Positions 1 to 64,000 of a DNA stretch of 64,000 nt are shown here, one piece after another; positions within the stretch are counted from its first letter, which is position 1; the number at the start of each line of letters is the position of its first letter. Below the pieces are notes generated by a model. It ran no database searches, was not told the DNA's origin, and saw only the letters and a list, made by a program, of their open reading frames with translations. The translations under genes and the position numbers were made by a program. The DNA lies in the IMG/VR virus record IMGVR_UViG_3300045988_131126; one strand, given 5' to 3'. This DNA is from a virus.

Positions 1-1
1 A

Positions 2-622
2 AATAAAGTATATTTCGATTTAAATACATCAGTAGATAATGCATTTAAAGATTTATCTAAATCTATTACATCTGAAACTAATATGGATGTAAGACATAAG
101 ATTCTACAATTCCCGAAAATTGCGGAAAAGATCAAAGATAAAAATCCAGAAAAGGCTAAAGCTTTATTAGAATTTATCGATTCTTATGAAGAAGCAAGAA
201 ACTATAACAAATTAATCGAAGCCGTTAAAACTGGGAAACTTAGAGCTAAAAAGATTGAATTAGATAAGTTCGATAATAGAGTTTGTATTCCATATGAAGA
301 TAAATATGCAAAAAGTAATAGAATCGTAGATTCTTTGAGAAAATTACCATTTATCATTTCTAGACATATTGGATGTGATGCTGAAGACTCTAAGAGAATT
401 ATTATTGCTTATGTAAAATATATCGCATTTGCTAAATTAAATATCGAAAAGCTTCCTGATTATTGCTTTATGTATTACTTCGTAAAAAATATTCTTGGAA
501 TGGATAATTACGATCAATCAGTATTTGAAGAGAAATCTTTCTATACTAATATTGAAAAGAATCTTCAGAAATTACTGGATGCTATCCTTTCCATTGAAGA
601 CAATATTATAAATAAGAAATAA
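2..622 (+). CDS. hypothetical protein, 5' end outside the window
   Basis: The frame of track ORF 83..622 stays open (no stop) back to nt 2, so ATG 83 need not be the start. Stop at 620-622. Confidence 0.55.
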   Translation, partial: NKVYFDLNTSVDNAFKDLSKSITSETNMDVRHKILQFPKIAEKIKDKNPEKAKALLEFIDSYEEARNYNKLIEAVKTGKLRAKKIELDKFDNRVCIPYEDKYAKSNRIVDSLRKLPFIISRHIGCDAEDSKRIIIAYVKYIAFAKLNIEKLPDYCFMYYFVKNILGMDNYDQSVFEEKSFYTNIEKNLQKLLDAILSIEDNIINKK

Positions 623-645
623 TTTAAGGAGGCAATTTAATAAAC

Positions 646-1122
646 ATGATTTACAATCACGGAGAGGTAGTTCGCTATGAGGTAAGAGAATTAGCTCAAT
701 TAAGATTACATCTTGGCAATTTCACTGATGACGATCTTAAGACAGAAACTACTTGTATTACTGAAGGGGATAAGGTGTCTTTATTAACAAGGGAGTTTGA
801 TAAAGAACACAAAGAAGTATTCACAATAGTTAGGGGTTTAGTAAAAGAAATTTCAACAAACATGGTTAGATATGGTATGTCTAAACAAGACCAAATGAAA
901 TGTATTTTCATACGTATGGATTGTTCCAAAGACGGAAAATCAGATATACAAGCAATCAAACTATGCGATGTTGTAGAGGTTCATGATATAAATTATGCAT
1001 ATGAAGAAATTAAAACAAAAGAAATAGAAGTTGTTGAATCTAATCCAGAGTGGAATATTGAATCAGGGTCAGATAAAAATATCGCTACTGTAGATTTAAA
1101 AACAAATGTAAAACTTCAATAA
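646..1122 (+). CDS. hypothetical protein
   Basis: 158-aa ORF with AAGGAGG upstream, followed by hairpin terminator 1133..1179. Confidence 0.65.
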   Translation: MIYNHGEVVRYEVRELAQLRLHLGNFTDDDLKTETTCITEGDKVSLLTREFDKEHKEVFTIVRGLVKEISTNMVRYGMSKQDQMKCIFIRMDCSKDGKSDIQAIKLCDVVEVHDINYAYEEIKTKEIEVVESNPEWNIESGSDKNIATVDLKTNVKLQ

Positions 1123-1132
1123 TATTTATTTA

Positions 1133-1179
1133 TTCCATATACTCTATATATAAGAGTATATGGAATATCTTTATTTTTT
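1133..1179 (+). terminator. intrinsic terminator after 646..1122
   Basis: 13-bp stem TTCCATATACTCT/AGAGTATATGGAA followed by TATCTTTATTTTTT. Confidence 0.7.
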
Positions 1180-1257
1180 AATTATATAATATTATAGTGA
1201 TAATAATAAAAAATAAATAAATCCTACGTTAAACTCGTAGGTAGAAAGAAGGAAATT
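1159..1257 (+). promoter_or_regulatory. promoter/5'UTR module (copy A), near-identical to the minus-strand copy at 58056..58153
   Basis: TATGGAATATCTTTATTTTTT-A-ATTATATAATATTATAGTGATA, then an AT-rich spacer, a small stem (CCTACG..CGTAGG) and SD TAGAAAGAAGG. Copy B keeps the same order with a compensatory stem (CCTAG..CTAGG). Confidence 0.5.
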
Positions 1258-1578
1258 ATGACGAACACAGCGCAGACAACTACAATTATCACAGACCTTG
1301 ACACAATCAAATCACTTATGCAACTTGAAGACCTGATCGATCACGATTTCGAGATCTTCGATGAATACAAAAAATACCTTGCAGATGCAGAAATTCGTCA
1401 GAAATTAGACGAATTACTCAATATACAAATCGAGCATCTTGCATTTCATCAGGTATTAATGGATCGATTGACGATAGCAAGCGTAAACACAAAGAAAGCT
1501 TGTATTGAGTATCATCGGGCTGTCATTAATACGATGACATCATGTAAAATGCTTATTGCATTTTACGAAAGAAACTAA
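1258..1578 (+). CDS. hypothetical protein in a moron-like cassette
   Basis: SD GAAAGAAGG sits before the ATG. It has its own upstream module and downstream hairpin. It is visibly richer in G+C and in C/G-ending codons (ACG GCG CAG GAC CTG ATC) than its neighbours. Confidence 0.7.
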   Translation: MTNTAQTTTIITDLDTIKSLMQLEDLIDHDFEIFDEYKKYLADAEIRQKLDELLNIQIEHLAFHQVLMDRLTIASVNTKKACIEYHRAVINTMTSCKMLIAFYERN

Positions 1579-1589
1579 GCAATACATAA

Positions 1590-1616
1590 GTGCAGAGTAG
1601 AATTTCTACTCTGCAC
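1590..1616 (+). terminator. hairpin after the moron-like gene
   Basis: GTGCAGAGTAG-AATTT-CTACTCTGCAC. The T-tract is weak. Confidence 0.5.
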
Positions 1617-1706
1617 TAAATTTCATATTCTCTTTATTTTTTCTACGATACCTGAAAATGTACATCTGGAACATATCATTAAATTGATATGGAGGTGTAT
1701 TCATAT

Positions 1707-2504
1707 ATGAGCAGACCTAATTTTATTAAAGTTGTAGATGAATCTGTATACTTTAAAGGTCCAAATAAGAAGTTTATTTTTTTCGTTCCAGAAAAGTATT
1801 TTGAACGAAATTGTGCTATTGAAGATGGTGAGTATATAGAATTAATTGGTATATTAAATTATACTATAGTAGATAGAGATTCTACTAATTATGCTAAAAA
1901 GATAGGAACTTTTAATTATCCGAGTATGTTTGTAACTAAACCTGGATATGTTGAAAGAGCAAGAAAATTTCAATTGACTAAAGATACAGATCCTCAAGAC
2001 TATAGATTATTAATATATGAAGATAATGATATAGATCAAATAATATCTTCTACAGAAGTACCTCAAGATATTGCTAATGTAGAACAGTTTATCAGATTAT
2101 TCGTATTAACTGGTAATATTCCTAAAACTATCCCTTATGATAAATTACATGAATATTTCTTGGATTCTATTAAATATAATGGAGGTAACTATAAAGTTAC
2201 TGCTCAATTATTTGGTATATTATTATCTGAAACATGTAGATCTAAAGATGATCCTGCTATACCATTTAGATTATCTAAAGAAAAAATAAAAGACCATAAT
2301 ATGCACGCTTATGAGACTATGAGAATTAGTCAAATTCCTAAATTTAATGGTCCATTTAACTCACTTACATCTGAGAACTGGGATGAATCTCTTATTGGTG
2401 CTATGATGAATCCTGATAGTAAAGGTTCTCCTCTTGAGCCTATTATGATGGGTGGTTGGGATAGAATAAATAGACCAACAGACAAAGACGACCAGATATC
2501 ATAA
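1707..2504 (+). CDS. hypothetical protein (upstream neighbour of sheath-like gene)
   Basis: GGAGGTG SD precedes ATG 1707. The track start at 1689 lies inside that SD. Confidence 0.6.
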   Translation: MSRPNFIKVVDESVYFKGPNKKFIFFVPEKYFERNCAIEDGEYIELIGILNYTIVDRDSTNYAKKIGTFNYPSMFVTKPGYVERARKFQLTKDTDPQDYRLLIYEDNDIDQIISSTEVPQDIANVEQFIRLFVLTGNIPKTIPYDKLHEYFLDSIKYNGGNYKVTAQLFGILLSETCRSKDDPAIPFRLSKEKIKDHNMHAYETMRISQIPKFNGPFNSLTSENWDESLIGAMMNPDSKGSPLEPIMMGGWDRINRPTDKDDQIS

Positions 2505-2578
2505 GTATAAACATATCAGTAAATTACATTTAATAAAACTATAAATGTGGTATATAATATGTTAAGGAGGATTCATTA

Positions 2579-4435
2579 ATGAGGCCCGATACAATATTTG
2601 AGTATATAGATCAGTCAAATATAACAAAGACTACCGAAACTCTTGTTACTGCTCCTTACTATCTTTGCTGCTCTTCTGCTGAAAGAGGTCCAGAAGATAT
2701 TAGAGAAGTTGTAGGAACAGATTTTTACAATTTATACGGTAATCATATCTCATTTGTTAAACATGGTCAGCCGCTTGTTCAGGCTGCGCATATTATTGAT
2801 AATGGTGGTAGATTAATTTTCAAGAGACTTGTTGCTGAAGATGCGGCTCTTGCCAATCTTACTGTCATTGCTACAGTTACTAAAAAAGAGGTCGAGAAAA
2901 CTAATGCTGCTGGAAAACCTCTTTATATTGATCCATCTACAAATCAGGAGAGCGAAACTGATGGTGGTGGATGGGCTAAAGCTACAAAGAACGTAGCTAG
3001 TATTAAATACGGAGTTGTTACTGTACCTTCTATGAAAACTATTACTGATGTAGTAGCTCATGTTCAGTTACAGTATAAAGAAGAAACTGACGTATTCCCT
3101 CTGTTCACAGTAACAGATAATGGTAGAGGAAAATCTACTAAGAGATTTAATATTCAGCCAGATTATCAGTTAAGTAAACAGAATTCTTTCGAATTCTATA
3201 CATTTAATGTAATTGCTGATGCTGAAACAAATGCTGAGTATACAAGATTTTCTATTGATCCTAATATTATTTATCTTAAGACAAGTATGTCTCTGACAGA
3301 AAGTTCTAAAGATCTTACACAGCTTGACGCTTATCAGTATGAAGAAGGATCTAATAAATTCATCAAAGCTGTTAGTGAAGCTACTGGAGTAGATGAAGAT
3401 ACACTTAAATCTATTGACATACTGTTTGGATGTGATAGAGCAGGTAAAGCTCTTGACTATATTTCAGTAGATCTTACTAAGTCAGAAGATGAAGCTGAAA
3501 ACGGATATGATCTTGCCGACGCTACAGGTATGATGATCATGTCTGGTGATAATGGTGAGTTTGGAGATAAACCATTCGGAACAGGTGCTTGGACTAAAGA
3601 AGCAGTAAAATTCTTCTCTGGAGAATTTGATGATTCTGTATTTAACCCTAACCAGGTTAATATCGATGCAGTATTCGATGCTAACTATCCATCTGAAGTA
3701 AAGAAAGCTATTCTTGATCTTGCAGAGTTCAGACAGGACTTCTTCTACTTTAGAGATTTTGGTCTTGATAAATATACATATGATCAGTTTAAGATGGCTG
3801 CTAAAGAATTTGACCATTCTAAATTTGCAGCTTCTTACATTACAACATATGATGTTCTGGATCCATATTCCAGAAAGCAGATCAATGTAACTCTGATGTA
3901 TTCTTTAGCAGTTAAAATGATTAATCATTTTAACCTTAGAAGAAATGCACCGTGCGCTGGTATTCAGTACGGATTTACTTTTGATGAAGCTATTAAAGGT
4001 ACAGTTAACTTCTGTCCTAAATTTACACCAAAGGTTGACCAGAAAACAGAGCTTATGGACTTAGGATTAAACTATTGTGGATATATCAATAATCAGTTGG
4101 TACTTGAAACAACTAATACATCTCAGGATCCATATAGCCAGCTCTCTTATATTAATAATATCCTTGCTGTACAGCAGATTATTCATAGAGTTAGAGAGGT
4201 TTGCCCGATTAATAGATATACATTTATTACATCTGATGACCTTGAAACTTATAAGAAAGCTGTTAATAATGCAATTATGCAGTATAAAGAAAACTTCGAT
4301 ACTCTCGAATTTGTTTATGTTGCAGACCCAATTATGAAAGCCAATAAGATCTTTAATGCATCTATTAAAGTTTCATTCAAAGACTTCGTTCAGACTGAAA
4401 TCTTTAAGATTTATGCATTACCGACCCAATCTTGA
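2579..4435 (+). CDS. contractile tail sheath-like protein
   Basis: 618-aa ORF with a strong SD, followed by a ~310-aa ORF, which is the phiKZ-type sheath/tube size pattern. Segments ..ERGPEDIREVVG..FYNLYG and ..DANYPSEVKKAILDLAEFRQDFFYFRDFG resemble conserved sheath blocks (recalled, not searched). Confidence 0.5.
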   Translation: MRPDTIFEYIDQSNITKTTETLVTAPYYLCCSSAERGPEDIREVVGTDFYNLYGNHISFVKHGQPLVQAAHIIDNGGRLIFKRLVAEDAALANLTVIATVTKKEVEKTNAAGKPLYIDPSTNQESETDGGGWAKATKNVASIKYGVVTVPSMKTITDVVAHVQLQYKEETDVFPLFTVTDNGRGKSTKRFNIQPDYQLSKQNSFEFYTFNVIADAETNAEYTRFSIDPNIIYLKTSMSLTESSKDLTQLDAYQYEEGSNKFIKAVSEATGVDEDTLKSIDILFGCDRAGKALDYISVDLTKSEDEAENGYDLADATGMMIMSGDNGEFGDKPFGTGAWTKEAVKFFSGEFDDSVFNPNQVNIDAVFDANYPSEVKKAILDLAEFRQDFFYFRDFGLDKYTYDQFKMAAKEFDHSKFAASYITTYDVLDPYSRKQINVTLMYSLAVKMINHFNLRRNAPCAGIQYGFTFDEAIKGTVNFCPKFTPKVDQKTELMDLGLNYCGYINNQLVLETTNTSQDPYSQLSYINNILAVQQIIHRVREVCPINRYTFITSDDLETYKKAVNNAIMQYKENFDTLEFVYVADPIMKANKIFNASIKVSFKDFVQTEIFKIYALPTQS

Positions 4436-4452
4436 TATAGGAGGTAAGTATA

Positions 4453-5394
4453 ATGGCTAACTTACAAAGTACATTTAATACTTATAGCAAACGTCCTAGA
4501 TCAGTAGCAGAATATACAATGATGAGAGGTGTAACTGACTTTACAAATGCTGCACAGTTCAATGCATATTTGAAGGGTTATCAGCATCTTGTAGTCATTT
4601 CTGTTCCTGAATATCTTAAAGTATTAGGATCTAATGGAAACGCAGATGCTCAGAAACTTCTGGATCTGTTCTGTTATATTCTTGAATACGAGTTTAAAGG
4701 ACTTGATGGTATTGAAGATATTACTGTTGATAATATCGAATTTACTGATGGTATTTCTACAATGAACTCCATGGGTAAAGTTACTCAGCAGTCTGCATCT
4801 GAAATATCTATGAGCTTTACTGAAAAATCTGGTTCAGTTATCACAAAATTCATTGATATGTATATTAGAGGTGTAAGAGATCCTCGTACACAGGCTAAGA
4901 CATATCATGGATTAATCAAAAATGGTATCCTTGCAGCTGGATTTGAAAATGAAGTATTCAACCTTATGTATATCGTAACTGATGAAACTATGCTTGGTCT
5001 TGAAAAAGCATATCTGTTATGTAATGCATGGCCAAATAAAGTTCCATCCAGTATCTACAATGGTACTAAGGGTGAAATTGAAAAAGTTGATATCGAAGTT
5101 ACTATGCAGTGCTTCGTTATCGACGGTGAAGAAGTAGATGCTAGAGCGCTTAAGATGCTTGCATATCTTAATGAAGCTGATGCTGTTAAGAATATGATGG
5201 CAGTTAATGACGGATTTAGTCAGAATGCTAGGGATAGCGTTAACGGATTTAACAATCATTCTGAAAATCAGATCGAACTTGATTCTGGTAAATTCAAATA
5301 TTCTGTATTTGATACAGTTAATTCAAACTTCGGTATTGATGTCGCAAGTACTACATCTTCCGGATCAAATAACAACAACGCTAATGGTGGCTGA
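4453..5394 (+). CDS. tail tube-like protein (tentative, by position and size)
   Basis: 313-aa ORF, SD TAGGAGG, immediately after the sheath-like gene. No motif-level support. Confidence 0.35.
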   Translation: MANLQSTFNTYSKRPRSVAEYTMMRGVTDFTNAAQFNAYLKGYQHLVVISVPEYLKVLGSNGNADAQKLLDLFCYILEYEFKGLDGIEDITVDNIEFTDGISTMNSMGKVTQQSASEISMSFTEKSGSVITKFIDMYIRGVRDPRTQAKTYHGLIKNGILAAGFENEVFNLMYIVTDETMLGLEKAYLLCNAWPNKVPSSIYNGTKGEIEKVDIEVTMQCFVIDGEEVDARALKMLAYLNEADAVKNMMAVNDGFSQNARDSVNGFNNHSENQIELDSGKFKYSVFDTVNSNFGIDVASTTSSGSNNNNANGG

Positions 5395-5407
5395 TAAAAA
5401 AATAAAT

Positions 5408-5441
5408 ATATGGATGTATACCAAATGGTATACATCCATAT
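5408..5441. terminator. bidirectional hairpin between convergent genes
   Basis: 15-bp stem ATATGGATGTATACC-AAAT-GGTATACATCCATAT, with an A-run before and a T-run after. Confidence 0.7.
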
Positions 5442-5446
5442 TTCTT

Positions 5447-7783
5447 TTAATATCCTCCGTATGAATCTCCGACTGCATTTCCGTTAGCAGAAGCTGCAGT
5501 TTTACGTTTATTATATTCAAACTCTGTTTGTCTCTTAAGATTATCTATCTCATCAGCTTTTACATAAGTACTCAATCTTTGTTTCATCATTAACTTCATA
5601 AAGATTGCTTTCTTTTCATTATTAGCTTGATCATTTTCATTATCATATTCGTAATTAGCTATGGTTTCTGTATTAGCACGTACAGTTTCAAGGATATTAT
5701 TAAGATTTGTAATAGATAAGAATAATGGTTGAGGTAATACACATTTAATGTATACTCTTTCTCCATATTCTGCAGCATATAAAGCTGTTATTATTCTACT
5801 GAAGTAATATTCAAGCTTCTCTTGTCTTAGTATACAGTGCCTTAAGAATTTGATATTAGACATTGTAATTTGCGTAGCAAAGTCTGTACTATATCTTGCA
5901 TTTACTAATTCAAGAGGAATACCAGTAGAATTTACACACTGTTCTTCAAATCTATCTAATAATTCTGTATGAGGTTGAATATCTTGACCATTCATTACTT
6001 CCATTTGTACAGGAGCATCTCCAGATTGTCCAACAGGAATAACAAAGTCATTATATCTACCTATAATATTCAATATAGAATTCATATTCTCTACTTGACG
6101 TATATTAAAATTAGATATTTTAATCTGATTAATAACGTTCATAAGAGTCTGAGCTATATTGGTTTCGGTATTCTGTTTTACATAGTATACCCTTCTATCT
6201 TGAGATCTTGTTAAAGATGCTATAGTATCATTAATAGAAATACAACAATACATTTTAGCCGCTATTAAGCAAGATAATATGTCAGATATACCTCTATGTG
6301 TATCAGGATCTTCTTCAAATTTAATATGAGTTACATCTTCTTCTGGTAAGAATGTAACTTTGATATTAGAAGTTGAAGCTCCATTGAAAAGATCATTATA
6401 TTTTAATACTGCATATATTTCACCCGCTAAATCTGGATTAGTATTGATAAATTGCGTATCAATCTGACTAGCTATATTAGATGCTACATATTTTAATAAT
6501 TGGTTTTTATCTTGTTCTGCTTTAAAATCTTGAGAATTTTTAACAGCGTTTCTATCATACATTGTAGAACCATAACCAGAAGAATCATACTGGTTACTAT
6601 ATAAAATAGAATTATCTGTATTTGGATCAAATTCAAAGTAATAATATCCTAAACATATTTCGTCAATATATAATAATACAACGTTTTCAGGCTTTAATGT
6701 TTTTAATACACAACCCGGTGTTTTTACATTATATGAATCGACACTATTATTTATACCAGATTTAATCAAACCGTCTCTAGCACTTTGATCAAAGTCTTTA
6801 GTTGGTAATTCTAATTCATCTGATATAGTTTTATTCAATTTAGTTTTCTTATCGCTAGTATTATTTTTTAATGAATTTGGTAAAGCATCTTCCATTAATG
6901 CCATTTCGTCTATATTATCGCATACAGAGCCAACTTCATTAACTATACTCATAGATTCTCTTAATCTAGTCTGATCATTAACAGCAGACTCAAGAACTCC
7001 AGTATAATTATATGATACATTGATATTATATGTATTTGTAGTAATCTGATTATTTAATTTTAAGTCTTTTGTAGTAATTCCATCTATTCTGATTACTGAT
7101 TCATGTAATCCTCCTGGATTACTAACTGACATGGTTTTAGATTTATCTCTTAAAAGTTTAGCCAAAGCTTTCTTATATGGTGGATGATAAATAAATTCTT
7201 CACCATATTTCATTGTACTATAAGTGGCTTTATCGAATTTTTCTGCTAATTTATATTTCTTTTTAATATTTTCAATACGAGTATTAAATACAACTCTATC
7301 CTCATCATATGTAGATGATACAGTAGCATTAACAAAGTCTTTAGAGAAATTATCTGATGATAATATGGCGTCTCTTTTAGCTTTTAATGCTTCATCAAGC
7401 TTAGGCATATATTTACATACTGTATCTATTTCATTATACAGATCTTTTATATTCTTATTCTGTAAATATATGCCTAATATATTATTTGTAACACCCTCAT
7501 CTCCAAAAGTGTCTTCTATTTTCTTCTGAACTTGTCTATCATTAAGATTCTTAGACAATAATGCTCTTGAATAAAGTTTAGTAAGATTTGGAGCATCTAT
7601 ATCATTATTTCTATTCATGATAGCATCAATATTATCTTCAACTCTGCCAGATACATCGTCCAATTCTTTTTTGGAGGTTCTGGATGAGTTATATGTCTGC
7701 CTGTAGTGGTCGTTCATTCGGTTATTCAATATTTTAGACAGATCGACAATTTTAGAAAAATTAAATCTGTTTCTATTTGCCAT
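5447..7783 (-). CDS. large hypothetical protein
   Basis: 778-aa ORF. Its SD GGGAGG lies 10 nt before the ATG, buried in the 7785..7859 stem. No NTPase, polymerase or nuclease motif recognised. Confidence 0.6.
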   Translation of the reverse strand: MANRNRFNFSKIVDLSKILNNRMNDHYRQTYNSSRTSKKELDDVSGRVEDNIDAIMNRNNDIDAPNLTKLYSRALLSKNLNDRQVQKKIEDTFGDEGVTNNILGIYLQNKNIKDLYNEIDTVCKYMPKLDEALKAKRDAILSSDNFSKDFVNATVSSTYDEDRVVFNTRIENIKKKYKLAEKFDKATYSTMKYGEEFIYHPPYKKALAKLLRDKSKTMSVSNPGGLHESVIRIDGITTKDLKLNNQITTNTYNINVSYNYTGVLESAVNDQTRLRESMSIVNEVGSVCDNIDEMALMEDALPNSLKNNTSDKKTKLNKTISDELELPTKDFDQSARDGLIKSGINNSVDSYNVKTPGCVLKTLKPENVVLLYIDEICLGYYYFEFDPNTDNSILYSNQYDSSGYGSTMYDRNAVKNSQDFKAEQDKNQLLKYVASNIASQIDTQFINTNPDLAGEIYAVLKYNDLFNGASTSNIKVTFLPEEDVTHIKFEEDPDTHRGISDILSCLIAAKMYCCISINDTIASLTRSQDRRVYYVKQNTETNIAQTLMNVINQIKISNFNIRQVENMNSILNIIGRYNDFVIPVGQSGDAPVQMEVMNGQDIQPHTELLDRFEEQCVNSTGIPLELVNARYSTDFATQITMSNIKFLRHCILRQEKLEYYFSRIITALYAAEYGERVYIKCVLPQPLFLSITNLNNILETVRANTETIANYEYDNENDQANNEKKAIFMKLMMKQRLSTYVKADEIDNLKRQTEFEYNKRKTAASANGNAVGDSYGGY

Positions 7784-7784
7784 T

Positions 7785-7859
7785 GGATGGAAACCTCCCT
7801 TACCACGAATTATCTTATTGTTCCAGCGATAATTCTATATGGTAAGGGAGACTCCATCC
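7785..7859 (-). promoter_or_regulatory. three-tier stem-loop filling the whole intergenic gap and sequestering the SD of 5447..7783
   Basis: Paired segments (plus-strand coordinates): GGATGGA (7785-7791) with TCCATCC (7853-7859); CTCCCTTACCA (7795-7805) with TGGTAAGGGAG (7840-7850); GAATTATC (7807-7814) with GATAATTC (7828-7835). Confidence 0.6.
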
Positions 7860-7860
7860 T

Positions 7861-8589
7861 TTATTCTGACAAACTTCTATATCTTAATAAGCATTTAATC
7901 ATTAAATCTTTTGGTTTACTTTTTATAATTTCTACTATAGAAACGTTGCTTCCATCATGTAAATCATATAAAGTTATTGATACTTTATCTTTAGCTGTGA
8001 TTGGATACATGCCGCCATATAATGTAATGATATTATTATCTAAATTAACCATTTCCATTCCATCTCCAGCTTTCATAGATAAACTGTTCGTAATATCCGC
8101 ATTCTGCCTTAAATCATCCAAATGATAGATTAATGTTGGATCATCAAGACTATATGGATTTGAGCCATGTCCTAATAAACGAGCGTTACGAGCTAATTTA
8201 TATAATTTATCACCCACAAACGATTTACCTACCCATAACTTGGAATAACCCATTTGGTCGTACACATTACAATTGCTTATATATCCAAATTCATTTTCTT
8301 TCATCAAAGCTATGATTTCATTTTTATTAAAATATAACGTGTAATCTGAAACTGCATTTCCTTTTTCATCAGACCACGTCCAATGATTAATATCCCCATC
8401 ATTTAATGCGAAATCTATATATTCTATATACGTTACAGATGAAAAATCATCATCTGTTCCGTATACGTTTACTCGTACTATATCTAAAAATTTTTCTACT
8501 GACACAGCAAACCATTTTTTCTTTGTATACTTTACATATTCAAAAATCTTTAAAAAGTTTTCAAGTGATAATCCTACATATTTTCCCAT
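7861..8589 (-). CDS. hypothetical protein downstream of the polymerase fragment
   Basis: 242-aa ORF, SD AAGGAGA. Contains NVYGTDDDF, which only loosely recalls polymerase motif C. Confidence 0.55.
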   Translation of the reverse strand: MGKYVGLSLENFLKIFEYVKYTKKKWFAVSVEKFLDIVRVNVYGTDDDFSSVTYIEYIDFALNDGDINHWTWSDEKGNAVSDYTLYFNKNEIIALMKENEFGYISNCNVYDQMGYSKLWVGKSFVGDKLYKLARNARLLGHGSNPYSLDDPTLIYHLDDLRQNADITNSLSMKAGDGMEMVNLDNNIITLYGGMYPITAKDKVSITLYDLHDGSNVSIVEIIKSKPKDLMIKCLLRYRSLSE

Positions 8590-8601
8590 GGTTTAATCTC
8601 C

Positions 8602-10539
8602 TTATTTTATTTTCTTTAAATATGGTTTAAAATCTTTAGACTTATCAGAATCTCTTATAATAGGTCTAAATGTATTTTCTGGATCATGATAAATTGGATT
8701 ATAAAATCCACTTTCTATATCAGGATAATGATAAATTGGATTATAAAATCCATCACTATTTATATCAAGCATTGGATTTATTGGGAACCTTACTTTAGTA
8801 AAGAATTCATCAAAATCTTCCATCATCTCTCTTATAGATGCTAAATGGAACCAACGTTTACCAACTTCAAGGTAGTTTCCGTTATTAAAGTCCATAAGGA
8901 ATCTACCACCTCTATAATAAAATTCATATCTAAATGGATTTTCATTTTCATATACTTGTGTAGGTATTTCTAATCTACCAACTTGAGTATTTGGAGCCAT
9001 ATTATTTTCTCTTGCAATACTTGGATACAGAGACTTATAATCAAAATCTACTAGATTATCCATAATATTTAAAATCTCTCCATTTTGCTTTAATTTAGAA
9101 TAATCGCTATTATGCTTAGGATTACCTACTAAAGCTCCAGGGAACTTAACGTTACTATTATTTCTATTAACGTTATTACCAATAATAAATCCCTGATTAT
9201 AGAATTCTTTTGCTCCTCTATTTGTAAGATAAACAGTCTGTCTGTGACCTTTATCATATCTTGTATTATTCATTACACACTTACCAAAGATATAATCTAT
9301 ATCACCGGTTTTAACTTCAATACATTTCTGAACAATTGTATCGACGATATTATAGAATACAAATGTCTTATAATCTAAATATGGTAATTTAGAGATATCA
9401 TGTGTAATATGAGAATAATCTAATTTATTTACACCTGCTATAACTTCACCGATATCATCCAATTTAAATGATTTAAATGCTGACTGACCTTTACGTCTTG
9501 AAGCAAATTGAATCATTTGGTCCAATAATACTGTATACATAGAAAACGTATATCTATCGCATCTCTCTGCATATTCATTTCTATGTCTTTCATCTATATA
9601 ATACTTAGCAACTTTCTTTTCAAAAGCTGGATGAGACATGATCTCTGCTGGATCATATCCTAAGTTAATTATTCTCTCATATATATACGGAATATCGAAT
9701 GCCATGTTCCATGCCAATAAGAAGTCTGGTTCATATTTATTAATAAATTGAAATAATGAATATATTAATTGGATCTCTTCATCAAAGAATGCAAGACGTA
9801 CATCCAAATTATCTACTCCATATTTTTTTGCTTTTTCTGGTCCACCTACAGTTGTTATTAAAAACTCTCTTAATTCTTTAAATAAATTTGGATCGGTTTT
9901 TGCTTCATGTTCAAATTTTTCTATTAACGGATTATTTGGGTTTCTTAATAAAAATACTTTTACAAGATTTTCTTGTTCTATTATACATGATACTGCATTT
10001 ATAGGACACTCTCCCATCTCTGGAAAGTCTCCTTTCATATCTATAGTATCAGCCTCAATATCGAAGAATGCCTTCGTTACAGGACAAATATCATTTTTAT
10101 AATATAAATCAAACATGAATTTATATCTGTCTTCTATATTAGAATCACTAAATAATATATTAGGTAATTCGTGTAATAATTGATTATTTCTAAATTGACC
10201 AGTTCTTAAATTCTCATAAAAGAATTCTTCGTTACCTGTATTCTCAGCAATAGATTTTAATAAATCTCTATATTTACAAGTAATCTTATCTACTTTCTCT
10301 TTCTCTACAATAAACAAATTATGATCTGTTGTATATTCAGGTTTTAATTTATAATAATCGAAATCTGGCTTCATAATATACCTATGACCTTTTTTACCAG
10401 TTTCTAAATCTTTATATATCATAAGCATATAATCTGGATCATATTTTCCATCCTCTCTCTTTTGAGGATAATGATATCTATTATCTAATAAAGTAATATT
10501 ACTATTAAAAGGATATCCTTTAATTAATTCATCGCTCAT
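8602..10539 (-). CDS. family-B DNA polymerase, N-terminal part (3'-5' exonuclease + motif A)
   Basis: Exo I FFDIEADT, Exo II WNMAFDIPYIY, Exo III YNIVDTIV and motif A DFDYKSLYPSI occur in order. No KxxxNSxYG or YGDTDS appears before the stop. The C-terminal tail carries 2x GFYNPIYH. Confidence 0.8.
   Translation of the reverse strand: MSDELIKGYPFNSNITLLDNRYHYPQKREDGKYDPDYMLMIYKDLETGKKGHRYIMKPDFDYYKLKPEYTTDHNLFIVEKEKVDKITCKYRDLLKSIAENTGNEEFFYENLRTGQFRNNQLLHELPNILFSDSNIEDRYKFMFDLYYKNDICPVTKAFFDIEADTIDMKGDFPEMGECPINAVSCIIEQENLVKVFLLRNPNNPLIEKFEHEAKTDPNLFKELREFLITTVGGPEKAKKYGVDNLDVRLAFFDEEIQLIYSLFQFINKYEPDFLLAWNMAFDIPYIYERIINLGYDPAEIMSHPAFEKKVAKYYIDERHRNEYAERCDRYTFSMYTVLLDQMIQFASRRKGQSAFKSFKLDDIGEVIAGVNKLDYSHITHDISKLPYLDYKTFVFYNIVDTIVQKCIEVKTGDIDYIFGKCVMNNTRYDKGHRQTVYLTNRGAKEFYNQGFIIGNNVNRNNSNVKFPGALVGNPKHNSDYSKLKQNGEILNIMDNLVDFDYKSLYPSIARENNMAPNTQVGRLEIPTQVYENENPFRYEFYYRGGRFLMDFNNGNYLEVGKRWFHLASIREMMEDFDEFFTKVRFPINPMLDINSDGFYNPIYHYPDIESGFYNPIYHDPENTFRPIIRDSDKSKDFKPYLKKIK
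8686..8752 (-). repeat. perfect 25-nt direct repeat inside the polymerase 3' end
   Basis: Plus-strand ATGATAAATTGGATTATAAAATCCA at 8686..8710 and 8728..8752. It encodes GFYNPIYH twice. Confidence 0.9.
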
Positions 10540-10674
10540 TTTTTATTATCAACCTTTCTAATCGTATGTAATTTGATACAATTATGTATTACTATATAGT
10601 TTTCAGACTAGTATAATTTCAATATATTCACATTATGGTAAGAATGCATAATTTGCTTAGTGAAAGGAGATACT

Positions 10675-11649
10675 ATGGATTTAATATATCACGATTACTC
10701 ATCCGATTCATATAACCCATCTGAAAACCAACCTGTAGTAGCAGGAGTTAAAGATGAAGATATAGGAATAGATTTTTCTAAAATAGGTCAGGATGATTCT
10801 CTTGTTATTTCTTCTCCTGTTGGAATTTCAGAAGAAAAGCCGAAAAGAAAACGAAGAACTGGCGACCCTAATAAAGTAGTAAAAGTTTCTGAGAGTAAAT
10901 CTTCTTCTAATAACAATGGTTTAGAACCATTTGAGAAGAAATATGAAGAAACTAATAGTATGCTTAAAGAAGTAATTGCACAAACCAATATGAGTATGGC
11001 TGATATCAACGAAGATATCAGATTACTTCGTAATTCTAAAACCGTTAGAAATAAATATACTTATTTAAGTAATTTAACAGATGCTTCTGCATCAATGCTT
11101 AGCAATAAACTTAATGCTATTAAGGAAATGAATAACTCTATTACAAAGGCACAAGACTTTGAAATGAAACGAGCTAAAGAGCTTCATCTAAACGATAATG
11201 TAGATGATGATAAAGCTATTCAAGATATGTATAAAGCTTTCGTAACTGCATCAGTTCCTAATCCTTATGCAGCACTTGGACCAACATCCAGAGATATGAC
11301 TGTACGTAATGATGCTATTATAGCAGGTACAATACCTAATAATACTATGGATGATGTTGCTGCTTATAATAATTATGTTCAAAATATGACTCCTCAGCAA
11401 CATATGATTGCATTGGAGAATGATCCTAATGTACAGCAAGTTGTAGTTTGGAACAAATCTACAGGAGCTAAATCATTCGAAATTATGAATATGGCTACTG
11501 GAGAGATTCTTCAGAATGTAGATAAACATGATATTATGTTTATGGAAGATACTACTATAGATGAAAGAAATCATACAGCTAGAAATATCAAACTGAATGA
11601 ATCATATCCTCTTGTAGTAATCGGAGAATCTGCTATCGATGAATATTAA
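10675..11649 (+). CDS. hypothetical protein with N-terminal LIYHDY..YNP motif and KPKRKRR basic patch
   Basis: AAAGGAG SD precedes ATG 10675 (the track GTG start at 10660 lies inside the SD). The protein begins MDLIYHDYSSDSYNP. Confidence 0.65.
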   Translation: MDLIYHDYSSDSYNPSENQPVVAGVKDEDIGIDFSKIGQDDSLVISSPVGISEEKPKRKRRTGDPNKVVKVSESKSSSNNNGLEPFEKKYEETNSMLKEVIAQTNMSMADINEDIRLLRNSKTVRNKYTYLSNLTDASASMLSNKLNAIKEMNNSITKAQDFEMKRAKELHLNDNVDDDKAIQDMYKAFVTASVPNPYAALGPTSRDMTVRNDAIIAGTIPNNTMDDVAAYNNYVQNMTPQQHMIALENDPNVQQVVVWNKSTGAKSFEIMNMATGEILQNVDKHDIMFMEDTTIDERNHTARNIKLNESYPLVVIGESAIDEY

Positions 11650-11658
11650 CTATATATT

Positions 11659-11714
11659 AAATACAAGATTGTCTCATTGGTCCTGCTGCTGAAATGAAAC
11701 CATCTTGTATTTTT
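11659..11714 (+). terminator. intrinsic terminator-like interrupted hairpin after 10675..11649
   Basis: AAATACAAGAT (11659-11669) pairs with ATCTTGTATTT (11702-11712), with an inner TCATT/AATGA stem, then a T-run. Confidence 0.55.
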
Positions 11715-11715
11715 C

Positions 11716-11986
11716 ACTCGAAGCTGTTTTACTGGCTTGAATTCTGGTGTGGATGAACACCTCCTCCGAAAAATTGTAACGATGGTACTTGGTAGCCTCA
11801 TGCAACTCTGTCTTGCATGGGGTTGCTAAGTTGTTTTAAATAGTTATAACAATTTCATAATTAGACAGGGATGCCTAATTATGTATTTTGTATTTTTCAT
11901 AAAGTTTTTTCCTTTTTTTGTTTTTTTGAGTAGTTACGGAGAAATAATAGATAGTGAATATTCGCTATCTATTATTTTCTGTTTTT
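11716..11986 (+). ncRNA. candidate structured small RNA between two plus-strand terminators
   Basis: ORF-free, GC-richer segment. Stems: GGTGT..ACACC; CCTCATGCAA-7nt-TTGCATGGGG (11797-11823); TAATTAG-10nt-CTAATTA. Then a T-rich tract and a 16-17-bp hairpin 11940..11980 + TTTTT. Confidence 0.3.
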
Positions 11987-12170
11987 AAATAACAAGTATA
12001 ACATTAAATTAAATATAGAAGTTGCCACTCTATATTTACGTAAAGCCTTTCCATGTGTGGTTTATGAATGGTATTTATGTGTGCGTAATAGTTTTGTTTT
12101 TCCACCTAGACATACTTAATAGTATGTCTAGGCCCTCGCATCTATAAAAATAAAATATATTTTTGAATAA

Positions 12171-12210
12171 ATATCCTGTATGATCGAATTGATCATACAG
12201 GATATATTTT
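12171..12210 (+). terminator. perfect 15-bp hairpin + T-run
   Basis: ATATCCTGTATGATC-GAATT-GATCATACAGGATAT followed by ATTTT. Confidence 0.5.
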
Positions 12211-12403
12211 GTCAATAGTAAGGGGCTATTGACATAGATCAAGACCGGATAGGATAACTCCTATCCTGCGTTACAATAAAAATAAATAAGAAGGAGTTAT
12301 ACTTCGTAAAGAGAAAAACTAGCAGAATGTTACACGAAGGGATGTTTTAAAACTTTTTACTACTAGTCTTCTCTTTACTCAGATGTATAATATACTATCA
12401 TTT

Positions 12404-15088
12404 TTAATATTGGAAGATTACGTGTCCTGGACCTTCATAATTAGAATTTAATGATACTATATCTACATTAGACAACTCTGATTCTGATGAATGAGATATC
12501 ATTAAACATTGGGATATATTCATAGCCATCATCATTCTATTTATAGTAGGAATAAATGATGCTCTATTACCTTCATCTAATGGCGAATCTACTTCATCTA
12601 ATCTTATAATATTGCATTTTCCTGATCCTTGCATTGATAAAGCTAACGATATAATCATACTTATCATAGATCTTTGAGCCGATGAGCAACTCTTAATATC
12701 ATCATTGATAATGCTAGACGACAATGATTTTACTGGTATTCTGAATTCATTTTCATTGATAATATAATCCATTAATACTAAATCACCATCAAAGAGCATA
12801 GATAATAATTCATTTGCTATCTTTAATGTCTTACCCATATATAGCTCCATATACAATGTCTGTATACCTTTAGATGGAGAACTATATTTTCTAACCATTT
12901 CAACCTTCTCATATTTTAAATTTAATAATTCTAATTCTTTTTGATACTGATCGAGCATTTTGAGAGAGAACTTGATTTCTTCTTGTTCTTTCTGTGCCGG
13001 TTCAAGCTCAGAATTAAAATTATTTATAGATGATTGAATTTTATTTATATTATCCAAACAGATTCTAATAGATTCTATATCTTTAGATAGCACACTACCA
13101 TTATTACTAAGAGTATTAATCTTATCACAGACCATACCATATTCGTCATATCTCCTATTTAATTCTTCTAAGTTATTTAATTGAGTACTCTTAGATACAA
13201 ATTCTTTTGATAAATAATCTATATCTTTATTATTTTCATCTATCTTGATATTATAATCATTTAATTTCTCAGAAAGGCTCTTTATATCAGAATTTAATTC
13301 GTTTATAAGATCTATCTTATCTTTAAGAGCATCCAATTTAGTTAACAATATATCGATTTCTGTCTGATTATTCTTATATAATTCCATCTGATTTACTATT
13401 TCGAGATTATTCATGACAGATTCTGTAGCTTTATTTAAATCGAATTCACTTATAAGATACTTCATTACGTTATTATTATCAAGAATAAATGAAGCACCTA
13501 TCTGCGTAAATATTTCTTTATTAGATTCTATTGATCTTAATATTACATTTAATCTATTAATAATATCAAGATCGTCTTCAAGTTCTACTATAGTATCAGA
13601 ATATATGGTAAGATCCATCTGAGAATCAAATAATTCTTTCCCTAAAGATTCTTTTTTCTTTAGAGGATCTCTTTTCTGAGCTTCTACTGCTGATTTAATA
13701 AACGGGCAACTATCATCGTTACATCCAGACGGACGTTTATCCAGAGATTTCATTAGCTCTATATCATTATCGCATAAAGATATATTATATTTCAACTCTC
13801 TGATTTTATCCTCAGATGCTAATTTGTTTAATCTGGTTTCTTTTAATATATCAATGATATTTTTACCATTAGATACTATATCATATATATATTTAAGATT
13901 TTCCATAAAAGCTTGCTCTTTTATTCTATTGATATCTTCTATAATAAGATTCAATGTGTTCATACCGGCAGCAAACTCTGTTACAGATATATTTATATTA
14001 AAATTATCCGGAATGAATTTCTTTATTTCCTCATTCTTCTTTATTAAAGAATCTAATTTATTCTGTAATATAGATAAATTACCATCAGCAGTTAAAGTAC
14101 TTAATTTTATCTTCTTAGCTTTTAACTGCTCGTCATCTTTACTTAAATAAGAAAGCATTATCTCATTCTCTTTACGTAAATCATTAATATCCATTTCTAT
14201 ATTAGTAATATTACTTTTTAAAGAATTGATATTCTTTAATAATTCCTCCCTATCTTTATAATCGTATCTATTAATAATAAGCTCAAGATTTTTCTTTTCC
14301 GCAGATAAAGATTGAATCTGAATAACTATATTATTATATTTCTCTTGTATAGAACCATCAGGATCCAATACTTTAACAGATGCTTCATTATCTGAAAGAG
14401 ATTTTGAGTATTTTTCTTTCTCTATAGTAAGATACTTAATTCTTTCTTCCAATGCAACCAATCTGTTTTTCAATTCTTCTTCATTACCAATAGCACTTAT
14501 CTTAGAGGCCGCACTATTTATCAATGATTTAAATGCAGAAGCTCTTTTACTCAAAGTTTTATAGATATTATTATAAACTTCTACAGATTCAAGGATAGCA
14601 GTTACAAATCTTTTTCTTTCATTTGGACTTTTAGATACAATACCTCTATCATCCATAGATAATTTTGTTAAAGACACATAATTAGGATCTAATCCGAACA
14701 GATTGTATATAGTGTCTTTGTATGAAGTAATATTACCATTACTATTTAATTCTTCTGTATCCCCTCCTGGATTTATTTTAGTAATAAACCCTTTTATTAC
14801 AGATCTAGTACCGTCGTATTTTACAGGATGCACTATTCTTAAATTATATATTACATCATTATCAATATATGATATTTCTTTAACCCCTTCTTTTCCATCT
14901 ACCATACTACTATTACTATCCGGTAATGGACTCGAAGCGTCCAATATAGTAGTTTTTCCTGATCCATTAGGACCAATAATCAACACAATACTAGAAATGC
15001 ATTTACTGAAATCTATACAGATTTCATCTAATCCACTGGCTCTTTTTATACCAGCATAATTTTTCATATATAAGCGTAATAGTTTCAT
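12404..15088 (-). CDS. Rad50/SbcC-like SMC-family ATPase
   Basis: Walker A GPNGSGKTT, then a long heptad-rich coiled coil with a central CNDDSCPF (zinc-hook-like CxxC). Near the C-terminus: SSAQRSM signature-like motif and Walker B IIRLDEVDSPLD. Confidence 0.75.
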   Translation of the reverse strand: MKLLRLYMKNYAGIKRASGLDEICIDFSKCISSIVLIIGPNGSGKTTILDASSPLPDSNSSMVDGKEGVKEISYIDNDVIYNLRIVHPVKYDGTRSVIKGFITKINPGGDTEELNSNGNITSYKDTIYNLFGLDPNYVSLTKLSMDDRGIVSKSPNERKRFVTAILESVEVYNNIYKTLSKRASAFKSLINSAASKISAIGNEEELKNRLVALEERIKYLTIEKEKYSKSLSDNEASVKVLDPDGSIQEKYNNIVIQIQSLSAEKKNLELIINRYDYKDREELLKNINSLKSNITNIEMDINDLRKENEIMLSYLSKDDEQLKAKKIKLSTLTADGNLSILQNKLDSLIKKNEEIKKFIPDNFNINISVTEFAAGMNTLNLIIEDINRIKEQAFMENLKYIYDIVSNGKNIIDILKETRLNKLASEDKIRELKYNISLCDNDIELMKSLDKRPSGCNDDSCPFIKSAVEAQKRDPLKKKESLGKELFDSQMDLTIYSDTIVELEDDLDIINRLNVILRSIESNKEIFTQIGASFILDNNNVMKYLISEFDLNKATESVMNNLEIVNQMELYKNNQTEIDILLTKLDALKDKIDLINELNSDIKSLSEKLNDYNIKIDENNKDIDYLSKEFVSKSTQLNNLEELNRRYDEYGMVCDKINTLSNNGSVLSKDIESIRICLDNINKIQSSINNFNSELEPAQKEQEEIKFSLKMLDQYQKELELLNLKYEKVEMVRKYSSPSKGIQTLYMELYMGKTLKIANELLSMLFDGDLVLMDYIINENEFRIPVKSLSSSIINDDIKSCSSAQRSMISMIISLALSMQGSGKCNIIRLDEVDSPLDEGNRASFIPTINRMMMAMNISQCLMISHSSESELSNVDIVSLNSNYEGPGHVIFQY

Positions 15089-15130
15089 TTAAAGTACCTT
15101 CTTTCTTAGATTATAATTAGGTTTCGAATC

Positions 15131-15171
15131 AATTAAAAAAATAAGAGGAGTAGGTATTCCCTACTCCTCTT
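15131..15171 (-). terminator. intrinsic terminator after 15176..16480
   Basis: 12-bp stem AAGAGGAGTAGG/CCTACTCCTCTT followed by ATTTTTTT on the minus strand. Confidence 0.7.
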
Positions 15172-15175
15172 ATAA

Positions 15176-16480
15176 TTATGCATTTATATTTAATGCTTTA
15201 AATGCACTTTCACGAAACTTTAAATAACCTTCCACATTCGATTTAATAAATCCATCTGGGATAAGTTCAAATGTATCTGGAATCATTTTGAAATTTAGCA
15301 GATTAGCTATAGAAAAGATACCTCCCATTCTATCTATTTCGAATTCTTCGTCATCAGAGAGATCATTTATGATAAATTTTAATATATCGTATGCAATCTT
15401 TATAATCTCTTTCTCTGATCCATTAATATTTCCAGGAATAGTAATTAAACGTCCAGCAGGAAAATCATTACTAATTTTAGACATAGAAAAGGATTCTGAC
15501 ACAGCCATTATATATTTATCACCATTATATTCACAGATGCATGAATATAATGGTGTATTTAACCATTCATCAATTTCTACATCTTTTATATACTTTTCTT
15601 TCTTCGGATTCATGTAATCAAAACGCTTAATTGCACGTTTATCTTCGCTTGTGGCTTTAGGCTTTTTATCTAAAAACTTGGTAATGCATGGTATCACGTT
15701 TCTAGTAAACCCTGCTAATTCTTTAATGTCAGCTTCATCTAATAGATTAGATAAAGGATCATCTTCTTCGACCATGCTCTTTAAATTATTGAGAGCCGAC
15801 TTTTTATATTCTCTCGTGTTAAGTATACTATCATAGAACCATCCGCACTCTTCATCTACAAATAAATTATTTTCAAATTCTGTAGGATAAAATGATGCTA
15901 CTGTAAGGAATAATGAAGACAGTGCTGATGGTATAGCATATTGCTGATTTATATCATGGTATATAAGATTTACAAATTCTTTCATTACATGAATAAATGC
16001 TTTTATAATTTCGGTATTATTGCTTCCTAATTTATCGAGAAAATCTTTATATTTTTCTCCAATAGCAAGTATAATAATTTTCTTATTATCTTCTAAATTT
16101 ACTGCCTGTGTAATATATTCATCTTTAAATGAATCGTCTATGGCAAATACAGTTATAGTATCTTTATCAGCGTTGGGGCATACACCAACAAATACTCCTC
16201 TACTATCTTTATTGCAATCATGAAGAAATCTATTTTCTTTAAATAAGCTCCCTTTTATCATAGCTGCTTCAATATTTGCCATAACGAAAGCTTTATCATC
16301 AGTTGATATAGTATCTCCGTAGTTCGGAGCTAATATATTAACTCCATCATCAAAATTAATAGATCCTTTCATTAAAAGTGCTACCTGTTTTACATCTTTG
16401 CAAAAATTCTGATTCTCTGCGCAAAATTTATTCATTTCTTTAGCGAATTCTATTTTTTCTTCCATTGTTAAATTTCTCAT
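15176..16480 (-). CDS. hypothetical protein (domain related to 16748..17491)
   Basis: Start moved to ATG 16480 (AAAGGAGAA SD). It overlaps the upstream stop as ATGA. No Mre11/SbcD phosphoesterase motifs. Confidence 0.6.
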   Translation of the reverse strand: MRNLTMEEKIEFAKEMNKFCAENQNFCKDVKQVALLMKGSINFDDGVNILAPNYGDTISTDDKAFVMANIEAAMIKGSLFKENRFLHDCNKDSRGVFVGVCPNADKDTITVFAIDDSFKDEYITQAVNLEDNKKIIILAIGEKYKDFLDKLGSNNTEIIKAFIHVMKEFVNLIYHDINQQYAIPSALSSLFLTVASFYPTEFENNLFVDEECGWFYDSILNTREYKKSALNNLKSMVEEDDPLSNLLDEADIKELAGFTRNVIPCITKFLDKKPKATSEDKRAIKRFDYMNPKKEKYIKDVEIDEWLNTPLYSCICEYNGDKYIMAVSESFSMSKISNDFPAGRLITIPGNINGSEKEIIKIAYDILKFIINDLSDDEEFEIDRMGGIFSIANLLNFKMIPDTFELIPDGFIKSNVEGYLKFRESAFKALNINA

Positions 16481-16782
16481 AGTGTTTTCTCCTTTTCTTT
16501 TAGTGCTTTGCATACTTCTATGAAATCTTCCATTTTTGAAATTTTCATTGGTACCGGAACACATCCAGTCCAATCTATTTTAAATATTTCTTTGCATTTA
16601 TTGCATTTGAAATATCTAAAACTTCTGTTTTTAAGTTTACTTGTGTCATGAGTACTTAAAAGCATTTGATAATTAAAAGGTCTATTGTAATTATCAAACA
16701 ATTCAAGACTGTCCAAAGCATTACACTTTGGACAGCTCTCGTGATGATCATGATATATCAAGGGTCGTAATGTCTTCGTCAT
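16477..16782 (-). CDS. zinc-ribbon protein with N-terminal PLIYHDHH motif
   Basis: CPKC..(43 aa)..CNKC four-Cys arrangement. SD GAAGAGGA upstream. Confidence 0.6.
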   Translation of the reverse strand: MTKTLRPLIYHDHHESCPKCNALDSLELFDNYNRPFNYQMLLSTHDTSKLKNRSFRYFKCNKCKEIFKIDWTGCVPVPMKISKMEDFIEVCKALKEKEKTL

Positions 16783-17491
16783 TTTCTATATCCTCTTCAT
16801 CAAATAAGATTTGTTCATATCCTAAACAGTCTCCTATAGTTGTAATTTCATTGTAATCGAATAATGATGTATACCAAACATTATTTTTACAATGTTCTTT
16901 TATATATCTGACAAACTGTTTTAAAGGCTCATACTCACGAATATGTTCTGGTAATTTAGAAATAGGTGTCAGCATTGCTGGAATGTAGAAACAACTAAGA
17001 TTATATGCTCTTTCTGCATAATTATCTATTTCACTCATTCCATCAATTAAACCTAATGCTGATAAACTATACATATATTCATTGGTAAGTACCTCGTATA
17101 CTTTAGTAATCAATGCAAATTCTCCACTGTATAATTCACCAGTAAATAAAATTGTGTAACAATCATCTCCGTATTTAACAGTGCATACTGACAGGAATAA
17201 AGATCCTGCAACGGCTTTCTGGTCATCTGTTAAATCGCTACTTTTAGAAGCTACTTCAACAAATTTATCGACAGATTCTTCATTAAGTTCGCATATAATG
17301 CAATGTACATGCTTATCTTCTACTTTTGTAATTCTACCGATATTAGATACTTTAATACCTCCTGCTGATAAGCACGCTACAGATACAGCTTTTGATAACT
17401 GATCATCTGCAAGTACTTCAATTGTTTCCTTCGGGTTTGGTTCATGCTGAATTAATTGGTTTAATGTTTCTGCTACTTTTGTGTAAATCAT
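16748..17491 (-). CDS. hypothetical protein
   Basis: Start moved to ATG 17491 (AGGAGG 8 nt upstream). ATGA overlap with the upstream stop. Confidence 0.6.
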   Translation of the reverse strand: MIYTKVAETLNQLIQHEPNPKETIEVLADDQLSKAVSVACLSAGGIKVSNIGRITKVEDKHVHCIICELNEESVDKFVEVASKSSDLTDDQKAVAGSLFLSVCTVKYGDDCYTILFTGELYSGEFALITKVYEVLTNEYMYSLSALGLIDGMSEIDNYAERAYNLSCFYIPAMLTPISKLPEHIREYEPLKQFVRYIKEHCKNNVWYTSLFDYNEITTIGDCLGYEQILFDEEDIENDEDITTLDIS

Positions 17492-18390
17492 AATTCTGTC
17501 CTCCTGTATACATAAATGATATATGTGATCTTGCCATCTCCCACTTTTTTCATGCAGGAAATACAAGCGTTCACCGAGTCATGTAACTTCTTAAGAAGAT
17601 TATCTTTATTACGTTTATCAGTTATTGCAACTGATACATCACAACTTGGATTATTGCAATCGAATATATAATTTGTCTTTGCAGAATGAGGTATCTTATT
17701 TTTATCCTCATCTTCTACAGACCCTACTAAATACGTATGAACGTATTCAATATTAGCCAAATTCTTTCTTTTTTCTATAAATAAGTTAACTGGTATATCC
17801 ATTTTAAGATAATCGTTATGTATATTAAAAGTTATTTGTATTTTATCATAAACTTTTATCAATTTAAGTAATGAATTAGGTAGTTCTTTAGGCAATACGC
17901 TAACGTTGAAAACTTTCTTATTTTTTGCAAAATCATCTATTTCTGATTCAATTTTTATAGATGGATTTATAATTTCTTCATCTTTAGAAGATAATATATT
18001 CTTGAAAGGTTTTTTAAATTTTATATCAGAGTTTATAATTTTCTCTGTATCAGAAATATAATTCTTAACGGATAATACTATTTTATCAGTAATTTCATTT
18101 TCTATTTTATCAGCTTCGTTATCCGGAATATGATCTTCATGCTTGTCTAAAATATATCCATATGGTAGCACTATTACATCAAAAATTTTATCAGTTTCAT
18201 ATATAAAGTTATTCCCAGATAGATATATTATTATGGATTCTGATCTTGATTCTAAACGTATTCTAATAAATACTTTATAATCTTCTGATGATATATTCAT
18301 TATATTATCGGTATCTGGATAATCTACATCATAATTATCTAGAAAGTCTTTAATACAGATAACTAAATCATTAGGTAGTGTTTTGATCAT
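17488..18390 (-). CDS. hypothetical protein
   Basis: 300-aa ORF, SD AAGGAGA. Confidence 0.6.
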   Translation of the reverse strand: MIKTLPNDLVICIKDFLDNYDVDYPDTDNIMNISSEDYKVFIRIRLESRSESIIIYLSGNNFIYETDKIFDVIVLPYGYILDKHEDHIPDNEADKIENEITDKIVLSVKNYISDTEKIINSDIKFKKPFKNILSSKDEEIINPSIKIESEIDDFAKNKKVFNVSVLPKELPNSLLKLIKVYDKIQITFNIHNDYLKMDIPVNLFIEKRKNLANIEYVHTYLVGSVEDEDKNKIPHSAKTNYIFDCNNPSCDVSVAITDKRNKDNLLKKLHDSVNACISCMKKVGDGKITYIIYVYRRTEL

Positions 18391-18401
18391 TTTTATTTCT
18401 C

Positions 18402-18442
18402 CTTCAAAAGACCATTAAGGATATAAAAAATCCTTAATGGTC
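18402..18442 (-). terminator. hairpin after 18449..18745
   Basis: 13-bp stem GACCATTAAGGAT/ATCCTTAATGGTC followed by TTTT on the minus strand. Confidence 0.6.
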
Positions 18443-18448
18443 AAACTT

Positions 18449-18745
18449 TCATGAGTAGAATGGATTAAAGTCTTTCATTCTTTTGCTTTTCTTTTCCTTT
18501 ATCAGTTTCTTACTGGATCTCTTAATAAGATAGTGCATACCTTCTTTATCTGCATCATAAACTGATTTACATTCAGTACAAATCAGTTTGATTTCTACCT
18601 CATCGTCTAAATTATTAGATTTAGGTATACCTCTTTTATCTAAATCCATCATACTAATACTTTTTTCTACCAGTACCAAAATACCTTCGCATTTTGGACA
18701 CTGATTTAAACCTAATCTGTGAATTGGATGTATTGGAATATTCAT
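18449..18745 (-). CDS. zinc-ribbon protein
   Basis: CPKC..(35 aa)..CTEC. N-terminus MNIPIHPIH, C-terminus ..DFNPFYS. SD AAGGAGA. Confidence 0.6.
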   Translation of the reverse strand: MNIPIHPIHRLGLNQCPKCEGILVLVEKSISMMDLDKRGIPKSNNLDDEVEIKLICTECKSVYDADKEGMHYLIKRSSKKLIKEKKSKRMKDFNPFYS

Positions 18746-18755
18746 TACTCTCTCC

Positions 18756-18983
18756 TTAGCTTATTTTCATAAGACTATAATACCCTTCAGCTACAATTAC
18801 AGCATCTGAATATCTACTTTCTCCTGTTGTATTCATTTCAGTAAACTCTTTCCATTTACCATTTACTAAAACTTTTTTAGGTTTATAACCCGCAGGATTT
18901 ACCGTTGATTCTATATCTTTTCTCTGTTTTCTCTGAGTTGTAGAGTACAGAAAATAAACATAACGTCCATTTGATTCTGGCAA
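18756..18983 (-). CDS. small basic hypothetical protein (TTG start)
   Basis: GAGGAGGG lies 7 nt before TTG at 18983. 75 aa. Confidence 0.5.
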   Translation of the reverse strand: MPESNGRYVYFLYSTTQRKQRKDIESTVNPAGYKPKKVLVNGKWKEFTEMNTTGESRYSDAVIVAEGYYSLMKIS

Positions 18984-19049
18984 TTCAAATCCCTCCTCAT
19001 ATCTTTTATAATAATGTGCTGCTTAATACTATCCATATCACAAAATCTT

Positions 19050-20813
19050 TTATTCTGCTACAGCTATACTATTAGGGATACTCTCAATATTATCAATTTC
19101 CTTGTTAATACGAGCTATAGGCGTAATCAATTTCTCAATAGAACTAAGAGTATCTTGAATAACTGCTAAACGTTGTTCTTCAACATTAACTCCGTTTATA
19201 GTTCCTTGATATTCCAATGCATTTTTAAGACCTTCTAACTGAGCATATTGAGCTAATACTTGATCAACTTCTGCTCTCCAGTTATTTGGCTCTTTATAAT
19301 CACTAAAGAAGTTATTATGAATTGAAGCCATCGGGCAAAGCATTCCAGATAATCCTGGATCATTTGCTGTAGAGCTATCCAAATCCAATCTTCCCAAGTG
19401 AGTAGGATGTACTTGTCTATAATTTACTGGAATAGATGCAGTATTACCATCTCCAACTCCACTTACTCCTTTATAAGTGAATTTAAGAGCTGTAATAGCA
19501 TCCATATCATTTACGCTATTATTATAGTTTACCAGACTGTCTTTCGAGATCTGTTTCAATAGAAAATCTGGGAATGTATAAATAGCTTTCTCTAATCTAT
19601 CTATCTGCAATTTGGAAGCTTCATCAGATATTCTATAAAGGCCTGTAGCTAATTTAATAGCATAAATAGCTCCAAAATATTCTTCATATCTGATACGCTT
19701 TGTAGATATATCTAGATTGTCTTTCTTTCTTAATTCATTAAATTCCCTAAGAATCCATATAATTATATCATAGATATTCTTTTTACATTCTTCTGGAAGT
19801 TTTAAGTTTTCTTGAGTTGGAATATCCAATATAGATTCAAGAGAATCTAATACATTTAATCCTTTCTCTACAGTCTTATTGTTGTAAGAATCTCCAAGTA
19901 CTGCTATCCAATACTCTAATGTATAGACATTATTCAATGAGGTTTCCCTTGACACTGAATTATATACAGTATACATTAAACTCTGAGCTACAGGATCATT
20001 ATCATATATATACTTAGGTAATGAAATATACATATTATTTTTCTTTACCGTGTAATAATCATCCTTTTCGATATCATGATCTGAAATGTACAGATCATTT
20101 ACTTTTAATAATTGACAAGTTTGATAGAATCCAAATCTAGCCAATAAGTATCTCATAAGAGGACAATTCTTCTTAAAGATATTACTCATATACCAGATGC
20201 ATTCTTTAGTTTCTCCATTTGTCATTTTAAGCTTCTCTATATATCTATAGATTCTAGATGCCATAAATAAAGTTTTGAAAGCTATATTTTGTGACTTTGG
20301 ATTTGCAGAATTGGAATTATTATAAGTAGATCCATCCACTACCTGATATAGAGATGAATATATATTTCCAAATATTCTGAAATAATATTTGTCAACGATT
20401 TTAGGTACTTCTATAAGCACCCTGAGATTTTTAGATCTAGGAGATCCCTCTTTAGGATTAGGGACCTCCAGATAATAATCAACGATTAATAATCTTATAT
20501 CGGAATCTTTTAACGGGATATAATTATATTTATCGTCGATTTTCTGTTTATTTTTATTCTTAGATTTGAATTTCTCTTGCTCACGCAATAATATACGTAT
20601 TTGCTGATAATCATCCACCACAGAAAAATTCATTACTTTAATGACAAAGTAACGATCTCTCTCGATAGATAATATAACCTTTTTCAAAACTTCTATTATT
20701 GCATCATCAGATCTATTAAATAATTCTGGGTTAAATTGTGGCCTATTCTTATCATTATATTCTCTTATAAAAGAATATTGATTAGGTTCGATCACTTCTC
20801 TATTCACATTCAT
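19050..20813 (-). CDS. multisubunit RNA polymerase beta subunit, N-terminal half
   Basis: YRQVHPTHLGRLDLDSSTANDPGLSGMLCPMA matches the bacterial beta block RDVHxSHYGRxCPIETPEGxNIGL. The ORF stops ~110 aa later. Start moved to ATG 20813 (AGGAGG upstream). Confidence 0.7.
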   Translation of the reverse strand: MNVNREVIEPNQYSFIREYNDKNRPQFNPELFNRSDDAIIEVLKKVILSIERDRYFVIKVMNFSVVDDYQQIRILLREQEKFKSKNKNKQKIDDKYNYIPLKDSDIRLLIVDYYLEVPNPKEGSPRSKNLRVLIEVPKIVDKYYFRIFGNIYSSLYQVVDGSTYNNSNSANPKSQNIAFKTLFMASRIYRYIEKLKMTNGETKECIWYMSNIFKKNCPLMRYLLARFGFYQTCQLLKVNDLYISDHDIEKDDYYTVKKNNMYISLPKYIYDNDPVAQSLMYTVYNSVSRETSLNNVYTLEYWIAVLGDSYNNKTVEKGLNVLDSLESILDIPTQENLKLPEECKKNIYDIIIWILREFNELRKKDNLDISTKRIRYEEYFGAIYAIKLATGLYRISDEASKLQIDRLEKAIYTFPDFLLKQISKDSLVNYNNSVNDMDAITALKFTYKGVSGVGDGNTASIPVNYRQVHPTHLGRLDLDSSTANDPGLSGMLCPMASIHNNFFSDYKEPNNWRAEVDQVLAQYAQLEGLKNALEYQGTINGVNVEEQRLAVIQDTLSSIEKLITPIARINKEIDNIESIPNSIAVAE

Positions 20814-21441
20814 AACTGCCTCCTGTAACGTCAATACTCATTGCTGTACCAATCGGGTTAGGAACGTCCGGCTTGGAATCCTGTAACGTAAGAGTTAACT
20901 TCATATCTAAAGCATCAGCCATTCGTTCCATCATAGTTAATGATACCGTATTTTTATTGAAAATACGTTTGTCATTATTATAATTAGATCCGAATCTATG
21001 CTCATAGTTATCTAGGTTAATATGTTTCTTATTCACCGCTTCTTTTAAAAGTCTCATAGCAGGTGAATCTTTTTCGTCAATAGGATATACTGACGTATTG
21101 TCCGGATTGGTCAATACGTCTTTTTCCATATTGATAACCGTTTGCTGTAAATTAGCCAACTCATCATAGCTTTTAGCTTTACTGAAATCTACTAATTTAT
21201 CTTTACTATATGCTTTTTTATCTTCTGCTGAGGTTGGTAAATATACTCTAGAAATCGTCGGACCGACATCTATACCAACCTTGTTTGCATTATTTAAAGT
21301 ATTACCCGTTAATATAGGTAACACATAATCCTCATCTTCAATTGCTACATGTCCAGATACATAAGCATCTGGATTCTTAGTGTAAGTCTCTAATGAAACT
21401 ACATCATAAAACTTTTTATTTAATTCTGCAACGCCAGCCAT
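20800..21441 (-). CDS. hypothetical protein
   Basis: 213-aa ORF, SD AAAGGAGA. 14-nt overlap with the next gene. Confidence 0.6.
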   Translation of the reverse strand: MAGVAELNKKFYDVVSLETYTKNPDAYVSGHVAIEDEDYVLPILTGNTLNNANKVGIDVGPTISRVYLPTSAEDKKAYSKDKLVDFSKAKSYDELANLQQTVINMEKDVLTNPDNTSVYPIDEKDSPAMRLLKEAVNKKHINLDNYEHRFGSNYNNDKRIFNKNTVSLTMMERMADALDMKLTLTLQDSKPDVPNPIGTAMSIDVTGGSYECE

Positions 21442-21520
21442 AATAAAAAATCTCCTTTCGTGGTAAAATAGAGGTACGAACTAAACAACTTAGTTCGTAC
21501 CTTACTATTTTTATAATATA

Positions 21521-22120
21521 TTATTCTGTGGCATTTTCAGATGAACTATCATCATCTTTAATCAGTCTCTTAACTGCTCCATCTGGAATGAATGACATAA
21601 CTTTCTCACCATCGATCACATCAACTGTTGCTACGAAATATGGATCGTGCTTAAGTTCGAATGTACTTCCTTCAACAGCATTCTGATCGAGGAAATCTTT
21701 CAGTAATGAGAAGAATAATGTTGATAACTGAGATAATACATCTGGTGCACTAAATCTTACTTTGAAGTCATCGAAACCACGTTTTGCAATAACTTCCTTT
21801 GGACCGGATTCATAGATACTGTATGTTTTACAATCCTTAATATCTTCTGGATCGAATGTAAACTCTACAGACCAGTTGCCCGGATTACCATCTTCGCCCT
21901 CGATATACTCTACAGTAGCAGCTGCTACCATATTTCCTTTGATATCTTCGAATACTAAAGCGGTTTTTTCTTTCTTGGATTTTACCTGTTTTAAGAAATC
22001 GACAGTTCCAGTAATACTGAACTGAATTACCTCAACTACATCTCCAAAGTTTACTGTCCATGACAGTCCTTTGCACTCCTGGATCATGTTTGCGATTAAG
22101 CTGCTGTCTGTTAATTTCAT
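21521..22120 (-). CDS. hypothetical acidic protein
   Basis: 199-aa ORF, SD AAGGAGG. Confidence 0.6.
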   Translation of the reverse strand: MKLTDSSLIANMIQECKGLSWTVNFGDVVEVIQFSITGTVDFLKQVKSKKEKTALVFEDIKGNMVAAATVEYIEGEDGNPGNWSVEFTFDPEDIKDCKTYSIYESGPKEVIAKRGFDDFKVRFSAPDVLSQLSTLFFSLLKDFLDQNAVEGSTFELKHDPYFVATVDVIDGEKVMSFIPDGAVKRLIKDDDSSSENATE

Positions 22121-22255
22121 TTTAAAATCCTCCTTATTTTTCGATATGCAACTTTATGGCATATCTTTTCTTTTTTATTGATTTTATATTGAGGTTTGCA
22201 TATTTGTAAAAATTTACAATATGCAAATTCCCTCAGATATCATAATTAGGTACTA

Positions 22256-24628
22256 TCAGAATGATTTAGTTTCTAACCCTATATAATTTTTAAAGTCATT
22301 AACTGTCATCATTTTAATGTTATATTTTAATGCTTTTTCACATTTGCTACCTTGATTATATCCATCGTACGGAACCAATAAGATAGCTGTGTCTTTTGTT
22401 ACTCCTGCATTTCCATCTGCATCGTAACCCATTTCGTCTAAGATAGATTCAAGAAATTTATCTCTAAATCCTGTAAATCTAATCTTCTTACGAATTTTAA
22501 AACTACCATAAGAATTCTTATAGTTGAATTCATTTACTATGAAATGAATATCATCCTTAAATGAATTCCACTCTTCTATGATAGTTTCTGTTGTATTTGG
22601 ACCTATACCTTTAATGGTACAGAACATATCTTTTACGTCATCGATATACCCTCCATCTAAATATTGAATTATATCAACTAATGCAATCTTTTCGAATATA
22701 ATTCTCCAAGTTTTAGCTGATAAGTTACTAAATCCCAAAGCTCCGATTAATATATAATCTGGAGTTTCGTTATTTTTGATAGAATCTAATTGATCTTTGA
22801 ATTTAGCTGCATTTGTAGGACCTATAATTTCAACCATTTTATCATATGGATAATCATACAGTTCTTTTAAAGATCCAATCCCTAACGCTGCCATTCTTTC
22901 TTCGGCAATATCCTTGATTCCTAATTTAGCTATCATATTAGAAATCCTCTTTGCTTCTTTACCGACACAATGAAGATTCATACAATAAGCTGCTTTACCA
23001 GACTTAGATATCGTAATCTTACCACCACAGAATGGGCATTTATCTGGAAATACTTCATCTGCTTCTGGTGGTCTATTATGATTATCTCTATTAAATTGAA
23101 TATCTGGTTTTGATACATACGGCATCACATCATGATTATAATCAATATCAATTACATCTCCTTTATAGAGATTTAACTTATTGAAATGCTCATAAGAATA
23201 CCCTGTTGTATGATCATGTATAGCTCCTAAGAACTCTACAGGATCAAAATAAAACATTGGAACTATCATTCCAGATTGACCAATACTATATTTGTAACCT
23301 CTAAATACCGAATGACGTCTCATTGGATTAAATTTTACTGCCATCTTATATTGATCAATGGAATTCTTTCTACCAAGTTTCTTTCTAATCTCAGGATCGT
23401 ACATCTCTGCAACTATTCCATCATACATGAACGGAAGAAACGAGCGCGCAAATTCAGCTTCTTCTGCATATCTTTTAATTTGGAATAATATACTTTGATA
23501 ATTTCCTGAAATAGTCTGATGCTTAAACATGATCTCTCTAGTATAATACCGATTCATGAACTCGATTTCTACTAAACGATCTAATGGTTCTCCATTCTCA
23601 TCTTTTAAAGATGTCTGTAATGGAACCAATGTTATAAAATCTCTATATCGGTATGAATCAGATCTACCTAATATACCAATAATTGCAGTTCTTCCATTTA
23701 TATAATGATTTCCTGTTAATCTATTGATATTATCGAGGTTATTATAGCTTACAATAGCTTCAAACTTCATACCGATAGTTTCCCCTAAATCTACAGCATT
23801 GGGAAACTTATACCCTTTAAATATAGGTGTCAAATCACTTGCTTTCTCAAGATCTGTATCACCTCTTGTCCTTGCAGATATCACCTCTGTATTTACATCA
23901 GCCTCTATAGATATTCCATCATACTTTAAGCTGAGTATTACATCTAACTGATCTGTAGGCTTTATTATATTACTCAATATCATCGGAGCAATCCAATCTC
24001 GCTCCAATACTACCACATTGCTTTGATTGAAAACTCCTCTTTCAATCGCATCAGCACTTAATACAAATTTAGACTTGTGTAATGTACCAACAAGTTCTGG
24101 ATGCTCGTGCTGAGTATTTCTTAATCTCTTCGTGACATCATTGCTCTCTGGTAATAAATCCTTTGCAAAAATGTCATTACTATTAAACTCTCTTCTGATG
24201 TTTATGATGCTTGGAAACATCATATTATTCATCTTTTCAATTTCATCATCCGGTACATGCATTATCGGATTTGACATTTTAGTTTCTTCAGTCTCCATAA
24301 ATTGGGAAGCTGAACCTGCTAAATTTTGCGGAGTCGCTCCAGATTGAATATCTGGTACATACTCCCTCACTTTTTCTAATAATAAATCGTATACTCCATC
24401 ATCTAATAATAATATATCTAAATCACTATTATTATATAAATTATTAGATATTTGGATTATTAGTACACCTTTTTCTACGTCCTCCTTATTCCATACCGGC
24501 TTACTCATTAGGCTCATTGTTTCGTTATTGATCATTTCTTTTGAATCGAATATGATATCTGTTAATGAACCTGAATTAGTAACCAGATTGTTTTTTAAAG
24601 ACTTAAGTATAGTAATATTGTTATCCAT
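22256..24628 (-). CDS. ligA: NAD-dependent (LigA-type) DNA ligase with N-terminal extension
   Basis: KYDGISIEAD (KxDG). LigA-type Cys4 finger CPFCGGK..CMNLHC. HhH-like GIKDIAE and IKGIGPNT. BRCT-sized C-terminus. The ~120-aa N-terminal extension carries NPIMHVP. Confidence 0.7.
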   Translation of the reverse strand: MDNNITILKSLKNNLVTNSGSLTDIIFDSKEMINNETMSLMSKPVWNKEDVEKGVLIIQISNNLYNNSDLDILLLDDGVYDLLLEKVREYVPDIQSGATPQNLAGSASQFMETEETKMSNPIMHVPDDEIEKMNNMMFPSIINIRREFNSNDIFAKDLLPESNDVTKRLRNTQHEHPELVGTLHKSKFVLSADAIERGVFNQSNVVVLERDWIAPMILSNIIKPTDQLDVILSLKYDGISIEADVNTEVISARTRGDTDLEKASDLTPIFKGYKFPNAVDLGETIGMKFEAIVSYNNLDNINRLTGNHYINGRTAIIGILGRSDSYRYRDFITLVPLQTSLKDENGEPLDRLVEIEFMNRYYTREIMFKHQTISGNYQSILFQIKRYAEEAEFARSFLPFMYDGIVAEMYDPEIRKKLGRKNSIDQYKMAVKFNPMRRHSVFRGYKYSIGQSGMIVPMFYFDPVEFLGAIHDHTTGYSYEHFNKLNLYKGDVIDIDYNHDVMPYVSKPDIQFNRDNHNRPPEADEVFPDKCPFCGGKITISKSGKAAYCMNLHCVGKEAKRISNMIAKLGIKDIAEERMAALGIGSLKELYDYPYDKMVEIIGPTNAAKFKDQLDSIKNNETPDYILIGALGFSNLSAKTWRIIFEKIALVDIIQYLDGGYIDDVKDMFCTIKGIGPNTTETIIEEWNSFKDDIHFIVNEFNYKNSYGSFKIRKKIRFTGFRDKFLESILDEMGYDADGNAGVTKDTAILLVPYDGYNQGSKCEKALKYNIKMMTVNDFKNYIGLETKSF

Positions 24629-24687
24629 GGATAAACCTCCTTTTCTAAATTTTATATTCTTAAGTCACCTATATAATATATCACCAT

Positions 24688-24720
24688 TACAAAAAATAAA
24701 AGGGGGTAAAACCCCCTTTT
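24688..24720 (-). terminator. intrinsic terminator after 24721..25125
   Basis: AAAAGGGGGT/ACCCCCTTTT stem followed by ATTTTTTG on the minus strand. Confidence 0.7.
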
Positions 24721-25125
24721 TTAAACAGCAACAGTGCTAACCTTTCTAAGCTTATATTCATCCATATTAACCACTTTATCACTATGGTGTTTTAATTGCA
24801 TTTCTATTGCTCTTGATATTAATTCCTGTTTTGATATATTACCTTTGAATAGAATTACTTTGGTATATCTCATACTACCTAAATCATAGTGATACATTTT
24901 AGTCTCTTTTACAATTCCTATATTGCTACCAAATTTATCAATGTATCTCTTTAAGTCTGAATATAATATATTTGAATCGACTTCAGCGACTTCAACTTCT
25001 AATTTATTATTCTTATTTGAAGATAAAAACTTAATTATCTTTTTAATTTCTCCCTCATCATTTCCAATCTTTCTAGAATGGTATCTCATAAAATAAGTTT
25101 TGATTAAATTTAATAAATAAAGCAT
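24721..25125 (-). CDS. hypothetical protein
   Basis: Start moved to ATG 25125 (AGGAGG 9 nt upstream). Confidence 0.55.
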   Translation of the reverse strand: MLYLLNLIKTYFMRYHSRKIGNDEGEIKKIIKFLSSNKNNKLEVEVAEVDSNILYSDLKRYIDKFGSNIGIVKETKMYHYDLGSMRYTKVILFKGNISKQELISRAIEMQLKHHSDKVVNMDEYKLRKVSTVAV

Positions 25126-25129
25126 AGTT

Positions 25130-25777
25130 TTAAACCTCCTGTTTTCCAAAATTTAAAAATATTAAAAACTCTTCAGCATACTTCAAAATTGTATCTCTCT
25201 CTTGTTTAAATGTTTCTTTAGAAAAAGTTCTTGAAATAATTGATCTGCATATCTCTGAATCATTAGATTCGAAATATATTTCATTCATACAAGATATATC
25301 TCCCATTAATTTTAAAACTATGGGGTTAGTTTTAAGTTTATTATTATCTCCAAAGAATGCACTATTATTTACACCGAATCTTTTATTTCTATTCTTCTTT
25401 CCTATCTTCTTAATTTCACTAATAAATCCTTTCTCTATATCTATAGTAGTTTCTAATGCATTCGATTGAGCTGTAACAATCTTCCCACTTTTACTATATC
25501 TGGCAGATTGAAACTTGTTTGCTGACATGATATGCGTTTCGTTACCTTCAATCTTTTTAATAATATTATCATGATGATATAGTTTTAATATAATCTTCTC
25601 ATCTTCGATAATATTCACATGATTAGCGTCTTGCCTTTCTCTTTTGATCTCCTTTACAGTTTTTCTCGATAATTCGATTTCGTTTTCTACATCGACCTCT
25701 ACCTCTTCGAATAAAATTCCCATCAAATTTCCATACTCTCCAAATCCAAATGTTACTGAATAATACATATCGTTCAT
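25130..25777 (-). CDS. hypothetical protein
   Basis: 215-aa ORF, SD AAGGAGG. Confidence 0.6.
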   Translation of the reverse strand: MNDMYYSVTFGFGEYGNLMGILFEEVEVDVENEIELSRKTVKEIKRERQDANHVNIIEDEKIILKLYHHDNIIKKIEGNETHIMSANKFQSARYSKSGKIVTAQSNALETTIDIEKGFISEIKKIGKKNRNKRFGVNNSAFFGDNNKLKTNPIVLKLMGDISCMNEIYFESNDSEICRSIISRTFSKETFKQERDTILKYAEEFLIFLNFGKQEV

Positions 25778-25867
25778 ATGTATTTCCTCCTTTTTATAGT
25801 GTATATTTTTTGTGTCATCTATATTAAAAGAATCGGAGTCTATTATTATATAGACTCCGATAACTTA

Positions 25868-28156
25868 TTATTTTTTAAGAAGCTCTTTCATCGCTTTATT
25901 TGCTCTATCATTAACCTCTGTTGAATACGTTTCTATATCTTTACTCTGTGTACTTGCATCCATTTTCCAAAGCGGTACATGATAAATTGGATTAGCTTTA
26001 AATTTCTTATCTACTTCTAGATCACGTTTAATAGATTTATTAAAATCGTATTTTTCTTCATTAGAAATATGATATATCGGATTATATGATGTATAATCAT
26101 GATAAATCGGGAATTTCTGAACTGGATCTTTCCAAGTTCTTCTTACTTTCTTGAATTTCAGTCTAAGGCCAATGGTCTTAAATCTTACATTGAAAATCTC
26201 GGCAGATCTATCTACAGATTTTTCATCAAGTTTAATATCTACATTATATGGATCATCCGTATATATACTCTGCATTAATAATCTACCATGTGGTGATGAT
26301 GAATAAAGCATCATCATTTCTTTTACAATAGCGACAGGCATATGTGTCATATCACCATTTTCCATTTCACCCATTCTAATAGGTGTACTCTGATGAACAG
26401 ATTTAAAGTTTTTAGAAGCTTTATTTCTACTGTTCTGATTTCTAATATTTGTAGAAGACAATGATGTTACTGAGAACTTATCTTCAGCGTACTGTTTCAA
26501 CCTATAAAAGTATAATCTTCCACATACAATAGGTCTTCTACTTGGTACCATTCGTACATTACCGGTACTTCCTTTAATTGGTACATATAAATATCTAGGC
26601 GTTACATACGAAAATCTATCATAAATCTCCCCTAATCTATCTGTAGTTATAGATTCTGATATTGGTTCCATACTTAGAACAATATGATCTGATTCGATCA
26701 TTCCTAATAAATATTCTTTCTTATATGAAATATCCCAACTATTAAGCAGATATCTTAACTGTGCAGCTTGTAACGGAGAACACATTTCAATGAAATCGGT
26801 CACTTCTTTTAATGCTTCATCCACAGTAAACGGAGTTGTGGATATATATCTTAAAATTTCTGATCCAATAAAGTTCAATTCAAGTTCTTTTAACTGTCCA
26901 TCGTTCAGTCTATTTGTACATGTAGATGAATTTAATATTACTTCAACTCTTGTATTGGATCCTTCTAATACTGGCATTAATTCATCAGGAATTATTCTAC
27001 TGATAACTCCTTTACCGCCATATCTATTTGTAATTTTATCCCCAACCATTGGGACAGATTCTTCCATTACAGTAAAATGAATTACTGTACCTGAATACAC
27101 TTTACCTTTCTCTATATATTGAGCATTTGATATCTCGGATTTTGCTCTATTATAGATAGCATCAAGTCTACCTTTAATCTTTGTGTAACCAAGATCCTTT
27201 AATTGATCTACAGTTTCTACAATTTCTCTCAAGTATCGTTGTTTATTATTATAATAATAAAGCAACTGAGCATTAGTTCTTTTCTCCTGTAATTTCTCTG
27301 GAGAGTTGCAGTTAATGTCAATATCAATAACTTTGCCTGATTTAACCATCCATTTAGTATCAGACATAACAGTTTCTCTTAATTTCTTTTTAGATTGCAT
27401 AAATAATGCATCTTCATTTTTCTCTCTACGAGTAGCAAATAAAATACCATTCCCAACTTCTTCTCCAATATCAGGAAATGATTTGATAAATTCATCATCA
27501 CCTCTAAGATTAAGAGGGATATCATTATCATTGGCAATAGCTTTAACTTTTTTAAACAACGGTGCCGCCAATTTCTTAGCTGCAGATTCAGAGATATTGA
27601 TAGCATCTTCCATCGTACTAGCAGCTGCTATGTATGCTGTTACGAGGTTAACACCAACACCCTGATTATTATAATGATCATAGCTTGTGGACTTAGCTAT
27701 GATTTCTCCCTCTGGAATAGTATCTTCTACTCTATAGGAGTCTATTTGCGAATTATTCATAGCATATCCATAAGATTCTGAATTATGCTTATAGCATTTC
27801 CTTTCAATAATTTGAATAGAATCGTCCTTATCATCAGTACAAATAAGAAAATAATGATGACCAGGAACCTTTTCAAACTTCTCAATTTTACGTCTAATAC
27901 GTAAATCCCCATCTGTTTTCTTAATAGATGCAGATAAATCACCAAATCTGATTTCATAACCAGTTTGAATAATTGGTGGTTCTGAATTTAATATATCTAA
28001 TGCGTGTTCTGTCTGAATACCTGCTAATATTTTTCGAGGTCCAGAGTTGTTGTTATTGAATGGCATTAAGTTTCCTTTACCTAATGCATATTCCATTTTA
28101 GTAATTCTTTTTGCTTCATTTTCAAGAAGCGCTTTGTCGTTGTCCGTCCTTGCCAT
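25868..28156 (-). CDS. multisubunit RNA polymerase beta subunit, C-terminal half
   Basis: MPFNNNNSGPRKILAGIQTEHAL matches beta IPFLEHDDANRALMGxNMQRQAVP. GDKITNRYGGKGVISRIIPDELMP matches GDKxAGRHGNKGVxS. Start moved to ATG 28156. The C-terminal tail carries 3 (F/N)PIYH copies. Confidence 0.8.
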   Translation of the reverse strand: MARTDNDKALLENEAKRITKMEYALGKGNLMPFNNNNSGPRKILAGIQTEHALDILNSEPPIIQTGYEIRFGDLSASIKKTDGDLRIRRKIEKFEKVPGHHYFLICTDDKDDSIQIIERKCYKHNSESYGYAMNNSQIDSYRVEDTIPEGEIIAKSTSYDHYNNQGVGVNLVTAYIAAASTMEDAINISESAAKKLAAPLFKKVKAIANDNDIPLNLRGDDEFIKSFPDIGEEVGNGILFATRREKNEDALFMQSKKKLRETVMSDTKWMVKSGKVIDIDINCNSPEKLQEKRTNAQLLYYYNNKQRYLREIVETVDQLKDLGYTKIKGRLDAIYNRAKSEISNAQYIEKGKVYSGTVIHFTVMEESVPMVGDKITNRYGGKGVISRIIPDELMPVLEGSNTRVEVILNSSTCTNRLNDGQLKELELNFIGSEILRYISTTPFTVDEALKEVTDFIEMCSPLQAAQLRYLLNSWDISYKKEYLLGMIESDHIVLSMEPISESITTDRLGEIYDRFSYVTPRYLYVPIKGSTGNVRMVPSRRPIVCGRLYFYRLKQYAEDKFSVTSLSSTNIRNQNSRNKASKNFKSVHQSTPIRMGEMENGDMTHMPVAIVKEMMMLYSSSPHGRLLMQSIYTDDPYNVDIKLDEKSVDRSAEIFNVRFKTIGLRLKFKKVRRTWKDPVQKFPIYHDYTSYNPIYHISNEEKYDFNKSIKRDLEVDKKFKANPIYHVPLWKMDASTQSKDIETYSTEVNDRANKAMKELLKK

Positions 28157-28250
28157 CTCGCACAACCTCCTTAAATTCATTTTTATTGAAATAGCTATAT
28201 TAAATCATAGGTATAATATATGATTATACCTATGATTTACCCTTTTTATT

Positions 28251-29501
28251 TTAAGCTACACCAATCTGATTAAATTCTTTCATCTTATTGATAAGAGCTG
28301 TAGTTACATTGAACTTAGCCTTATAGTTTTCTGGTTCTCCAGAATCATTAATAAGAGTCATAAGTGCTTTATAACCCTCAGTAATAAATACTTCCTGAAG
28401 TTCAGGATTTTCTTGAAGTTTCTGTTTAAAGTTCTTCTGAGCAAATTTCATATCAGATCTATCTCCGAAGTATAGATATGCACCTGCTCCATTTACATAT
28501 CCTAATTCTTTCATAGTATAGAATAGAGATAGATCTTTATCAAATCCTTTCTCGTAATCAAATACCAATGTGATACTATTACCGGCTGCAGAAGTTCTTG
28601 ATTTCATAATAGTAAGAGTTACTAAAGAACCTCTAATACAGAATCCTTCTGTAGGTTTCATCTTAGAATGGTCATCCATTCTAATAATAAGATTTGATAC
28701 ATATAATGCTACCTTACCACCACCAACTCTTTCGCCTGGCTTAAGATAAGCTAACTGCTGTTGTTTCTTAGCAAATGGATTAATATCTACATCGTCTAAG
28801 ATATGGTTAATACAAAGAAGAATAATATTTGCAGATTTAAGCAATGCGATAATTCTTCTAAAGATAGCTGAATTAGTTTTAGCAGATGCCGTTGTAGACA
28901 TCTGGCCAGATAATTCGTCTTCGTTTGCATATTGATCTGGCATAAGCATTCCCAATGAGTCTAAGACATATATAGTAGGTTCAAATTTATATATCTTTTC
29001 TCCATTAGTATCAAGTAAGCCAGTGTCATACATATACTCATCTTTTGATTCAATTTTTAAATCATGAACCATTTTAATACGTTCAAAGAAGTTCTCTGCT
29101 GTAACACCAGAATTTCTGATAATCATTCTATCTTTAAACTCTTTCCCATAGAAACCCGTAAGGTTTTCGATACGTGTTTCTACAATACCACCCTCGATAC
29201 TATCATAATATATACATGAAGTTTCAAAAGGTCTAATAATTTCACCTGCGGCTTGCACACAGAAAGTAGTTTTACCGCAACCGGATCTTCCGATTACAGT
29301 AGCCATAGAACCATCCACGATTCCGATACTATTATATGTAAATTTCATGTCATCTTTTTGTACATGAACTACTACGCCGTTTAAGAAATCAAAAGCCAAA
29401 AATCCAGTAGGATAAGATACATCTGAATCAGACTCTCTAGACATTCTAATATCTTTTGATTTACTAACAGTATTTCTAAATTTTTCTGCTAAAAGTCCCA
29501 T
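28251..29501 (-). CDS. RecA/UvsX-like recombinase
   Basis: ..FLAFDFLNG.. then Walker A GRSGCGKTT, Walker B-like IYVLDSLGML, and CINHI (RecA FINQIR-like). 416 aa. Confidence 0.65.
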   Translation of the reverse strand: MGLLAEKFRNTVSKSKDIRMSRESDSDVSYPTGFLAFDFLNGVVVHVQKDDMKFTYNSIGIVDGSMATVIGRSGCGKTTFCVQAAGEIIRPFETSCIYYDSIEGGIVETRIENLTGFYGKEFKDRMIIRNSGVTAENFFERIKMVHDLKIESKDEYMYDTGLLDTNGEKIYKFEPTIYVLDSLGMLMPDQYANEDELSGQMSTTASAKTNSAIFRRIIALLKSANIILLCINHILDDVDINPFAKKQQQLAYLKPGERVGGGKVALYVSNLIIRMDDHSKMKPTEGFCIRGSLVTLTIMKSRTSAAGNSITLVFDYEKGFDKDLSLFYTMKELGYVNGAGAYLYFGDRSDMKFAQKNFKQKLQENPELQEVFITEGYKALMTLINDSGEPENYKAKFNVTTALINKMKEFNQIGVA

Positions 29502-29549
29502 TTATTTTTCCTCCAAATAAATTTATTTTTATTTAGAAGTTATAAATTT

Positions 29550-29593
29550 TATAAAAAATAAAATAGGAAGTGGAGCTTAATTACCCCACTTCC
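29550..29593 (-). terminator. intrinsic terminator after 29610..30680
   Basis: GGAAGTGG/CCACTTCC stem followed by TATTTTATTTTTT on the minus strand. Confidence 0.65.
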
Positions 29594-29609
29594 CGTATAG
29601 TTAGACTTT

Positions 29610-30680
29610 TTATAAAAACAATGGACTGCCATTTTTGATATCAAGATTTCTGATAATCATATCTAATCTTGGAAAATCAGATGGAGCAAAACTTCTTAAA
29701 TTAAATCTCACTGGTCTGTCGATATATAATAATTGCCTATTCTGCGAGTAATTTAATAAAGTTGTATTTAATCCAGCATCGTTCATTTCATTCAGCATAC
29801 TAAATAATGCCAAAGTAATTAAACCATAAATCTCTCTTTTACTTTCTGTCATCGTACTTACATCTTTTACATCATACATGATTCCCTCAAGTAAATCAAT
29901 TGCTTTGATTCTTGAACCACACACCGTATAATAGATAGCAGTAATGAGTCTTTCATATAGTATATTTAATGGTAAGGTCATAATTACATCATTAAGATTT
30001 CTCACACATACCTGAGCATTCAGGCTGGATCTACTAGCTCTTGCTAATCTATTTGCTGTTTTATCGTCAAACGCTCCAAATCCTACCATCTGCTGAATAA
30101 TATCTCTATTTACAACAGATGCAAATGTTGTTAATGCTGAGATCGTAGGTTTTGTATCTCCTTTCTCAACACTTGCAAACTTGATATAATCAGTTACAAG
30201 TTTATTGCAATATACCTTTTCGATATCAGATAACGGCTGAGCATATGCTATCTCAATCATAATCTGAATAACTCTCTGATCTACAAATACATGCACTATA
30301 GATCTATATTTATTATTCGGATCTGGATCCATTACTCTCTCTAAAATATATTTGAAATTTCCACAGATTAAATTTCTTAAATCTGTATCAGATAATCCTC
30401 TATAATTAGCTAACTGAGAGAATAATACATCGTCACTTGTTTGAGTATTAATCATGTTTACCTCCTGATATTCTACTTTCTGTTTTGGCTGAGATTGTAC
30501 CTTTTCAGCGAAATCTGAAAATACATTAATATCTTTAAGTTTTGGATCTTTTGCTTTTACATATTTTCTTGCATCAAAATCTTCCCCTTTTACAGGTTCT
30601 GGATTCTGAATATTCTGTATTACTTGATTGGAAATAAAATCATTTGGTACAAATGTTTCGTTGTTGCTAATTTGATTCAT
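29610..30680 (-). CDS. hypothetical protein
   Basis: 356-aa ORF, SD AGGAGGAG. Preceded by a coupled 21-codon uORF (30677..30742). Confidence 0.6.
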   Translation of the reverse strand: MNQISNNETFVPNDFISNQVIQNIQNPEPVKGEDFDARKYVKAKDPKLKDINVFSDFAEKVQSQPKQKVEYQEVNMINTQTSDDVLFSQLANYRGLSDTDLRNLICGNFKYILERVMDPDPNNKYRSIVHVFVDQRVIQIMIEIAYAQPLSDIEKVYCNKLVTDYIKFASVEKGDTKPTISALTTFASVVNRDIIQQMVGFGAFDDKTANRLARASRSSLNAQVCVRNLNDVIMTLPLNILYERLITAIYYTVCGSRIKAIDLLEGIMYDVKDVSTMTESKREIYGLITLALFSMLNEMNDAGLNTTLLNYSQNRQLLYIDRPVRFNLRSFAPSDFPRLDMIIRNLDIKNGSPLFL

Positions 30681-30759
30681 AGCTCTTCTCCTCCTATTAC
30701 TGTACTGTATATTGAATAAATTCGGTATTTGGGTTTAGTCATAAGTATCTCTCCTTTGT

Positions 30760-30802
30760 TTTTTAAAATTTTAGTGGTAAAGACCATTCCAGCCTTTACC
30801 AC
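30760..30802 (-). terminator. hairpin after the tubulin-like gene
   Basis: GTGGTAAAG/CTTTACCAC 9-bp stem (30774..30802) followed by an A/T tract with TTTT on the minus strand. Confidence 0.5.
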
Positions 30803-30834
30803 TTTTGTGTCACTCTTATAATATATAATCGTGA

Positions 30835-31998
30835 TTAAAATTCATCATCAATCTCTTTAGCTTTTTTATCCTCTGAAAGTTTATTAAAGAAATTAGCTTT
30901 ATCAATAACAGCTTTGTTCTTTTTCTGCGTTCCAATATCAAAGTTGCTATCATCATTGGCAAATGTCTTTTTCTGCATATTACCAAAGAATGTATCTTTA
31001 TCTTTATTTACCATTGCAGTCATTTTCTGATATTTATTATATACAGATTCTACTTCATCCATAGGCATTTTAGAGCCTGCAGAAATAAATGCAATGAATT
31101 GATCCATATCAGATTCATCCTGAATATGCTCAAATTTATCATAGCACTGACCAAATCTTTCAGTAAGAATATCATCATAATCAATATAATCTGTAGAGTC
31201 TTTCTTAATATTGATAATTACTGCCATTCTAGTCTGACTAGGTTCATCAACATCAAGAGTTTTAGAATTATCGATCATATCAATTACGATCTTTCTAAAC
31301 TGCTCTCTATTTTTAATCTTATCTTCAATTACAGCAGATTCAATAACCATATATCCATCTGTAGTAGAGATTTTAAGTAAATCTGTAGGGTCAATATTAT
31401 GATCAGAATCTCTTAACTGTAATCCGATAAGTACAGAAAGCTTTTTGCAGAAATCGATATCTGCTTTTTCTTCTGCTTTAATTCTATTATTATTGCATTC
31501 TGGAAGATATTTTTTAAGTTTAACTGCTTCTGTAGCGAAGTTATTCTGTAATTCTTGGAATATTTCTACAGTGTTCTTTGTTCCTCTTACATCTTCCTGG
31601 AATCCAATAAAGAGAAATACATGTACACTAATACCTAATACTTCTCTAATATATTTTGCAAGTAAAGGAGTAGAACCTGAACCGGTTCCACCTTCAGTAG
31701 AACTTACAAGAACTACTAATTCTGCTTGATCTTCTTTTCCAACACTCAAGAACTCTTCTAATGGAATTGTACCGTCCTGGATTGAATTAGCACATAAGTC
31801 GTAACTCATCTTTCTTTCCTTACCGCATCCGCCATAGCTATTGCTAAATTCGATAGCTGAGCCAGTGTAGTCTTTTGGAATATCTTTAAGAGTACTATTA
31901 ATCAGCATGGTATTTTCTACACTGATAATATCATTTCTAACTGCACAGATAGCAGCTTTGTTTCCTCCAGCACCAATTCCAATTAATTTTGTAATCAT
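30835..31998 (-). CDS. tubulin/FtsZ-superfamily GTPase (PhuZ/TubZ-like)
   Basis: GIGAGGNKA (T1 loop). STEGGTGSGSTP (tubulin signature GGGTGSG-like). Acidic C-terminal tail ..KEIDDEF. SD AAGGAGG. Confidence 0.8.
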   Translation of the reverse strand: MITKLIGIGAGGNKAAICAVRNDIISVENTMLINSTLKDIPKDYTGSAIEFSNSYGGCGKERKMSYDLCANSIQDGTIPLEEFLSVGKEDQAELVVLVSSTEGGTGSGSTPLLAKYIREVLGISVHVFLFIGFQEDVRGTKNTVEIFQELQNNFATEAVKLKKYLPECNNNRIKAEEKADIDFCKKLSVLIGLQLRDSDHNIDPTDLLKISTTDGYMVIESAVIEDKIKNREQFRKIVIDMIDNSKTLDVDEPSQTRMAVIINIKKDSTDYIDYDDILTERFGQCYDKFEHIQDESDMDQFIAFISAGSKMPMDEVESVYNKYQKMTAMVNKDKDTFFGNMQKKTFANDDSNFDIGTQKKNKAVIDKANFFNKLSEDKKAKEIDDEF

Positions 31999-32121
31999 TT
32001 TAAAAGTCCTCCTTATTTATGAATATGACGAATTGATTCATCATTATGGATATGTTTCCATATACTGTAAAATGTAATTTGATGATATATAATACTTATG
32101 AATAAAAGGAGGTGATATAAA

Positions 32122-32223
32122 ATGATTGAGATTATTAGTGTAGAAGACATTGAAGAAACTAAAGATAATAAGGAGGAAAAAGAATGTGAGAAAACCAAAA
32201 GACACTATCAAAATGGCAGATGA
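32122..32223 (+). CDS. possible 33-aa acidic small protein
   Basis: AAAGGAGGTG lies 9 nt before ATG 32122. It overlaps the next gene in another frame, so only one start model may be right. Confidence 0.35.
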   Translation: MIEIISVEDIEETKDNKEEKECEKTKRHYQNGR

Positions 32224-32554
32224 ATGCATGGTAATATGTAAAGCTATAAAAGGTGACGAAAGTGAATATATCGTGCGTGTATATGACGACGGACATGTAG
32301 AATTTTTGAAATCCTTAGATTGTATGTGGTCGTTAGTCATTACGCCTAGATATATAGTAGACAAATATTTTAAAAATATAGCTAAATATATTCTTGATTA
32401 TAATTATAACTTAAGCTCCACAAGCAAAATTATTAAATTCGTAATTATACCAGTTACGAGTATTACTTTGTCCACAAAACGTAACGTTATAATGAGTAAA
32501 GGATACATAGATTCTTTAGAAAAATCTATTAACGCTAAACCGAAAAATAAATAA
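32186..32554 (+). CDS. small hypothetical protein, paralogue 1 of 3 (start uncertain: GTG 32186 or ATG 32213)
   Basis: AAGGAGG lies 9 nt before GTG 32186. Shares ..ICKAIKGDESEYIVRVYDDGHVEFLKSLD with the next two genes. Confidence 0.5.
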   Translation: MRKPKDTIKMADECMVICKAIKGDESEYIVRVYDDGHVEFLKSLDCMWSLVITPRYIVDKYFKNIAKYILDYNYNLSSTSKIIKFVIIPVTSITLSTKRNVIMSKGYIDSLEKSINAKPKNK

Positions 32555-32568
32555 AGGAGAAAATAAAA

Positions 32569-33264
32569 ATGATTAAAAACAATGATTCAATCGCTACCAC
32601 AGGAAAAGGAAAAGATGAAAAATGTCATACAATTCAGGAATGCAAAGATTGCTTAAAAAGTTCAAACTTAATAAAGAAGTACAAAATAGATCCGAACGAT
32701 GATAGTAGTATAGAAAAGCATGTACGTCTAATGATCGATGATGCGAAGGAGCAATTTGGGAATACTTTAACAGATGATCAAGCTATGAGCTTGGTATACG
32801 ATAGAATAGTACAAGCGGACCGTAATTGCATAATGTATGGTAATAATAATCCGCATTCAACATTAGGAAGTCTCGGACCATTCCCTCAGTATCACCCATA
32901 TGGAACCGAGTTCGGATATTATCATCCATTAACGACACCACCATTATTTAATAATTACAAGGATTCTTTTCCTGAAGAAGAAAGATCATTTTATGGAAAG
33001 TTTAATACGATAAAAATGGTGTTAGAATCTGGAGATGAATATTACATCTGTGCATATAATAATGGGAATGTATATGAAAGCAAGGATTTCAATTCAGCCG
33101 CTTTATACCGTACAAGTAATTTATTAGAATACATGGGTGCTATATTTGAATTTGTTAAATCTTTTAATGATGATTCAGAAGACAAAGTCAAGGTAGTACT
33201 TAATATTGCAGTAAATATTAACCCGTCAAGTAATATTTCAAGAATTTATGAAAAGGAGAATTAA
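32569..33264 (+). CDS. small hypothetical protein, paralogue 2 of 3
   Basis: SD AAAGGAGAA. C-terminal ..IKMVLESGDEYYICAYNNGNVYESKDF. Confidence 0.6.
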   Translation: MIKNNDSIATTGKGKDEKCHTIQECKDCLKSSNLIKKYKIDPNDDSSIEKHVRLMIDDAKEQFGNTLTDDQAMSLVYDRIVQADRNCIMYGNNNPHSTLGSLGPFPQYHPYGTEFGYYHPLTTPPLFNNYKDSFPEEERSFYGKFNTIKMVLESGDEYYICAYNNGNVYESKDFNSAALYRTSNLLEYMGAIFEFVKSFNDDSEDKVKVVLNIAVNINPSSNISRIYEKEN

Positions 33265-33268
33265 GAAC

Positions 33269-33697
33269 ATGAAAAAAGACAATTATAGCTATTTTTGTCG
33301 CGATCTAGGTTCATGCCAATCAAAAGAAAATACTAATGTGGAATATCAATATCCGCCAGCAATGACAAATTTTCCTCCCGTATATAAATCACCATACCTG
33401 TCAATTTCTGATTTAGGATGTAATGATTTTTTATCCGGAGAGTTAAGTATAATAAAAGTAAAATTAAGATCCGGAGTAGAAAGATTCGTTTGTATGAATA
33501 ATGATACGAAAGTTTATTTATCTGAAAGGTTTACATTAGATGCTTTATTTTATAACGAAGAGTTATTATCTTGCATCCCATTAGTAAATGATTTTGTTAT
33601 TAGATATGATAAGGAGAATACGGATAATAAAATAGTATTATGTGGTATTATGGATTTATTTATTTCATACGCCTCTAAGATGCTTTTATACAAATAA
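33269..33697 (+). CDS. small hypothetical protein, paralogue 3 of 3
   Basis: Start moved to ATG 33269 (AAAGGAGAA upstream). ..IKVKLRSGVERFVCMNNDTKVYLSERF. Confidence 0.6.
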   Translation: MKKDNYSYFCRDLGSCQSKENTNVEYQYPPAMTNFPPVYKSPYLSISDLGCNDFLSGELSIIKVKLRSGVERFVCMNNDTKVYLSERFTLDALFYNEELLSCIPLVNDFVIRYDKENTDNKIVLCGIMDLFISYASKMLLYK

Positions 33698-33706
33698 GGC
33701 AATAAT

Positions 33707-33738
33707 ATGGGTAGTAAGGAATTTTCCTTACTACCCAT
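33707..33738. terminator. hairpin between convergent genes
   Basis: 13-bp stem ATGGGTAGTAAGG/CCTTACTACCCAT, with a T-run on the plus side. Confidence 0.6.
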
Positions 33739-33742
33739 TATT

Positions 33743-33856
33743 TTATTTTTTATCTTTTTCGTCTTTCTCTTCTTTTTCAGATTCGTTTAAAGGCTGGTCT
33801 GGATAATCAAATACTCCTAATCCTAAATCGCCTTGTTCTGTAATAACCTGTGCCAT
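33743..33856 (-). CDS. 37-aa acidic small protein (below ORF-track cutoff)
   Basis: AAGGAGGTG lies 5 nt before the ATG. MAQVITEQGDLGLGVFDYPDQPLNESEKEEKDEKDKK. The stop abuts the terminator hairpin. Confidence 0.5.
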   Translation of the reverse strand: MAQVITEQGDLGLGVFDYPDQPLNESEKEEKDEKDKK

Positions 33857-33876
33857 AATTACACCTCCTTTACATA

Positions 33877-34608
33877 TTATGATCTTGTTACGAGATTTTT
33901 CTTTTTACGTAAAGAATAATATGTATAATTATCTTTATCAATAAGATTAGACGTAATATGAGCACCTAGTAAGTAAGTATTTAAAAGGTTCTTAGAAGAA
34001 GCTCCATCTACAGACTTAGGTATATCTTTTAACTTAAACATACCTGTGCTACTAATTTGATTATACATATAGTTTTTAGCTTGCATATCGTCACCTCTAG
34101 ACCCAGCAAACTCTTCCATAGTATTAGTTAATCCCCAGGATGCTAAAGACTCAAACTCTCTATCTGATGTCAGTGCACCTTTATCTCTACCTACTAATCG
34201 TCCAGTCTTATTATCTCTATTAGCAATACTACTAGACCATTTGTTTTTATGGGTAATAAACTGCTGTACTTTCTTAAGATGTAAATACATTACTGTACAT
34301 TCTTGAGATGCTACAGCTCTACCATTCTTATCTCTGTATAATGCAGGTGTATATATTTTTTCTGTTAAAGGTACATTTATAATCTTCAAAGCTTCTATAA
34401 TATCTGTCATAGAAGGATTTGTAGTACCAGTTCTCATTTGGAATCTTATCGGATATTCTTTCTTCATCCAATTCATGAATTGAGTGTCTGATAATTTACT
34501 AAATAAATCTTTATAATATTTAGTATTAGTACCAGAAGTATCAACTCTATCCATTACTTTTATTATTAAATTCTCCACTTGTTTTCTTTTTTTAGGATCT
34601 AAAGCCAT
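33877..34608 (-). CDS. hypothetical protein
   Basis: 243-aa ORF downstream of the fibre cluster. Confidence 0.55.
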   Translation of the reverse strand: MALDPKKRKQVENLIIKVMDRVDTSGTNTKYYKDLFSKLSDTQFMNWMKKEYPIRFQMRTGTTNPSMTDIIEALKIINVPLTEKIYTPALYRDKNGRAVASQECTVMYLHLKKVQQFITHKNKWSSSIANRDNKTGRLVGRDKGALTSDREFESLASWGLTNTMEEFAGSRGDDMQAKNYMYNQISSTGMFKLKDIPKSVDGASSKNLLNTYLLGAHITSNLIDKDNYTYYSLRKKKNLVTRS

Positions 34609-34614
34609 ATTTTA

Positions 34615-35484
34615 TCACTCCAGTCTTATAGTAGTTTGTCCAAGATGAACATTTGTAGTTCTATATACAGCATATTCTTCAACATATCCACTACTATTTT
34701 CATGATCAAATTTTGTGATTAATTCAAAATCTGCTTCTTCTGAAATAATTGTGAATTTAGGTGCTCCGAATCTTACAGGTAATGCTATATAAATATATTC
34801 CTGTTCTCTTGATACTACAGTAAAACCTTTTTGTTTGTTTTCGGTTAATACTCTACTTAATGAATTAATAAAAGATGAATTAATATCATGAAGTTTTTCT
34901 GTTCCATAATATATATTATTCAAGAATTTAAGTTCTGTTGTTTTAATATCAGAATTGCCATCATCACCTTCGACTCTTAATGTATAAGTCTGTGAGGATG
35001 TAAATGGTCCATCCAATGTTCTACTTCTCTTTGTAATATCAGGAATTTCTACATCATTCAAATATTGTCTTGTAAGTACTCTGAAGTTTGTATCCCATTT
35101 AAGTGTAATAGAATTAATTACACTACCGATCTCTACTATATTAGGAGTTACAGAGAAATTGGTAACTTTAATTGTAGAAGACTGTAATCTAGAGATATCA
35201 TCTCTTAATTTTTTAACTTCTTCTACATCGTTTCTCCAATTTTCCAAATCTTCCTCAGTTATATCTCTTATATAAGACGGAACAGTTGGATCTTTAACAG
35301 ATACTTCTATAACTCCAGAATTTCTTAGTAAATTAACTAATCCAGATAATAATAAATCTACAGTAATACTTTGTGTTTCATCGCTACTAGGATTTTGTAT
35401 AAGCATTTTTTCTTTTCCAGTTATAACTCCTAGTTCATTTAAATCATCTATAGTCTGAGATAATACACTATCATAATTTGCCAT
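34615..35484 (-). CDS. tail-fibre-module protein (weak copy of shared N-terminal anchor)
   Basis: SD AGGAGG. The N-terminus ..MLIQNPSSDETQSITVDLLLSGL aligns with the anchor motif of the four upstream genes. Confidence 0.45.
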   Translation of the reverse strand: MANYDSVLSQTIDDLNELGVITGKEKMLIQNPSSDETQSITVDLLLSGLVNLLRNSGVIEVSVKDPTVPSYIRDITEEDLENWRNDVEEVKKLRDDISRLQSSTIKVTNFSVTPNIVEIGSVINSITLKWDTNFRVLTRQYLNDVEIPDITKRSRTLDGPFTSSQTYTLRVEGDDGNSDIKTTELKFLNNIYYGTEKLHDINSSFINSLSRVLTENKQKGFTVVSREQEYIYIALPVRFGAPKFTIISEEADFELITKFDHENSSGYVEEYAVYRTTNVHLGQTTIRLE

Positions 35485-35566
35485 TATAGAGTCCTCCTAC
35501 TCTCATTATTAATAATTTGTGAAGAAAATTAAACGGAATATAGACGAATCTATATTCCGTTATTAT

Positions 35567-36340
35567 TTAGATATCTGTACGAATGATTACTTCAATAGGT
35601 ATATCTATCTCTGGCTTCCAGTTATAGCCCTTTAATGTAATACTTCCATCTGTTTGTGTACCATGCACAATACCAGCATCGCACCAAGCTTCAACTTGTT
35701 CCAGGGATGCAGTACCTGGAAGCAATACTTCTACATTATTCGTAGCTGTAACTCCGCTTACAGAGATAGTAATTGAAAACGGTGGGTTTCTGTCATTACC
35801 AACCCATCCAGAAGCAGGAAGGTTAGTGCTAATCTTTTTAGATTTTGTAACTACCGTTTTCATAGTATTATCTATTTCTTTAATTTTATTATTTACCGTT
35901 GTATTAAGATTCTCAACCTTCTGATCTGTAGAAGTAGTGTATTGATTAAATTTGGTATTTAATGTTTTCACAGCTTCATTAAGCTGTGCATCTACTTTAT
36001 CAGTAAGATTTGAACTTAATGTATCGAACTTAGTATTTAAGTTCTGAATAGATGCAGAAACTTCATTTGTAAGATTAGTAATATCTTGCTTCATATTTGT
36101 CAAATTAGTTTCTACATTTGAAAATTTGTTGTCTATATAAGTAGCATTGTAATAAACACTATCTTTATCTGGACTGGTTGGATCACCAGCAAAAGCTTCT
36201 CTAAGGCTTTTTAAAGATACTATTCTACAAACTTTATTTATGCCAACAAGAAGTATTGTCTCGTCACTCAACACTGATACAGGTTCAAGATCTTCGAGTC
36301 TTACACCTTCAATTTTGAATTGGTTATTTGTATCTGCCAT
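35567..36340 (-). CDS. tail fibre protein with coiled-coil shaft
   Basis: N-terminal ..TILLVGINKVCRIVSLKSLREAFAGDPTSP..YYNATYIDNKF anchor, then N/T/L-rich heptad segment. Confidence 0.5.
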   Translation of the reverse strand: MADTNNQFKIEGVRLEDLEPVSVLSDETILLVGINKVCRIVSLKSLREAFAGDPTSPDKDSVYYNATYIDNKFSNVETNLTNMKQDITNLTNEVSASIQNLNTKFDTLSSNLTDKVDAQLNEAVKTLNTKFNQYTTSTDQKVENLNTTVNNKIKEIDNTMKTVVTKSKKISTNLPASGWVGNDRNPPFSITISVSGVTATNNVEVLLPGTASLEQVEAWCDAGIVHGTQTDGSITLKGYNWKPEIDIPIEVIIRTDI

Positions 36341-36356
36341 TCAACTTTACTTCCTT

Positions 36357-37949
36357 TCATGAGATTTGTGTCCATTTATTATTAATATAAACGAATTTCA
36401 CACCTTTATATTTATGTAAAGTAAGCTCTTTGGACTCCAATAGTACAATATTAGAAGAGATATTCTTTAATTTTCTACCTCTACTAGATACTAATTCTAT
36501 CGTCTGGCCTTCGATACCTCTATTTATGATAGATAAATCTACATCTCCAGATATATCTATATAGCAATTTCTAAAGTCTTTAATAATAAGAGTACCATCA
36601 GTACCAGAAAGATCCTCTGTATACTTATCAGTAACCATATATCTTTCTGGATCAGAATAATCTGTAACCATTCCGAGATTAGTATATACTGATAAAGGAG
36701 TATATCCTGTATTTTTGATGGATGCGTTTACGAATAATTTAGCGTTCATATTCTTAAAGATATATCTAGTATCTTTTCCAGAGTATGAATATATGTGATT
36801 TCCTCCAAGTAATACAGAAGATTCTTTATTTGCAGAAATATTATATACTTCAAATACATCAGTAGCAGATATATTAGATATAGATATATTGGATTTTGAA
36901 CCTGATCCTACAGATATTCCAGTATATCCTTTTTCTATTCTTAGATTGTCGATAGTTACATCAGAAGATGTAACAGAATTATCAATTCCGACTAATCCCG
37001 AATTATTATTCTTATATAATATTCTTACGTTGGAAATGGTTACATTTCCTACAGGAACTAATCCAGTTATAGAAATAGCTTCTTTAATATTATCGAATTT
37101 ACAATTTACAATTGAAATATTGTCTGATAATACACTCTCAGAAGTATCTCCATGAATATATAACCCTTTACCAGATGCAGCTGTATTGGTAAATTCTGAA
37201 TCTAATATTTTAATATTAGAGCTATCAGATATTTCGATTGCATTTTCATTTTCTTTTATTCCGGTAAATTTGCAATCAATGAATTCTATATTTTTAGATT
37301 TATTAACATAAATCCCTCTGCCAGAATAATTGCATTTCACATTTAAATTTCTTAATGTAATATTTTCGCAATTCTTGATATTAATAGTAGCATTCTTATC
37401 TAAGAATAACGTAGCTCCATTAAAATCTATATATTTACCATTTGGAATAGTAATATTTTGAGTTATCCTATAGGTTTTATTGGATACAAACTCTATAGAT
37501 TCATCTAATTTAAGCAATCTTGTAATAGGCTCGATATCGTCAGCATTACCGTCTCCAGCAGCACCAATTTGTTCTGGTCTAACTGATCCGTCTGGAGATA
37601 ATATTGCTTTTAACACAGTTCTGCTATTGATAGGGAGAATAGTATATCCATTGGTAACCATCGCTGGAGCATAAACTACTTCGTATCTAGCAGCACCACC
37701 ATCTCCACCTTTATTAAAACCTTTTGTATATGCTACGCTTCCTTCTGTAAGAGATTCTGATGCAGATAATTCTCCTACATTATCAAAAAATAAATTATCT
37801 CTTAAAACGTTACCAAGAAAATCTTCTACTTTCATTCTCTTAGTACCGTCTTTTCCTTCTATAATAACCCAGTCGTATCCATTTTCAATAGTAGATTTGA
37901 CTGGTAATTCTCTGATCATTTTGTATTGATCAACACTTAAAATTGACAT
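36357..37949 (-). CDS. tailspike-like protein, right-handed beta-helix (pectate-lyase-like) depolymerase
   Basis: Anchor ..WVIIEGKDGTKRMKVEDFLGNV. Then repeated rungs of type NITLRNLNV / NIEFIDCKF / NIKILDSEF / NISIVNCKF. Confidence 0.5.
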   Translation of the reverse strand: MSILSVDQYKMIRELPVKSTIENGYDWVIIEGKDGTKRMKVEDFLGNVLRDNLFFDNVGELSASESLTEGSVAYTKGFNKGGDGGAARYEVVYAPAMVTNGYTILPINSRTVLKAILSPDGSVRPEQIGAAGDGNADDIEPITRLLKLDESIEFVSNKTYRITQNITIPNGKYIDFNGATLFLDKNATINIKNCENITLRNLNVKCNYSGRGIYVNKSKNIEFIDCKFTGIKENENAIEISDSSNIKILDSEFTNTAASGKGLYIHGDTSESVLSDNISIVNCKFDNIKEAISITGLVPVGNVTISNVRILYKNNNSGLVGIDNSVTSSDVTIDNLRIEKGYTGISVGSGSKSNISISNISATDVFEVYNISANKESSVLLGGNHIYSYSGKDTRYIFKNMNAKLFVNASIKNTGYTPLSVYTNLGMVTDYSDPERYMVTDKYTEDLSGTDGTLIIKDFRNCYIDISGDVDLSIINRGIEGQTIELVSSRGRKLKNISSNIVLLESKELTLHKYKGVKFVYINNKWTQIS

Positions 37950-37962
37950 AGTTTACCTCCTT

Positions 37963-39780
37963 TTAAAAGTATAAACTCATATTTTGATAAATCATGTCTG
38001 CTATATTTTTATGCATATCATCATTTGGATATAATCCATCCATAAGATATGATTCGTAGTTATATTTATTTACACAAGAATTATCATATAAATTTAATAC
38101 AGGTAGATGATATTTCTTGCCTATATTAATTATAGCTTCTTTATAGTCATCGAGATATATATAATTCTTTGGATAATCGTCACTATTCTTTCCGTCTCCA
38201 TAATCTTGCCTTGCTCTAAACAATGGGGTTACTAAAAGAATCTTCATTGCAGGAGCATAAGTAAGGAGCATTCGGATAGCATTATTCATAGATCCATAGA
38301 ATGTAGTATCATTAAAATCATCTATAGTACCAAGTTCACCTTTGGCTTGATACCAATCGTTAGTACCAGCAAATATTATACAATATTTACATCTATCATC
38401 TATAGAGCTAGTACTAATCTGAGTTAATATAGATTTATTTGTACATACAGTATCATCATAGTTACCAACTGTCGCATCTCCAAGAGCATGATTAGCAACT
38501 ACAAATCCATATTTAGAAGATAGCAAACTAGCATATGATTTAGTTCTTATAGCACTAGAACCTATACCATAACTAATACCATCTCCATATATTAATAATT
38601 TCTCCCCATCAAATTGAGATTTATTCAATTTATTAATTTGATGCCATTGTGTAACTGTAGGCATTCCAGAAGATCTCAAAAATTTCTGAGATACATAAAT
38701 AAGACAATAATCATCTGTAGTATCTGCTAAGACATACATAAGAGTATTTCCATATTTAGATATATTTAATGTATACTGTCTATCTATATTAGGAGTACCA
38801 GTTACTCCTTTCATTACATAATAAGATCCAGTAGCTTCTTCATCAAATATATTACCATCTTCTATAATTCCTCTATTATCATATTCGTCAGATAATAAGT
38901 AATTTGATACTTTAAATCCAGAGTTAATATCCCATACTTCATCGAAATCTACTGTATGAATTTGTGTTCTTACACCAGATCTGACATACCTTGGTCTTAA
39001 CTCTAGATTATTGAAATATTCTATTTCTTGCTTTATATATACTCCAAGTTCACCAAATCTGGTAACTTCAAGTATTCTTAAATTTGTATCTTTCTCATCA
39101 TATTTAGGTAGATCTTTTACATCCGGTCCTAATAAATATATACCATCATCTATTATATTATTTACACTATCAGTAGTAATAAACCCTCTATATCTGTAGT
39201 ATGGTCCTAATTTAGTAGAAATAATAGCGTTATTTGCTATATGTCTAGTTAACCATCCACCAGCTGGTACTGTAGGGATAGAAACTGGAGTATCGCCAAC
39301 CATAGCATCTAATACTTCTTGTGCTAAATTTGATAATTTTATTTTATAAGCATCATCAGAAGTATCTAATTCGTCAGCTCTTATTGGTACATTATTATCT
39401 CTTTTATTAGCTAATACGTTATTAATAGGAATAAGATCTTTTACTTCTATCTTTCTAGAATCTAAATCATCTTCTACACCTTTTAATTCTTTTTTAGTAG
39501 CATAATTTTCTTTTAAATCTTTTACATCGCCTTCCATGCCAGTAATAGTTTCTTTGGTTGATTTTTTGAAGGCTTCTATAATTTCATCTATCTTCTTAGA
39601 TGAATATAACTTAGCTTCACCAGGAGTTTCTTCGTCTTTTATCATACTAAGAATAAGATTAAGCAAAGTTATTTTCTTCGTATCATCTTTATCTTGGATC
39701 ATCAATATATCTGTATCTAAAGCTTTAAAACGTTCTGTTAATTCTTCCAAATTAACAAGAGTAAAATCTTGATTTGACAT
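37963..39780 (-). CDS. tail fibre protein with C-terminal SGNH/GDSL-like hydrolase domain
   Basis: Anchor ..ILMIQDKDDTKKITLLNLI. C-terminal LLIYGDGISYG (block I reads GDG, not GDS), FAGTNDW (block III), NDDMH (block V DxxH). Confidence 0.45.
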   Translation of the reverse strand: MSNQDFTLVNLEELTERFKALDTDILMIQDKDDTKKITLLNLILSMIKDEETPGEAKLYSSKKIDEIIEAFKKSTKETITGMEGDVKDLKENYATKKELKGVEDDLDSRKIEVKDLIPINNVLANKRDNNVPIRADELDTSDDAYKIKLSNLAQEVLDAMVGDTPVSIPTVPAGGWLTRHIANNAIISTKLGPYYRYRGFITTDSVNNIIDDGIYLLGPDVKDLPKYDEKDTNLRILEVTRFGELGVYIKQEIEYFNNLELRPRYVRSGVRTQIHTVDFDEVWDINSGFKVSNYLLSDEYDNRGIIEDGNIFDEEATGSYYVMKGVTGTPNIDRQYTLNISKYGNTLMYVLADTTDDYCLIYVSQKFLRSSGMPTVTQWHQINKLNKSQFDGEKLLIYGDGISYGIGSSAIRTKSYASLLSSKYGFVVANHALGDATVGNYDDTVCTNKSILTQISTSSIDDRCKYCIIFAGTNDWYQAKGELGTIDDFNDTTFYGSMNNAIRMLLTYAPAMKILLVTPLFRARQDYGDGKNSDDYPKNYIYLDDYKEAIINIGKKYHLPVLNLYDNSCVNKYNYESYLMDGLYPNDDMHKNIADMIYQNMSLYF

Positions 39781-39878
39781 AAGATATTTCCGTCCTTTCT
39801 TCGAAGAATTATTAATATGATGTTCCGGCTAGGGCAAAAACAAGAGGTGTACATTAGTACACCTCTTATATAAGCATT

Positions 39879-41783
39879 TTATTCGTTTACACATTTATTA
39901 TAGAATCCTTCAAATGTCATTAATTGTAATTCGCCAGAATCTACTTTCTCCATTATATGATCAATTACATTTTCAAATGTAACCTCTTTTAATGAAGAAT
40001 CTGTTCCGTATTCTGTTACATCATTAGTGAATAATGCCATGCATTGTCCAGTTTCTATAATATAATCTATCCATTCGTTAATATCTTCAGAATTATTCTT
40101 ATTTCCTACCTTGATTACTGGCATACAGAAATCATTTCTTCCGAAGAAACTACAATATGTATTTTTATATATATTTTCTATACGAGCAATTTTATATCCC
40201 ATAGATTTCAATATCTTACATGTATTATCCTGAAGGTTTCCATATGGTGCGCTATAAGATATAGGATTAGCTCTAAGGGCTTTAATATAACTATCAGTGA
40301 ATAATAAATTGATATACTGCTCATAATCATTATCATCTTGAATAAGAAGTTCTTTATTAGGATGGCATCCATAAGGAGCTATATCCCATCCATATGTATA
40401 ATGATATTTAGACAATTTAGCTTTAGCATCTTTGGTTAAAGTTGTCCCTGAATTTGTAAATATAGTACATGGAATATTTCTAGAGTATAAATAAGGATAA
40501 GTATATTCAAATCCATGATCGTATACACCATTAAAGTTTAATAACAACGTAGGCTTCATCTTTTGGTTAAAGATGATAGAAGAAATATAAATATCAGAAT
40601 TATTGATCTGATCATTTCTTACTATCTCTAATCTGATAGACTGTATTGCAGCTTTATCTGGAGATCCAACTTTGATAAAGTCTTTTAATGGTTTCTTTAA
40701 ACAATTCCAACCATTAATCATTTCTGTATTACTGATATTATATTGGTAATAATTTGATGGTATTACCAATGGAGAATCACTAGATAGCTTAATGATTAAT
40801 CCGTCAGTGCTATCGAATGCTTTTATAATATCTTTAGATACATAGAATACCAATGTACAGAGATCGAAATTTACTGGATCACATTTGATAGTAAATTTTG
40901 GATTCGCTGTAGCTTCTAATCTTGTATGTATCTTCAATGAAGATTTTTTATCTCGGGTCTGGTCGTCTGATATAGTATATGTAGCATCGTCATCATTCTT
41001 ATTAAATATAAGATCGGCTCTTGGATATACATATGTACCATAATCGGTAATTAATCCGCATTTGTCTTTCTCATCATACAATTTATCTTGCAGTTCCATA
41101 CACTTGTCATATAAATATTTAGAATCTATATCATATGCAGTATATGTAATACTAATTTCACTATTAGGTATATTGCAAGATAATTCACAAGCATCATTTT
41201 TCAAACGATACTCAAATGCTCCATTAGATCCTACAATATCCTTATTTACTGTATCATTTCCATCTTTAATAACTAATGTGCCTATATCAGTTATATTAGG
41301 ATATATTATATTTATAGTGCATAATCCTATAGCAATATTTTTAGGATTATTTATAACTATAGGATTACCTTTTACTGTAATAACTTCGGACAATTTATCC
41401 ATTTTTATTCCAGTCAATTCTTCTTTATCTCTTAATATTCTCTCATGTAAAGATGATTCTCCATCTCTAGCATCTACCACCTCTGTATCTTTTCCTGTTC
41501 CGGCGGATGCTGATATTTGAGAAACTCTTTTATTTGTTTTTTCTAATTCCTGTTTAACAGCTATAAGTTCATCAGAAGAAATAATTTTATCTAACTTACT
41601 AGCTAAATATTTGGTTGAATAAAATAATATAGATGATGGACTCTTATTATCTCCAACAAAAGCTTTTTTGAGTTCTTCTACAGTAGCCTTCTTAGTGTCT
41701 TCTTTATCTTCAACGATGATAAGATTATTATCTTCTATATCGTTTTTTTCGAGGAGATCTTCTATTCTGGTTTCAAGATCCAT
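39879..41783 (-). CDS. tail fibre protein, C-terminus weakly polysaccharide-deacetylase (CE4)-like
   Basis: Anchor ..LIIVEDKEDTKKATVEELKKAFVGDNKSP..FYSTKYL. The C-terminal ..NFNGVYDHGF.., ..YSAPYG.. only loosely recall the NodB motifs TFDDG / RxPY. Confidence 0.35.
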   Translation of the reverse strand: MDLETRIEDLLEKNDIEDNNLIIVEDKEDTKKATVEELKKAFVGDNKSPSSILFYSTKYLASKLDKIISSDELIAVKQELEKTNKRVSQISASAGTGKDTEVVDARDGESSLHERILRDKEELTGIKMDKLSEVITVKGNPIVINNPKNIAIGLCTINIIYPNITDIGTLVIKDGNDTVNKDIVGSNGAFEYRLKNDACELSCNIPNSEISITYTAYDIDSKYLYDKCMELQDKLYDEKDKCGLITDYGTYVYPRADLIFNKNDDDATYTISDDQTRDKKSSLKIHTRLEATANPKFTIKCDPVNFDLCTLVFYVSKDIIKAFDSTDGLIIKLSSDSPLVIPSNYYQYNISNTEMINGWNCLKKPLKDFIKVGSPDKAAIQSIRLEIVRNDQINNSDIYISSIIFNQKMKPTLLLNFNGVYDHGFEYTYPYLYSRNIPCTIFTNSGTTLTKDAKAKLSKYHYTYGWDIAPYGCHPNKELLIQDDNDYEQYINLLFTDSYIKALRANPISYSAPYGNLQDNTCKILKSMGYKIARIENIYKNTYCSFFGRNDFCMPVIKVGNKNNSEDINEWIDYIIETGQCMALFTNDVTEYGTDSSLKEVTFENVIDHIMEKVDSGELQLMTFEGFYNKCVNE

Positions 41784-41904
41784 ATTTCACACTCCTTTAC
41801 TATTAATTACTTTATTGTTTTGGATCGTACAAAATACGCAAAAAATAAAGTAATATTTACATTAATTGGAGGTAGAGGATGATGCCCTCTACCTCTTATA
41901 CTAC

Positions 41905-42726
41905 CTACTTTTTTCTAGACGTACTATTCTTTCTAGGAGTAGTACTCTTTCTAGATGTTGGTGGCTTAGTTGTCTTTTGGGTTGGTTCGTTTGGCTCTTC
42001 TTCTGCTTTGGTCATCTGTTCAATGTTTGAAGCAAGCTTCTGATTTAAATCAGAATTTGGATTATTAATAATATTATTAATAATAGAATCGGCTATTATT
42101 GCAGCCGTATCTTTATGTTCAGCTTTGGACTGAAAATTTGCAATATCAATAATTTTATCAACGTCTTCCTTTTTAAGCTCTACCTTAGGTTTTTGTTGAA
42201 CAGCAGCTTCCGGTTTCTCTTCTACTGTTGGTTCTGTCTTTGAGGTTTCTTTAAGAGCTTCGGTCTCCTCAGGTTTCGTAGCCATGTCTTTTTCGGTAGA
42301 TTTTGTAGCTGTTTCAACTGGCTCTGTCTTTAGGGCTTCTTCAGGAGTTTCGGCCTCTTCTACTTTGGATTCTTCTTTTACCGGTTCAGAAATCACTTTT
42401 TCTTTTTCAACCGGTTCAGTTTTCTCTTCAGTAGGTTTCTTCTTTATTATATTAGAATTCTCTTCGAACTCTACAGTCTCAGAAACTTCTTTATCAAATG
42501 TAACTTTTGATTTTTCTTCAGGATGCATGGTTTCAACTTCTGGTTCTTCTGTATTATATGTTTTAGAACACGCTTCACGTATTCTATCAAGCTTACTAAT
42601 CTTTCGATCTAAGCTATTCAAATTATGACTGATTCTAATACTAGAACCAATACCGTGAAGATTCGTTACTACAGAATCTCCAAAACAAAATAAGCTGCTT
42701 CTAATTTCATTCATTAAAATACTCAT
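41905..42726 (-). CDS. low-complexity E/K/P/T-rich protein with basic S/T/R/K tail
   Basis: Repeats of type KTEPVE / EEKPE. C-terminus ..KTTKPPTSRKSTTPRKNSTSRKK. SD GGGAGG. Confidence 0.55.
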   Translation of the reverse strand: MSILMNEIRSSLFCFGDSVVTNLHGIGSSIRISHNLNSLDRKISKLDRIREACSKTYNTEEPEVETMHPEEKSKVTFDKEVSETVEFEENSNIIKKKPTEEKTEPVEKEKVISEPVKEESKVEEAETPEEALKTEPVETATKSTEKDMATKPEETEALKETSKTEPTVEEKPEAAVQQKPKVELKKEDVDKIIDIANFQSKAEHKDTAAIIADSIINNIINNPNSDLNQKLASNIEQMTKAEEEPNEPTQKTTKPPTSRKSTTPRKNSTSRKK

Positions 42727-42942
42727 ATTAAATACCTCCCTAAATGTGTTTTGTGTTTACGTATAATACCTTGGTTAGCCAAGTCTCTATTTAGTTTTTA
42801 TTAAGAATACATTCTTATTATCTTCTCAATGTGATAATATATAATTCAGAACCTTAAATTTTACATTCAGAATGGTTCTTAGATATACCCGAAACATTAT
42901 ATTAATTAAAGCGTAAATAGACTTTTACGAGAGGAGAATAAG

Positions 42943-44112
42943 ATGAGAGCTTTAAATTACGATTTTAGTGGATTAACAAAATCCTTGTCATATCTTGTAA
43001 ATGGTGGTACTAAATCAGGCTATAATGTATCTATGGAATTAGATAAATTCTTTTCTGATTTAAAATGTACGTCGGTACAATATACAGATAATACGGATAA
43101 TGAATTTTTTGGATTATACATTAAGAATACGAATATGACTCCAAGAAAAGCTGTACCTAGAGAGGGAGATTTAGACTATACACCATGCAATTATTCTATA
43201 GAAATTGATAGTAAATTAGCTAGTGTATTAAACCCTGTCGAATTAACAGCTGTTATAATTAATGAAATAAAAAATATAATTTCGGTTCAATCATTAGAAA
43301 AATTTAGGGATGCTTTTGATTTCTATATTGGAATGAATAACTTCAGTATTAATCTGGAGCTTATGAATAATCATCCCAATTTATTCAGACTCATGTACGA
43401 TGAATCTGTAGCTACATTATTATCTGTATTTAGATTGCCTACATCTGATATTATAGTTGCTGATGATTTTATGGTCGGATGCGGATTATATGAAGAATTT
43501 AATAGTGCTATGGATAAAGTAAAAAGACTAAAAGAATCTATATTTACAGATGAATTAGGGAATAAATTGCTTACTATGCAATGGTATATCTCAGTAATAA
43601 ACGATTCTATTACTGATACTAGATATATTTCTTCTATATTGAGAAGAGGATTTAAATTAACTGGATCTAAATTACTTAGAGCTAATATACTCAATTCTAT
43701 TAAAGAACTTGAGCCAATGACAGATACAACAGAGAGATATTATAAGTCTCTCACTGAAGCTGCTGGTAAAAAATCTTTAGCAATGCAGATTAAAGATAGT
43801 GGGTTAAGAGCTATTGAACAAGATGTATATGAATATACAATGAGAATAAAAAATATTGAAGATGAAAATGATGCCTTATTATTAATGAGACAGCTTAATA
43901 ATAGAATAGCCATATTGGAAGATTATATAGCGCAAGAAGAACTTGATGAAAGAGTGTATCAGAAATGGAATAAAGTATTAGAGAAATATTATTCTTTGAG
44001 AGAATCTCTTACTAAGAAAACCATATATAAACAGAAAATGTACGGTTTATTCGCAGATTACAATGTACTTCAGCAGATGTACATGAGAGGTGAATTAAAC
44101 ACTGTTTATTAA
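42943..44112 (+). CDS. hypothetical protein
   Basis: 389-aa ORF, SD GAGAGGAG. Confidence 0.6.
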   Translation: MRALNYDFSGLTKSLSYLVNGGTKSGYNVSMELDKFFSDLKCTSVQYTDNTDNEFFGLYIKNTNMTPRKAVPREGDLDYTPCNYSIEIDSKLASVLNPVELTAVIINEIKNIISVQSLEKFRDAFDFYIGMNNFSINLELMNNHPNLFRLMYDESVATLLSVFRLPTSDIIVADDFMVGCGLYEEFNSAMDKVKRLKESIFTDELGNKLLTMQWYISVINDSITDTRYISSILRRGFKLTGSKLLRANILNSIKELEPMTDTTERYYKSLTEAAGKKSLAMQIKDSGLRAIEQDVYEYTMRIKNIEDENDALLLMRQLNNRIAILEDYIAQEELDERVYQKWNKVLEKYYSLRESLTKKTIYKQKMYGLFADYNVLQQMYMRGELNTVY

Positions 44113-44120
44113 AAAAGATT

Positions 44121-44148
44121 ACCCCATATACCATATGGTATATGGGGT
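44121..44148. terminator. hairpin between convergent genes
   Basis: 12-bp stem ACCCCATATACC-ATAT-GGTATATGGGGT. Confidence 0.6.
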
Positions 44149-44152
44149 TCTG

Positions 44153-44827
44153 TTATTCCTCTGGATCTGCATCCTCGGAATGCTTTCTTTTGAATGGAGA
44201 TTTAGCAGCATTCTCTTCCTCATCTACATCGTCTGCAGAAACGCCTTCGCCGTCAGGCCCGTCTGATTGCAGTACGGGGTCCTCCTGATGGTTTAACTCA
44301 GTAGAAGTATCTTCTTTTTCTTCTTCGCATGATTCTGTTTCTCCATCTCCATTAGAATCTTCTTTATTTTTAAATTGTTGTTTATTCTTTTTTCTTTTAT
44401 CTGCTTCTTCTTTTTCTTCTTCCTCTTGTTGATCAAACATTTCGGATAGAACATTGAGAAGTTTATTGTCAGACAAAACATTAGCTCCTGCTTTAACAGC
44501 ATAAGCTACAATTCTATTATTGATAAATATATTAGCTACATATCCGCTACCTGCACCACCAGCAAGACATATTAATACATATAAAGAGAAGTTTATATGA
44601 TGCATATCTCTAGCTGCGCATATAATAGCTGTAACAGGAATTGGTACGAATATTAAACCTTTTATAGATATCTTTTTCTTTTTCTTAGAAGAAGATGATA
44701 ATATCTCCTTTATTAATGTACCGATAATACACAATACATATGTGACTAAAAAGCTTCCATACAAATATGAAAGAAGCTCGTTAAGTATAGATTGATCGGC
44801 ATTCATAATTGGCGAAGCCTCCTTCAT
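44153..44827 (-). CDS. membrane protein with poly-Lys loop and long acidic tail (holin-like, tentative)
   Basis: About 3 hydrophobic segments (FLVTYVLCIIGTLI, LIFVPIPVTAIICAA, LYVLICLAGGAGSGYVANIF), then an E/D/K-rich C-terminus. Start uncertain. Confidence 0.4.
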   Translation of the reverse strand: MKEASPIMNADQSILNELLSYLYGSFLVTYVLCIIGTLIKEILSSSSKKKKKISIKGLIFVPIPVTAIICAARDMHHINFSLYVLICLAGGAGSGYVANIFINNRIVAYAVKAGANVLSDNKLLNVLSEMFDQQEEEEKEEADKRKKNKQQFKNKEDSNGDGETESCEEEKEDTSTELNHQEDPVLQSDGPDGEGVSADDVDEEENAAKSPFKRKHSEDADPEE

Positions 44828-44839
44828 ATCAGTTTCGAT

Positions 44840-45805
44840 TTAGTTCTCTTCTATCGCACAATTATAGGCATTTACTAAAATTATCATAATTATTAAATAA
44901 CTAGCAATTAGTATAGAGCCTAATACATACGATAGATTGAGAGAATTTCCGTGATTTACTAAAATTTCTTCTTCAGATGTATCATTGATTAGTTCTGGAA
45001 ATTTTGCAGTTATTTGATCATATAAATTATATTCTTGTATTACTACTAATTTGTGGTTTCTTCGGATTACACCTTTTACAACGTCCTTTTGCCCAAATAT
45101 ATCACCATCATCAGTAATATATGCTGGTACAAGGAATTGGTAAGATTCTAATCCTTCTAAACCTTCTTCTTTATATATCCTTTTCAGTTGACTAAATGAA
45201 GCATTAGGTATTTTATAATGATCATTATATTCTGACATAGATATACTTTCTATAGCTATATTTCCTTTTGTTTTGGCGAATATACTCTTGATAGCAGTAT
45301 CAAATAGAGGTTTGTTATATTGCCAATTTCTTTCGTTTTCGTAAGTTCTTTCCAATCCTTCTGGAGCGCTACTCATACGCTCATAATTATTGTCAAAAAC
45401 TATACCACTATTATTTAAAATAAGAATACCATTTCTAGTATTCTTTACCCTATTTAAAGAAACATTTTTAGTTTCTCTTTCCAGAATATCACAATAATAA
45501 TCTGGCTGTTCTTGGTTATCTAATTCTTGTTTTAATTCTCCCATATCTACTGAACTTTTGATTGCTTTTTCAATATTTTCGGAAACCAATTTAGCACTAT
45601 TATATGCTTCATCATTCAATTCATCAATACAACTTACAATAGTTTCAAACTTCTGGTTTCTAAAACTAGAAAGAATGTCATCGTTAGCTCGTCTTAATGA
45701 AAAGAGTATATCCGTATATACTATAATGACTACCAAAAATACGCAAGTAACTATCATTAGATAGGTTTTTATAGTTTTTGGTGATTTGTTTTTTATTTTA
45801 CTCAT
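44840..45805 (-). CDS. bitopic membrane protein (TM at both ends)
   Basis: N-terminal TYLMIVTCVFLVVIIVY and C-terminal VLGSILIASYLIIMIILV flank a ~250-aa soluble domain. Confidence 0.5.
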   Translation of the reverse strand: MSKIKNKSPKTIKTYLMIVTCVFLVVIIVYTDILFSLRRANDDILSSFRNQKFETIVSCIDELNDEAYNSAKLVSENIEKAIKSSVDMGELKQELDNQEQPDYYCDILERETKNVSLNRVKNTRNGILILNNSGIVFDNNYERMSSAPEGLERTYENERNWQYNKPLFDTAIKSIFAKTKGNIAIESISMSEYNDHYKIPNASFSQLKRIYKEEGLEGLESYQFLVPAYITDDGDIFGQKDVVKGVIRRNHKLVVIQEYNLYDQITAKFPELINDTSEEEILVNHGNSLNLSYVLGSILIASYLIIMIILVNAYNCAIEEN

Positions 45806-45899
45806 ATCACATCCACCCTTATATATTTTTATTAATATGATGTTTCCAGAGCTATTTAGGGTAACTTATATATAAAACATATTAGGAGGTGACTATATT

Positions 45900-46226
45900 A
45901 TGACTACAGATGATATTTTAAAACAAGTAACAGATGTGCTTGTACAGAATGTAGATATCAGCATTGTAATCATTTGCCTTGTTATTGGTGCTATTCTTAA
46001 GCATCTTGTAACAAAATTTAACAATGATTGGATCCCGATAGCTCTTATCGTATGCGGTATTATCGTATCGTTTGGTATTTCGGCATTGAAAGGATTTACA
46101 GATGATCCAATTCATATTGTTATTGTCGGAATTGCTAGCGCAGCTGCGGCTGTTGGTATTCATCAGAGTGGGAAAACTATTTACTTATATTCAAAGAATT
46201 CCGGCTCTGTCGATAAAAAAGAATAA
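45900..46226 (+). CDS. holin (Gram-positive phage phi LC3/LL-H-like)
   Basis: 108 aa with TM segments. ..NDWIPIALIVCG.. and ..AAAAVGIHQSGKTIY resemble that holin family (recalled). Charged C-terminus. Confidence 0.6.
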   Translation: MTTDDILKQVTDVLVQNVDISIVIICLVIGAILKHLVTKFNNDWIPIALIVCGIIVSFGISALKGFTDDPIHIVIVGIASAAAAVGIHQSGKTIYLYSKNSGSVDKKE

Positions 46227-46298
46227 TATTCCATTTGTTGGTAGTGCTGGAAAGTGCTACCAACATACTTTTGATACTAAATAGGGAGGAAATATAAA

Positions 46299-46856
46299 AT
46301 GCCGATTGATTTAAACTTATTAGAGATTGAAGGAAAGAGACAAGAGTACAAAGACTATATCGAGGAACATAGAAAAAATGTAAAAACCGTATGGTTAAAC
46401 ATTTTAAAATGTCCAGAATTAAGAAATATGGTTAATGCTGGGATGTATGGTAATCAAACTGGTACTGTATTTGAGCATATTATTAATCAGAATATTGATA
46501 TGCACGATATGTCTAAATATAGTGAAGAAGAATTTGAGCCATATAGAAGACATTTCCATTCAGTTAATGAAAAAGAGAAAGAAGAAAGTACATTTGATTA
46601 TGGAATAGCTTGGCAGCATCATAAAGATAATAATAAACATCATTGGCAGTATTGGTCAGAAAGACATATAGTAAATGATATGCCTTGGCAATATGTAGTA
46701 GAGATGTTTTGCGATCATGCTGCTATGAGTATAAAATTCGGAGGGACTGCTTTAGAGTGGTTTAACGAACAATTAGCAAATAAAGAGATAAAAGTTGGAG
46801 AGATTCAGAAAACTTCTTACCTTAAATTGGCAAAATTATACTATGATAAATATTAA
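46299..46856 (+). CDS. hypothetical protein with HD-like motif (NIDMHDMSKYSEEEFEPY)
   Basis: 185-aa ORF, SD GGGAGG. His-rich. Family assignment not verifiable here. Confidence 0.3.
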   Translation: MPIDLNLLEIEGKRQEYKDYIEEHRKNVKTVWLNILKCPELRNMVNAGMYGNQTGTVFEHIINQNIDMHDMSKYSEEEFEPYRRHFHSVNEKEKEESTFDYGIAWQHHKDNNKHHWQYWSERHIVNDMPWQYVVEMFCDHAAMSIKFGGTALEWFNEQLANKEIKVGEIQKTSYLKLAKLYYDKY

Positions 46857-46873
46857 AACAATAATATATTATA

Positions 46874-46905
46874 AATGTGTAAGGATATGATAATCCTTAC
46901 ACATT
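46874..46905 (+). terminator. 13-bp hairpin after 46299..46856
   Basis: AATGTGTAAGGAT-ATGATA-ATCCTTACACATT followed by TT. Confidence 0.6.
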
Positions 46906-46965
46906 TTCATTAACTCAAAAACAAGTAGAAAGATCAGGAGGAAGGAAGAATGAATTACGGCGCTT

Positions 46966-47712
46966 AAAATATCATATTAGAGTAATAAAATCATTGTAAC
47001 TAAAATATCATATTAGAATAATAAAATTAAAGTAAATTAAATATCAAATTGGCCAAATAAAAATTAAATTAAGCAAAAAGAACATATGGGACATATAAAT
47101 CAAGATATTTAATACATATCAAATTAGAAAAATAAAATTAGAACCATCTAATTTATCATATGAAATAAATAAAATCAAATTGATGAACATATCGTGTATA
47201 ATAAATAATTCAGATTATTTAAAATATCATGTCATCAGAATAGATTCTAGTAAGGAGAAATATCAATATAAGCTAATGAAGTCAGTTTCATTAAATATCA
47301 TGGAAGAAAAATAAAATCATGATGGAGTAAGGATCATGTTATATCAATAAAATTATCTGTATTATATTATCATAAGCTAAAAATAAATCAAAATAGCAAT
47401 ATATCACAGCAAAAAATAAAATTATATCAAATGAAGTATCAAAAATGGACCAATAAAATCGTTATTTTAAAAATATCATATGGAGAAAATAAAATTATGA
47501 AGATAAAAATATCTTATCGAAAAAATAAAATCATAATATAAAAAGTATCATAGAATGAAAATAAAATTATATCAGATGAAACGTCATAATGTATCAATAA
47601 AATTATGAAAATAAAAAATATCATATACCGAAAATAAAATCACTTTATAAAAAATATCATGGCATTTTAATAAAATCATGGAAATTAAAATATCATATAC
47701 ACCAAATAAAAA
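46966..47712. repeat. array of ~21 phased 36-bp bipartite repeats (ATATCAT-N8-AATAAAATCA-N~11)
   Basis: Box 1 runs from 46969 to 47690 in 20 intervals averaging 36 bp. Box 2 lies ~15 bp after each box 1. No ORF >=60 aa on either strand. Hairpins on both sides. Confidence 0.9.
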
Positions 47713-47744
47713 TAAACCTAAGACTTTATCGTCTTAGGTTTATT
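47711..47744. terminator. bidirectional terminator; loop contains the stop codon of 47726..48556
   Basis: 14-bp stem AATAAACCTAAGAC/GTCTTAGGTTTATT flanked by A-run and T-run. Confidence 0.75.
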
Positions 47745-48556
47745 TTTTCTATTTCATTTGCATTTATATATCCTATCACAAAAGTCTGATCATTTAATGA
47801 AGATATTCTGTACTTATTATTTTTTATATTACTGGAGATTGTATACGTTCCAGAAATATTTCTGATTGGAATATTATCTGTGCTTTTCTCATATAAATTA
47901 GCACCTAATACATTTACTTTACTTCCGATATAAATATCTTTAATATTATTAACTTCTTTAATACCCTTAGATACTTTTCTAAGAGTGTCTTTTTCTCCAT
48001 ACACCTTATTACCTTTGCTATCAATAACCATAGTACCAGGATTCTTTTTTGATATATGTATAGCTTCATTTAAATCCATAGTTCTTAATAATGTGGAAGA
48101 ATTACTGAATCTTTTTACAAAGTATATTTCAAATTTTGAATTTCTATCTATATCTATCATATTCTTATTGAACGAGAATAATCTATAAATAAATTCTTTA
48201 TTTATTTCATTTAAATTGTAAGATAAAGCTATATTTAGTATATTTCCGATTGTAGCTTCATCTTCATTATATATCTTTTTCAATGTATTATACTCTGTGA
48301 ACAATTTATCAGAATATAATGTAAATATTGCAGATAGTTTTCTCATTGCATCAGCATACTCGAAATATGTATTTTCCTTCAGAAAAGTATTATATGGATT
48401 CTTATTTTCTATTATAAAGTATTCTCCATATTTCCGAAATTCGTGTATCGCTATAGCGATATATACTGACGGATATACATTAGTTTCTACTGCTACTTTG
48501 ATGGCATCTTCTTTAAGAAGATTTATTAAATCATTAATATTTTTTATTCTGTTCAT
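47726..48556 (-). CDS. endolysin-like protein (GH73 glucosaminidase-like N-terminus, SH3b-like C-terminus)
   Basis: ..YPSVYIAIAIHEFRKYGEY..NKNPYNTF resembles GH73 ..PSVxxAQAILESGWG..NNxFG. The C-terminal region is beta-rich and SH3-like. Adjacent to the holin. Start moved to ATG 48556. Confidence 0.45.
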   Translation of the reverse strand: MNRIKNINDLINLLKEDAIKVAVETNVYPSVYIAIAIHEFRKYGEYFIIENKNPYNTFLKENTYFEYADAMRKLSAIFTLYSDKLFTEYNTLKKIYNEDEATIGNILNIALSYNLNEINKEFIYRLFSFNKNMIDIDRNSKFEIYFVKRFSNSSTLLRTMDLNEAIHISKKNPGTMVIDSKGNKVYGEKDTLRKVSKGIKEVNNIKDIYIGSKVNVLGANLYEKSTDNIPIRNISGTYTISSNIKNNKYRISSLNDQTFVIGYINANEIEKINLRR

Positions 48557-48715
48557 GATGAACAACCCCCTAATTAGTATATATTTCCAATTACTAAAAT
48601 GTAACGTCTAAGATGGTAATATATTATAATAGAGATCAGATATAATAATTTACTATAATTTAACATTATTGTAAAGAACTGATTAATAAAAATAAATTTT
48701 AGGAGGATAAAGTAA

Positions 48716-49510
48716 ATGGCTTTAGGAACTCAAAATAGCTACAATAATAACGGTAGCAACAAAAATCAGAGCAATGTAAATGTATACTCACCTTATAAGA
48801 TGAGCAATACTGAAGGAATTGATCCTTCAGCGATTAATTTTACGTTTTGCTTAAACATGTTAAAGATCGGTATCTCCCCTAAGAAACCGGGAGACCAAAT
48901 TGCTTTCGATCATGAGAAAGCAATTGAGTGTTTTTTGACACATTCAAAAGCTGTTATGCTTATGAATGAAATTAAGGCTTTACTTAATCATGAAATCGAA
49001 GATCATTCAGTTTCTGTACTTACTGGTAAAGATGGCATGATTGAATTTAATGATGGTACATCATTTAATTTAGATCATCCTGTATTAGTATTAAGAAAAC
49101 TTGCTGAAGATGGTAAGCCTGTAAGTAATTATGCTTATGAATTCAAACATGATTATCATTATACAGTAAGAGGTTATAATCCAGAGAATCCGGCTGATTT
49201 TACTAAAAAGATTTACAATCAGTTAGAGATTGATGAATTCCTTACATTACTCGAAGAGTATACGAAAGCTTCTACTGGGGCTTATGCATATTATACTCTC
49301 GAAAATGCTAAATATTCTCAGGCTAGAACTGATGGTAAAATTAATGCAATCATGGAGAAACTTGGAGTCGAGTACGTTAAAGGAGGAAATGGAGGAGGTA
49401 ATTATACAAGATCTAATAATAGCTTCTTCAATAATAATCAAGGTAATACTCCATCATATAGGCAAGGTAGTCTTGATGAGTTTACGGCAATGAATACACC
49501 AGAAGATTAA
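48716..49510 (+). CDS. SSB-like protein (tentative)
   Basis: Globular N-domain, then a G/N-rich linker (GGNGGGNYTRSNNSFFNNNQGN) and an acidic tip ..LDEFTAMNTPED. This is the architecture of ssDNA-binding proteins. Confidence 0.35.
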   Translation: MALGTQNSYNNNGSNKNQSNVNVYSPYKMSNTEGIDPSAINFTFCLNMLKIGISPKKPGDQIAFDHEKAIECFLTHSKAVMLMNEIKALLNHEIEDHSVSVLTGKDGMIEFNDGTSFNLDHPVLVLRKLAEDGKPVSNYAYEFKHDYHYTVRGYNPENPADFTKKIYNQLEIDEFLTLLEEYTKASTGAYAYYTLENAKYSQARTDGKINAIMEKLGVEYVKGGNGGGNYTRSNNSFFNNNQGNTPSYRQGSLDEFTAMNTPED

Positions 49511-49511
49511 C

Positions 49512-49547
49512 TGAAAGGATGAATAGAGTAGATTATTTTTGAATAAT
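49512..49547 (+). terminator. 16-bp hairpin after 48716..49510
   Basis: AATAGAGTAGATTATT-TTTG-AATAATCTACTCTATT followed by TTATTT. Confidence 0.65.
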
Positions 49548-49573
49548 CTACTCTATTTTATTTGGTGAAATAT

Positions 49574-50287
49574 ATGGTAGATGATCATTATTTTCTAGAT
49601 ATTTTAATACCGTTCGATCTGTTAGTGGATACAGATGTAGGTATAGTATCTCTCGTCACAGAGAAATATAATGACACCAGATACTTCAATACTGATCGTA
49701 TGGAGGTGGAAGGTGACGAAGATAATAAAATATATTCATTTCTATTTCAATATAGAAATGAACCTAATCCATTATTTCTGATAACTAAAGTAGATTTACC
49801 ATTAGGAGAAAGAAATATTATAGATAACTTGTATAAAGAGTTAATGGAAAAAGAATATGTAGAAATTCTTAGACATTCTCAAACTACAAGTATCTATGAT
49901 ATATTCAATGTAGGAAATTATGGTGGTAATGGCCCATTTAGGGTCACCGTAGTTTGTAAAAATGATTTAGACGTAGAATATCTACGTCAAATAAATTTTA
50001 AATGTAATACCATTATTTGTAAAGATAATAGTGAATTAACCAAAATTGATATAAATAATTATAATCATATATACGTAAAGCATATAGAAGATGCTTTAGA
50101 TTATAGGTATATGAGTAAAAAGAATATTTATATCGCAAATTATAGATTCAATAATGAATTTGTAGATGATCCAGATACCAAACAAATAGTATCTATTCTT
50201 AAACCAGAAATTGTCGTTGATTTGATCAGTGACAACAAGATAAAAGTGATAGACGTCTATCCTCAACCGGAAGACTTATCAATATAA
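49574..50287 (+). CDS. hypothetical protein
   Basis: First ATG after the terminator; the track TTG start at 49562 is less likely. Confidence 0.5.
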   Translation: MVDDHYFLDILIPFDLLVDTDVGIVSLVTEKYNDTRYFNTDRMEVEGDEDNKIYSFLFQYRNEPNPLFLITKVDLPLGERNIIDNLYKELMEKEYVEILRHSQTTSIYDIFNVGNYGGNGPFRVTVVCKNDLDVEYLRQINFKCNTIICKDNSELTKIDINNYNHIYVKHIEDALDYRYMSKKNIYIANYRFNNEFVDDPDTKQIVSILKPEIVVDLISDNKIKVIDVYPQPEDLSI

Positions 50288-50314
50288 AAATAAATTTTTA
50301 GGAGGAGACACAAT

Positions 50315-52090
50315 ATGTCAACAACAAAAAGCAACATCGTTAAAAAGAAAGCATTAAGAGAAGCACAATTAGATACATTAGAGAAGATTGCTTCAGTAGT
50401 AGGAGAAACAGCAGGCCCAGCAGGATCTTATGTAATGATTCTCAATGAAGCGAGCAACAATGTATTTACAAAAGATGGCCATAAAGTACTGTCTAATATT
50501 AAATTCCTTCAGCCTCTTGAAAGATCTATCATGGAAGAAGTTAATTCTTCTACAGGATATATTGTTAAGACTGTTGGTGATGGAACTACAGCTATGACTA
50601 AAATGGCTTATCAGGTATTCGCCAGATTATGTGAATATGAAGAGCAGCATCCAGAAATTCCGAGACATACAATTATTAATTCTTTTAAAGAAGCAATCAA
50701 AAATGTTCAGGATGCTATTAAGGCAAATAGTAGAGATCTTACATTAGGAGATGTATATAAGATTTGTATGATCGCTACTGATGGTAACAAAGAAGTTTCT
50801 AGTACAATTGCAGATATCTATAATGAATACGATGCAGGTGTATTTATCGAACTTGGTATCTCTAATACAGAAGATCATACTATTGAAGCGTTTGATGGTA
50901 TGACTATCAATAGAGGCTATCCATCTCCAGCATTTATTAATACTGATAGAGGGGTATGCGAAATTAATAATCCAAGGCTGTATTGTTTCACAGACCCAGT
51001 AGATGACGATTTACTTATTCCTTTTGTAGGAAAAATTATATTCGACAATATTACTGGACCTATTACACAGCATAAAGAAATGATTCCTACTGTTATTATG
51101 GCGCCATCTATCTCTAGAGATATGGGTGATACACTTGCTCAGGTAGAACAGTTAATGTATGGATTTAGTGATCCATCTCAGAAACCGCCACTTTGTATTA
51201 TTACAGGTTTCAGTTTAGATCTTCCATTTTATCAAGATCTTATTATGCTCACTGGAGCACCAAGTATTAAGAAATATATTAACAAAGATATCCATGACAA
51301 AGCTGTAGAAAATGGAGATGCTCCATCTATGGAAAATATCTCTGAATTCTATGGTACATGTGAAAGAATCATTTGCGATAATCTTTCTACATCTTTCATC
51401 AATCCTAAAGAATACTACAAGACAGATGAAAATGGTAACTTTATTTTAGATGAAGATGGCAATAAGATCATCGGTGGAAAATACAACGAATTAGTCAATT
51501 GGTTAAAAGCTGAAATTAAGCATTCAGAAGATAACAATGTTGATATCCCTACTGTTAATGGTCTTAAACGTAGATTACATTCATTGGAATCAAACTACGT
51601 TAAATATAGTATTGGTGGTATTGCATCTTCTGATAGAGATGCTGTAAAAGATTTAGCAGAGGATGCAGTTCTTAGTTGTAGATCTGCAGCTAATAACGGG
51701 GTTGGTTATGGAGCTAACTTTGAGGGTCTTATAGCTTCAAGCAAATGTATTTCAAATAGTATAATTGATGGTAAGACTGGTATCGAATTAGATATGTATA
51801 AAATTATATATGGTGCATTCAGAGAAGTCGTATTAACCTTATATAAATCTGTATTAGGAAATGGAGCAGAAGAAGAACTGGAAGCATCAATGAAAATTCA
51901 TTTCCAGCCAATTAACTTAAGAGATCTGGACTATAAAGGTGACGTACTGTGTTCTATTGAAACAGATATTGCTATTCTTGAAGCTATCTCTAGAATTGAG
52001 ACAATGATCTTCAATACAACTCAGTGCTTATTATTCAGACCGACAGATAATGTATATCTGAGCGATGAAGAAATCGACAAAATGAAATAA
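50315..52090 (+). CDS. GroEL-like chaperonin
   Basis: ..VGETAGPAGSYVMI and KTVGDGTTAMTKMAY match GroEL ..VKVTLGPKGRNVVL and AGDGTTTATVLA. ~590 aa. No GroES-like gene adjacent. Confidence 0.7.
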   Translation: MSTTKSNIVKKKALREAQLDTLEKIASVVGETAGPAGSYVMILNEASNNVFTKDGHKVLSNIKFLQPLERSIMEEVNSSTGYIVKTVGDGTTAMTKMAYQVFARLCEYEEQHPEIPRHTIINSFKEAIKNVQDAIKANSRDLTLGDVYKICMIATDGNKEVSSTIADIYNEYDAGVFIELGISNTEDHTIEAFDGMTINRGYPSPAFINTDRGVCEINNPRLYCFTDPVDDDLLIPFVGKIIFDNITGPITQHKEMIPTVIMAPSISRDMGDTLAQVEQLMYGFSDPSQKPPLCIITGFSLDLPFYQDLIMLTGAPSIKKYINKDIHDKAVENGDAPSMENISEFYGTCERIICDNLSTSFINPKEYYKTDENGNFILDEDGNKIIGGKYNELVNWLKAEIKHSEDNNVDIPTVNGLKRRLHSLESNYVKYSIGGIASSDRDAVKDLAEDAVLSCRSAANNGVGYGANFEGLIASSKCISNSIIDGKTGIELDMYKIIYGAFREVVLTLYKSVLGNGAEEELEASMKIHFQPINLRDLDYKGDVLCSIETDIAILEAISRIETMIFNTTQCLLFRPTDNVYLSDEEIDKMK

Positions 52091-52097
52091 TTACATA

Positions 52098-52127
52098 ACC
52101 TAGATAGAGAATATTCTCTATCTAGGT
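52098..52127 (+). terminator. 30-nt perfect palindrome after the chaperonin gene
   Basis: ACCTAGATAGAGAAT/ATTCTCTATCTAGGT followed by ATTTTG. Confidence 0.6.
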
Positions 52128-52152
52128 ATTTTGCTAAAAGGAGACCATAAAA

Positions 52153-52614
52153 ATGAATAAAAAACATAATGGATGGGTTTCTGAAACTAAATACTATCTT
52201 AACGATTTAATATTTATATATACAGATTTAAATACAAATAAGAAAATTCTGTTATTTCCTGGTAAATATGTAGCATTAATATACCCATTCGAGAAAATGT
52301 ACCCAAATATACCGTTTTCATGGTTTTATCCATTCGGAAGTCCTGTCGGATTTTACTGTGGTATTCAATATATGTTAACGTATAATTTACGCGATGATAT
52401 TTATTTTCATTATACAGTAGCGCAAATGCTAAATATCTATCGTCATATTTGTATTGCTAATGCAAATATTCCATATAGATATTTATCGTCAAAATTGGCA
52501 TCGCTGTTCGGAATAAACTCATACGATGTTATACAATGCAGAAGTTTATTCCGGCCATTTACAATTGGCCCAGATATAAATATGGAGATAAAAATAAAAG
52601 GAGGAGCTAAATAA
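52153..52614 (+). CDS. small hypothetical protein, family A (1/2)
   Basis: SD AAAGGAGA. Shares IYFHYTVAQMLNIY with LEYHFTIANMINLL of the next gene. Confidence 0.6.
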   Translation: MNKKHNGWVSETKYYLNDLIFIYTDLNTNKKILLFPGKYVALIYPFEKMYPNIPFSWFYPFGSPVGFYCGIQYMLTYNLRDDIYFHYTVAQMLNIYRHICIANANIPYRYLSSKLASLFGINSYDVIQCRSLFRPFTIGPDINMEIKIKGGAK

Positions 52615-53093
52615 TGAATAGATACAAAATAGAAACAAAGAAAGAATACTATTTATATGATCCAAAAATTACAAGTATAGTTTTTGATAAATTCAATAGA
52701 AATGCACCCTTTTTTATCGATACCGATCCTATTATAATTATAAATCATTATTTGGGTCGCGAAATATATATAGCCGGTAACTATAAAAAATGTTTTAGAG
52801 ATAAATTTTGTGATTCTAGATTATTTTATTTTAGATTGTCTATGTATTGTAGAAGGGTAAATACTTGTGATACATTTATCTTGTATAATAGATATTATCT
52901 AAGTGAGGATTTAGAATACCATTTTACTATAGCAAATATGATAAACTTACTACTGATATATTCAATAGACGAAATGTTTTATGATATGGTAAATTATATA
53001 TACGCTTTGTATTGTCCTTTATCTCCAGATTTGACAAGAGAAGTGCATTATAATTATAAAAATGAAAATCAAAGGAGGATTTATGATGTTTAA
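52614..53093 (+). CDS. small hypothetical protein, family A (2/2)
   Basis: The ATG shares one nt with the upstream TAA. SD AAAGGAGGAG. Confidence 0.6.
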   Translation: MNRYKIETKKEYYLYDPKITSIVFDKFNRNAPFFIDTDPIIIINHYLGREIYIAGNYKKCFRDKFCDSRLFYFRLSMYCRRVNTCDTFILYNRYYLSEDLEYHFTIANMINLLLIYSIDEMFYDMVNYIYALYCPLSPDLTREVHYNYKNENQRRIYDV

Positions 53094-53529
53094 ATTACCA
53101 TCACTTATTAAAAGAAAAAGACACTCAAATTTAGTAAAATTAATAGATATTCCTGCTCGTGATATCAACGATATGGATATTATGACGTATATCATATATC
53201 TTTGGGAATATAAAGATATGCATCATATTGGATATATTATTTCAAAAGCTAACGAAAGACATTGTGATAGATGGGTATTATACGCATATTCTGATAAAAG
53301 AATAACTGAATACTTTAGAGATAGATGCCCTGCTATCGTAGAAGAAGAAATTTTAAGTATTAGTAATAATAGAGATATAACAAACCATTTATCTAAAGCA
53401 GCTACAGGATTATATAACGGAGGTATTCCGATTGTTAAGCCAAAACAGTATTGGGGGGAAGATTGCTTACGCATAGATTGGGATAAAGACGTAAATTACG
53501 CTATTATAAATGACGTAATAAATATGTAA
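53083..53529 (+). CDS. small hypothetical protein
   Basis: AAAGGAGGA precedes ATG 53083/53086. The track start at 53062 precedes the SD. Confidence 0.55.
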   Translation: MMFKLPSLIKRKRHSNLVKLIDIPARDINDMDIMTYIIYLWEYKDMHHIGYIISKANERHCDRWVLYAYSDKRITEYFRDRCPAIVEEEILSISNNRDITNHLSKAATGLYNGGIPIVKPKQYWGEDCLRIDWDKDVNYAIINDVINM

Positions 53530-53557
53530 AGAAACAAATAAGAAGGAGATTATACTT

Positions 53558-54052
53558 ATGGCTATTATTAAAGAATATTATATACTTATTAATCGTAAAA
53601 AAGTTTTTGCACCGTGCAGAACAGAAAGAAATGAAACCATTTCATGGTTTCGATGCAATCAGGCGTATCTTCGAAAACAGTATGGAGATATTTCTAAAGC
53701 AGAATTAATAGAACGAGTAACAACGGTTGAGAGTAGTATTAATATGGATCTTAACCATGTAAAATATATGATAATATGCACTCGTCCAGATACTGACGAA
53801 CGTTATTACATAACCAAAACTAAAAGTGGTATGCCGATTGTAACTGAAAGTTTCGACGATATGGCCGAAGGTGATCTTTTATTTGAAAAAGAATTTTTAG
53901 CTAAAAACTATATCAAAAGACATGAGAAAACTTTAAGAGCTTTATTTAAAGAAGACGTAATAGAAACAATCAAAACTGAACCGGTATCAGAAGCTGTTGT
54001 TATTGCGTGTAGACAGAAGTTAAAAAATAGAAAGGTGGAAGATGTAATATGA
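53558..54052 (+). CDS. small hypothetical protein, family B (1/3)
   Basis: SD GAAGGAGA. Clear similarity to 54522..55010 (..ISWFRCNQ..YGDIS.. / ..ISFFQCNK..YGDLS..; ..CTRPDT.. / ..CTRPKS..). Confidence 0.65.
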   Translation: MAIIKEYYILINRKKVFAPCRTERNETISWFRCNQAYLRKQYGDISKAELIERVTTVESSINMDLNHVKYMIICTRPDTDERYYITKTKSGMPIVTESFDDMAEGDLLFEKEFLAKNYIKRHEKTLRALFKEDVIETIKTEPVSEAVVIACRQKLKNRKVEDVI

Positions 54053-54525
54053 TCGGAGTAGAAACGTTAAATACTAGATATTATTTCGAATTAAATGGAA
54101 AGAAACTTATGCATCGAGTTGCATACGATTTCGATTCAGAAAAGAAAGCGAGTGAATACTTTCTAAAAAATATACAAATGTATAGAAATTTATACGGAGA
54201 AAATGTAAATAATTTTATATTGGTAAGAGAAGAAATAATTGCCATGCGTAAAATGATCAGACGAATGGAACCCGTTAAATATATTATAGGAGTCGATACA
54301 GAAATCGGAGAGCTTTATGTAGGAATGACTACATTAAATGAAACCGAAGTTCCATATCTTTCTCCAATTAAATCAGATATATTAAATACTAACTATTTTA
54401 CTTCAAAAGAATTAGCAGAATCTGTAATAGACGAATATAAAATCGCATTGAAACCTTATTATAAAGAAACTATATTAAATAATCTGAAAGTAATAAAAGT
54501 CGAGGAGGAGGTATATAATATATGA
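54049..54525 (+). CDS. small hypothetical protein, family B (2/3, divergent)
   Basis: ATGA overlap with the upstream stop. Same length class and similar C-terminal ..KVIKVEE. Confidence 0.6.
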   Translation: MIGVETLNTRYYFELNGKKLMHRVAYDFDSEKKASEYFLKNIQMYRNLYGENVNNFILVREEIIAMRKMIRRMEPVKYIIGVDTEIGELYVGMTTLNETEVPYLSPIKSDILNTNYFTSKELAESVIDEYKIALKPYYKETILNNLKVIKVEEEVYNI

Positions 54526-55010
54526 CAAAAATTAATTATTATATTAGCATAAACGGGTATCAAATATCTTGTGGCTGTGGGGACGATAAGAATAAGGCTA
54601 TATCGTTTTTTCAATGTAATAAAGAACAACTTGAAGTCACATACGGAGATTTATCAGGGGCTACATTAGTAAAAGAAATTACAGAAGTACATACTAAAGT
54701 TGAGATGAGACTTGATGAAGTTAGATTTATTTTAACTTGTACTCGACCAAAATCTAGCGGATGGAACTATTATGTATCTAAAACATCAAGCGGATACCCG
54801 ATTATAGTTCTTGGCTATGACGATATGATAAAAGGTGGTCTTTCATTTTATAGCGAGGATTCTGCCAAGTTCTGGATTGAAAACCACAAAGATCAATTAG
54901 AAACTCTGTACAAAAAAGAAGTGATAGATACTATTAAAATAATACCAATATCTTTAGCTGAAATTGTTGCGGCTAAAGAACAAATAAATCAAAGGGAGGG
55001 TTCTAAATGA
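54522..55010 (+). CDS. small hypothetical protein, family B (3/3)
   Basis: ATGA overlap. SD GAGGAGGAGG. Confidence 0.65.
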   Translation: MTKINYYISINGYQISCGCGDDKNKAISFFQCNKEQLEVTYGDLSGATLVKEITEVHTKVEMRLDEVRFILTCTRPKSSGWNYYVSKTSSGYPIIVLGYDDMIKGGLSFYSEDSAKFWIENHKDQLETLYKKEVIDTIKIIPISLAEIVAAKEQINQREGSK

Positions 55011-55783
55011 CATTCGATGAATATATTAATAACCCCATGGGTATTAAATCTGCGGTCATCTCCAACAGAGAGATGTACCGTAAGATGTATACAGAAAAGT
55101 TTGATAAAGTAATGGTAAGAGAAGTTGGTAAAATGGATTATCAATTATCCAAATCAAATTCTAAATACTATTGCTATTTAAAGGTACCGTCAGAGACGGT
55201 ACCTAACTTCTATTACGATGTAGTAATAGAGTTCAGTGAGCCTAAAGATAAAAAGTTTGCTGATGCTTCTTTAAGAAATTATGATGTAAAATTCTTTTCC
55301 AATGATCCGGCATTTGTATTTACTTTCTGCTATGCATTTAGAAAGAATAAAATGTTTATTGATGATTATAAAGAAAAGATGTCTCCAGAAGCATTGGCTC
55401 AGAAACCAGTAGAGAAAAACCCTACTGTAAGTACGGGTTATGTAAAATCATTTTATTTTGCATATTTGATGATGAAAAAGAGAAATCTCTTTAGTAAAAT
55501 TCTTTATGTGAATAAATATAATAAAAGCAATATCTTAAAAGAGATTATGCCTGCAGATAAAAAGATCGAAGCAAGACAGAATGCTGCGGAGGATATGAAA
55601 AATAAAAAACGTATTGCTAAGAATATTGATGATGCTAAACGTAGACAGGCTATGGATAAAGACTTTGCTAAATATATAAAGAAACCATCTGTAGTTATGA
55701 ATACAATTAAAACTAATACAGTTAAGAATACCAGAAAAGTTAATTTTGGCATTAAAACTACTAAAAAGACTAAGAGGAAATAA
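55007..55783 (+). CDS. hypothetical protein with basic C-terminus
   Basis: ATGA overlap. SD AAGGGAGGG. 258 aa. Confidence 0.6.
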   Translation: MTFDEYINNPMGIKSAVISNREMYRKMYTEKFDKVMVREVGKMDYQLSKSNSKYYCYLKVPSETVPNFYYDVVIEFSEPKDKKFADASLRNYDVKFFSNDPAFVFTFCYAFRKNKMFIDDYKEKMSPEALAQKPVEKNPTVSTGYVKSFYFAYLMMKKRNLFSKILYVNKYNKSNILKEIMPADKKIEARQNAAEDMKNKKRIAKNIDDAKRRQAMDKDFAKYIKKPSVVMNTIKTNTVKNTRKVNFGIKTTKKTKRK

Positions 55784-55785
55784 CA

Positions 55786-56094
55786 ATGAGAAAACCAGGA
55801 TATTACACTGAAAAGTATATAATTAGATATAGAACTTTAAACAATGAAAGATTATATCTTTCCAAAGACGGAGAAATTATGGAAGAGCCTCAACTTGATA
55901 GGGTGGCTACTTATTTCGATACATTCGAGATAAATTATGGCGACATTATAAAATTTGGAGAAAAATATAATGAAGAATGTAGATCTGATCCTATAATTAG
56001 TTATGAGATAGCTAAAATGAAAATAGAAGTATATATGTATGGAACTCCAAATAGAGCATTTATATATTTTCCTAATAATAAGGAGGGAAAGTAA
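55786..56094 (+). CDS. small hypothetical protein, family C (1/2)
   Basis: SD AAGAGGAA. ..ISYEIAKMKIEVYMYG compares with ..CSYQIMEAKVELHGH of the next gene. Confidence 0.55.
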   Translation: MRKPGYYTEKYIIRYRTLNNERLYLSKDGEIMEEPQLDRVATYFDTFEINYGDIIKFGEKYNEECRSDPIISYEIAKMKIEVYMYGTPNRAFIYFPNNKEGK

Positions 56095-56384
56095 TGTATA
56101 ACCGTCTAAATGTAAATATCGGAGGTCGTGTATATTATATAAAACTCACATCTGTTTCAGGAAAAACTTATTATTATCATGGAGGATCATCTTTTTACCA
56201 GAGTTTAGACGAATACGTAAAATATTATGATTCATATTTTTCAATAGATCGCGATAAATTACAGTCAGATATCAATGAATTCAATAGAAACGTATATGAT
56301 AAAATCTGCTCTTATCAGATTATGGAAGCCAAAGTAGAATTGCATGGACACAGAGCAAATGGATCGCCTGTACGATGTATATAA
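56094..56384 (+). CDS. small hypothetical protein, family C (2/2)
   Basis: The ATG shares one nt with the upstream TAA. SD AAGGAGGG. Confidence 0.55.
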   Translation: MYNRLNVNIGGRVYYIKLTSVSGKTYYYHGGSSFYQSLDEYVKYYDSYFSIDRDKLQSDINEFNRNVYDKICSYQIMEAKVELHGHRANGSPVRCI

Positions 56385-56394
56385 GGAGAAACTA

Positions 56395-56853
56395 ATGGGT
56401 AAAACAAAAATAGTACTTTTAGGTACACAAAAAATATATAAAGACAAGAAAAAATCTTCAACAGTATCTGTAACTGTGTTAGGGATGTACAAAAGCTGTA
56501 ATGACAGATTAATAAATATTTTGTCTGATGTTGTAACTCGCATATTAGTAGACATACCAGGAGCAATAGAGAGGATGAATAATGATAAAGATGCATGGCG
56601 AAGTCTTTATAGAGATATAGCTGATCTGTTCGGTAACGATGATTCTTTAGGAACTTCTTCTGTACTTTTACCAGACGTAGGAGAATACGAAGAAATATTG
56701 TTTATTGGAACTGTGATACCTCTCGAAAATTGCTCAGATAATGACTTGAGATTCTGGCTAAATACTCCAGAATTGATTCCGGAATATGAGGAGCAACAAA
56801 ATAAATATAAACTCCCAGAAATAAAACCAAATAATACTCACTATACAAATTAA
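56395..56853 (+). CDS. small hypothetical protein
   Basis: Start moved to ATG 56395 (AAGGAGA 5 nt upstream). The track start at 56344 overlaps the previous gene. Confidence 0.55.
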   Translation: MGKTKIVLLGTQKIYKDKKKSSTVSVTVLGMYKSCNDRLINILSDVVTRILVDIPGAIERMNNDKDAWRSLYRDIADLFGNDDSLGTSSVLLPDVGEYEEILFIGTVIPLENCSDNDLRFWLNTPELIPEYEEQQNKYKLPEIKPNNTHYTN

Positions 56854-56879
56854 TAAATATAAAGGAGGATATGTTTATA

Positions 56880-57359
56880 ATGAGTAGAAAACGATATAAC
56901 AAACCCACCAATCCAGAAGTAGAAAAGGAGTATAAAGATATGGATTTAGTAAATGAAACAAATGAAGAAGAAGTAATTGAAGAGAAAGATACAGAAGCTT
57001 TTCTGAAAGATGTAGAGAAAGTTGCAGTAAACCCAGATAATAAACAGATTGATATTGAACTTACTGTAGATGCTTTTATTAGAAAAGAACCAGACAATAG
57101 CTCTAAGATTCTTTCTGTTAGTAAACTTCTTCCAGAAGATAAGAAATATGTACCAGAAGCCTTACCCGGATATGGATTAGCATATATCAAGAAAGGGACT
57201 ATTGTACGTTGTTATGAAATGGATAACGGATGGTATAGATTAGCTTCCGGATATATCTTCAATGCAAAAGTAAAAAGAGATTTGAACATAGACAGATTAA
57301 TAAATATATCTGGTTCTAATGGTTTATCTAGAATTGAAGATATAAAAAAGAATTTCTAA
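56880..57359 (+). CDS. hypothetical protein with SH3-like C-terminus
   Basis: AAAGGAGGA upstream. ATG 56880 has better spacing than 56871. ..GTIVRCYEMDNGWYRLASGYIF.. is SH3b-like. Confidence 0.45.
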   Translation: MSRKRYNKPTNPEVEKEYKDMDLVNETNEEEVIEEKDTEAFLKDVEKVAVNPDNKQIDIELTVDAFIRKEPDNSSKILSVSKLLPEDKKYVPEALPGYGLAYIKKGTIVRCYEMDNGWYRLASGYIFNAKVKRDLNIDRLINISGSNGLSRIEDIKKNF

Positions 57360-57389
57360 AAATAAAACACAGTAAAGGAGATCAAAATT

Positions 57390-57749
57390 ATGCAAGAAAT
57401 CAAACTTTGTAAACGAATATTGAAAGATGAGTATGGAGAACCTGATGTAGAAATTAAAACCTATTGTGGCAAAGAAGTAAGTGCTAACGCCTTAGAGGTA
57501 GAAGCAGGAACTACTGGTTATAAAGGTGGAGATTCTGGGAACGGTTGCCGTGCATACTTTAGAATCGAAAATTTTGCAAACAGTGATTTACGCGTAAATG
57601 CATACAACAGAGGTTCTGACTTAGTGGGTATAGAAGTTACAACTGGTGGTGATACAGAACTTTATACTTTAATCGAGGCTTTAAAGTTTATCGTTAATGT
57701 ATTAGAAAATGGAGAAACAGGAGCAAATGATAAATTTATTGGGAAATGA
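57390..57749 (+). CDS. small hypothetical protein
   Basis: SD AAAGGAGA. 119 aa, last gene of the plus-strand run. Confidence 0.6.
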   Translation: MQEIKLCKRILKDEYGEPDVEIKTYCGKEVSANALEVEAGTTGYKGGDSGNGCRAYFRIENFANSDLRVNAYNRGSDLVGIEVTTGGDTELYTLIEALKFIVNVLENGETGANDKFIGK

Positions 57750-57876
57750 TGGTAACTACATAGGAAATAACTATAAAGTAAATCTATGATTTCATGGGTA
57801 AGTAATCATAGATTTATGGTAAATAGTGTATTCCTAGACATAAAATTTACCATTAATTTCTCTTTTCCTTATGTAT

Positions 57877-57915
57877 GGGATAGGTTAATATAACCTATCC
57901 CAGCATTTATTTTTT
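57877..57915 (+). terminator. intrinsic terminator of the 52-57.7 kb plus-strand run
   Basis: GGGATAGGTTA-ATA-TAACCTATCCC followed by AGCATTTATTTTTT. Confidence 0.7.
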
Positions 57916-57916
57916 A

Positions 57917-57959
57917 GTATCGTAGAAAAAATAAAGAGAGTTTAAACTCTCTTTATTTT
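57917..57959 (-). terminator. intrinsic terminator of the small basic-peptide gene
   Basis: 14-bp stem AAAATAAAGAGAGT/ACTCTCTTTATTTT (57928..57959), then TTTTCTACGATAC on the minus strand. The tail matches 1630..1651. Confidence 0.7.
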
Positions 57960-58055
57960 ATTAAAGGCATTACTAATGCCTTTAATATATGCTTTTAAAG
58001 CATATTTAATTCTCTTTAAAAATGTTGCATATGCTCTTAAAAATTTTTTCATCAT
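57942..58055 (-). CDS. 37-aa highly basic amphipathic peptide (below ORF-track cutoff)
   Basis: SD AGAAAGAGG lies 7 nt before the ATG. MMKKFLRAYATFLKRIKYALKAYIKGISNAFNKIKRV. The stop lies inside the terminator stem. Preceded by promoter/UTR module copy B. Confidence 0.45.
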   Translation of the reverse strand: MMKKFLRAYATFLKRIKYALKAYIKGISNAFNKIKRV

Positions 58056-58153
58056 AATATACCTCTTTCTACCTAGTTGATGAGACTAGGATTTATAGAT
58101 TATTTATTATATCACTATAATATTATATAATCAAAAAATAAAGATATTCCATA
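58056..58153 (-). promoter_or_regulatory. promoter/5'UTR module (copy B) of the 1159..1257 element
   Basis: The minus strand reads TATGGAATATCTTTATTTTTT-G-ATTATATAATATTATAGTGATA..AAATCCTAG..CTAGGTAGAAAGAGG. Confidence 0.5.
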
Positions 58154-58163
58154 TTAATAAAAT

Positions 58164-58193
58164 AGACCTATTAGAGATATCTCTAATAGGTCT
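58164..58193 (-). terminator. 30-nt perfect palindrome after 58200..58475
   Basis: AGACCTATTAGAGAT/ATCTCTAATAGGTCT. Confidence 0.6.
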
Positions 58194-58199
58194 TTCTTT

Positions 58200-58475
58200 T
58201 TATATTTTCATATATTTACTGGGCATACTTTCAAATACATCTTCATCGTAATTATACACTCCGAAGAATTCTCCATTTAACGATACGCCTACCTTATGTC
58301 CTGTATAATTAGCATAATCCATAAATGTAACTTTTCCTTTAATATTTCTTTTGCATAATTCGTTTTCTACACTATCTAAAATCTGAGAAGGATGGATTCC
58401 TAATCTCATCTCTTCTTCCTCTTCAAAATACGCGTTACTTACCTCTCTGCAATATTCGTCATCAATGATACTCAT
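58200..58475 (-). CDS. small hypothetical protein (N-terminus MSIIDD)
   Basis: SD AGGAGGAATAAA. 91 aa. Confidence 0.6.
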   Translation of the reverse strand: MSIIDDEYCREVSNAYFEEEEEMRLGIHPSQILDSVENELCKRNIKGKVTFMDYANYTGHKVGVSLNGEFFGVYNYDEDVFESMPSKYMKI

Positions 58476-58478
58476 AAT

Positions 58479-58862
58479 TTATTCCTCCTTATTATTTTTG
58501 CGTAATTCTATTAAATCTGATACCTTTATTTTAAAGCAACTCAGTAATTCTCTATATAATGATACAATGTCTTTGTTCAATTCTAGGCCTTCGTTATTAA
58601 AAACATAGCTAAAAGCATCAACTTTTATTTCATAGTCGTTGATATTATCTTCTATATCATTAAGCATTGATTTTAATTTTGAAGCTTCAACTGTTTCGTC
58701 ATGTAATGCATCTTTAAATAACTTAATATAATTATCTATAACATTAATCTGTCCAATCAAATATTTTTTTACTATTGGTCTTTTGTATTCTATAAATGCA
58801 TCAACAAAAACATCGAAATATATGCTGCTAAATAATAGCATCGGGTCATCAATAATACTCAT
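58479..58862 (-). CDS. small hypothetical protein (N-terminus MSIIDD)
   Basis: Same SD and first six codons as 58200..58475. The rest is unrelated. Confidence 0.6.
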   Translation of the reverse strand: MSIIDDPMLLFSSIYFDVFVDAFIEYKRPIVKKYLIGQINVIDNYIKLFKDALHDETVEASKLKSMLNDIEDNINDYEIKVDAFSYVFNNEGLELNKDIVSLYRELLSCFKIKVSDLIELRKNNKEE

Positions 58863-58928
58863 AATTTTATTCCTCCTATTATTAAAATAAAACTCGAATA
58901 TAGCAATGCTATATTCGAGAGTATAAAA

Positions 58929-59204
58929 TTATTTTTTGAATTTTAATCTATTCTTCACCGCAAATCTCAGCTTTTCCCATGTTGTATCTACATGACCATT
59001 TGGATGTATAACTAAGGAATAAGATTTTCTGTTTGCACATGTAATACTATTTACATCAACTCCAACCATCATTCCTTCATGATATGCGGGAACTAAATAA
59101 TAGTGTTTGTACATGCGTCCCAATGGAGATAAATCTATTTTAGAAATATCTTCCGCATTTTTGCATTTGTTCACTTTCTTGATTATGTAGTCTCGTTTTC
59201 TCAT
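58929..59204 (-). CDS. small basic hypothetical protein
   Basis: SD AAAGGAGAA. 91 aa. Confidence 0.6.
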   Translation of the reverse strand: MRKRDYIIKKVNKCKNAEDISKIDLSPLGRMYKHYYLVPAYHEGMMVGVDVNSITCANRKSYSLVIHPNGHVDTTWEKLRFAVKNRLKFKK

Positions 59205-59277
59205 TTTACTTTCTCCTTTTTGTATTTTTATTATAAGGTTTTGATATAAATAAAAATATAACCAAGTATAGTAATTA

Positions 59278-60315
59278 CTATACTTGGATTATTGTTTCTT
59301 TTATTTTTTCTTTTCTTACTCCAAAATCTTTCTCTCCAGGATACGTATTTCTATGTATATAGAAATTAACTTTATCCAGAAATAAATTTTTCTTTATACG
59401 TGTTATCTTGTAGTCTGGGATGTCTGCATCAGGATATAAATGTACTTCTATATTGATTAATTGTAGATTCAGTAATAAGAATCTTAATAATGATTCATAT
59501 CCAGATCCTGTTGCTGCAGCATATATATTGTTTCCCATAACGCCATCATTCATATTATATAATATAGATAATATATCAAATGGACCTTCGGCTATATGAA
59601 TCTTTATAGGTTCTATAGATAAAGGATTTATCTGATTAGGAATTACATAGAATTTGCACGTATTGTCGTATTTATCAAAGATATTATAATTTACATATCT
59701 TTTAGCTATAGTAATATATACTTCACCTATATCAAGATTTCTCATATTAATAAAAGCATTATCATATGATATAAATCCCAAAAAGTTTTTGTCTAATTGC
59801 TCTACTATATTTTGATGTCTAGTTAATTTGACATTATTAGTAGCTAATAGATCAGATAAATTCAATAATATTTTCTTTTCTATACAATCTTGAAAAGTTA
59901 AATTAGTACCTAATCTATTATTTATATAATTAAGTTTTAATAATGATAAACTATCATCAGTTATACTATAATTATTCAAATAATATTTAGCTTTATCATT
60001 ATATTTCATATTCTGTGATAGATTCATTATCTTCTTATTATATCTTGCTAAATCTATCGACAGATCTTGATCGAATAATCCCCATTCTAATAATTTATTT
60101 GGGGTGACTACTCCTTTAGCATGACACTTAAAGCAATTATATAACGAAGGTTTATTTCCAGATAAATCTACGTTAATATAAAAATGTCCATGCCTTTCAT
60201 CGTCAGAATCACGACAATAGAAGCAGCGGCAGTTTATTTCTCTGCCGCCACTAACTAACCTAGCCCAAGGCTTAATATGATTCTTTAAAAACCATTTATA
60301 CTGTTCTTCATTCAT
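59278..60315 (-). CDS. DNA primase (zinc-binding domain + Toprim)
   Basis: CRCFYC..H.H..CFKCH zinc-binding pattern. IAEGPFDILS (E-G-x-x-D) and LYPDADIPD (DxD) Toprim motifs. SD AAAGGAG. Confidence 0.6.
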   Translation of the reverse strand: MNEEQYKWFLKNHIKPWARLVSGGREINCRCFYCRDSDDERHGHFYINVDLSGNKPSLYNCFKCHAKGVVTPNKLLEWGLFDQDLSIDLARYNKKIMNLSQNMKYNDKAKYYLNNYSITDDSLSLLKLNYINNRLGTNLTFQDCIEKKILLNLSDLLATNNVKLTRHQNIVEQLDKNFLGFISYDNAFINMRNLDIGEVYITIAKRYVNYNIFDKYDNTCKFYVIPNQINPLSIEPIKIHIAEGPFDILSILYNMNDGVMGNNIYAAATGSGYESLLRFLLLNLQLINIEVHLYPDADIPDYKITRIKKNLFLDKVNFYIHRNTYPGEKDFGVRKEKIKETIIQV

Positions 60316-60379
60316 AAAGTTTCAACTCCTTTCACAAGTATAATATATACTTATTCTAAGTGTTGAAAATATTATATAT

Positions 60380-61462
60380 TTAGATATTAAAACAAAAACA
60401 AACTCCGTTGCTGGTACTGCTGCCGTCGGGGGTGGGGCCACCATTGTAGTTGACAGCAAAGAAGCCATCGGCACCGTTGCCGTAATAAGGCGAACGAGTC
60501 CACCACATACTAGCATCTCCACTTCCATTATTCATTTTCTTTATTCTAGAATTATTATCTGTAAATATAGGAAACTTTTTCTGATTTGTTTCTGTTGGAT
60601 TTTGATAGGGCCAATCATTGTTGTTAACTTCTGTTGATCCAGGTAAAAATACTATATCTTTAGAAAGTTTACCAGCGTTGGATGATGTACTGCCACCTCC
60701 TATATTAGCGTATGTATTTACTTCTTTAATTACGTTTTGTAAATCAGTAGGCATACTATTATAAATATTAATCATAACAATTTTCTTCATAGCCGTATTA
60801 TTCCAACCACCGGAGTTAGCATTGGAAGTATTCATATACTGTTTATTCTCCATTAAGTTTTTCATACCAAAACATATGCCTGCTTTGCCAGATCCATCGG
60901 ATTTAACAAAATGATTAAAATCCCATATCTGCAAAGTAACGGTTTCATTAAATGATCCTGATAAAGTTAAATCTATTTCGTCTCCAACTTTCCATAAAGA
61001 AGAAGCTACACCTGATTCACTGATGGCTGCTATTTGTTCCCATGTATTATTCTTCAATACAGGATCGGCAGCCAATACTTTTATAGCGTATATCATACTA
61101 GTACTATCGTTATATACTTTATCAGTACTTAATGTATAAAATCTATAATAATAAGTTTTTCCTACAGTTACATTAGAATCTGTATATGGAGTACTAGAAT
61201 ATTTATTTTTAGTAGTATTAGTTAATACTACAGTACCATCTTTAATACTAGTAGGAGCGCTGCCCTCTTTTCTTACTATAATAGTAGAACTCCAAGTAGA
61301 TAAAGTACTACCATTATAAACAGAAGTATTAGGATCGGTCCATTTTAATTTTACATATTTATTTCCAGATACAATATATATATTAGTTACATCTCCAGGA
61401 GGAAATCCTTTGGATGAAGATCCAGATCCTCCTCCACTTATATTTCTCATTATTACGCTCAT
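60380..61462 (-). CDS. surface/virion protein: FN3-like N-domain, lectin-like C-terminus (WWTRS...GVCF); candidate DGR target
   Basis: ..VKLKWTDP..YYYRFYT.. is FN3-like. The C-terminal WW-x-RS ... G-V-x-F framing resembles DUF6273/C-type-lectin-fold ends (recalled). The 3' ~100 nt are GC-rich with NNC codons. Confidence 0.5.
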   Translation of the reverse strand: MSVIMRNISGGGSGSSSKGFPPGDVTNIYIVSGNKYVKLKWTDPNTSVYNGSTLSTWSSTIIVRKEGSAPTSIKDGTVVLTNTTKNKYSSTPYTDSNVTVGKTYYYRFYTLSTDKVYNDSTSMIYAIKVLAADPVLKNNTWEQIAAISESGVASSLWKVGDEIDLTLSGSFNETVTLQIWDFNHFVKSDGSGKAGICFGMKNLMENKQYMNTSNANSGGWNNTAMKKIVMINIYNSMPTDLQNVIKEVNTYANIGGGSTSSNAGKLSKDIVFLPGSTEVNNNDWPYQNPTETNQKKFPIFTDNNSRIKKMNNGSGDASMWWTRSPYYGNGADGFFAVNYNGGPTPDGSSTSNGVCFCFNI

Positions 61463-61471
61463 TATATTACC

Positions 61472-61593
61472 CCCTATATAACAAAAATTACTTGTTATAT
61501 AGAGGCTTTATGCGTTTAAAATGTGGGGACAAGTTTAAATTACCTAAAAAGACCTCTATATAACAAGTTTATAAATAAACTTGTTATATAGAG
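61472..61593. promoter_or_regulatory. two inverted repeats sharing the core TTGTTATATAGAG in a divergent intergenic region
   Basis: CTATATAACAA-7nt-TTGTTATATAG (61474..61502) and CTCTATATAACAAGTTTAT-AA-ATAAACTTGTTATATAGAG (61554..61593). Confidence 0.55.
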
Positions 61594-61689
61594 TATCATT
61601 TATAAAAAATATTGTATATCGCTCCTTGTGATATACACTTTTTGTCTAACTTCATAATAATATCAAAATATATAAAGGAGGTATTAGTA

Positions 61690-62721
61690 ATGGCTAATAT
61701 TCGTTGTGATATTAAGAATGTAAGACCTCGTCCTATTAGAGGATTTCTTTCTCAGAACGGAGTCATTTTTGGTGATACTGAAATAGGATTGCCATATACA
61801 TATATTATTAAAGCTATGCATCAGTCTGATGTATATGTAAACGGTAAATTAGTAGAACGTATCGGAGATGCTAGTAAGTTATTAGATGGAATGACTGTAG
61901 TAGAAACTACTCCAGAAGATGTAGCTACTAAGCTTACAGAAATTAAAGATGGTGATATTGTTTCTCTTGCTGCTGGTGAATATACAGAACCTATTACTCT
62001 TGATAAAGAATGTATTATCTCTGGTACTAAAGATACAGTTATTGCCGCTCCTATTACTGTTAATGGCGGTAATGTAATCATAGAAGGAGTAACTATGAAA
62101 GTTACTGATAAAACTATGGTTACTGCTAATGGAGATAAAGATGTATCTATCGTTAATGTAGACTTTAAGAAGGATGATGATGTAGAATGTAGAACTCTGT
62201 TAAGTCTTCCTACTAAAGGACAAACAGTTATTGATGGATGTAACTTCAAAGATCCTAACCATAAAGTATATAATGTAATGGAATTTGGTATTAATAAAGA
62301 TGATTATACTAATGGTGGAGTTATTATTAGAAACTGTGTATTTGATCAGATTGGTCATAATCACATTAGCTTCTATAATGTAGTAAATGGCGGTAAGATT
62401 CTCATTGAGAATTGCGACTTCGGTTATAATGGTGGTATTCGTGTAAGTAATGTAAATAATACCGAATGGACTCTTACATTAAAAGATTGTATCTACAGAG
62501 GTTCTGATGAAGGAGATAACCAGAGCTTAGTATGCTTCCAGGATTTCGATAAAGAGAACGTACAAGATTTTACTAAGATTACTTTAATATGTGATAATCT
62601 TGTAGACGGTAATGGAAAGCATCTTACTAAGAATACAGATCCTCAGGTTGTTTATGTATATGATGATAAAACATCTTCTATACTTAAAGATAAAAATCAG
62701 CCAAGAATAATTTTTAAATAA
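61690..62721 (+). CDS. right-handed beta-helix (pectate-lyase-like) protein
   Basis: AAAGGAGG lies 8 nt before ATG 61690 (the track TTG at 61612 was rejected). ..GDIVSLAAGEYTEPITL.. then short V/I-x-V/I-x-N/G rungs. Confidence 0.45.
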   Translation: MANIRCDIKNVRPRPIRGFLSQNGVIFGDTEIGLPYTYIIKAMHQSDVYVNGKLVERIGDASKLLDGMTVVETTPEDVATKLTEIKDGDIVSLAAGEYTEPITLDKECIISGTKDTVIAAPITVNGGNVIIEGVTMKVTDKTMVTANGDKDVSIVNVDFKKDDDVECRTLLSLPTKGQTVIDGCNFKDPNHKVYNVMEFGINKDDYTNGGVIIRNCVFDQIGHNHISFYNVVNGGKILIENCDFGYNGGIRVSNVNNTEWTLTLKDCIYRGSDEGDNQSLVCFQDFDKENVQDFTKITLICDNLVDGNGKHLTKNTDPQVVYVYDDKTSSILKDKNQPRIIFK

Positions 62722-62729
62722 AAAATAAA

Positions 62730-62757
62730 AGTGGGATGGCAAATTTGCCATCCCACT
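62730..62757. terminator. 28-nt perfect palindrome between convergent genes
   Basis: AGTGGGATGGCAAA/TTTGCCATCCCACT, with an A-run before it. Confidence 0.7.
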
Positions 62758-62767
62758 AATTGTTTGG

Positions 62768-64000
62768 TTAGAAACGTTTGTATTCGCAACAAGCTTTCAG
62801 CATATATACTATATCAAAAAGCGCTACATAATGATGATCAAGCTGTGAAAGTTTACATCCAAATTCATCGTAGTCCTCTATATTTCTATAGATTGTACCA
62901 TGTATTACACTTTCAATAGATCTTGTTTCCATATACTTATCAATTAAGTTACATGATCTTGAAAAATCTATAGTATTGTACTTAATATCAATAATACGAC
63001 GTTTAACCATATTATTTATGATCGTTAAAATCCAATCAGTATTACTATTTACAAAATCAATATATTTTTCAATATTTTCAAATGCATTGTAATTATAGTC
63101 TTTCATGGTTTGTAATGAATGATATATTCGCATTGAACCTTGACTTCCATATATCAACTTATAAGCTTCAGATAATATATAGCAAAAATTGGATGGATCA
63201 TATTCGTGATTTTTTATTCTTTTAAGAATAGATAATCCAACTTCTCTTCTACGATCAGCAATAGATTTTTTACGTTCAGAAGTGCTGTATTTTATTTTTG
63301 TTTTGAATCTTTCCGCTCTTGTTGAATTTCCATCGTATATACTTTTAGATATTTTGAACTCTCTTTTCCAGTTGTTATCAATATCACGTCCATCAAGAGC
63401 CGAATGCTTTCTTGCATCATTTTCAGAAACAAATATAAACGGAGATTTTTTATATTCTGGATATTCTTCTACAACATCTTGCACTATCCCTTTACATTTA
63501 TTATTGTTTGCAAATTTCTCTATCTCCGTCATTATATTTTCTGTAGTTTTTGCACCGGTTATATTATCATATTCTTTCAATACCTCAATAAAAGGTATGT
63601 GATAATATCTAAGAGCATTATGATATCTAGTTATTTCATAAATTGCTTTACTAAGTTCTGCTGGAAGTAATTCTGTATTATATCTAGCCCATTCAAAATC
63701 CATAGAATATAAAGGCTGGATATACCATTTCTCGCTCCAAGGATAATATTCTGCTAGCTCACAAATAGCACTAATATTAATATTCTTCCTTTCTGATAAT
63801 TCTTTTGTTTCTCGTAATAATGATTTCGAAAATCTCAATCTATATTCCGTTTCTTTATTTTTTAAGGCTACGCATGAATCCATCTTAATGTACATAAATA
63901 AATTTGACATATATTTCATGTATTCTGGATGAATATGGTCATTGCTACGACCGGAATATTTATTGCAAATATATTTTATTTTTCTTATATTTTCATTTAC
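62768..64000 (-). CDS. hypothetical protein, 5' end outside the window
   Basis: The frame of track ORF 62768..63919 remains open from 63920 to 64000 (..VNENIRKIKYICNKYSGRSNDHIHPEY-MKYM..). Confidence 0.55.
   Translation of the reverse strand, partial: VNENIRKIKYICNKYSGRSNDHIHPEYMKYMSNLFMYIKMDSCVALKNKETEYRLRFSKSLLRETKELSERKNINISAICELAEYYPWSEKWYIQPLYSMDFEWARYNTELLPAELSKAIYEITRYHNALRYYHIPFIEVLKEYDNITGAKTTENIMTEIEKFANNNKCKGIVQDVVEEYPEYKKSPFIFVSENDARKHSALDGRDIDNNWKREFKISKSIYDGNSTRAERFKTKIKYSTSERKKSIADRRREVGLSILKRIKNHEYDPSNFCYILSEAYKLIYGSQGSMRIYHSLQTMKDYNYNAFENIEKYIDFVNSNTDWILTIINNMVKRRIIDIKYNTIDFSRSCNLIDKYMETRSIESVIHGTIYRNIEDYDEFGCKLSQLDHHYVALFDIVYMLKACCEYKRF

Follow-up and report, generated by a model that had tools for sequence, protein, structure and literature searches.

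In phage T4, the DNA polymerase gp43 and the late-transcription proteins gp33 and gp55 bind the gp45 clamp through C-terminal peptides. Other clamp ligands carry the PIP box consensus Qxx[ILM]xx[FY][FY] or, for the bacterial beta-clamp, the CBM QL[SD]LF, and ring chaperones bind short hydrophobic peptides in a multivalent manner. A classical sliding clamp is reported missing in group-1 jumbo phages (PMC7824862), and the literature on nucleus-forming phages states that a signal sequence could not be found. Here, we describe a short peptide tag that recurs in tails and loops of replication and transcription enzymes encoded in 64,000 nt of viral DNA; this whole stretch is referred to as the window.

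A repeated peptide in the tail of a split DNA polymerase

The first-pass annotation had noticed a perfect 25-nt repeat that encodes a doubled GFYNPIYH peptide in the tail of a DNA polymerase (DNAP) ORF. On recounting, the 25-mer ATGATAAATTGGATTATAAAATCCA is present in exactly two plus-strand copies, 8686-8710 and 8728-8752, offset by 42 nt and with 0 mismatches; no third copy occurs in the window at up to 3 mismatches, and none was found in 100 dinucleotide shuffles (chance expectation 0). The pair encodes GFYNPIYH twice inside the disordered C-terminal tail of the 645-aa ORF, whose end reads ..INPMLDINSDGFYNPIYHYPDIESGFYNPIYHDPENTFRPIIRD.. on the minus strand. The ORF is a polymerase as proposed, matching phrog_3011 over aa 43-578 and also Pfam DNA_pol_B_exo1, with ~30% identity to the DNAP of AR9, PBS1 and Staphylococcus jumbo phages, but it comprises the N-terminal fragment alone, as this PolB is split; AR9 gp132 is likewise annotated as such a fragment. 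No ORF with PolB motif B or C lies within the window, and a search of the loci for the PolB C-half and RNAP beta-prime found neither.

In the AF2 model of this fragment the folded part stops near aa 583. Block-mean pLDDT is 43-63 over aa 581-645, where a helix at 638-643 is the sole secondary structure. The tail lies outside PHROG profile coverage, and AR9 gp132 has no comparable extension. Two NPIYH are present as first described, but the tail contains four tag units in all rather than two, at spacings of 11-14 residues (Table 1). Two identical GFYNPIYH would be encoded by the same 24 nt with a chance of ~0.8% (hand estimate from window codon usage), and the 94% identical orthologue P0001 carries NPIYH and NPIFH with differing flanks. 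Because of this low codon coincidence and the differing flanks in P0001, we attribute the perfect repeat to recent duplication, or to gene conversion, involving two of the tail units.

Tag copies in other proteins of the window

Motif variants had been suggested for further nucleic-acid enzymes, and they are indeed found as NPIMH in the NAD-dependent DNA ligase and FPIYH in the C-terminal half of the non-virion RNA polymerase (nvRNAP) beta subunit (beta-C). The best characterised match of beta-C is AR9 gp089, annotated as 'non-virion RNAP subunit', and its tail holds a 15-mer identical to a DNAP copy, exactly where it was first reported. Codon bias accounts for this identity; DNA transfer was rejected as its source, as the 15-mer uses the commonest codon everywhere and other copies contain CCG and ATA. 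The N-half of beta (beta-N) was recognised by a phrog_2943 match and the beta fork motif RQVHPTHLGRLD. Its own tag is degenerate at best in the window and clear in other lineages, where orthologue C-termini show the local form. The protein p324 combines the tag with ~80 disordered N-terminal residues, which include an AT-hook-like KKKRGRP consensus, and with a helical hairpin and a small domain at the C-terminus; all but one of residues 1-81 have AF2 pLDDT <50.

Table 1. Tagged proteins, tag copies and reference genes in the window.
Feature	Position	Strand	Remarks
Split family-B DNA polymerase, N-terminal fragment	8602..10539	-	645 aa; exonuclease and motif A DFDYKSLYPS
DNAP C-terminal tail, aa 584-645	8605..8790	-	Disordered; 4 tag units and short terminal helix
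Tag unit 1, NPMLD, aa 588-592	8764..8778	-	12 residues before unit 2
Tag unit 2, NPIYH, aa 600-604	8728..8742	-	Within repeat copy 8728-8752
Tag unit 3, NPIYH, aa 614-618	8686..8700	-	Within repeat copy 8686-8710
Tag unit 4, RPIIR, aa 625-629	8653..8667	-	Degenerate; RPIIR/RPVIR kept in orthologues P0001-P0003
MDLIYHDY, extreme N-terminus of p324	10675..10698	+	p324 = 10675..11649
RPLIYHDHH, N-terminus of p101	16741..16767	-	p101 = 16477..16782; just ahead of CPKC..CNKC zinc ribbon
NIPIHPIHR, N-terminus of p98	18716..18742	-	p98 = 18449..18745; degenerate double tag, adjoins CPKC..CTEC zinc ribbon
ITPIARI, near C-terminus of RNAP beta N-half	19107..19127	-	Beta-N = 19050..20813; possible degenerate tag
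PTISRVYLP, p213	21235..21261	-	p213 = 20800..21441; tentative tag position, flavour-like strings at same place in orthologues
NAD-dependent DNA ligase ORF	22256..24628		Tag in loop; orthologues show own genome's flavour there
NPIMH, ligase aa 120-124	24257..24271	-	N-terminal extension/inserted loop
nvRNAP beta, C-terminal half	25868..28180	-	770 aa; phrog_3295 over aa 33-656; Pfam RNA_pol_Rpb2_6
FPIYH, beta-C tail aa 690-694	26099..26113	-	
NPIYH, beta-C tail aa 700-704	26069..26083	-	Codons AATCCGATATATCAT
NPIYH, beta-C tail aa 730-734	25979..25993	-	15-mer ATGATAAATTGGATT, identical to DNAP copy
Virion-RNAP beta fragment	33877..34608		Untagged
GroEL-like chaperonin	50315..52090		

The core of the tag spans 4-5 residues, for example [NF]PI[YM]H in the window and NPFIH, [KR]PF or GM.Y in other lineages. 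A scan against the shuffled proteome, as had been proposed, gave 6 occurrences of xP[ILVM][YFM]H in the 64 ORFs of the window versus 0.26 expected; for NP[ILVM][YFM]H the numbers were 5 versus 0.02 and for the tripeptide IYH 11 versus 1.3. None of these counts was reached in 1000 within-protein shuffles (0/1000). At least 7 unrelated protein families are tagged within 25 kb, and, in line with the expected enrichment for DNA/RNA enzymes, the tag is restricted to nucleic-acid enzymes and small partners. Structural proteins lack it, as do primase, UvsX and SbcC. A PhuZ-like tubulin is encoded within the module of tagged genes. In this lineage the survey covered ~70 kb of a ~275-kb genome, so that the client list is incomplete; an extension of ~6 kb past the window added no new client.

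Synonymous codons differ among tag copies in four lineages (CCA/CCG/CCT, ATT/ATA/ATC, TTT/TTC, GGT/GGA/GGC and AGA/CGC/CGA) while the peptide is kept. Selection therefore acts on the peptide.

The tag differs between lineages and is coherent within genomes

We examined ~186 unique metagenomic DNAP orthologues, drawn from a family with >1,600 database matches in public metagenomes. The IMG identifiers of some source samples resemble those of the Human Microbiome Project. Tails with 2-4 tandem short repeats were found in 120/120 of the closest orthologues and in most of the 186, with a mean of 3.23 repeated patterns in the tail versus 0.76 in body windows and a commonest spacing of 12 residues. 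These tails are clade-specific and missing in AR9. The repeated unit shifts by lineage among flavours such as NPIYH, NPFIH, KPF, GMxY, xAF, PLM and KLFHK, and copy number depends on the client: DNAP has 3-4 copies, mostly 10-15 residues apart, beta-C 3-6 and ligase 1-2. Complete genomes that represent single flavours are ENA ERZ27254938 k141_81319 (274,140 bp) for NPIYH, IMGVR_UViG_3300028591_000078 for NPFIH, IMGVR_UViG_3300045988_134186 for KPF and IMGVR_UViG_3300027542_000007 for GMxY. The first-pass annotation had held that absence from orthologues would speak against a docking signal. Literal NPIYH is missing from most of them, but a lineage-specific equivalent replaces it at the same positions, and the docking idea is therefore strengthened rather than refuted.

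All clients of a genome carry its flavour. DNAP and RNAP-beta from one contig show matching flavours in 11/11 pairs by inspection, and among 21 such pairs same-genome tails have 3.19 3-mers in common versus 0.90 for tails from other genomes (p <= 5e-5). In permutation tests the p324 N-terminus (p = 2e-4, n = 54), p101 (p = 2e-4), the ligase loop (p = 2e-4) and p98 (p = 0.002-0.006) co-vary with the genome flavour. The beta-N C-terminus does so against DNAP tails (p = 4e-4) and is not significant against beta-C tails; for p213, exact 3-mer sharing is not significant. The negative controls UvsX, SbcC, tail sheath, a virion protein, the virion-RNAP beta fragment and the p199 C-terminus gave no signal in the permutations. 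The tubulin C-tail was rejected as a client, since a tag is not visible and its borderline value (p = 0.013) is probably compositional. Disorder, client restriction and coherent change in at least 7 families thus uphold the original proposal of a docking or targeting motif common to the tails of unrelated enzymes.

A proposed docking tag for a common hub

The tag sequence varies between phages yet changes together in the clients, which suggests one common binding partner. We consider it rather likely that GFYNPIYH is the version, in this lineage, of a multivalent docking tag for a single co-evolving, phage-encoded hub. Such a tag would roughly take the form [P/G/A or other small residue]-hydrophobic-x-aromatic/His, in many cases with acidic residues after it, and disordered tails and loops would expose it on replication and late-transcription proteins, namely the DNAP N-fragment, both nvRNAP beta halves, NAD ligase, p324 and the two zinc-ribbon proteins. 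All copies would be read by one phage-encoded receptor, and drift of its pocket between lineages would drag every client's tag along. Tandem copies could provide avidity where the hub is oligomeric or bound to DNA, and this avidity could gather the enzymes on phage DNA, following the logic of clamp-binding and PIP peptides. The evidence that bears on this reading is comparative throughout, and protein binding, a phage-encoded partner and co-recruitment of the clients are inferred from it.

Docking of the tag on its own protein was rejected: AF2 predicts the tags to be disordered, both in the tail of the DNAP fragment and at the N-terminus of p324, and shows no docking in cis. Protease-site, modification-site and nucleic-acid-binding readings were set aside by reasoning, given the tandem arrays and the lack of a conserved modifiable residue, and because they offer no ground for co-variation within genomes. 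Against a hub stand the candidates p199, p213 and p324, which have no PDB or Pfam relatives, the tandem arrays and 5-residue doublets, which are unusual for clamp ligands, the reported lack of a classical clamp in group-1 jumbo phages, and the mismatch between the tag and every known clamp-binding consensus. As a recognisable hub, p324 was dismissed, its model matching no solved fold in the PDB and its sequence finding no match; p199 and p213 are not recognisable as clamps either, with no PDB or Pfam matches and, for p199, no hhalign similarity to T4 gp45. The halves of p199 show a weak N/C internal duplication (hhalign P = 5e-4), and a chimeric p199 and p324 query returned only p324 relatives. 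A clamp or RFC was matched by none of 40 window proteins in a PHROGs scan, nor by the 20 of these that were additionally compared with Pfam.

Alternatives to a hub

Possible, though doubtful, is a sorting signal, in which the tags serve as an address label into a phage-built compartment or condensate and the reader is an importer or scaffold. The number of client families within so short a stretch, the multivalency of their tags and the presence of the PhuZ-like tubulin inside the same module would fit such a label, and p324 is scaffold-like in combining the tag, its disordered region of 80 aa, the AT-hook-like element, the hairpin and the small domain. Lineage-specific selectivity also recalls the species-specific import of chimalliviruses. 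However, UvsX, SbcC and primase act on the same DNA without a tag, no shell protein is found among the annotated proteins of the window, and this clade differs from chimalliviruses in that its nearest cultured relatives PBS1, PALS_2 and phiR1-37 lack chimallin. Chimallivirus import, moreover, proceeds via surface patches, and a signal sequence was not found there.

It appears improbable that the tags zip onto each other as short beta-strands with no separate receptor. Homotypic pairing needs every client to carry the same sequence, as is seen, and the tags are multivalent and rich in aromatic and beta-branched residues; in p98 and p101 they adjoin a zinc-ribbon strand. Yet regular strand pairing would not readily accommodate the 5-residue doublets or a Pro or Gly at position 1, AF2 shows tails without strand propensity, and the flavours keep a common scaffold (small, hydrophobic, x, aromatic, acidic), as expected for one pocket.

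We give still less credence to a chaperone or protease tag that flags large split enzymes so that they are folded, assembled or degraded on schedule. A GroEL-like chaperonin is encoded in the window, an unfoldase would be another candidate reader, and the terminal position of tags is degron-like. Nevertheless, the client set is defined by function (nucleic-acid enzymes) and not by size or fold: it includes 11-kDa zinc ribbons, and no tag is found on tail sheath, virion proteins or the virion-RNAP fragment. AR9-like phages presumably encode a chaperonin as well, and the absence of tails in AR9 was counted against this explanation. Finally, a DNA- or RNA-level element at gene ends (promoter, terminator or repeat) or a chance or compositional artefact is hardly credible: the DNAP copies do form a perfect repeat and many tags lie close to gene ends, but the peptide stays constant under synonymous codon variation, all copies are in frame, and neither the enrichment nor the permutation statistics leave room for chance.

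What the tag may offer

Full-text literature searches turned up no earlier report of a linear motif for docking or targeting that jumbo-phage replication and transcription enzymes have in common. As a sequence handle, it may list the members of a phage replication and transcription factory and offer a path to the hub via co-variation or peptide pull-down; SDGFYNPIYHYPDIE is a candidate bait form of the peptide. The flavours may provide naturally occurring peptide-receptor pairs that are orthogonal to one another, and a rare clean case of a client motif set co-evolving with its reader. If the reader were a ring or scaffold, it might supply the processivity or organising factor that is missing from the 'clamp-less' group-1 jumbo phages; with an importer or condensate scaffold, the tag would instead be analogous, in a phage, to a nuclear localisation signal. 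On the latter side, one may tentatively entertain that the tags are a peptide 'zip code', a linear, multivalent and rapidly co-evolving signal with which a large, uncultivated, AR9-related and tubulin-encoding clade would bring its replication and late-transcription machinery into a phage-built compartment or condensate. It would then be the first targeting of the signal-sequence type for a phage replication compartment, and its flavours would bar co-infecting relatives or host decoys from cross-use.

Comparison with known systems

Encapsulin cargo-loading peptides, microcompartment encapsulation peptides and T4 capsid-targeting peptides resemble the tag in being short, terminal, sometimes repeated and common to unrelated cargos, with a single reader that is a shell or scaffold protein. 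Here, in contrast, the clients are non-virion enzymes, and the proteins of the particle carry no tag; by orthology to AR9 gp089, beta-C would not be cargo inside a particle. A virion-packaging signal was rejected on the same grounds. PicA/Imp import of chimalliviruses is comparable in that it is a phage-encoded, lineage-specific sorting of replication and transcription enzymes in phages with a tubulin, but it relies on folded surface patches, unlike the linear peptide in disordered regions seen here.

By its length within 3-10 residues with a few fixed positions, its location in regions predicted to be disordered in the DNAP fragment and p324, and its occurrence in unrelated proteins and their orthologues, the tag is a candidate short linear motif (ELM). 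The window unit FYNPIY literally fits the eukaryotic FxNPxY/NPxY motif of PTB domain ligands; this match is a coincidence, because sister lineages use KPF, GMxY, xAF and PLM in its place. None of the flavours fits a known clamp-binding consensus (PIP, CBM or T4 tail), and gp43 ends in the unrelated sequence SLDFLFG. The tag further differs from clamp-binding motifs in its 3-6 tandem copies per protein and in the change of flavour between related lineages. Its client set of DNAP, NAD ligase, nvRNAP beta-N and beta-C and small zinc-ribbon proteins nonetheless resembles that of a clamp. As with the gp45-binding peptides of T4, flexible termini and loops carry a short hydrophobic peptide that the DNA polymerase, ligase and late-transcription machinery of one virus have in common, the recombinase and SbcCD-type nucleases are non-clients, and replication and transcription proteins would be coupled through one hub.

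Results

The first-pass annotation described a perfect 25-nt repeat in the DNA polymerase tail and an identical 15-mer in the tail of the RNAP beta C-half, and both were recovered from the jumbo-phage window (G+C 30%). The 25-mer ATGATAAATTGGATTATAAAATCCA occurs twice, with no further match at up to three mismatches and 0 matches in 100 shuffles. Both copies lie within the polymerase ORF, whose C-terminal end reads ..INPMLDINSDGFYNPIYHYPDIESGFYNPIYHDPENTFRPIIRDSDKSKDFKPYLKKIK, and ATGATAAATTGGATT is found again in the beta C-half, which has three tags in an extra C-tail and is an orthologue of the non-virion RNAP subunit AR9 gp089. The duplicated GFYNPIYH tag needs qualification: two copies are present, but the tail holds four units, and the ORF covers only the N-terminal part, exonuclease and motif A, of a family-B polymerase that is split. 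Scanning 64 window ORFs against shuffled proteins revealed xP[ILVM][YFM]H six times (0.26 expected), NP[ILVM][YFM]H five times (0.02) and IYH 11 times (1.3), counts reached in 0 of 1000 shuffles. As anticipated, the carriers are mostly nucleic-acid enzymes (polymerase, RNAP beta, ligase); no comparable tag was found in the window's tail, sheath or virion genes, small-gene arrays, chaperonin, primase or tubulin.

Features of the window, with permutation p values for co-variation of tag flavour (the lineage-specific version of the tag); p324, p101, p98 and p199 are proteins named by length
Feature	Coordinates (strand)	Description	p
Polymerase N-fragment	8602..10539 (-)	645 aa; phrog_3011 over aa 43-578; ends ~125 residues past motif A (DFDYKSLYPS)	
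Polymerase tail units		NPMLD 588, NPIYH 600, NPIYH 614, RPIIR 625 (aa); starts 11-14 residues apart	
25-mer copies	8686-8710; 8728-8752		
p324	10675..11649	N-terminal MDLIYHDY	2e-4 (n = 54)
p324 second motif	about 10760-10785 (+)	GIDFSKIG, aa ~30-36	
462-aa ORF	15176-16564 (-)	NLIYHDI at 15950-15970	
p101	16477-16782 (-)	zinc-ribbon protein; N-terminal RPLIYHDHH	2e-4
p98		zinc-ribbon protein; N-terminal NIPIHPIHR	0.002-0.006
p98 C-terminus	18452-18472 (-)	DFNPFYS	
p199	21521-22120 (-)	199 aa; conserved C-terminal PDGxMKxxIKDD acidic end	
RNAP beta C-half	25868..28180 (-)	phrog_3295 over aa 33-656; FPIYH, NPIYH, NPIYH	
15-mer	25979-25993		
NAD ligase		NPIMH at aa 120, upstream of ligase profile	2e-4 (loop)
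RNAP beta-N C-terminus		compared with polymerase tails	4e-4
PhuZ-like tubulin	30835-31998 (-)	[DN]xFF motifs (DTFF, ANFF); EIDDEF end	
RNAP beta fragment	33877-34608 (-)	243 aa; phrog_3233; untagged; adjoins tail genes; probably a virion-RNAP piece	
GroEL-like chaperonin	50315-52090 (+)	phrog_5725; Pfam Cpn60_TCP1	
Three consecutive ~160-aa paralogues	53558-54052; 54049-54525; 54522-55010 (+)	39% (E = 1e-42) and 21% (E = 2e-5) identity; within a longer run of similarly sized small genes	
ORF running off the window	62768-64000 (-)	C-terminal part of a 671-aa protein (seen in a 274-kb ENA contig, L163) with a Pfam match to Sigma70 region-4	

No window ORF encodes motif B or C, and neither was found in the flanking loci sampled; the polymerase is therefore split like AR9 gp132, likewise annotated as 'partial catalytic domain', with its catalytic C-half elsewhere in the genome. 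It is only ~30% identical to polymerases of AR9/PBS1 and Staphylococcus jumbo phages. AF2 modelling with 63 orthologues (mean pLDDT 83.8) gave a fold that reaches ~aa 583, and aa 581-645 are unstructured except for a terminal helix (block-mean pLDDT 43-63). By a hand estimate from window codon usage, two GFYNPIYH units would share identical codons with a chance of ~0.8%, and the 94%-identical orthologue P0001 carries NPIYH and NPIFH with different flanks; the perfect repeat is thus a young one, made by duplication of a unit or by conversion of one unit by its neighbour. Such events offer one route for a flavour to spread inside an array.

Databases hold more than 1,600 polymerase relatives. 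Among the best 120 (50-94% identical, contigs up to 330 kb), inspection by eye revealed 2-4 short tandem repeats in most tails, a minority being acidic or otherwise non-repetitive. The repeat varies by lineage (NPIYH, NPMYH, NPFYH, [KS]P[IV]xY, xAF, xLF, PLM, [KR]G[VI]xY, [KR]PF). Across 186 unique orthologues, tails averaged 3.23 repeated patterns versus 0.76 in body windows, most commonly spaced by 12 residues. Joining polymerase and RNAP-beta matches by contig gave 11 same-genome pairs, all 11 with one flavour in both tails; same-genome tails had 3.19 3-mers in common versus 0.90 between genomes (21 pairs, p <= 5e-5). AR9 gp132 (555 aa) and gp089 (666 aa) are without tails, so the tag system is specific to this clade.

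A survey of 160 IMG/VR loci around the polymerase and RNAP-beta genes extended this co-variation. Each genome's own flavour recurs right at the start of p324 orthologues (MKPFTRE, MAINPFIPI, MKKMVTFKE, MRVISFDN), just ahead of CxxC at the p101 and p98 N-termini, in the ligase loop and at the RNAP beta-N C-terminus. In IMGVR_UViG_3300028591_000078, [NRKHS]PFIH occurs in the beta-C tail (three), ligase (two), beta-N, p101 and p98; close variants stand in the tail of the polymerase, where KPFES and KPFEH flank NPFIH, and at the p324 N-terminus (NPFIP). Permutation tests were not significant for UvsX, SbcC, tail sheath, a virion protein, the virion-RNAP fragment, the p199 C-terminus or p213, a 213-aa protein that nonetheless has flavour-like strings at one position. 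Synonymous codons differ between tag copies of the same genome, so it is the peptide that is constrained.

In several distant lineages (L023, L024, L028, L041, L056) a conserved GLPLEGSGRI[QY]Y[VE] replaces the C-terminal flavour tag of beta-N. Orthologues of p98 keep a C-terminal [DE][FY]NPF[YQL] or ..NPF.. regardless of flavour; this second, non-co-varying motif presumably serves a different partner. In its longest reading, the downstream 462-aa ORF shares its opening 88 nt with p101, and its true start is thus probably a later Met; that ORF had only 2 orthologue matches in the 160 loci.

Discussion

The tags act like short linear motifs in disordered regions, are confined to replication and late-transcription proteins and co-evolve as a set. 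One flavour per genome across at least seven families strongly supports the proposal of a shared docking motif on unrelated enzymes and calls for one shared reader. The frame common to the flavours (small or kinking residue, large hydrophobic, any, aromatic/His, then often acidic residues) fits one conserved pocket of shifting specificity, and the tandem copies suggest avidity. Together, these properties lead us to favour, as reasonably probable, a multivalent docking role, in which the tags would bring these enzymes together on phage DNA through a hub that the phage itself encodes. The pocket of a single reader would drift in specificity, client tags changing together; tandem tags would bind an oligomeric or lattice-like hub; and this would bring the late RNAP and the small factors together with polymerase and ligase.

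None of the candidates p324, p199 and p213 could be recognised as the receptor. The p324 model comprises an ~80-aa disordered N-terminal region, with an AT-hook-like KKKRGRPxK in the clade consensus, plus a helical hairpin and a small domain of alpha/beta type; the model has no PDB match. Its orthologues carry a second invariant motif, [IM]PDF[TS]K. p199, a candidate hub or client, is like p213 clade-specific, with no detectable relatives; its N- and C-halves align weakly (hhalign P = 5e-4), a faint sign of internal duplication, and it has no similarity to gp45. In lineage L121, p199 bears an extra C-terminal tag.

Sorting to a compartment or condensate would agree with the tubulin, the scaffold-like p324 and a parallel to lineage-specific chimallivirus import, but no tag is carried by UvsX, SbcC or primase and the relatives are without chimallin; we consider such sorting unlikely. 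The 2-3 [DN]xFF motifs in the tubulin's C-terminal ~70 aa and its acidic-aromatic end are kept across lineages and unrelated to tag flavours. Homotypic strand pairing between tags is less consistent with the data and very improbable; a chaperonin or protease tag is likewise less consistent and about as improbable. A DNA-level or chance origin was excluded.

We found no earlier description of such a tag system in the literature searched. No sliding clamp was recognised in the phage sequence examined, and group-1 jumbo phages are said to be without one (PMC7824862). The nearest known logic for the favoured docking hub is nonetheless that of clamp-binding peptides: the tagged set takes in polymerase, ligase and the late RNAP together with small factors, but not UvsX, SbcC or primase, and resembles the client list of T4 gp45 or PCNA. 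Unlike clamp ligands, the tags fit no clamp-binding consensus, and they differ further in their unrelated sequence, tandem multivalency and fast, co-ordinated change of flavour.

Follow-up and report, generated by a model that had tools for sequence, protein, structure and literature searches.

A genome-specific peptide on the RNA polymerase β tail and other replication and late-transcription proteins of an AR9-related jumbo phage as a putative shared docking motif

Short terminal peptides, sometimes repeated, are sufficient to target unrelated proteins to one assembly, as exemplified by the cargo-loading peptides of encapsulins and microcompartments and by the Rubisco-binding motif of the pyrenoid. 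In phage T4, gp45 binds the C-terminal tail of gp43, the T4 ligase and the late-transcription proteins gp33 and gp55 (PMC7892883; PMC6212786), while the bacterial β-clamp motif (QL[SD]LF) and the PCNA PIP-box are hub-and-client motifs of polymerases and ligases, placed in terminal or disordered segments and having a hydrophobic core (PMC11139829; PMC9690074). Phages that form a chimallin nucleus sort ligase and non-virion RNA polymerase by phage-encoded recognition, involving Imp1/PicA and Imp3-7 (PMC13282480). The phiKZ-type polymerase group has been reported to be without a classical sliding clamp (Iyer et al., 2021, PMC7824862).

We analyzed a 64,000-nucleotide stretch, hereafter the window, of the viral genome in IMG/VR record IMGVR_UViG_3300045988_131126. 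The ORF at 25868..28180 on the minus strand encodes the C-terminal half (770 aa) of the β subunit of a non-virion RNA polymerase, orthologous to AR9 gp089. It matches phrog_3295 (E=4e-96) and Pfam Rpb2_6, its top GenBank matches are the AR9/PBS1 non-virion RNAP β C-half (32% identity), and the features of this class are present, namely Rpb2 domain 6 together with AR9 gp089 homology, a split β subunit and an AR9-like gene order; UvsX is a conserved neighbor of the gene. The Rpb2_6 match extends to residue 574 and family conservation to near K678, while none of the GenBank phage alignments continues beyond residue 687, and AR9 gp089 stops eight residues past the aligned core. The remaining 83 residues (688-770; 25871..26119, minus strand) form a C-terminal tail that AR9 does not have, and the end of the protein reads ...RRTWKDPVQKFPIYHDYTSYNPIYHISNEEKYDFNKSIKRDLEVDKKFKANPIYHVPLWKMD... 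The first-pass annotation had placed three motif copies after the last recognizable β block, FPIYH at 26099..26113 and NPIYH at 26069..26083 and 25979..25993 (all minus strand), and had regarded the tail as a lineage-specific addition. These coordinates are exact, the domain limits given above bear out the placement, and the lineage specificity holds, with no tail in AR9 gp089 and the same tail architecture kept across 120 metagenomic homologues.

Besides the three strict copies, the tail contains two degenerate ones: PVQK (26114..26125, minus strand), which is the first half of the first doublet, and VPLWK (25964..25978, minus strand), the second half of the last. In relatives, a complete doublet occupies the PVQK position, for example RGVLVKGVSY or KPFTIKPIS, and at least three repeat copies occur in 83 of the 120 metagenomic homologue tails, compared with 2 of 120 shuffled tails. 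In the AF2 model the tail, at pLDDT 51-78, is predicted to be non-globular, with helices at residues 713-729 and 746-769 and with the motif copies in segments without regular secondary structure. Directly after the middle NPIYH copy lies an acidic element, ISNEEKYDFN (26039..26068, minus strand), that is kept across lineages (..SEEEKGFDI..), unlike the lineage-variable motifs. A second candidate for a lineage-invariant element, with a DF core (G[IV]DFSK / [IL]D[FY]S.YL / G[FY]DF.K), was rejected, its fixed pattern being present in just 10 of 120, 31 of 120 and 23 of 109 members.

The motif is not peculiar to the RNA polymerase tail; it is also carried by a DNA polymerase, a ligase, the β N-half and an AT-hook protein. 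Its strict form, P[IM][YFM]H, is found six times among the proteins of the window (55 in number), whereas shuffled proteins yield 0.10 +/- 0.32; every one of the six matches lies in one of three enzymes: the β C-half (in its tail), the DNA polymerase (likewise in its tail) and the NAD-ligase. The family B DNA polymerase N-terminal fragment (8602..10539, minus strand; exonuclease domain and motif A), an AR9 g132 orthologue with matches to phrog_3011 (E=9e-52) and Pfam DNA_pol_B_exo1, has a C-terminal tail of 74 residues (8605-8826), not present in AR9, with NPIYH at 8728..8742 and again at 8686..8700 (both minus strand). In the NAD-dependent DNA ligase (22256..24628, minus strand; phrog_3869 E=2e-74, Pfam ligase domains from residue 220), which has about 100 additional N-terminal residues relative to AR9 g095, the copy NPIMH (24257..24271, minus strand) is found in the linker of this N-terminal extension, between a QVGA-type block and a KR..NT.H.YP.LVGTL block, and orthologous ligases have one or two copies of their own genome's motif in the linker. 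The RNA polymerase β N-terminal half (594 aa; 19050..20834, minus strand; phrog_2943), orthologous to AR9 g105 by alignment (residues 111-526) and bearing the signature VHPTHLGRLDLDSS..DPGLSG, has a degenerate copy, TPIAR (19110..19124, minus strand), near its C-terminus, at the position where relatives have their own motif; AR9 g105 ends ahead of this segment.

The fifth carrier is a protein of 324 aa (10675..11649, plus strand) whose gene is divergent from the DNA polymerase gene and which has no homologue among GenBank phages. Its N-terminus, left disordered by an AF2 model based on 62 sequences, bears both the motif and an AT-hook-like KPKRKRR; beyond it lie a helical hairpin and a small C-terminal domain rich in β structure. 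The motif variant DLIYH (10678..10692, plus strand) is at the extreme N-terminus. The starting sequence MDLIYHDY resembles FPIYHDY of the RNA polymerase tail. In every carrier, the motifs occupy fixed terminal or linker positions. Elsewhere in the window, LIYHD in the ORF at 15176-16573 and HIYH near the start of the ORF at 16748-17566 fit the roughly one chance IYH expected. PIYH matches at 44120-44149 were discarded, since they lie outside genes, in a GC-rich hairpin that separates two convergent genes, and consist of other nucleotides.

More than 15 related lineages of uncultured jumbo phages have a different peptide at the same positions (GM.Y, KPF, PFIH, IA.R, VMC..V, K[VI]W and others), amounting to at least about 12 distinct motif classes, and within one genome the same peptide is found in all carriers. 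Accordingly, the lineage's peptide recurs in both tails, that of the RNA polymerase and that of the DNA polymerase, on the 27 IMG/VR contigs that encode the two. An exact 3-mer test of these two tails gave a diagonal of 58 versus 23.9 +/- 6.5 (2 of 100000 permutations), with no signal for the DNA polymerase core as control. A BLOSUM 4-mer test against the RNA polymerase tail gave 0 of 20000 for the DNA polymerase tail and 1 of 20000 for the AT-hook N-terminus (p <= 5e-5), and modest values for the ligase linker (128 of 20000; p=0.006) and the β N-half C-terminus (392 of 20000; p about 0.02), all permutation p-values here coming from genomes that are kin and not independent samples, so that independent events are overstated. 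The UvsX and portal C-terminal controls were not significant in the 4-mer test. Similarly, motif counts for own versus other genomes were 30 versus 2.7 in the ligase, 6 versus 0.2 in the AT-hook protein and 9 versus 1.6 in the β N-half, and the ratio was about 1 for portal, sheath, SbcC, UvsX, tubulin and the small β piece. The peptide of the β C-half tail is one instance of a tag common to at least five proteins and co-varying by genome. Its likeness, as NPIY, to the NPxY/PTB motif of eukaryotes is fortuitous and limited to this lineage, the peptides of other lineages being unrelated.

Variation of the motif residues among relatives had been named beforehand as an observation that would speak against the first-pass proposal. 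The residues do change, but they do so in concert in all carriers, and such concerted change speaks more strongly for a function than conservation would. AR9 has none of the four motif-bearing segments and no detectable counterpart of the AT-hook protein, and the syntenic AR9 regions yielded no matches in HMM searches. This all-or-none absence indicates that the system was gained as a unit.

Four of the features that define short linear motifs are present here, namely a size of 3-10 residues, location in disordered regions, recurrence in unrelated proteins and evolutionary plasticity; the globular binding partner that also belongs to the definition is putative. As in clamp clients, several DNA-transaction enzymes carry the motif at termini or in predicted disordered linkers. 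From these sequence patterns we consider it probable (roughly 0.65) that (F/N)PIYH is a docking motif by which all its carriers bind one partner that co-evolves with it. The copies would serve as short linear docking motifs on a flexible C-terminal tail, with the genome's version of the peptide also exposed in disordered ends or linkers of four or more further replication and late-transcription proteins, namely the DNA polymerase N-fragment (two copies), the NAD-ligase (one), the β N-half (one, degenerate) and the AT-hook protein (one). All copies would bind one common phage-encoded partner, and as its pocket drifts every client motif would follow, which may be why the peptide differs between lineages yet stays the same throughout one genome. 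With several copies, a client could gain avidity for an oligomeric or lattice-like partner. In this way one DNA-associated platform or replication factory would tether polymerase, ligase and the late (non-virion) RNA polymerase alike, and late transcription may be coupled to replicating DNA, functionally like the T4 gp45 sliding clamp.

Candidates for the partner include a clamp-like platform and a replication-factory scaffold; that it is specifically a DNA-bound clamp-like platform is possible, though on the doubtful side. PHROGs and Pfam revealed no clamp, clamp loader or chimallin among the ~55 ORFs of the window, which covers about 64 of the roughly 275 kb of the genome, and Imp1/PicA was not found in this same portion. 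Conserved neighbors lacking annotation had no structural or profile matches, tblastn of four conserved families lacking annotation against GenBank phages gave no match, and profile searches with the AT-hook family and a 199-aa family (21521-22120) against PDB sequences and Pfam returned nothing. The AT-hook protein was considered as a receptor with its own N-terminal motif as ligand and was set aside, as AF2 leaves the N-terminus undocked; Foldseek of this protein finds coiled-coil hairpins only. The host β-clamp is also an unlikely receptor, since a bacteria-wide partner would not be expected to drive such motif turnover.

The peptide may alternatively be an address for a replication compartment, by which a shell, scaffold or import factor would recruit the enzymes to the inside or the surface of a compartment or condensate that the phage builds. 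Such an address retains the common receptor, but puts it in the compartment instead of on DNA. Consistent with this, the third gene upstream of that for the RNA polymerase encodes a PhuZ-like tubulin (phrog_4733 E=8.8e-8; the tubulin Pfam match, at 6e-7, is under the curated cut-off), and the clients are enzyme classes imported into the chimallin nucleus (ligase and non-virion RNA polymerase; PMC13282480). The multivalency of the clients (5, 2-3 and 1-2 copies) would suit binding to a lattice or condensate, and the placement of motifs at termini on flexible linkers is like that of cargo-loading peptides. However, AR9-like phages are outside Chimalliviridae and without chimallin (PMC13282480), there is no chimallin-like match in the window, and known import into the phage nucleus relies on folded surface patches and Imp factors, not on linear signals (PMC13282480; 10.64898/2026.09.21.753271). 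Moreover, UvsX, SbcC and the small RNA polymerase piece should need the same address, yet they do not have the motif. On this evidence we regard a compartment address as rather unlikely.

A receptor would be dispensable if the peptides, being short and β-prone, paired with each other as a strand zipper through which the carriers co-assemble; the copies would then have to match each other, and genome-wide uniformity would result. The hydrophobic-x-hydrophobic unit is indeed β-strand-like and often has P or G before it, the doublets of the RNA polymerase tail could form hairpins, and no receptor was found among the window ORFs. We nevertheless judge this pairing improbable, as AF2 shows no strand pairing in the tail despite five copies, motifs of 4-5 residues with polar or charged neighbors are weak zipper formers, and clients with a single copy (β N-half, AT-hook protein) would bind poorly. 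It is very improbable that the tails serve to bring together the fragments of the two split proteins, the β subunit and the DNA polymerase: three carriers are split-enzyme fragments with motifs at fragment ends, but in AR9 these proteins are split in the same way and have no tails, the unsplit ligase and the AT-hook protein (not an enzyme fragment) both carry the motif, and the same peptide on RNA and DNA polymerase would cross-wire the two enzymes.

The first-pass annotation had further noted that the third tail copy uses the same 15 nt as both DNA polymerase copies and had proposed nucleotide-level constraint or recent gene conversion. The 15-mer AATCCAATTTATCAT of positions 25979-25993 recurs unchanged at 8728-8742 and 8686-8700; in a codon-usage simulation, the chance of this exact 15-mer is P=0.12 per NPIYH copy, and P=0.02 for at least three of four identical copies. 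The two DNA polymerase copies have 21 nt in common (TTTTATAATCCAATTTATCAT), which fits local duplication in that tail. At every position, however, the 15-mer uses the commonest codon (AAT 0.82, CCA 0.47, ATT 0.44, TAT 0.84, CAT 0.87), and because it is the likeliest encoding gene conversion is not needed. Between the RNA and DNA polymerase copies nucleotide identity ends at the motif edges, and the remaining copies have synonymous differences (CCG, ATA), which places the conservation at the peptide level. With the ligase, β N-half and AT-hook protein copies differing in sequence, and with the conserved unit elsewhere a degenerate peptide class and not a DNA word, an origin of the identical 15-mers in a DNA-level element or recent conversion is largely refuted and scarcely credible.

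Returning to a shared docking motif, we tentatively propose, at somewhat less than even odds, that a large, AR9-related clade of uncultured jumbo phages has a linear, fast co-evolving address peptide by which DNA polymerase, ligase and the late RNA polymerase are gathered on a new hub. That hub would be a processivity or toolbelt factor of a non-classical kind, or else belong to a replication compartment built without chimallin, as its scaffold or shell. A linear code for sorting or docking would thereby be described for the first time in phage replication factories, and its lineage versions may form an incompatibility barrier between co-infecting relatives. If the peptide is a docking code, it offers a handle on the organizer of replication and late transcription in jumbo phages without a recognized clamp or chimallin, as well as a natural experiment in hub-client co-evolution, with more than 12 motif versions switching concertedly in five proteins. 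Late transcription by a phage multisubunit RNA polymerase would possibly be coupled to DNA replication, convergent with T4, and a barrier of speciation or incompatibility could arise, in that during co-infection one lineage's enzymes would not dock on another's hub. Such peptides might also serve as portable tags to direct proteins to phage replication sites.

Among known systems, the cargo-loading and Rubisco-binding peptides differ in their clients, which are viral nucleic-acid enzymes here, and no shell or matrix partner is known in this case. Chimallin nucleus import handles the same cargo class, again through phage-encoded recognition, but acts on folded surface interfaces with no linear terminal signal (PMC13282480; 10.64898/2026.09.21.753271), whereas here the peptide is linear and in flexible segments, and the phage group is, as far as known, not chimallin-encoding. 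The β-clamp motif and the PIP-box resemble the tag in occurring on polymerases and ligases, at termini or in disordered segments, with a hydrophobic core; they are, however, conserved across domains of life and usually present once per client, whereas the motif described here is genome-specific, and neither this motif nor those of the other lineages fit QL[SD]LF, QxxhxxFF or the T4-type ..LDFL.. In the T4 gp45 system too, polymerase, ligase and late-transcription machinery bear short peptides of a single class at flexible termini, and a single phage-encoded hub couples late transcription to replication (PMC7892883; PMC6212786; PMC2988020), where the corresponding hub in our phage is putative. 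Unlike in T4, no clamp is detected in the window, in keeping with the report of a group without a classical clamp (PMC7824862), and the motif is on the phage's own multisubunit RNA polymerase and not on sigma-like adaptors. A single client can have as many as five copies of the peptide, whose sequence is unrelated to that of T4 and shifts radically from one related lineage to the next.

The window (30% G+C) comes from an uncultured jumbo phage and encodes the C-terminal half of an RNA polymerase beta subunit (25868..28180, minus strand; 770 aa; phrog_3295 E=4e-96; Pfam Rpb2_6 to residue 574). Among 50,697 GenBank phage records its closest relatives belong to the AR9/PBS1 group (32% identity), where the counterpart is AR9 gp089, the beta C-half of the non-virion RNA polymerase, and all alignments to these records stop at or before residue 687. 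The last 83 residues (25871-26119, minus strand; QKFPIYHDYTSYNPIYHISNEEKYDFNKSIKRDLEVDKKFKANPIYHVPLWKMD...) form a tail in which the first-pass annotation had noticed one FPIYH (26099-26113) and two NPIYH copies (26069-26083 and 25979-25993), an observation that we confirmed with every position exact. In an AF2 model built on an 86-sequence alignment (mean pLDDT 78.8; core ~90, tail 51-78), all copies lie outside regular secondary structure, with one predicted helix between them (713-729) and another after them (746-769), which fits a flexible tail bearing short linear motifs rather than a folded repeat domain.

Searches in six frames and in the 55 window proteins found six matches to P[IM][YFM]H in those proteins versus 0.10 expected from shuffled proteins, all within three enzymes: three in the beta C-half tail, two in the C-terminal tail of a family B DNA polymerase N-fragment (8602..10539, minus strand; FYNPIYHYPDIESGFYNPIYHD) and one, NPIMHVP at residue 120, in the N-terminal extension of a NAD-dependent ligase (22256..24628, minus strand), before the first ligase profile match. 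The DNA polymerase is split, its ORF ending after motif A (DFDYKSLYPS), as is likewise annotated for AR9 g132; the window proteins contain neither DTDS (motif C) nor KxxxNSxYG, which places the catalytic C-fragment >50 kb away or outside the window. A PIYH translation at 44120-44149 was rejected as irrelevant, as this is a perfect GC-rich palindrome (taccccatataccatatggtatatggggt), probably a bidirectional terminator, between convergent genes, and PIYH on both strands is a coincidence. The tripeptide IYH, of which ~1 occurrence is expected by chance, also appears in ORFs 15176-16573 (minus; NLIYHD, ~residue 200) and 16748-17566 (minus; DHIYHL, N-terminal region), both from poorly conserved families.

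The third tail copy is indeed the 15-mer AATCCAATTTATCAT that recurs twice in the DNA polymerase gene (8686-8700 and 8728-8742). The suggestion that this identity reflects nucleotide-level constraint or recent gene conversion is not supported, since the 15-mer is the likeliest encoding, with the commonest codon at all five positions (P=0.12 for any one NPIYH copy; P ~0.02 for at least three of four copies identical), and identity between RNA and DNA polymerase copies stops at the motif edges. Other copies use CCG and ATA codons, and those in the ligase, beta N-half and AT-hook protein are more divergent still. Additional shared flank (21 nt) occurs only between the two DNA polymerase copies and is compatible with local duplication within that tail. 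It is the peptide that is under selection, with no need to invoke gene conversion.

The layout of the tail is conserved among relatives while its peptide changes. A search of 5.8 billion proteins retrieved 979 beta C-half homologues, on contigs of up to 275 kb; all of the best 120 carry a tail (median 71 residues beyond the last conserved block), and 83/120 contain one hydrophobic 3-of-4 pattern three or more times, versus 2/120 shuffled tails and 1/120 core segments. The conserved order is a doublet, a single copy, an acidic ..SEEEKGFD.. element, a helix and a second doublet. The repeated peptide depends on lineage, being PIYH in the window phage, PMYH/PMMH in 75%-identity relatives, and elsewhere PV.Y, GV.Y, GM.Y, KPF.., AFT., PLM./LM.K., RLFS, PI.F, PFIH, IA.R, VMC..V, K[VI]W or [IV]PA[IM], and copies inside one tail are more alike than orthologous copies between lineages. 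The tails of 120 DNA polymerase homologues draw on the same repertoire.

Several observations accompany these alignments. The acidic element, ISNEEKYDFN in the window (26039-26068, minus strand, after the middle copy) and ..SEEEKGFDI.. in the homologues P0002-P0040, is kept across lineages, unlike the motif itself. The DNA polymerase tail ([IL]D[FY]S.YL) and the segment following the AT-hook protein's N-terminal motif (G[IV]DFSK) contain elements with a loose resemblance to it, but a fixed D[FY] pattern matches only 8-26% of members. At two IMG/VR loci (3300031555_004524 and 3300029305_005371) the beta C-half frame ends at ~residue 583 and so lacks both the conserved C-terminal blocks and the tail; another split, a frameshift or an intron/intein could account for this. 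A clear KLFHK x3 motif is nevertheless present in the DNA polymerase tails from both loci. The homologues P0118 and P0143 trace to a 246-kb NCBI contig in a 'Candidatus Izemoplasmatales bacterium' MAG that encodes a phage beta C-half and DNA polymerase; it is almost certainly a mis-binned jumbo phage genome and could hint at host range.

To follow the peptide within genomes, we fetched 80 IMG/VR loci for each of the beta C-half and DNA polymerase; 27 contigs held both, and in 27/27 the two tails have a lineage peptide in common (e.g., GM.Y/GM.Y, PFIH/PFIH, VMC..V/.MC..V, K.W/K.W). Exact 3-mer sharing in 19 non-redundant genomes gave a diagonal sum of 58 versus 23.9 +/- 6.5 permuted (2/100,000), a permutation p-value that, like those below, comes from related, non-independent genomes and is to be read with the count of at least 12 distinct motif classes; a DNA polymerase core segment used as control in these 19 genomes gave no signal. 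A BLOSUM-scored 4-mer statistic in 18 non-redundant genomes gave 0/20,000 for the DNA polymerase tail, and the C-termini of UvsX and portal, the negative controls, were not significant. Ligase orthologues encoded at these loci carry one or two own-genome motif copies between the conserved QVGA and KR..NT.H.YP.LVGTL blocks (30 own-motif matches versus 2.7 cross; covariation p ~0.006).

Counting matches to a genome's own motif against those expected from other genomes' motifs, in every ORF family across ~40 kb per genome, brought out two more families. The beta N-half (19050..20834, minus strand; own 9 versus cross 1.6; covariation p ~0.02), identified by the signature VHPTHLGRLDLDSS..DPGLSG and alignment to AR9 g105 of the non-virion RNA polymerase, has its own motif ~25-35 residues before the C-terminus in relatives (RPFIHTDEG, KPMIFADQG, KKEMCRIV, TSPIVFD) and a degenerate version, LITPIARI, in the window (19110-19124, minus strand). 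The AT-hook protein (10675..11649, plus strand; own 6 versus cross 0.2; covariation 1/20,000), transcribed divergently relative to the DNA polymerase, bears the motif at the very N-terminus: MDLIYHDY in the window, comparable to FPIYHDY in the RNA polymerase tail, and MMNVMYHDY, MIKPFTIG, MIRAFTIG, MARLFTEV, MKKMVTF or MAELLEIATRV in relatives. Residues 1-80 are predicted to be disordered in this protein, whose other features are a basic stretch resembling an AT-hook, a long hairpin of helices and a small C-terminal domain, rich in beta structure and confidently predicted. Counts did not rise above background for portal, sheath, virion proteins, SbcC, UvsX, tubulin or a small RNA polymerase piece (33877-34608).

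Two runs of genes stand in the same order in AR9 (UvsX, beta C-half, NAD-ligase, beta N-half; and SbcC, DNA polymerase N-fragment, portal, sheath), and its counterparts of the motif carriers are each 91-119 residues shorter, the missing parts being exactly the motif-bearing segments. Consistent with the earlier proposal that the tail is specific to this phage lineage, gp089 stops 8 residues past the aligned core, as does g105, while g132 stops 14 residues past it and the ligase g095 lacks ~100 N-terminal residues. The AT-hook protein and three other conserved module families have no detectable homologue in any GenBank phage, nor, by HMM, in the syntenic AR9 regions. Because AR9 lacks the motif segments and the AT-hook protein lacks GenBank phage homologues, the system looks, from sequence comparison, like a single innovation of this uncultured clade.

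Neighboring genes include a PhuZ-like tubulin (30835-31998, minus strand; phrog_4733 E=8.8e-8; Pfam Tubulin E=6e-7, which does not reach the curated cut-off). It lies inside the replication/transcription module and is conserved in 12/18 related genomes examined, although AR9-related phages, to which this one belongs, are described as having no chimallin. Between the beta N-half and ligase are proteins of 199 aa (21521-22120, minus strand; nearly invariant acidic C-terminal tail ..IKDDAA.E) and 213 aa (20800-21441, minus strand; invariant DVPNP[IM]G near the C-terminus, HTH-like segment), both present in 18/18 related genomes examined, with no match in Pfam, PHROG, PDB sequences or GenBank phages; these are candidate partners of the module. 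Farther along are a GroEL-like chaperonin (50315-52090, plus strand; phrog_5725 E=1.4e-46; Pfam Cpn60_TCP1) and six consecutive ORFs of 153-164 aa (52153-55010), three of them paralogous within 53558-55010 (plus strand; 53558 versus 54522, 39% identity, E=8e-43; 54049 versus 54522, E=2e-5).

The best explanation for the motif is docking to a single putative partner encoded by the phage, because it is uniform within a genome, is concertedly replaced between genomes and, as a set, is missing from the closest cultured relatives. The five carriers, all DNA/RNA-transaction proteins but otherwise unrelated, display the peptide on flexible ends and would dock through it to this partner, whose pocket would co-evolve with the client motifs. 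The occurrence of several copies in one client suggests a partner that is an oligomer, ring or lattice and is bound with avidity. The main alternative is that the receptor is a compartment or condensate scaffold; the tubulin gene three genes upstream of the RNA polymerase gene points that way, but AR9-like phages are not chimallin phages (PMC13282480), import into the phage nucleus, where known, relies on patches of folded surface and not on linear signals (PMC13282480; 10.64898/2026.09.21.753271), and the motif is absent from UvsX and SbcC. Less likely is that the motif glues split enzymes together, as the enzymes are split identically in AR9, where the tails are missing, and the ligase carries the motif yet is unsplit; homotypic strand pairing among copies and a DNA-level element are also less likely.

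For docking to a common partner, the nearest functional precedent for this set of polymerase, ligase and late-transcription clients is the T4 gp45 sliding clamp, whose binding partners are the gp43 polymerase, through its C-terminal tail, T4 ligase and the late-transcription-complex components gp33/gp55, making late transcription replication-dependent (PMC7892883, PMC6212786, PMC2988020). By this analogy, we infer that the tails may bring late (non-virion) RNA polymerase, DNA polymerase and ligase together on one platform associated with DNA or in one replication factory. The motif is not established as a member of the clamp-motif family: its sequences match no clamp-binding consensus, no clamp was found in the window (64 kb of a ~275-kb genome), and a classical clamp is reported to be missing from the phiKZ-type polymerase group (PMC7824862). 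Full-text literature searches returned no description of a shared linear peptide on jumbo phage polymerases or ligase. A hub with client short linear motifs is a known kind of system; what is new is the motif family, its extreme lineage-specific turnover, its multivalency, the phage group and the finding that the two halves of a phage multisubunit RNA polymerase beta subunit both carry the motif.

Follow-up and report, generated by a model that had tools for sequence, protein, structure and literature searches.

A conserved two-box repeat array behind a predicted early promoter in an AR9/PBS1-like gut jumbo phage, possibly encoding a sponge RNA

Introduction

The bacterial sponge RNAs CsrB, RsmY, RsmZ and CrcZ are encoded on the chromosome and carry some 5-22 motifs that often reside in hairpin loops. 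Among eukaryotic RNAs, CDR1as (~70 miR-7 sites) and NORAD (repeated Pumilio elements) present tens of short sites with free flanks and work by stoichiometric titration. On double-stranded DNA, sopC of plasmid F consists of 12 x 43 bp and tubC of pBtoxis of 7 x 12 bp, and iterons are found next to or inside the gene for the Rep initiator, typically in phase with complete turns of the helix. CRISPR arrays combine repeats of 23-50 nt with unique spacers of ~26-72 nt and are usually found near cas genes, and known R-loop origins need only an unwinding element of ~50-100 bp. Phages reportedly escape ToxIN through expansion of pseudo-ToxI repeats. Cis-acting DNA sites that serve replication, partition or packaging are not known to us for the jumbo-phage group treated here. 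Type III antitoxins are defined by a tandem array and a terminator followed by a toxN-family gene on the same strand, and the corresponding toxins, which are common in Firmicutes, cut AA/AU, A/AAAA or A/AAA (PMC5086642).

The locus described in the following belongs to an AR9/PBS1-like human-gut jumbo phage of ~275 kb (GenBank TPA name Myoviridae sp. ctcyQ27), of which a stretch of 64,000 nucleotides (IMG/VR record IMGVR_UViG_3300045988_131126), referred to as the window, was analysed. On the basis of the RNA polymerase beta subunit, AR9 and PBS1 are the nearest cultured relatives, the subunit of AR9 being only 32% identical. The phage is common: an index of public assemblies contains a protein flanking the locus in 251 blocks, and the respective contigs (~265-382 kb) are drawn from many human-gut cohorts. 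The non-coding gap between two lysis genes is occupied by an array of direct repeats, which ranks among the largest non-coding features of the phage genome.

Results

Anatomy of the array

The features of the locus are compiled in Table 1. The array lies where an earlier note on this DNA had located it. The 21 units were found, the starts listed for box 1 are correct, a unit near 47080 is indeed degenerate, and the two flanking hairpins are present, both by inspection of the sequence and by terminator scan. Each unit is laid out as box 1 (WAAATATCAW), ~8 nt, box 2 (AATWAAATYA) and again ~8 nt. Tandem Repeats Finder returned a period of 36, and autocorrelation at lag 36 amounts to 0.494 as compared to 0.369 in 500 dinucleotide-preserving shuffles (z=8.1). 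With the same shuffles, whose z never exceeded 4.3 over all lags, lag 72 reaches z=5.1. The proposed period of ~36 bp, which is also the modal unit length, thus stands out clearly above shuffled sequence. A weaker peak at ~18 bp had been expected from a supposed half-period and is absent (lag 18, z=-1.8); the ATC cores instead alternate at ~19 and ~17 bp (lag 19, z=2.7). Likewise, spacers of 8 and ~11-13 nt had been described, and both turn out to measure ~8 nt (7-9) when the boxes are defined as 10-mers.

Table 1. Features of the array locus and of its surroundings in the window.
Feature	Position	Strand	Remarks
DUF5662 gene, 185 aa	46299-46856	+	Pfam PF18907, E=7.7e-28; upstream flank, context only
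Predicted early promoter, virion-RNA-polymerase type	46860-46879	+	AATAATATATTAT-AAATGT-G, predicted start G46879
Conserved hairpin	46876-46903	+	TGTGTAAGGA / TCCTTACACA, then TTTTC; terminator of DUF5662 gene
SD AGGAGG and mini-ORF MNYGA	46936-46941 (SD); 46950-46967 (mini-ORF)	+	Lineage-specific leader features
Repeat array	46965-47712	+	21 head-to-tail direct units, 34-39 bp, mode 36
Bidirectional intrinsic terminator, strong	47708-47747		17-bp stem; terminator scan
279-aa gene, convergent flank	47726-48565	-	Probable endolysin, context only
Tubulin-family gene	30835-31998	-	Distantly related to FtsZ and TubZ

A pattern combining both boxes matched 11 times in the 64-kb window, each time (11/11) inside the array, with 0.5 matches in shuffles. 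The orientation of the units is uniform: when this array is pooled with the four arrays from relatives described below, TATCA occurs 174 times in forward and nine times in reverse direction, and all of the ~215 units are oriented with the direction of transcription. The array DNA is composed of 74-78% A+T, with 50% A on the plus strand, the sense of the predicted transcript, and holds 42 box copies here and up to ~180 in the relative lineage L212. Each box includes AAAU or AAAA.

As had been claimed, the gap is free of ORFs of at least 60 aa; the longest has 44 aa, and stop codons number 17-33 per frame in all three plus-strand frames. A coding repeat, possibly read with an alternative genetic code, was rejected in view of drifting unit lengths and of the occurrence of all three stops in every frame; a period of 35 in three of the lineages in itself argues that the array is not coding. 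Boxes of ~10 nt, spacers of ~8 nt and a total period of 35-36 do not conform to CRISPR, and no Cas family is among the Pfam matches on record for the window. The characterization as a non-coding, non-CRISPR array with conserved boxes, free spacers and fixed spacing is therefore borne out.

No excess of structure is apparent in the RNA sense of the array, with minimum free energies on the plus strand at z -1.1 to +0.2 relative to shuffles in three lineages, spacer-to-spacer complementarity equal to that of permuted controls, and neither ToxI-like pseudoknots nor covariation found. Rfam families all stayed below their gathering scores in the window, a permissive Rfam scan of 46800-47800 gave weak, chance-level matches only, and a scan for tRNA and tmRNA found none. 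The spacers have little strand bias and are not depleted of words complementary to the boxes. The A-R-N motif of Hfq, the GGA motif of CsrA, DnaA boxes and complementarity to the tRNA-Ile anticodon were considered, and none of them fits the conserved positions well.

Conservation, copy number and distribution

An array is present at the same syntenic position in four relative lineages (L212, L214, L321 and L323), whose lysins are 52-61% identical. Boxes, spacing and orientation are common to all lineages and the spacers are unrelated. Arrays contain between 12 and ~90 units, corresponding to 0.5-3.3 kb, and differ by whole units between strains as well as between lineages. The period is 35 in three lineages, as compared to 36 here, with a drift of 34-39 within arrays, and box 2 reads AATAAAATCA in some lineages as opposed to AAATAAATCA in others. 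Promoter, hairpin, array and closing hairpin are retained in all five lineages, with divergence of the leader and of every spacer. A comparison of 10 strains shows polymorphism at 18 of 420 box positions (4.3%) and at 53 of 331 spacer positions (16%, p=6e-8), a contrast that is partly inflated by the alignment of non-orthologous units after unit gain or loss. The boxes and their spacing are under selection, with purifying selection on the boxes relative to the spacers. The earlier note had made its case dependent on conservation of boxes and phase in related phages, and both are conserved in these four diverged relatives.

A search of GenBank phage DNA with 46300-48600 gave no match. A loose two-box pattern returned single chance matches only among the matches listed for IMG/VR, and a stricter pattern applied to IMG/VR, GTDB genomes and metagenome contigs retrieved single chance matches and, in addition, another strain of this phage. 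Within the reach of these scans, the array is thus specific to this clade. The first 100 kb of AR9 were read for an analogous array and proved to be densely coding with no comparable gap.

The upstream DUF5662 gene belongs to the lysis cluster, adjoins the holin gene (45900-46226) and is the syntenic neighbor of the array in all five lineages. A specific link between the two was rejected, as 80 other phage DUF5662 loci are devoid of a comparable array. The convergently transcribed gene on the other side encodes a 279-aa protein with only 25 homologues, none of which has a Pfam domain. Its alignment reveals an N-terminal glucosaminidase-like and a C-terminal SH3b-like motif, and weak matches were obtained to PDB 5t1q and to TseH. 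Judged by these motifs the protein is probably an endolysin, and because it is endolysin-like it was rejected as a binder of the array.

Transcription signals around the array

A predicted early-type phage promoter points directly into the array. It matches the AR9 early consensus AAATATATATTAT-(6N)-G+1, which stems from dRNA-seq data (PMC5312081); its activity is predicted from this motif, transferred from a phage with an RNA polymerase beta subunit only 32% identical. Within the window, TATATTAT-N6-G has 11 matches, nine of which (9/11) are intergenic, where intergenic DNA accounts for 10.3% of the bases. The octamer TATATTAT lacking the G occurs 38 times, with 6/38 matches being intergenic. 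When both strands of the window are scored with a weight matrix derived from 17 annotated AR9 early promoters, 46857-46881 takes third place. The relatives retain the motif, with G at +1 in L212, L214 and L323 and A at this position in L321. No protein-coding gene follows downstream, only the array and then the terminator with its 17-bp stem. An AR9-like promoter would be active here, and the array would not be shielded from transcription, with a predicted early-type promoter pointing into it.

Compensatory changes are seen in 5/12 pairs of the conserved hairpin in the five-lineage alignment. As the predicted start is situated in the 5' arm of this hairpin, a transcript of the array would carry a shortened 5' stem-loop, and it is conceivable that the hairpin plays a dual role as terminator of the upstream gene and as 5' stem-loop of the array transcript. 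The Shine-Dalgarno sequence and five-codon mini-ORF to which the earlier note had drawn attention are real in this phage and in strains of the same lineage, where only two changes fall inside the ORF, both of them synonymous. They are absent from L212, L214, L321 and L323. One may speculate that the pair serves as a 5' stabilizer.

On the plus strand the terminator closes the array, and on the minus strand the convergent lysin gene. A hairpin with a T-run is also present at the array end in L321 and L323, and the arrays of L212 and L214, read as far as the hairpin, likewise end in one. In AR9, transcription halts strongly at predicted intrinsic terminators (PMC5312081).

Of the AR9-type late motif, only AACA-N6-TA is retained in the relatives. 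Box 1 was dismissed as a decoy late promoter, as its likeness to GAAACATCATATTAAT in this lineage is incidental, and box 1 has AATA. An array of sigma-70 promoters was rejected as well: 31 promoter-like matches compare with 25.8 +/- 4.4 in shuffles and the spacing of the boxes misfits -35/-10 elements. Both the early (TATATTAT-N6-G) and the late (AACA-N6-TA) motif of the AR9 type hold in uncultured gut relatives, so that transcription units of these phages become annotatable.

Discussion

A possible early sponge RNA

We see about even chances that the array is made as an early, A-rich and unstructured non-coding RNA of ~0.85 kb that serves as a multivalent sponge or decoy. In this scheme, initiation by the injected virion RNA polymerase at the TATATTAT-N6-G promoter (+1 at ~46879) would take place within the hairpin that terminates the upstream gene, which would leave the new transcript with only a shortened 5' stem-loop. 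The polymerase would then traverse the 21 units and stop at 47708-47747, giving an RNA of ~0.85 kb here and of ~0.5-3.4 kb in the relatives. Consisting of 50% A and devoid of stable structure, this RNA would expose 42 motif copies (up to ~180 in relatives), displayed in single-stranded form as (A)AAUAUCA and AAUWAAAUYA at a distance of ~18 nt. Early in infection, a factor of host or phage origin would thereby be titrated, either a protein that binds single-stranded RNA in a sequence-specific manner or a ribonuclease, and every 36-nt unit would accommodate a single two-site binder or two binders. The sponge function and a partner of this kind are what we infer from the architecture of the locus, as is RNA rather than DNA as the active form.

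Several observations point in this direction. Many short conserved motif copies are separated by non-conserved spacers, and the array resides in a predicted transcription unit with an enriched and conserved promoter motif, a terminator and no ORF of at least 60 aa. The units uniformly share the orientation of the promoter. A period that drifts (34-39; 35 vs 36) is easier to reconcile with a flexible single strand than with a helically phased DNA complex, and copy numbers from 12 to ~90 are as expected of a dosage-type element. The earlier note had mentioned a repeat-containing sponge RNA as an alternative to iterons or a centromere. This idea turns out to be the better supported of the two because of the conserved early promoter with its 5' hairpin, and not because of the mini-ORF cited at the time, which is lineage-specific. 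On the other hand, a short T-run follows the terminator hairpin in which the predicted start is located, and many transcripts could stop early. No RNA-binding protein or ribonuclease was found among the 10 proteins scanned or the precomputed Pfam matches of the window (64 of ~275 kb). Given the little strand bias of the spacers and the lack of depletion of box complements, nothing in the array itself is specific for RNA, and an array of protein-binding sites on DNA would account just as well for the conserved boxes, their fixed spacing and the variable copy number.

More tentatively, and with chances that we would put somewhat short of even, up to 3.3 kb, i.e. more than 1% of the genome, may be given over to an early sponge RNA directed at a host RNA-binding protein or a defence ribonuclease. 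If true, this would amount to a titration device in the style of CsrB or NORAD in a bacterial virus, used for host takeover or counter-defence, and no phage example of such a device is described in the literature searched. RNA-level titration through massive motif multivalency would then represent a possible new strategy of counter-defence or takeover, for which the variation between 12 and 90 copies would provide a natural dosage series.

Alternative readings

The strongest competitor, which we nevertheless regard as unlikely, takes the array as a row of sites on double-stranded DNA for a DNA-binding protein of phage or host, be it as a partition centromere, an iteron origin or handcuffing site, an organizer of packaging or nucleoprotein structure, or a decoy for a DNA-binding factor. 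The promoter would then be incidental or would merely activate the site. Conserved cores of 5-8 bp, free spacers, fixed spacing and changes by whole units are classic traits of sopC, parC, tubC and iterons, and the little strand bias of the spacers, the position between convergent genes that each have their own terminator, the minimum of the cumulative GC skew at 44-46 kb, with most genes pointing away from this region, and the presence of a gene for a tubulin-family protein would all be in accordance. However, no Rep-, ParA-, ParB-, ParR- or TubR-like gene is among the Pfam and PHROG matches on record for the window, which also lacks an HU/IHF homologue, and no Rep-like gene resides within 10 kb on either side of the array. 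A period of 35-36 bp corresponds to 3.3-3.4 turns of the helix and is constant neither inside an array nor from one array to the next, in disagreement with iterons; 12-90 units extending over up to 3.3 kb are far above known iteron sets and plasmid centromeres. In addition, a conserved predicted promoter of the early type reads into the array, where centromeres and origins are usually shielded from transcription, and the ~215 units all face the direction of transcription. An IHF/HU footprint of 36 bp was rejected, for the likeness of the WATCA core to the IHF consensus WATCAANNNNTTR does not extend to a conserved TTR.

The earlier note had favored replication iterons or a centromere of the sopC/tubC type acted upon by the tubulin-family protein. 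This is not supported in view of the absence of Rep, ParA, ParB and TubR genes among the proteins scanned and the Pfam matches, and of the location of the tubulin-family gene, which is 15 kb away. The 150 bp upstream of that gene are free of repeats, and the sole small ORF found there (61 aa) overlaps a divergent gene and is uncalled in related contigs. A TubR-type winged-helix protein was not found among the proteins scanned or the precomputed matches for the window (Pfam and PHROG; 64 of ~275 kb). The repeats are thus not positioned immediately upstream of a tubR-tubZ operon as in a tubC-tubR-tubZ arrangement. Should the array act as DNA after all, it would constitute an unusually large centromere- or organizer-like element in a jumbo phage.

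As an improbable variant within the RNA reading, the array would be a type III antitoxin mimic (pseudo-ToxI) or a substrate decoy for A-rich-specific abortive-infection endoribonucleases of the ToxN/AbiQ/CptN type. ToxI likewise has a tandem period of 36 nt, the order of promoter, repeats and terminator resembles toxI, the boxes contain AAAU or AAAA and are A-rich like the sites cut by type III toxins, and pseudo-ToxI repeat expansion is the reported phage precedent. ToxI and CptI act as pseudoknots, whereas the array has no conserved fold, random spacers and a minimum free energy equal to that of shuffles. Its units are not near-identical, no Rfam family scores at gathering level in the window, and by our estimate AAAU is expected about once per unit from composition alone. 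Past the terminator lies the convergent lysin gene and not a toxN-like gene on the same strand, and a conserved pseudoknot per repeat, as in ToxI, CptI or TenpI, is missing.

Hardly probable is an R-loop origin comparable to T4 oriF/oriG and the T7 primary origin, in which the early transcript would stay hybridized to the AT-rich array and prime leading-strand synthesis. An early promoter directly in front of 74-78% A+T DNA, a transcript that would be purine-rich, and the nearby GC-skew minimum and switch in gene orientation would suit such a function. Two boxes at fixed spacing repeated 12-90 times and a sevenfold range in length would be left without reason, and other skew and orientation switches exist within the window. 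Least credible of all is a functionless satellite kept alike by replication slippage and unequal recombination, since changes by whole units between strains and lineages would be accounted for, but homogenization would preserve entire units and not just two boxes and the lengths of otherwise random spacers. Moreover, lineages with flanking lysins of only 52-61% identity still share these boxes, boxes are about fourfold less polymorphic than spacers, and conservation extends to the promoter, hairpin and terminator that surround the array.

Comparison with known systems

With sopC of F, parC of R1, tubC of pBtoxis and the iterons of P1, F and RK2, the array shares regular direct repeats with conserved cores in non-coding DNA. 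Centromeres and iterons of plasmids and phages lie beside par or rep genes, are much shorter and are usually helix-phased, whereas the array has no such genes nearby, repeats every 3.3-3.4 turns, extends over up to 3.3 kb and has a promoter reading into it. The 36-nt tandem period, the succession of promoter, repeats and terminator, A-rich sites and a precedent for expansion in phages are reminiscent of ToxI and pseudo-ToxI. ToxI, however, consists of 2-5.5 near-identical pseudoknot repeats followed by toxN on the same strand, as opposed to 12-90 units with random spacers, no fold and no toxin gene in the array. The likeness to CDR1as and NORAD is an analogy only, as these belong to another domain of life and have other ligands. 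With CsrB, RsmY and RsmZ (for CsrA) and CrcZ (for Hfq/Crc), the predicted array transcript would have in common a terminator-ended non-coding RNA, a repeated short motif, free spacers and a copy number that differs between relatives. Unlike these bacterial sponge RNAs, the array is phage-encoded, predicted to be early and unstructured, presents two alternating motifs ~18 nt apart, and reaches ~180 motif copies without a GGA or A-R-N motif. As far as the literature was searched, a sponge element of this type would be new among phages.

Organization of the repeat array

Reading of 46700-47900 places the array where the earlier note had seen it, and division at the box-1 starts of that note yields 21 units of 34-39 bp, most commonly 36 bp, with one degenerate unit near 47080. 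A period of 36 is called by Tandem Repeats Finder. The periodicity claimed from inspection stands well above composition-matched shuffles: in autocorrelation of 46906-47712, identity at lag 36 is 0.494 versus 0.369 ± 0.015 in shuffled sequence (z = 8.1) and lag 72 gives z = 5.1, while z exceeded 4.3 at no lag of any of 500 dinucleotide-preserving shuffles. The additional half-period of ~18 bp has to be abandoned, as lag 18 gives z = -1.8 and ATC cores alternate at ~19 and ~17 bp.

Chain segmentation resolves one unit anatomy in all lineages, consisting of box 1, ~8 nt, box 2 and again ~8 nt. Box 1 reads WAAATATCAW with a TATCA core conserved to 85-100%; box 2 reads AATWAAATYA, in which AAAT is conserved to 90-100% and Y is C in 55-75% of the units and otherwise T. 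Once the boxes are taken as 10-mers, the spacers initially described as unequal (8 and ~11-13 nt) are both ~8 nt long. Spacer sequences bear no relation to each other between units or between lineages, and the original picture of conserved boxes, free spacers and fixed spacing thus holds for five lineages. All units are co-directional, with TATCA occurring 174 times forward versus nine times reversed. Allowing two mismatches, the combined box-1/box-2 pattern is found 11 times in the 64-kb window, always within the array (0.5 matches in shuffles). The longest ORF in the gap has 44 aa, in agreement with the reported lack of any of at least 60 aa.

Genomic neighbourhood

The virus is named Myoviridae sp. 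ctcyQ27 in GenBank, and an identical DUF5662 protein occurs in many human-gut assemblies, on contigs of ~265-382 kb. The array neighbourhood also encodes a GroEL-like chaperonin and a tubulin-family protein, and the window further specifies an RNA polymerase beta-like protein, an NAD-dependent ligase and a family-B DNA polymerase. Because the closest cultured relatives of the polymerase beta subunit reside in Bacillus phages AR9, PBS1, Goe21 and Internexus (32% identity), followed by Staphylococcus and Listeria jumbo phages, the phage is, judging from its sequence, a jumbo phage of the AR9 type that infects a Gram-positive host in the gut. The 279-aa protein next to the array has 25 homologues, and its alignment features a glucosaminidase-like motif N-terminally and an SH3b-like motif C-terminally; this suggests a putative endolysin and not a nucleic-acid binder. 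One terminator arm (47726-47747) encodes the final seven codons (EKINLRR) of this lysin-like gene, and the LRR/LRQ extension of the protein is restricted to the window lineage and close relatives. Elsewhere in the window, paralogy within a run of about ten small genes is detectable for three only (53558, 54049, 54522; 21-39% identity).

Features of the window and arrays of related lineages
Feature	Position	Strand	Remarks
Holin gene	45900-46226		array flank
DUF5662 protein gene	46299-46856		array flank
Early-type promoter (predicted)	46865-46872, G at 46879	+	AATAATATATTAT-AAATGT-G, intergenic
Hairpin at predicted +1	46876-46903
Shine-Dalgarno and mini-ORF	46936-46967
Window array	46965-47712	+	gap 869 bp (array 748 bp), ~21 units
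Terminator closing array	47708-47747	both	17-bp-stem hairpin, U-runs either side
279-aa protein gene	47726-48565		convergent, array flank
Array of lineage L323			gap 507 bp, ~12 units
Array of lineage L321			gap 1433 bp, ~38 units
Array of lineage L214			gap 2044 bp, ~55 units
Array of lineage L212			gap 3353 bp, ~90 units
Further early-type examples	48620(+), 60347(-), 42841(-), 30825(-), 28220(-), 24680(-), 12394(-)
Late-type sites	39826(-), 42891(+), 45846(-)
Tubulin-family gene with upstream region	30835-32150
61-aa ORF	32013-32198
Stretch without called gene	11650-12403	-	754 bp
Gap with 37-aa ORF	57750-58199	-
Run of small genes	52153-57359		co-oriented, 96-169 aa, stop/start codons overlapping

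Conservation in relatives

Four diverged lineages, reached via lysin homologues at 52-61% identity, share the gene order GroEL, 260-267-aa gene, lysin, array, DUF5662, holin, and in all four the lysin-DUF5662 gap holds an array of the same kind. Boxes and phase, the features on which the earlier note had made its case depend, are kept with the same anatomy; the unit period differs, at 36 for the window lineage and L214 versus 35 for L212, L321 and L323. The array is not linked to DUF5662 as such, as 80 other phages with this gene lack one, and a strict two-box pattern revealed no further arrays in IMG/VR or GTDB (one genome per species), nor among the matches listed for metagenome contigs.

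Ten strains of the window lineage differ by insertions and deletions of whole units and by substitutions that fall mostly in spacers, and an eleventh carries a further array variant. Variable positions number 18 of 420 in boxes versus 53 of 331 in spacers (Fisher p = 6e-8), a contrast stemming partly from the alignment of non-orthologous units. By all indications the element is clade-specific and selected; homogenisation alone would not keep just two boxes and the spacer lengths. Some single 8-nt spacers are near-wholly replaced between strains with identical flanking boxes (47552-47559, 47643-47650 and 47661-47665 compared with strains L204, L210 and L207), which could reflect inter-unit conversion or alignment of non-orthologous units.

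Promoter motifs and predicted transcription unit

Two motifs are common to the upstream regions of the window's genes. The early one, TATATTAT-(6N)-G, agrees with the consensus AAATATATATTAT-(6N)-G+1 defined by dRNA-seq for the early, virion-RNA-polymerase promoters of AR9 (PMC5312081). It occurs 11 times in the window, nine times in intergenic sequence, which makes up 10.3% of the bases; the octamer without G occurs 38 times, with six intergenic sites. One of the nine lies ten bases past the DUF5662 stop codon, points into the array and ranks third over both window strands with a weight matrix from 17 annotated AR9 early promoters. Each of the four other lineages keeps this motif upstream of its array; position +1 is A in L321 and G in the remaining three. 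The late motif, AACA-(6N)-TA, is the same as the AR9 late consensus, occurs as GRAACATYATATTAAT upstream of three genes and is conserved in four diverged relatives upstream of a 321-aa gene. The likeness of box 1 to a late promoter in the window lineage is incidental, as comparison with relatives indicates. This uncultured gut phage evidently uses AR9-like promoter motifs.

Two further gaps carry early-type motifs. The 754-bp stretch starts with an early-type promoter, contains several strong internal hairpins, matches no Rfam family at gathering score and could specify at least one structured non-coding RNA. The other contains a terminator hairpin, TATATTAT motifs and a 37-aa ORF (MMKKFLRAYATFLKRIKYALKAYIKGISNAFNKIKRV) preceded by AGAAAGAGG and followed by its own terminator.

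The predicted +1 upstream of the array falls in the 5' arm of a hairpin that is conserved in five lineages with compensatory changes. On a transcript reading in from DUF5662, the full hairpin would have a 10-bp stem directly followed by UUUUC and form a terminator. A start at G46879 allows only a 7-bp stem ending three bases before the U-run, and we infer that this would be a 5' stem-loop and not an efficient terminator. Downstream of the promoter lies no ORF, only the array. An equivalent closing hairpin followed by a T-run is present in L321 and L323, and the L212 and L214 arrays, read up to this point, end in a hairpin; for AR9, strong stops of transcription are reported at intrinsic terminators predicted from sequence (PMC5312081). 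Of the transcript features proposed in the earlier note, the terminator is seen again, the sponge RNA gains from the early promoter motif and the absence of structure, and the Shine-Dalgarno sequence with mini-ORF is present in the window lineage only.

Rejected identities

A coding repeat is refuted by period 35 in three lineages, drifting unit length and all three stop codons in every frame, and a CRISPR array by boxes of 10 nt and spacers of 8 nt. The array matches no Rfam family at gathering score. Minimum free energies of 600-nt plus-strand stretches from three lineages equal those of shuffles (z = -1.1, -0.2, +0.2), and spacer-spacer complementarity within or between adjacent units equals permuted controls, which speaks against a structured RNA. 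Although the 36-nt period and the preference of type III toxins for cleaving A-rich sites hint at ToxI, the absent structure excludes ToxI-like pseudoknots, and no toxN-like gene follows the array terminator. A promoter and terminator scan of the region dismissed a sigma-70 promoter array.

The suggested tubC link fails, as the tubulin gene lies 15 kb off, is distant from FtsZ/TubZ (best PDB E about 1e-4; weak match to the PhuZ PHROG) and has no TubR-like gene or iterons upstream, or repeats adjoining. The nearby 61-aa ORF overlaps a divergent gene and is uncalled in related contigs. Domain matches recorded for the window include no Rep, Par or HU/IHF-like genes. AR9 gp102 (32205-32501 in L325, from AR9) is an IHF/HU-family protein without a homologue in this window by tblastn.

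Possible functions

The reading we favour most, at about even odds, is that the array acts as an early, unstructured, multivalent sponge or decoy RNA. An early RNA of ~0.85 kb (~0.5 to 3.4 kb in relatives), 50% A and unstructured, would display 42 to ~180 single-stranded copies of the two motifs at ~18-nt intervals and titrate a sequence-specific RNA-binding protein or ribonuclease. The fixed spacing points to a binder occupying two sites in each 36-nt unit, and a flexible single strand would suit the tolerance of ±1-2 nt and the difference between 35 and 36 nt. Sequence analysis establishes the unit anatomy, selection on the boxes, the lack of structure, the enriched and conserved promoter motif and the terminator, whereas a firing promoter, RNA as the working form, the sponge role and its partner are proposed.

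A protein-binding array of double-stranded DNA is possible, if unlikely. Spacers are near strand-symmetric, box complements are not depleted and the array thus carries no RNA-specific signature; a GC-skew minimum and a switch in gene orientation lie nearby. Yet partner genes are missing, the period is non-helical and variable, the length is extreme and a conserved promoter reads into the array. As a special case of the RNA reading, a ToxN/AbiQ-type decoy is improbable, the period and A-richness being its sole positive support. Slightly more doubtful is an R-loop replication origin, which would account for the promoter but leave the repeated boxes and the sevenfold length range unexplained. A neutral satellite is hardly credible, as the conservation pattern contradicts it.

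Comparison with known systems

The array belongs to no sequence family and lacks the features that define tubC, sopC and iteron loci, CRISPR arrays and type III antitoxins. In a 2026 review of jumbo-phage biology, the terms 'tandem repeat', 'sponge' and 'origin of replication' are absent, and the sole mention of this kind is that phiKZ expresses non-coding RNAs. The element is of considerable size, is conserved, occurs abundantly in the human gut and lends itself to direct testing, and its function is inferred. Functionally it would come closest to sponges of the CsrB/RsmZ/CrcZ type, with CDR1as and NORAD as analogies.

Follow-up and report, generated by a model that had tools for sequence, protein, structure and literature searches.

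The DNA analysed here (the window) is a stretch of 64,000 nucleotides from the virus record IMGVR_UViG_3300045988_131126. On its minus strand, an ORF at 60380..61462 encodes a protein of 360 amino acids, a DUF6273 protein with an FN3-like domain and a paralogue of the genes that are targeted by the diversity-generating retroelement (DGR) of the same phage. The protein terminates in MWWTRSPYYGNGADGFFAVNYNGGPTPDGSSTSNGVCFCFNI, just as a preliminary description of this DNA had given it. The Pfam domain DUF6273 (PF19789) covers residues 207-355 of the 360 (E 5.7e-13), every one of the 325 homologues of the protein is a DUF6273 protein, several DUF6273 paralogues share one contig, and GenBank holds an exact match to the protein (DAF93195.1, Myoviridae sp. 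ctcyQ27). The AF2 model of the full-length protein (pLDDT 90) has its N-terminal strands at residues 26-128, and the best 50 matches of this model in a Foldseek search of the PDB were FN3 domains almost throughout (E 2e-4 to 3e-3), pointing to an FN3-like β-sandwich at about residues 20-128 (61079..61405, minus strand). Because the FN3 domain dominated the full-length fold search, the C-terminal domain was modelled separately. Residues 131-360 (60383..61072, minus strand) gave a compact AF2 model (pLDDT 95.7, pTM 0.92), predicted to be the ligand-binding domain, and the BFVD matches of this model were phage DUF6273, tail-fibre and receptor-binding proteins (E 2e-18 to 1e-11). Its PDB matches, headed by the Legionella Lcl C-terminal domain and C-type lectins, were non-significant (E>0.1), and the C-lectin fold predicted for residues 131-360 rests on these matches together with published comparisons. 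DUF6273 is a C-lectin-like domain whose C-terminal end is targeted by DGRs (PMC10743442, PMC11792537, bioRxiv 10.1101/2024.10.15.618418), and in gene 60380..61462 the variable region (VR) is likewise found at the C-terminal end of DUF6273. By its Pfam domain the gene belongs to a published type of DGR target, and it is probably lectin-like, as had been suspected from its sequence.

A GC-rich run of NNC and NNT codons at the 3′ end of the gene

Homologues of the protein end in a conserved frame (FPIFTDNNSRIKK..NGSG..WWTRSP), which is followed by ∼27 hypervariable residues, among which Y, S, N, G, D, C and F are frequent, and then by a conserved end, GVCFCF[NC][VI]. In the window gene the framework just upstream of the VR, which is conserved among the homologues, reads FPIFTDNNSRIKKMNNGSGDASMWWTRSP (60488..60574, minus strand), and its DNA is near-identical over ∼100 nt to a cognate target gene in a related sequence (L014). 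Further towards the 3′ end lies a GC island of 26 codons (60407..60484, minus strand), where each codon has the form NNC or NNT. The GC content is 0.57 at 60400-60499 versus 0.2-0.35 on either side, in surrounding DNA with ∼28% GC. This is the densest stretch of its length: 19 of the 26 codons end in C and the other seven all end in T, compared to 8.4% C-ending codons in the remainder of the gene (binomial tail for 19/26, 1.2e-15). The run of C-ending codons in AT-rich surroundings that drew attention to this gene is therefore real, although its coordinates had been placed one base off (60485..60408; the in-frame run is 60484..60407). None of the 26 codons encodes K, E, Q, M or W, which is expected of codons descended from AAC or AAT. 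An overlapping ORF of 68 amino acids (60322..60528, minus strand), listed mechanically, lies out of frame inside the GC patch and no gene is called there in any related contig; it was rightly considered spurious, a by-product of the stop-poor, GC-rich patch.

The window comes from a jumbo phage of the human gut

The window derives from a jumbo phage of the human gut with a genome of ∼274 kb. Contig ERZ27262376:k119_88226 (273,686 bp) matches the window at 100% identity, and the exact 360-aa protein is encoded on dozens of contigs of ∼260-281 kb in ENA metagenome assemblies. A megablast search with positions 59000-62800 against GenBank phages gave no match; the phage is represented solely by metagenome assemblies and one TPA record. 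The genes in the neighbourhood encode a DNA primase (phrog_19847), a sigma70_r4 protein, a lysin with CHAP and PG-binding domains, a radical SAM protein and a Cpn60 chaperonin, and this combination indicates a jumbo phage. The window ORF at 62768-63919 is part of a gene of 670-671 codons that runs off the window.

The DGR lies outside the window

The preliminary description had found neither a template repeat (TR) nor a reverse transcriptase (RT) in the window and had placed the remainder of any DGR elsewhere. Both statements hold. When A-to-N changes were allowed, the search of the window for a TR-like copy came back empty (the best non-self match agreed at 37 of 83 non-A positions), and no frame in a six-frame scan of the window contained both a YxDD box and [ILVM]GxxxSQ. 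A degenerate TR pattern with 'or A' at all positions hit at least 120 loci across the sequence collection, mostly at contig ends or in tandem; these were evidently A-rich runs of low complexity and were discarded. On the window's own contig, the 3′ end of an RT gene is found ∼8.4 kb past the window end. This contig is represented by sequence L023, which shares 12,311 identical nt with the window and whose far end covers the terminal ∼290 nt of an RVT_1 gene (404 aa), with the gene order of L011, a sequence to which the look-up of paralogue P0097 led. In extended window coordinates the 3′ end of the RT lies at ∼72,432 and the gene at about 72,432-73,646, and the RT C-terminus retrieved from L023 is identical to that of L011.

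The evidence for the DGR on the window's own contig consists of this RT 3′ end, and the TR and the cognate VR were taken from the near-identical genomes of L001/L011 (identity 99.7%) and L003/L148 (identity 99.0%, compared over 13.6 kb). L001 is 99.74% identical to the window and contains the exact window gene; L011 belongs to the same contig and overlaps it. The exact window gene is also present in L003, and L148, from the same contig as L003, holds a TR, an RT and a cognate target. L011 carries four further DUF6273 genes and a 404-aa RVT_1 gene (L011:17081-18295). Its DGR genes are ordered as follows: the cognate DUF6273 target (L011:14957-16030), an ORF of 165 codons (L011:16168-16665; 165/166 aa), the TR (L011:16707-16816), an RT-2 RNA (L011:16824-17072) and the RT. 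The TR, just upstream of the RT, is AAC-rich and 110 nt long (TCGTTCGCCTAATTACAACAACAGCAACAACTTCTGTAATGTCAACACGGACGGTAGCAACAACAACAACAATGCCAGCAACAACAATGGCGTGTGCTTCTGATTCTGTA); altogether we found three TR variants of 110-113 nt, all AAC-rich. By analogy with the near-identical genomes, the TR would lie ∼13.4 kb from the window VR and the active DGR ∼12-14 kb away.

Between TR and RT lies a full-length match to Rfam RF03077 (RT-2 RNA; 51.9 bits with a gathering threshold of 40, E 1.9e-10), a structured RNA associated with DGRs. The 165-aa ORF occupies the position of Avd and is a candidate Avd by position only: sequence searches of Pfam, NCBIfam and the PDB gave nothing significant and PHROGs gave a weak match to an unannotated PHROG. 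The 404-aa protein, whose full gene is present in L011 and L148, contains the RT motifs LGSEISQ and YMDD and matches RVT_1 (E 2.3e-15) and phrog_1423, 'Reverse transcriptase' (2e-62). Its best PDB match is 8ub7_A (E 5e-11), where IGSLTSQ (residues 181-187) is aligned to LGSEISQ. The signature motif of DGR RTs is [I/V/L]GxxxSQ, with Ile181 and Gln187 in the Bordetella bRT (PMC7826257), and the numbering of IGSLTSQ in 8ub7 agrees with these two residues. The DGR-type RT that the preliminary description had proposed to look for is present in both L011 and L148, where it adjoins the AAC-rich TR.

The DGR rewrites the cognate gene next to the TR

In a DGR, the RT copies the TR RNA into cDNA and misreads adenines on the way. 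The mutagenised cDNA then replaces the VR of the target gene, turning AAC codons into NNC. The cognate VR of L011 differs from the TR at 19 of 38 A sites and at 1 of 72 non-A sites, with no gap. Across seven genomes with the three TR variants, the cognate VRs had 17-22 mismatches at 36-41 adenines, 0-1 of 72 elsewhere and no gaps. All seven of these VRs are different from one another, even between genomes with the same TR, and 26 of the 29 listed members of two cognate clusters have a unique VR. Moreover, K, E, Q, M and W, for which no NNC or NNT codon exists, account for 0.14% of 1,466 VR residues. The phage thus carries one working DGR, and the pattern of substitutions indicates that this DGR is active on the cognate DUF6273 gene next to the TR.

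The window VR descends from DGR mutagenesis and has probably decayed

The segment of the window gene that is homologous to the TR spans 60385..60497 (minus strand). Its alignment to L011:16707-16816 contains 70 matches and one 3-nt indel, and it mismatches the TR at 22 of 38 A sites versus 18 of 72 non-A sites (Fisher p=0.0009 for the excess at A sites). The preliminary description had proposed to search for a copy whose mismatches are A; the AAC-rich TR of near-identical genomes aligns to the segment with an excess of such mismatches. None of the three TR variants fits perfectly, and each departs from the segment in different places: the alignments have 3-6 gap columns and mismatch at 15-18 of 70-73 non-A sites. 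Part of this non-A mismatch may go back to an older or different TR and not to decay. Of the 18 non-A changes, 13 lead to A or T. No better TR copy for the window VR was found in the window, L001, L011 or L023, with ∼185 kb of the genome lying outside these sequences.

The 3′ end of the VR is decayed as well. Where active VRs read GGCGTGTGCTTCTGCTTCTGC and the TR reads GGCGTGTGCTTCTGATTCTGT, the window reads GGAGTTTGTTTTTGTTTTAAT (60386..60406, minus strand): in this equivalent of the 3′ homing end (IMH region), 8 of 21 positions have changed, mostly synonymously and towards A/T. The IMH that had been proposed from the window sequence, GGTGGCCCCACCCCCGACGGCAGCAG, is not at the right place, since it sits mid-way in the mutagenised stretch and the homology between active TR and VR ends at GGCGTGTGCTTCTGCTTCTG, by the stop codon. 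The conserved sequence found downstream of active VRs is absent after the window VR, and a hairpin considered as the counterpart of this downstream element was dropped, as none is shared. Taken together, the excess of A-site mismatches and the NNC/NNT imprint are marks of descent from a TR, but in its non-A match to the TR, in its 3′ homology and in its lack of variation between genomes (see below) the window VR differs from active VRs. Of the claim that the gene ends in a DGR variable region, one half stands and one half does not: TR homology and A bias show that the region derives from DGR mutagenesis, and the non-A mismatches and gaps show that it is not a current substrate.

The window VR is frozen across genomes

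The gene is invariant far beyond its surroundings. Nine genomes diverge from the window by up to 1.7% in the flanks but show no difference in the gene DNA, and a tenth has one synonymous change. At the protein level, 14 listed variants, found on at least 128 contig records (counted at the level of assemblies), share all 27 variable residues; a fifteenth variant carries G333S, an ordinary G-to-A change. The hypervariability that might have been expected among related phages is therefore not seen at this locus, where the VR is invariant across assemblies, whereas the cognate VR differs in nearly every genome. With its decayed 3′ end and with variable residues that are the same on so many contigs, the patch matches the second possibility that the preliminary description had itself raised, namely a fossil. 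The protein is probably a ligand- or receptor-binding protein of fixed specificity.

The frozen VR is also found in protein variant P0125. The longest contigs of P0125, of the TR14-type cognate target and of the fossil P0067 are all 281,474 bp, and this shared figure suggests that the freeze is older than the TR split, that is, that it predates the separation of sub-lineages with different TRs. Not all strains keep the gene: at the window locus, L018, L019 and L022 have an allele of 351 codons with an AT-adapted VR, and in L027 the gene at this locus is disrupted.

Paralogues with graded divergence from the TR

We compared the window gene and the four other DUF6273 genes of L011 with respect to their match to the TR. 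The cognate, active VR mismatches the TR at 1 of 72 non-A sites (GC 0.63), the 12187-type VR at 8 of 68 (GC 0.52), the window VR at 18 of 72 (GC 0.60), the 8774-type VR at 34 of 72 (GC 0.32) and the 11080-type VR at 27 of 58 (GC 0.33). We read these VRs, from their sequences, as a probable decay series. In related genomes the 12187-type gene has a close relative, P0067, whose sequence is the same in 48 collection blocks. In addition, the window VR and the 12187-type fossil both have one extra codon before the conserved Phe when compared with every TR seen.

Origin of the patch

The explanation that we favour, with a probability of ∼0.88, is that the patch is a fossil DGR variable region in a paralogue of the active DGR target. 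The window gene would be one of several paralogues of the cognate target, and its C-terminal segment would once have been written from an AAC-rich TR, either directly or via duplication or gene conversion of the active gene. Such an origin accounts for the NNC/NNT codons, the third-position C and a GC content far above the AT-rich background. Retrohoming would have stopped after the loss of non-A identity and 3′ homology, as we infer from the non-A mismatches to the TR, the one-codon indel and the lost GC-rich 3′ homology. Since the non-A differences from the TR mostly lead to A or T, the sequence appears now to be drifting slowly towards AT, presumably under purifying selection on a working binding surface.

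The codon that the window VR and the 12187-type fossil share, extra to any TR seen, would also be expected if the window VR had been diversified by another, diverged TR in an ancestral or related phage, recombined into this locus and then frozen. Three TR variants already occur among close relatives, and the 351-aa allele of L018, L019 and L022 shows that paralogue alleles are exchanged at the locus. No TR of that codon count was found, however, and the non-A changes, 13 of 18 to A/T and with synonymous changes clustered at the 3′ end, are those that drift in place predicts. We therefore consider such an origin unlikely. It is in any case a variant of the fossil explanation rather than a contradiction of it, and part of the non-A divergence may come from an older TR with one more codon.

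It is very improbable that the DGR ∼13 kb away still diversifies the window VR in trans, in the manner of multi-target DGRs. An active DGR is present in the same genome, the mismatches of the window VR to the TR are enriched at adenines, and a DUF6273 target 17 kb from its TR has been reported. Yet a remote substrate of this DGR should not mismatch all TR variants at 15-18 of 70-73 non-A sites with 3-6 gap columns, nor have lost its 3′ homology at 8 of 21 positions, and its variable residues should not be invariant on at least 128 contig records when the cognate VR differs nearly everywhere. Finally, a patch unconnected with any DGR, be it a horizontally acquired GC-rich segment or an effect of Gly/Ala/Pro composition, might be suggested by the GC island and its Gly/Pro/Ala-rich peptide considered alone, but has practically no probability left: it is refuted by the in-register alignment of the segment to a TR that, in near-identical genomes, adjoins a DGR-type RT, the bias lies in the third codon position (19 C and 7 T of 26), so that amino-acid content is not the explanation, and the pattern of framework, hypervariable stretch and framework recurs in paralogues and orthologues.

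On the preferred reading of the patch as a fossil VR, we can ask why the phage keeps such genes. Tentatively, and with clear reservations as to its likelihood, we suggest that the phage may keep an 'archive' of DGR-evolved specificities, in which one gene is rewritten and escaped copies are kept as fixed binders. Duplicated or converted copies would move out of reach of the retroelement once their 3′ homing end is lost, and graded fossil VRs such as those seen here (non-A divergence of 12%, 25% and ∼47%) would be left behind. The window copy, the same worldwide, would then be under strong selection, while in other strains the locus is exchanged or disrupted. If true, this would be a birth-and-death route from DGR-generated variants to ordinary genes.

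Comparison with known DGRs and significance

The system is a standard DGR with a gene order like that of BPP-1 and a DUF6273 target as in gut phages. As in the DGR of Bordetella phage BPP-1 (mtd - avd - TR - brt), a target with a C-terminal VR is followed by a small ORF, the TR, a spacer RNA and the RT; the RT has [I/V/L]GxxxSQ and YMDD, and the TR is AAC-rich with a cognate VR that differs from it at TR adenines only. Unlike in BPP-1, the carrier is a ∼274-kb gut jumbo phage, the target is a DUF6273 domain after FN3 instead of Mtd, the small ORF has no detectable similarity to Avd, and the window VR is not a substrate. The targets with DUF6273 in gut phages (tentaclins and Mtd-like small targets, Faecalibacterium phages, Toutatisvirus) resemble the present ones in that DUF6273 ends in the VR and is accompanied by domains of the Ig/FN3 type; the C-lectin-like fold of those targets is predicted here as well. 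Several targets per DUF6273 DGR have been described, including two-target DGRs and one target 17 kb from the TR (PMC10743442, PMC11792537, bioRxiv 10.1101/2024.10.15.618418). The reported VRs of those phages match their TR, however, whereas here one active target is accompanied by at least four paralogues that do not match it, the window gene included, and the jumbo genome is about five times larger than those of these temperate phages. Among inactive or remnant loci, DGR1 of Thiohalocapsa PB-PSB1 is similar in that a VR-like segment is invariant in the population though DGR components are present; it is dissimilar in that the window VR departs from the TR at a quarter of the non-A sites and has lost its 3′ end. 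Thus multi-target DGRs, DGRs with remote targets and non-diversifying VRs have already been described, and no new mechanism is involved here; the most unusual aspect is the series of fossil paralogues in a jumbo phage.

For annotation, the analysis explains an odd compositional island, flags its gene as encoding a probable ligand- or receptor-binding protein, and adds to a widespread gut jumbo phage a working DGR and a cluster of paralogous targets. For the biology of DGRs, it sets side by side, within one genome, a VR that is rewritten in every sample and a sister VR that is frozen. Such pairs of active and frozen VRs can help to define what a substrate needs in terms of non-A identity, 3′ end and downstream element, and they can show how DGR-derived sequence decays towards the composition of the genome.

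Genomic setting of the frozen gene

Directly downstream of the relic variable region (VR) of the lectin-like gene lies a DNA primase gene (window 59278-60315, minus strand), which has zinc-ribbon motifs of the CxxC type and matches phrog_19847 (E 1e-42). This places the frozen lectin-like gene among replication-type genes, apart from the fibre/target cluster. Further along the window, the 383-aa ORF on the minus strand (62768-63919) is incomplete: it is the 3' portion of a Sigma70_r4-domain gene of 670-671 aa, the start of which is located past the window end, at ~64,780; a look-up of the exact 383-aa product found no record. Between the reverse transcriptase (RT) gene and the window gene we found a gene for a 288-aa protein (791-1657 of L001, the part of the near-identical contig that carries the exact window gene; about 69,806-70,672 in extended window numbering). 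It shares 28-35% identity with the window protein over residues 17-264 of the latter, is devoid of the C-terminal VR-bearing part, and appears in BFVD as a Myoviridae sp. ctcyQ27 protein with an FN3 domain.

The lectin-like gene (minus strand) and a 343-aa gene (plus strand) are divergent, and the intergenic region between them contains two hairpins with the same arm, CTATATAACAAG. Hairpin 1 (window 61471-61504) adjoins the lectin-like gene's ribosome-binding site, and hairpin 2 (window 61554-61593) has a T run after it. The CTATATAACAAG motif occurs four times in the 64-kb window, each time within this intergenic region; four matches were also reached in 3 of 100 shuffles.

Alleles and unusual DUF6273 proteins

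At the window gene's orthologous locus, three related genomes (L018, L019 and L022; 8718-9773) carry a different, 351-aa DUF6273 allele, the VR of which is fully AT-adapted. In a further related genome (L027, 8689-9773) the window-type gene is split into ORFs of 238 and 37 aa; a 238-aa form (P0122) is present on eight contigs.

One protein, P0009, encoded on a 1,295-nt ENA contig, is a hybrid: over residues 1-320 it agrees with the diversified, cognate target found in L014-type genomes, and over residues 301-360 with the frozen VR of the window. This hybrid is probably an assembly chimera formed across the ~100-nt flank that is common to the paralogues, but it may also have arisen from real recombination. 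Separately, P0148 (377 aa, from a 276,575-bp contig) is a cognate target in which the VR is partly tandem-duplicated (...FCGVNYDGDAGYNNNSYFCNVNSDGFASGG...).

The RT and its associated RNA

In one genome, L015 (15963-17177), the RT of the diversity-generating retroelement (DGR) was called as two ORFs (262 and 121 aa) rather than a single one of 404 aa. Either the RT was recently inactivated or the assembly is faulty here; both are possible causes of the split. Despite the split call, the cognate VR of L015 is unique and mismatches the template repeat (TR) at just 1 of 72 non-A sites. Finally, between the TR and the RT gene of L011, the DGR-bearing part of the near-identical contig, there is a full-length match to the RT-2 RNA (Rfam RF03077; 16824-17072), which could be of use in studying the priming or spacer RNA of the DGR class concerned.
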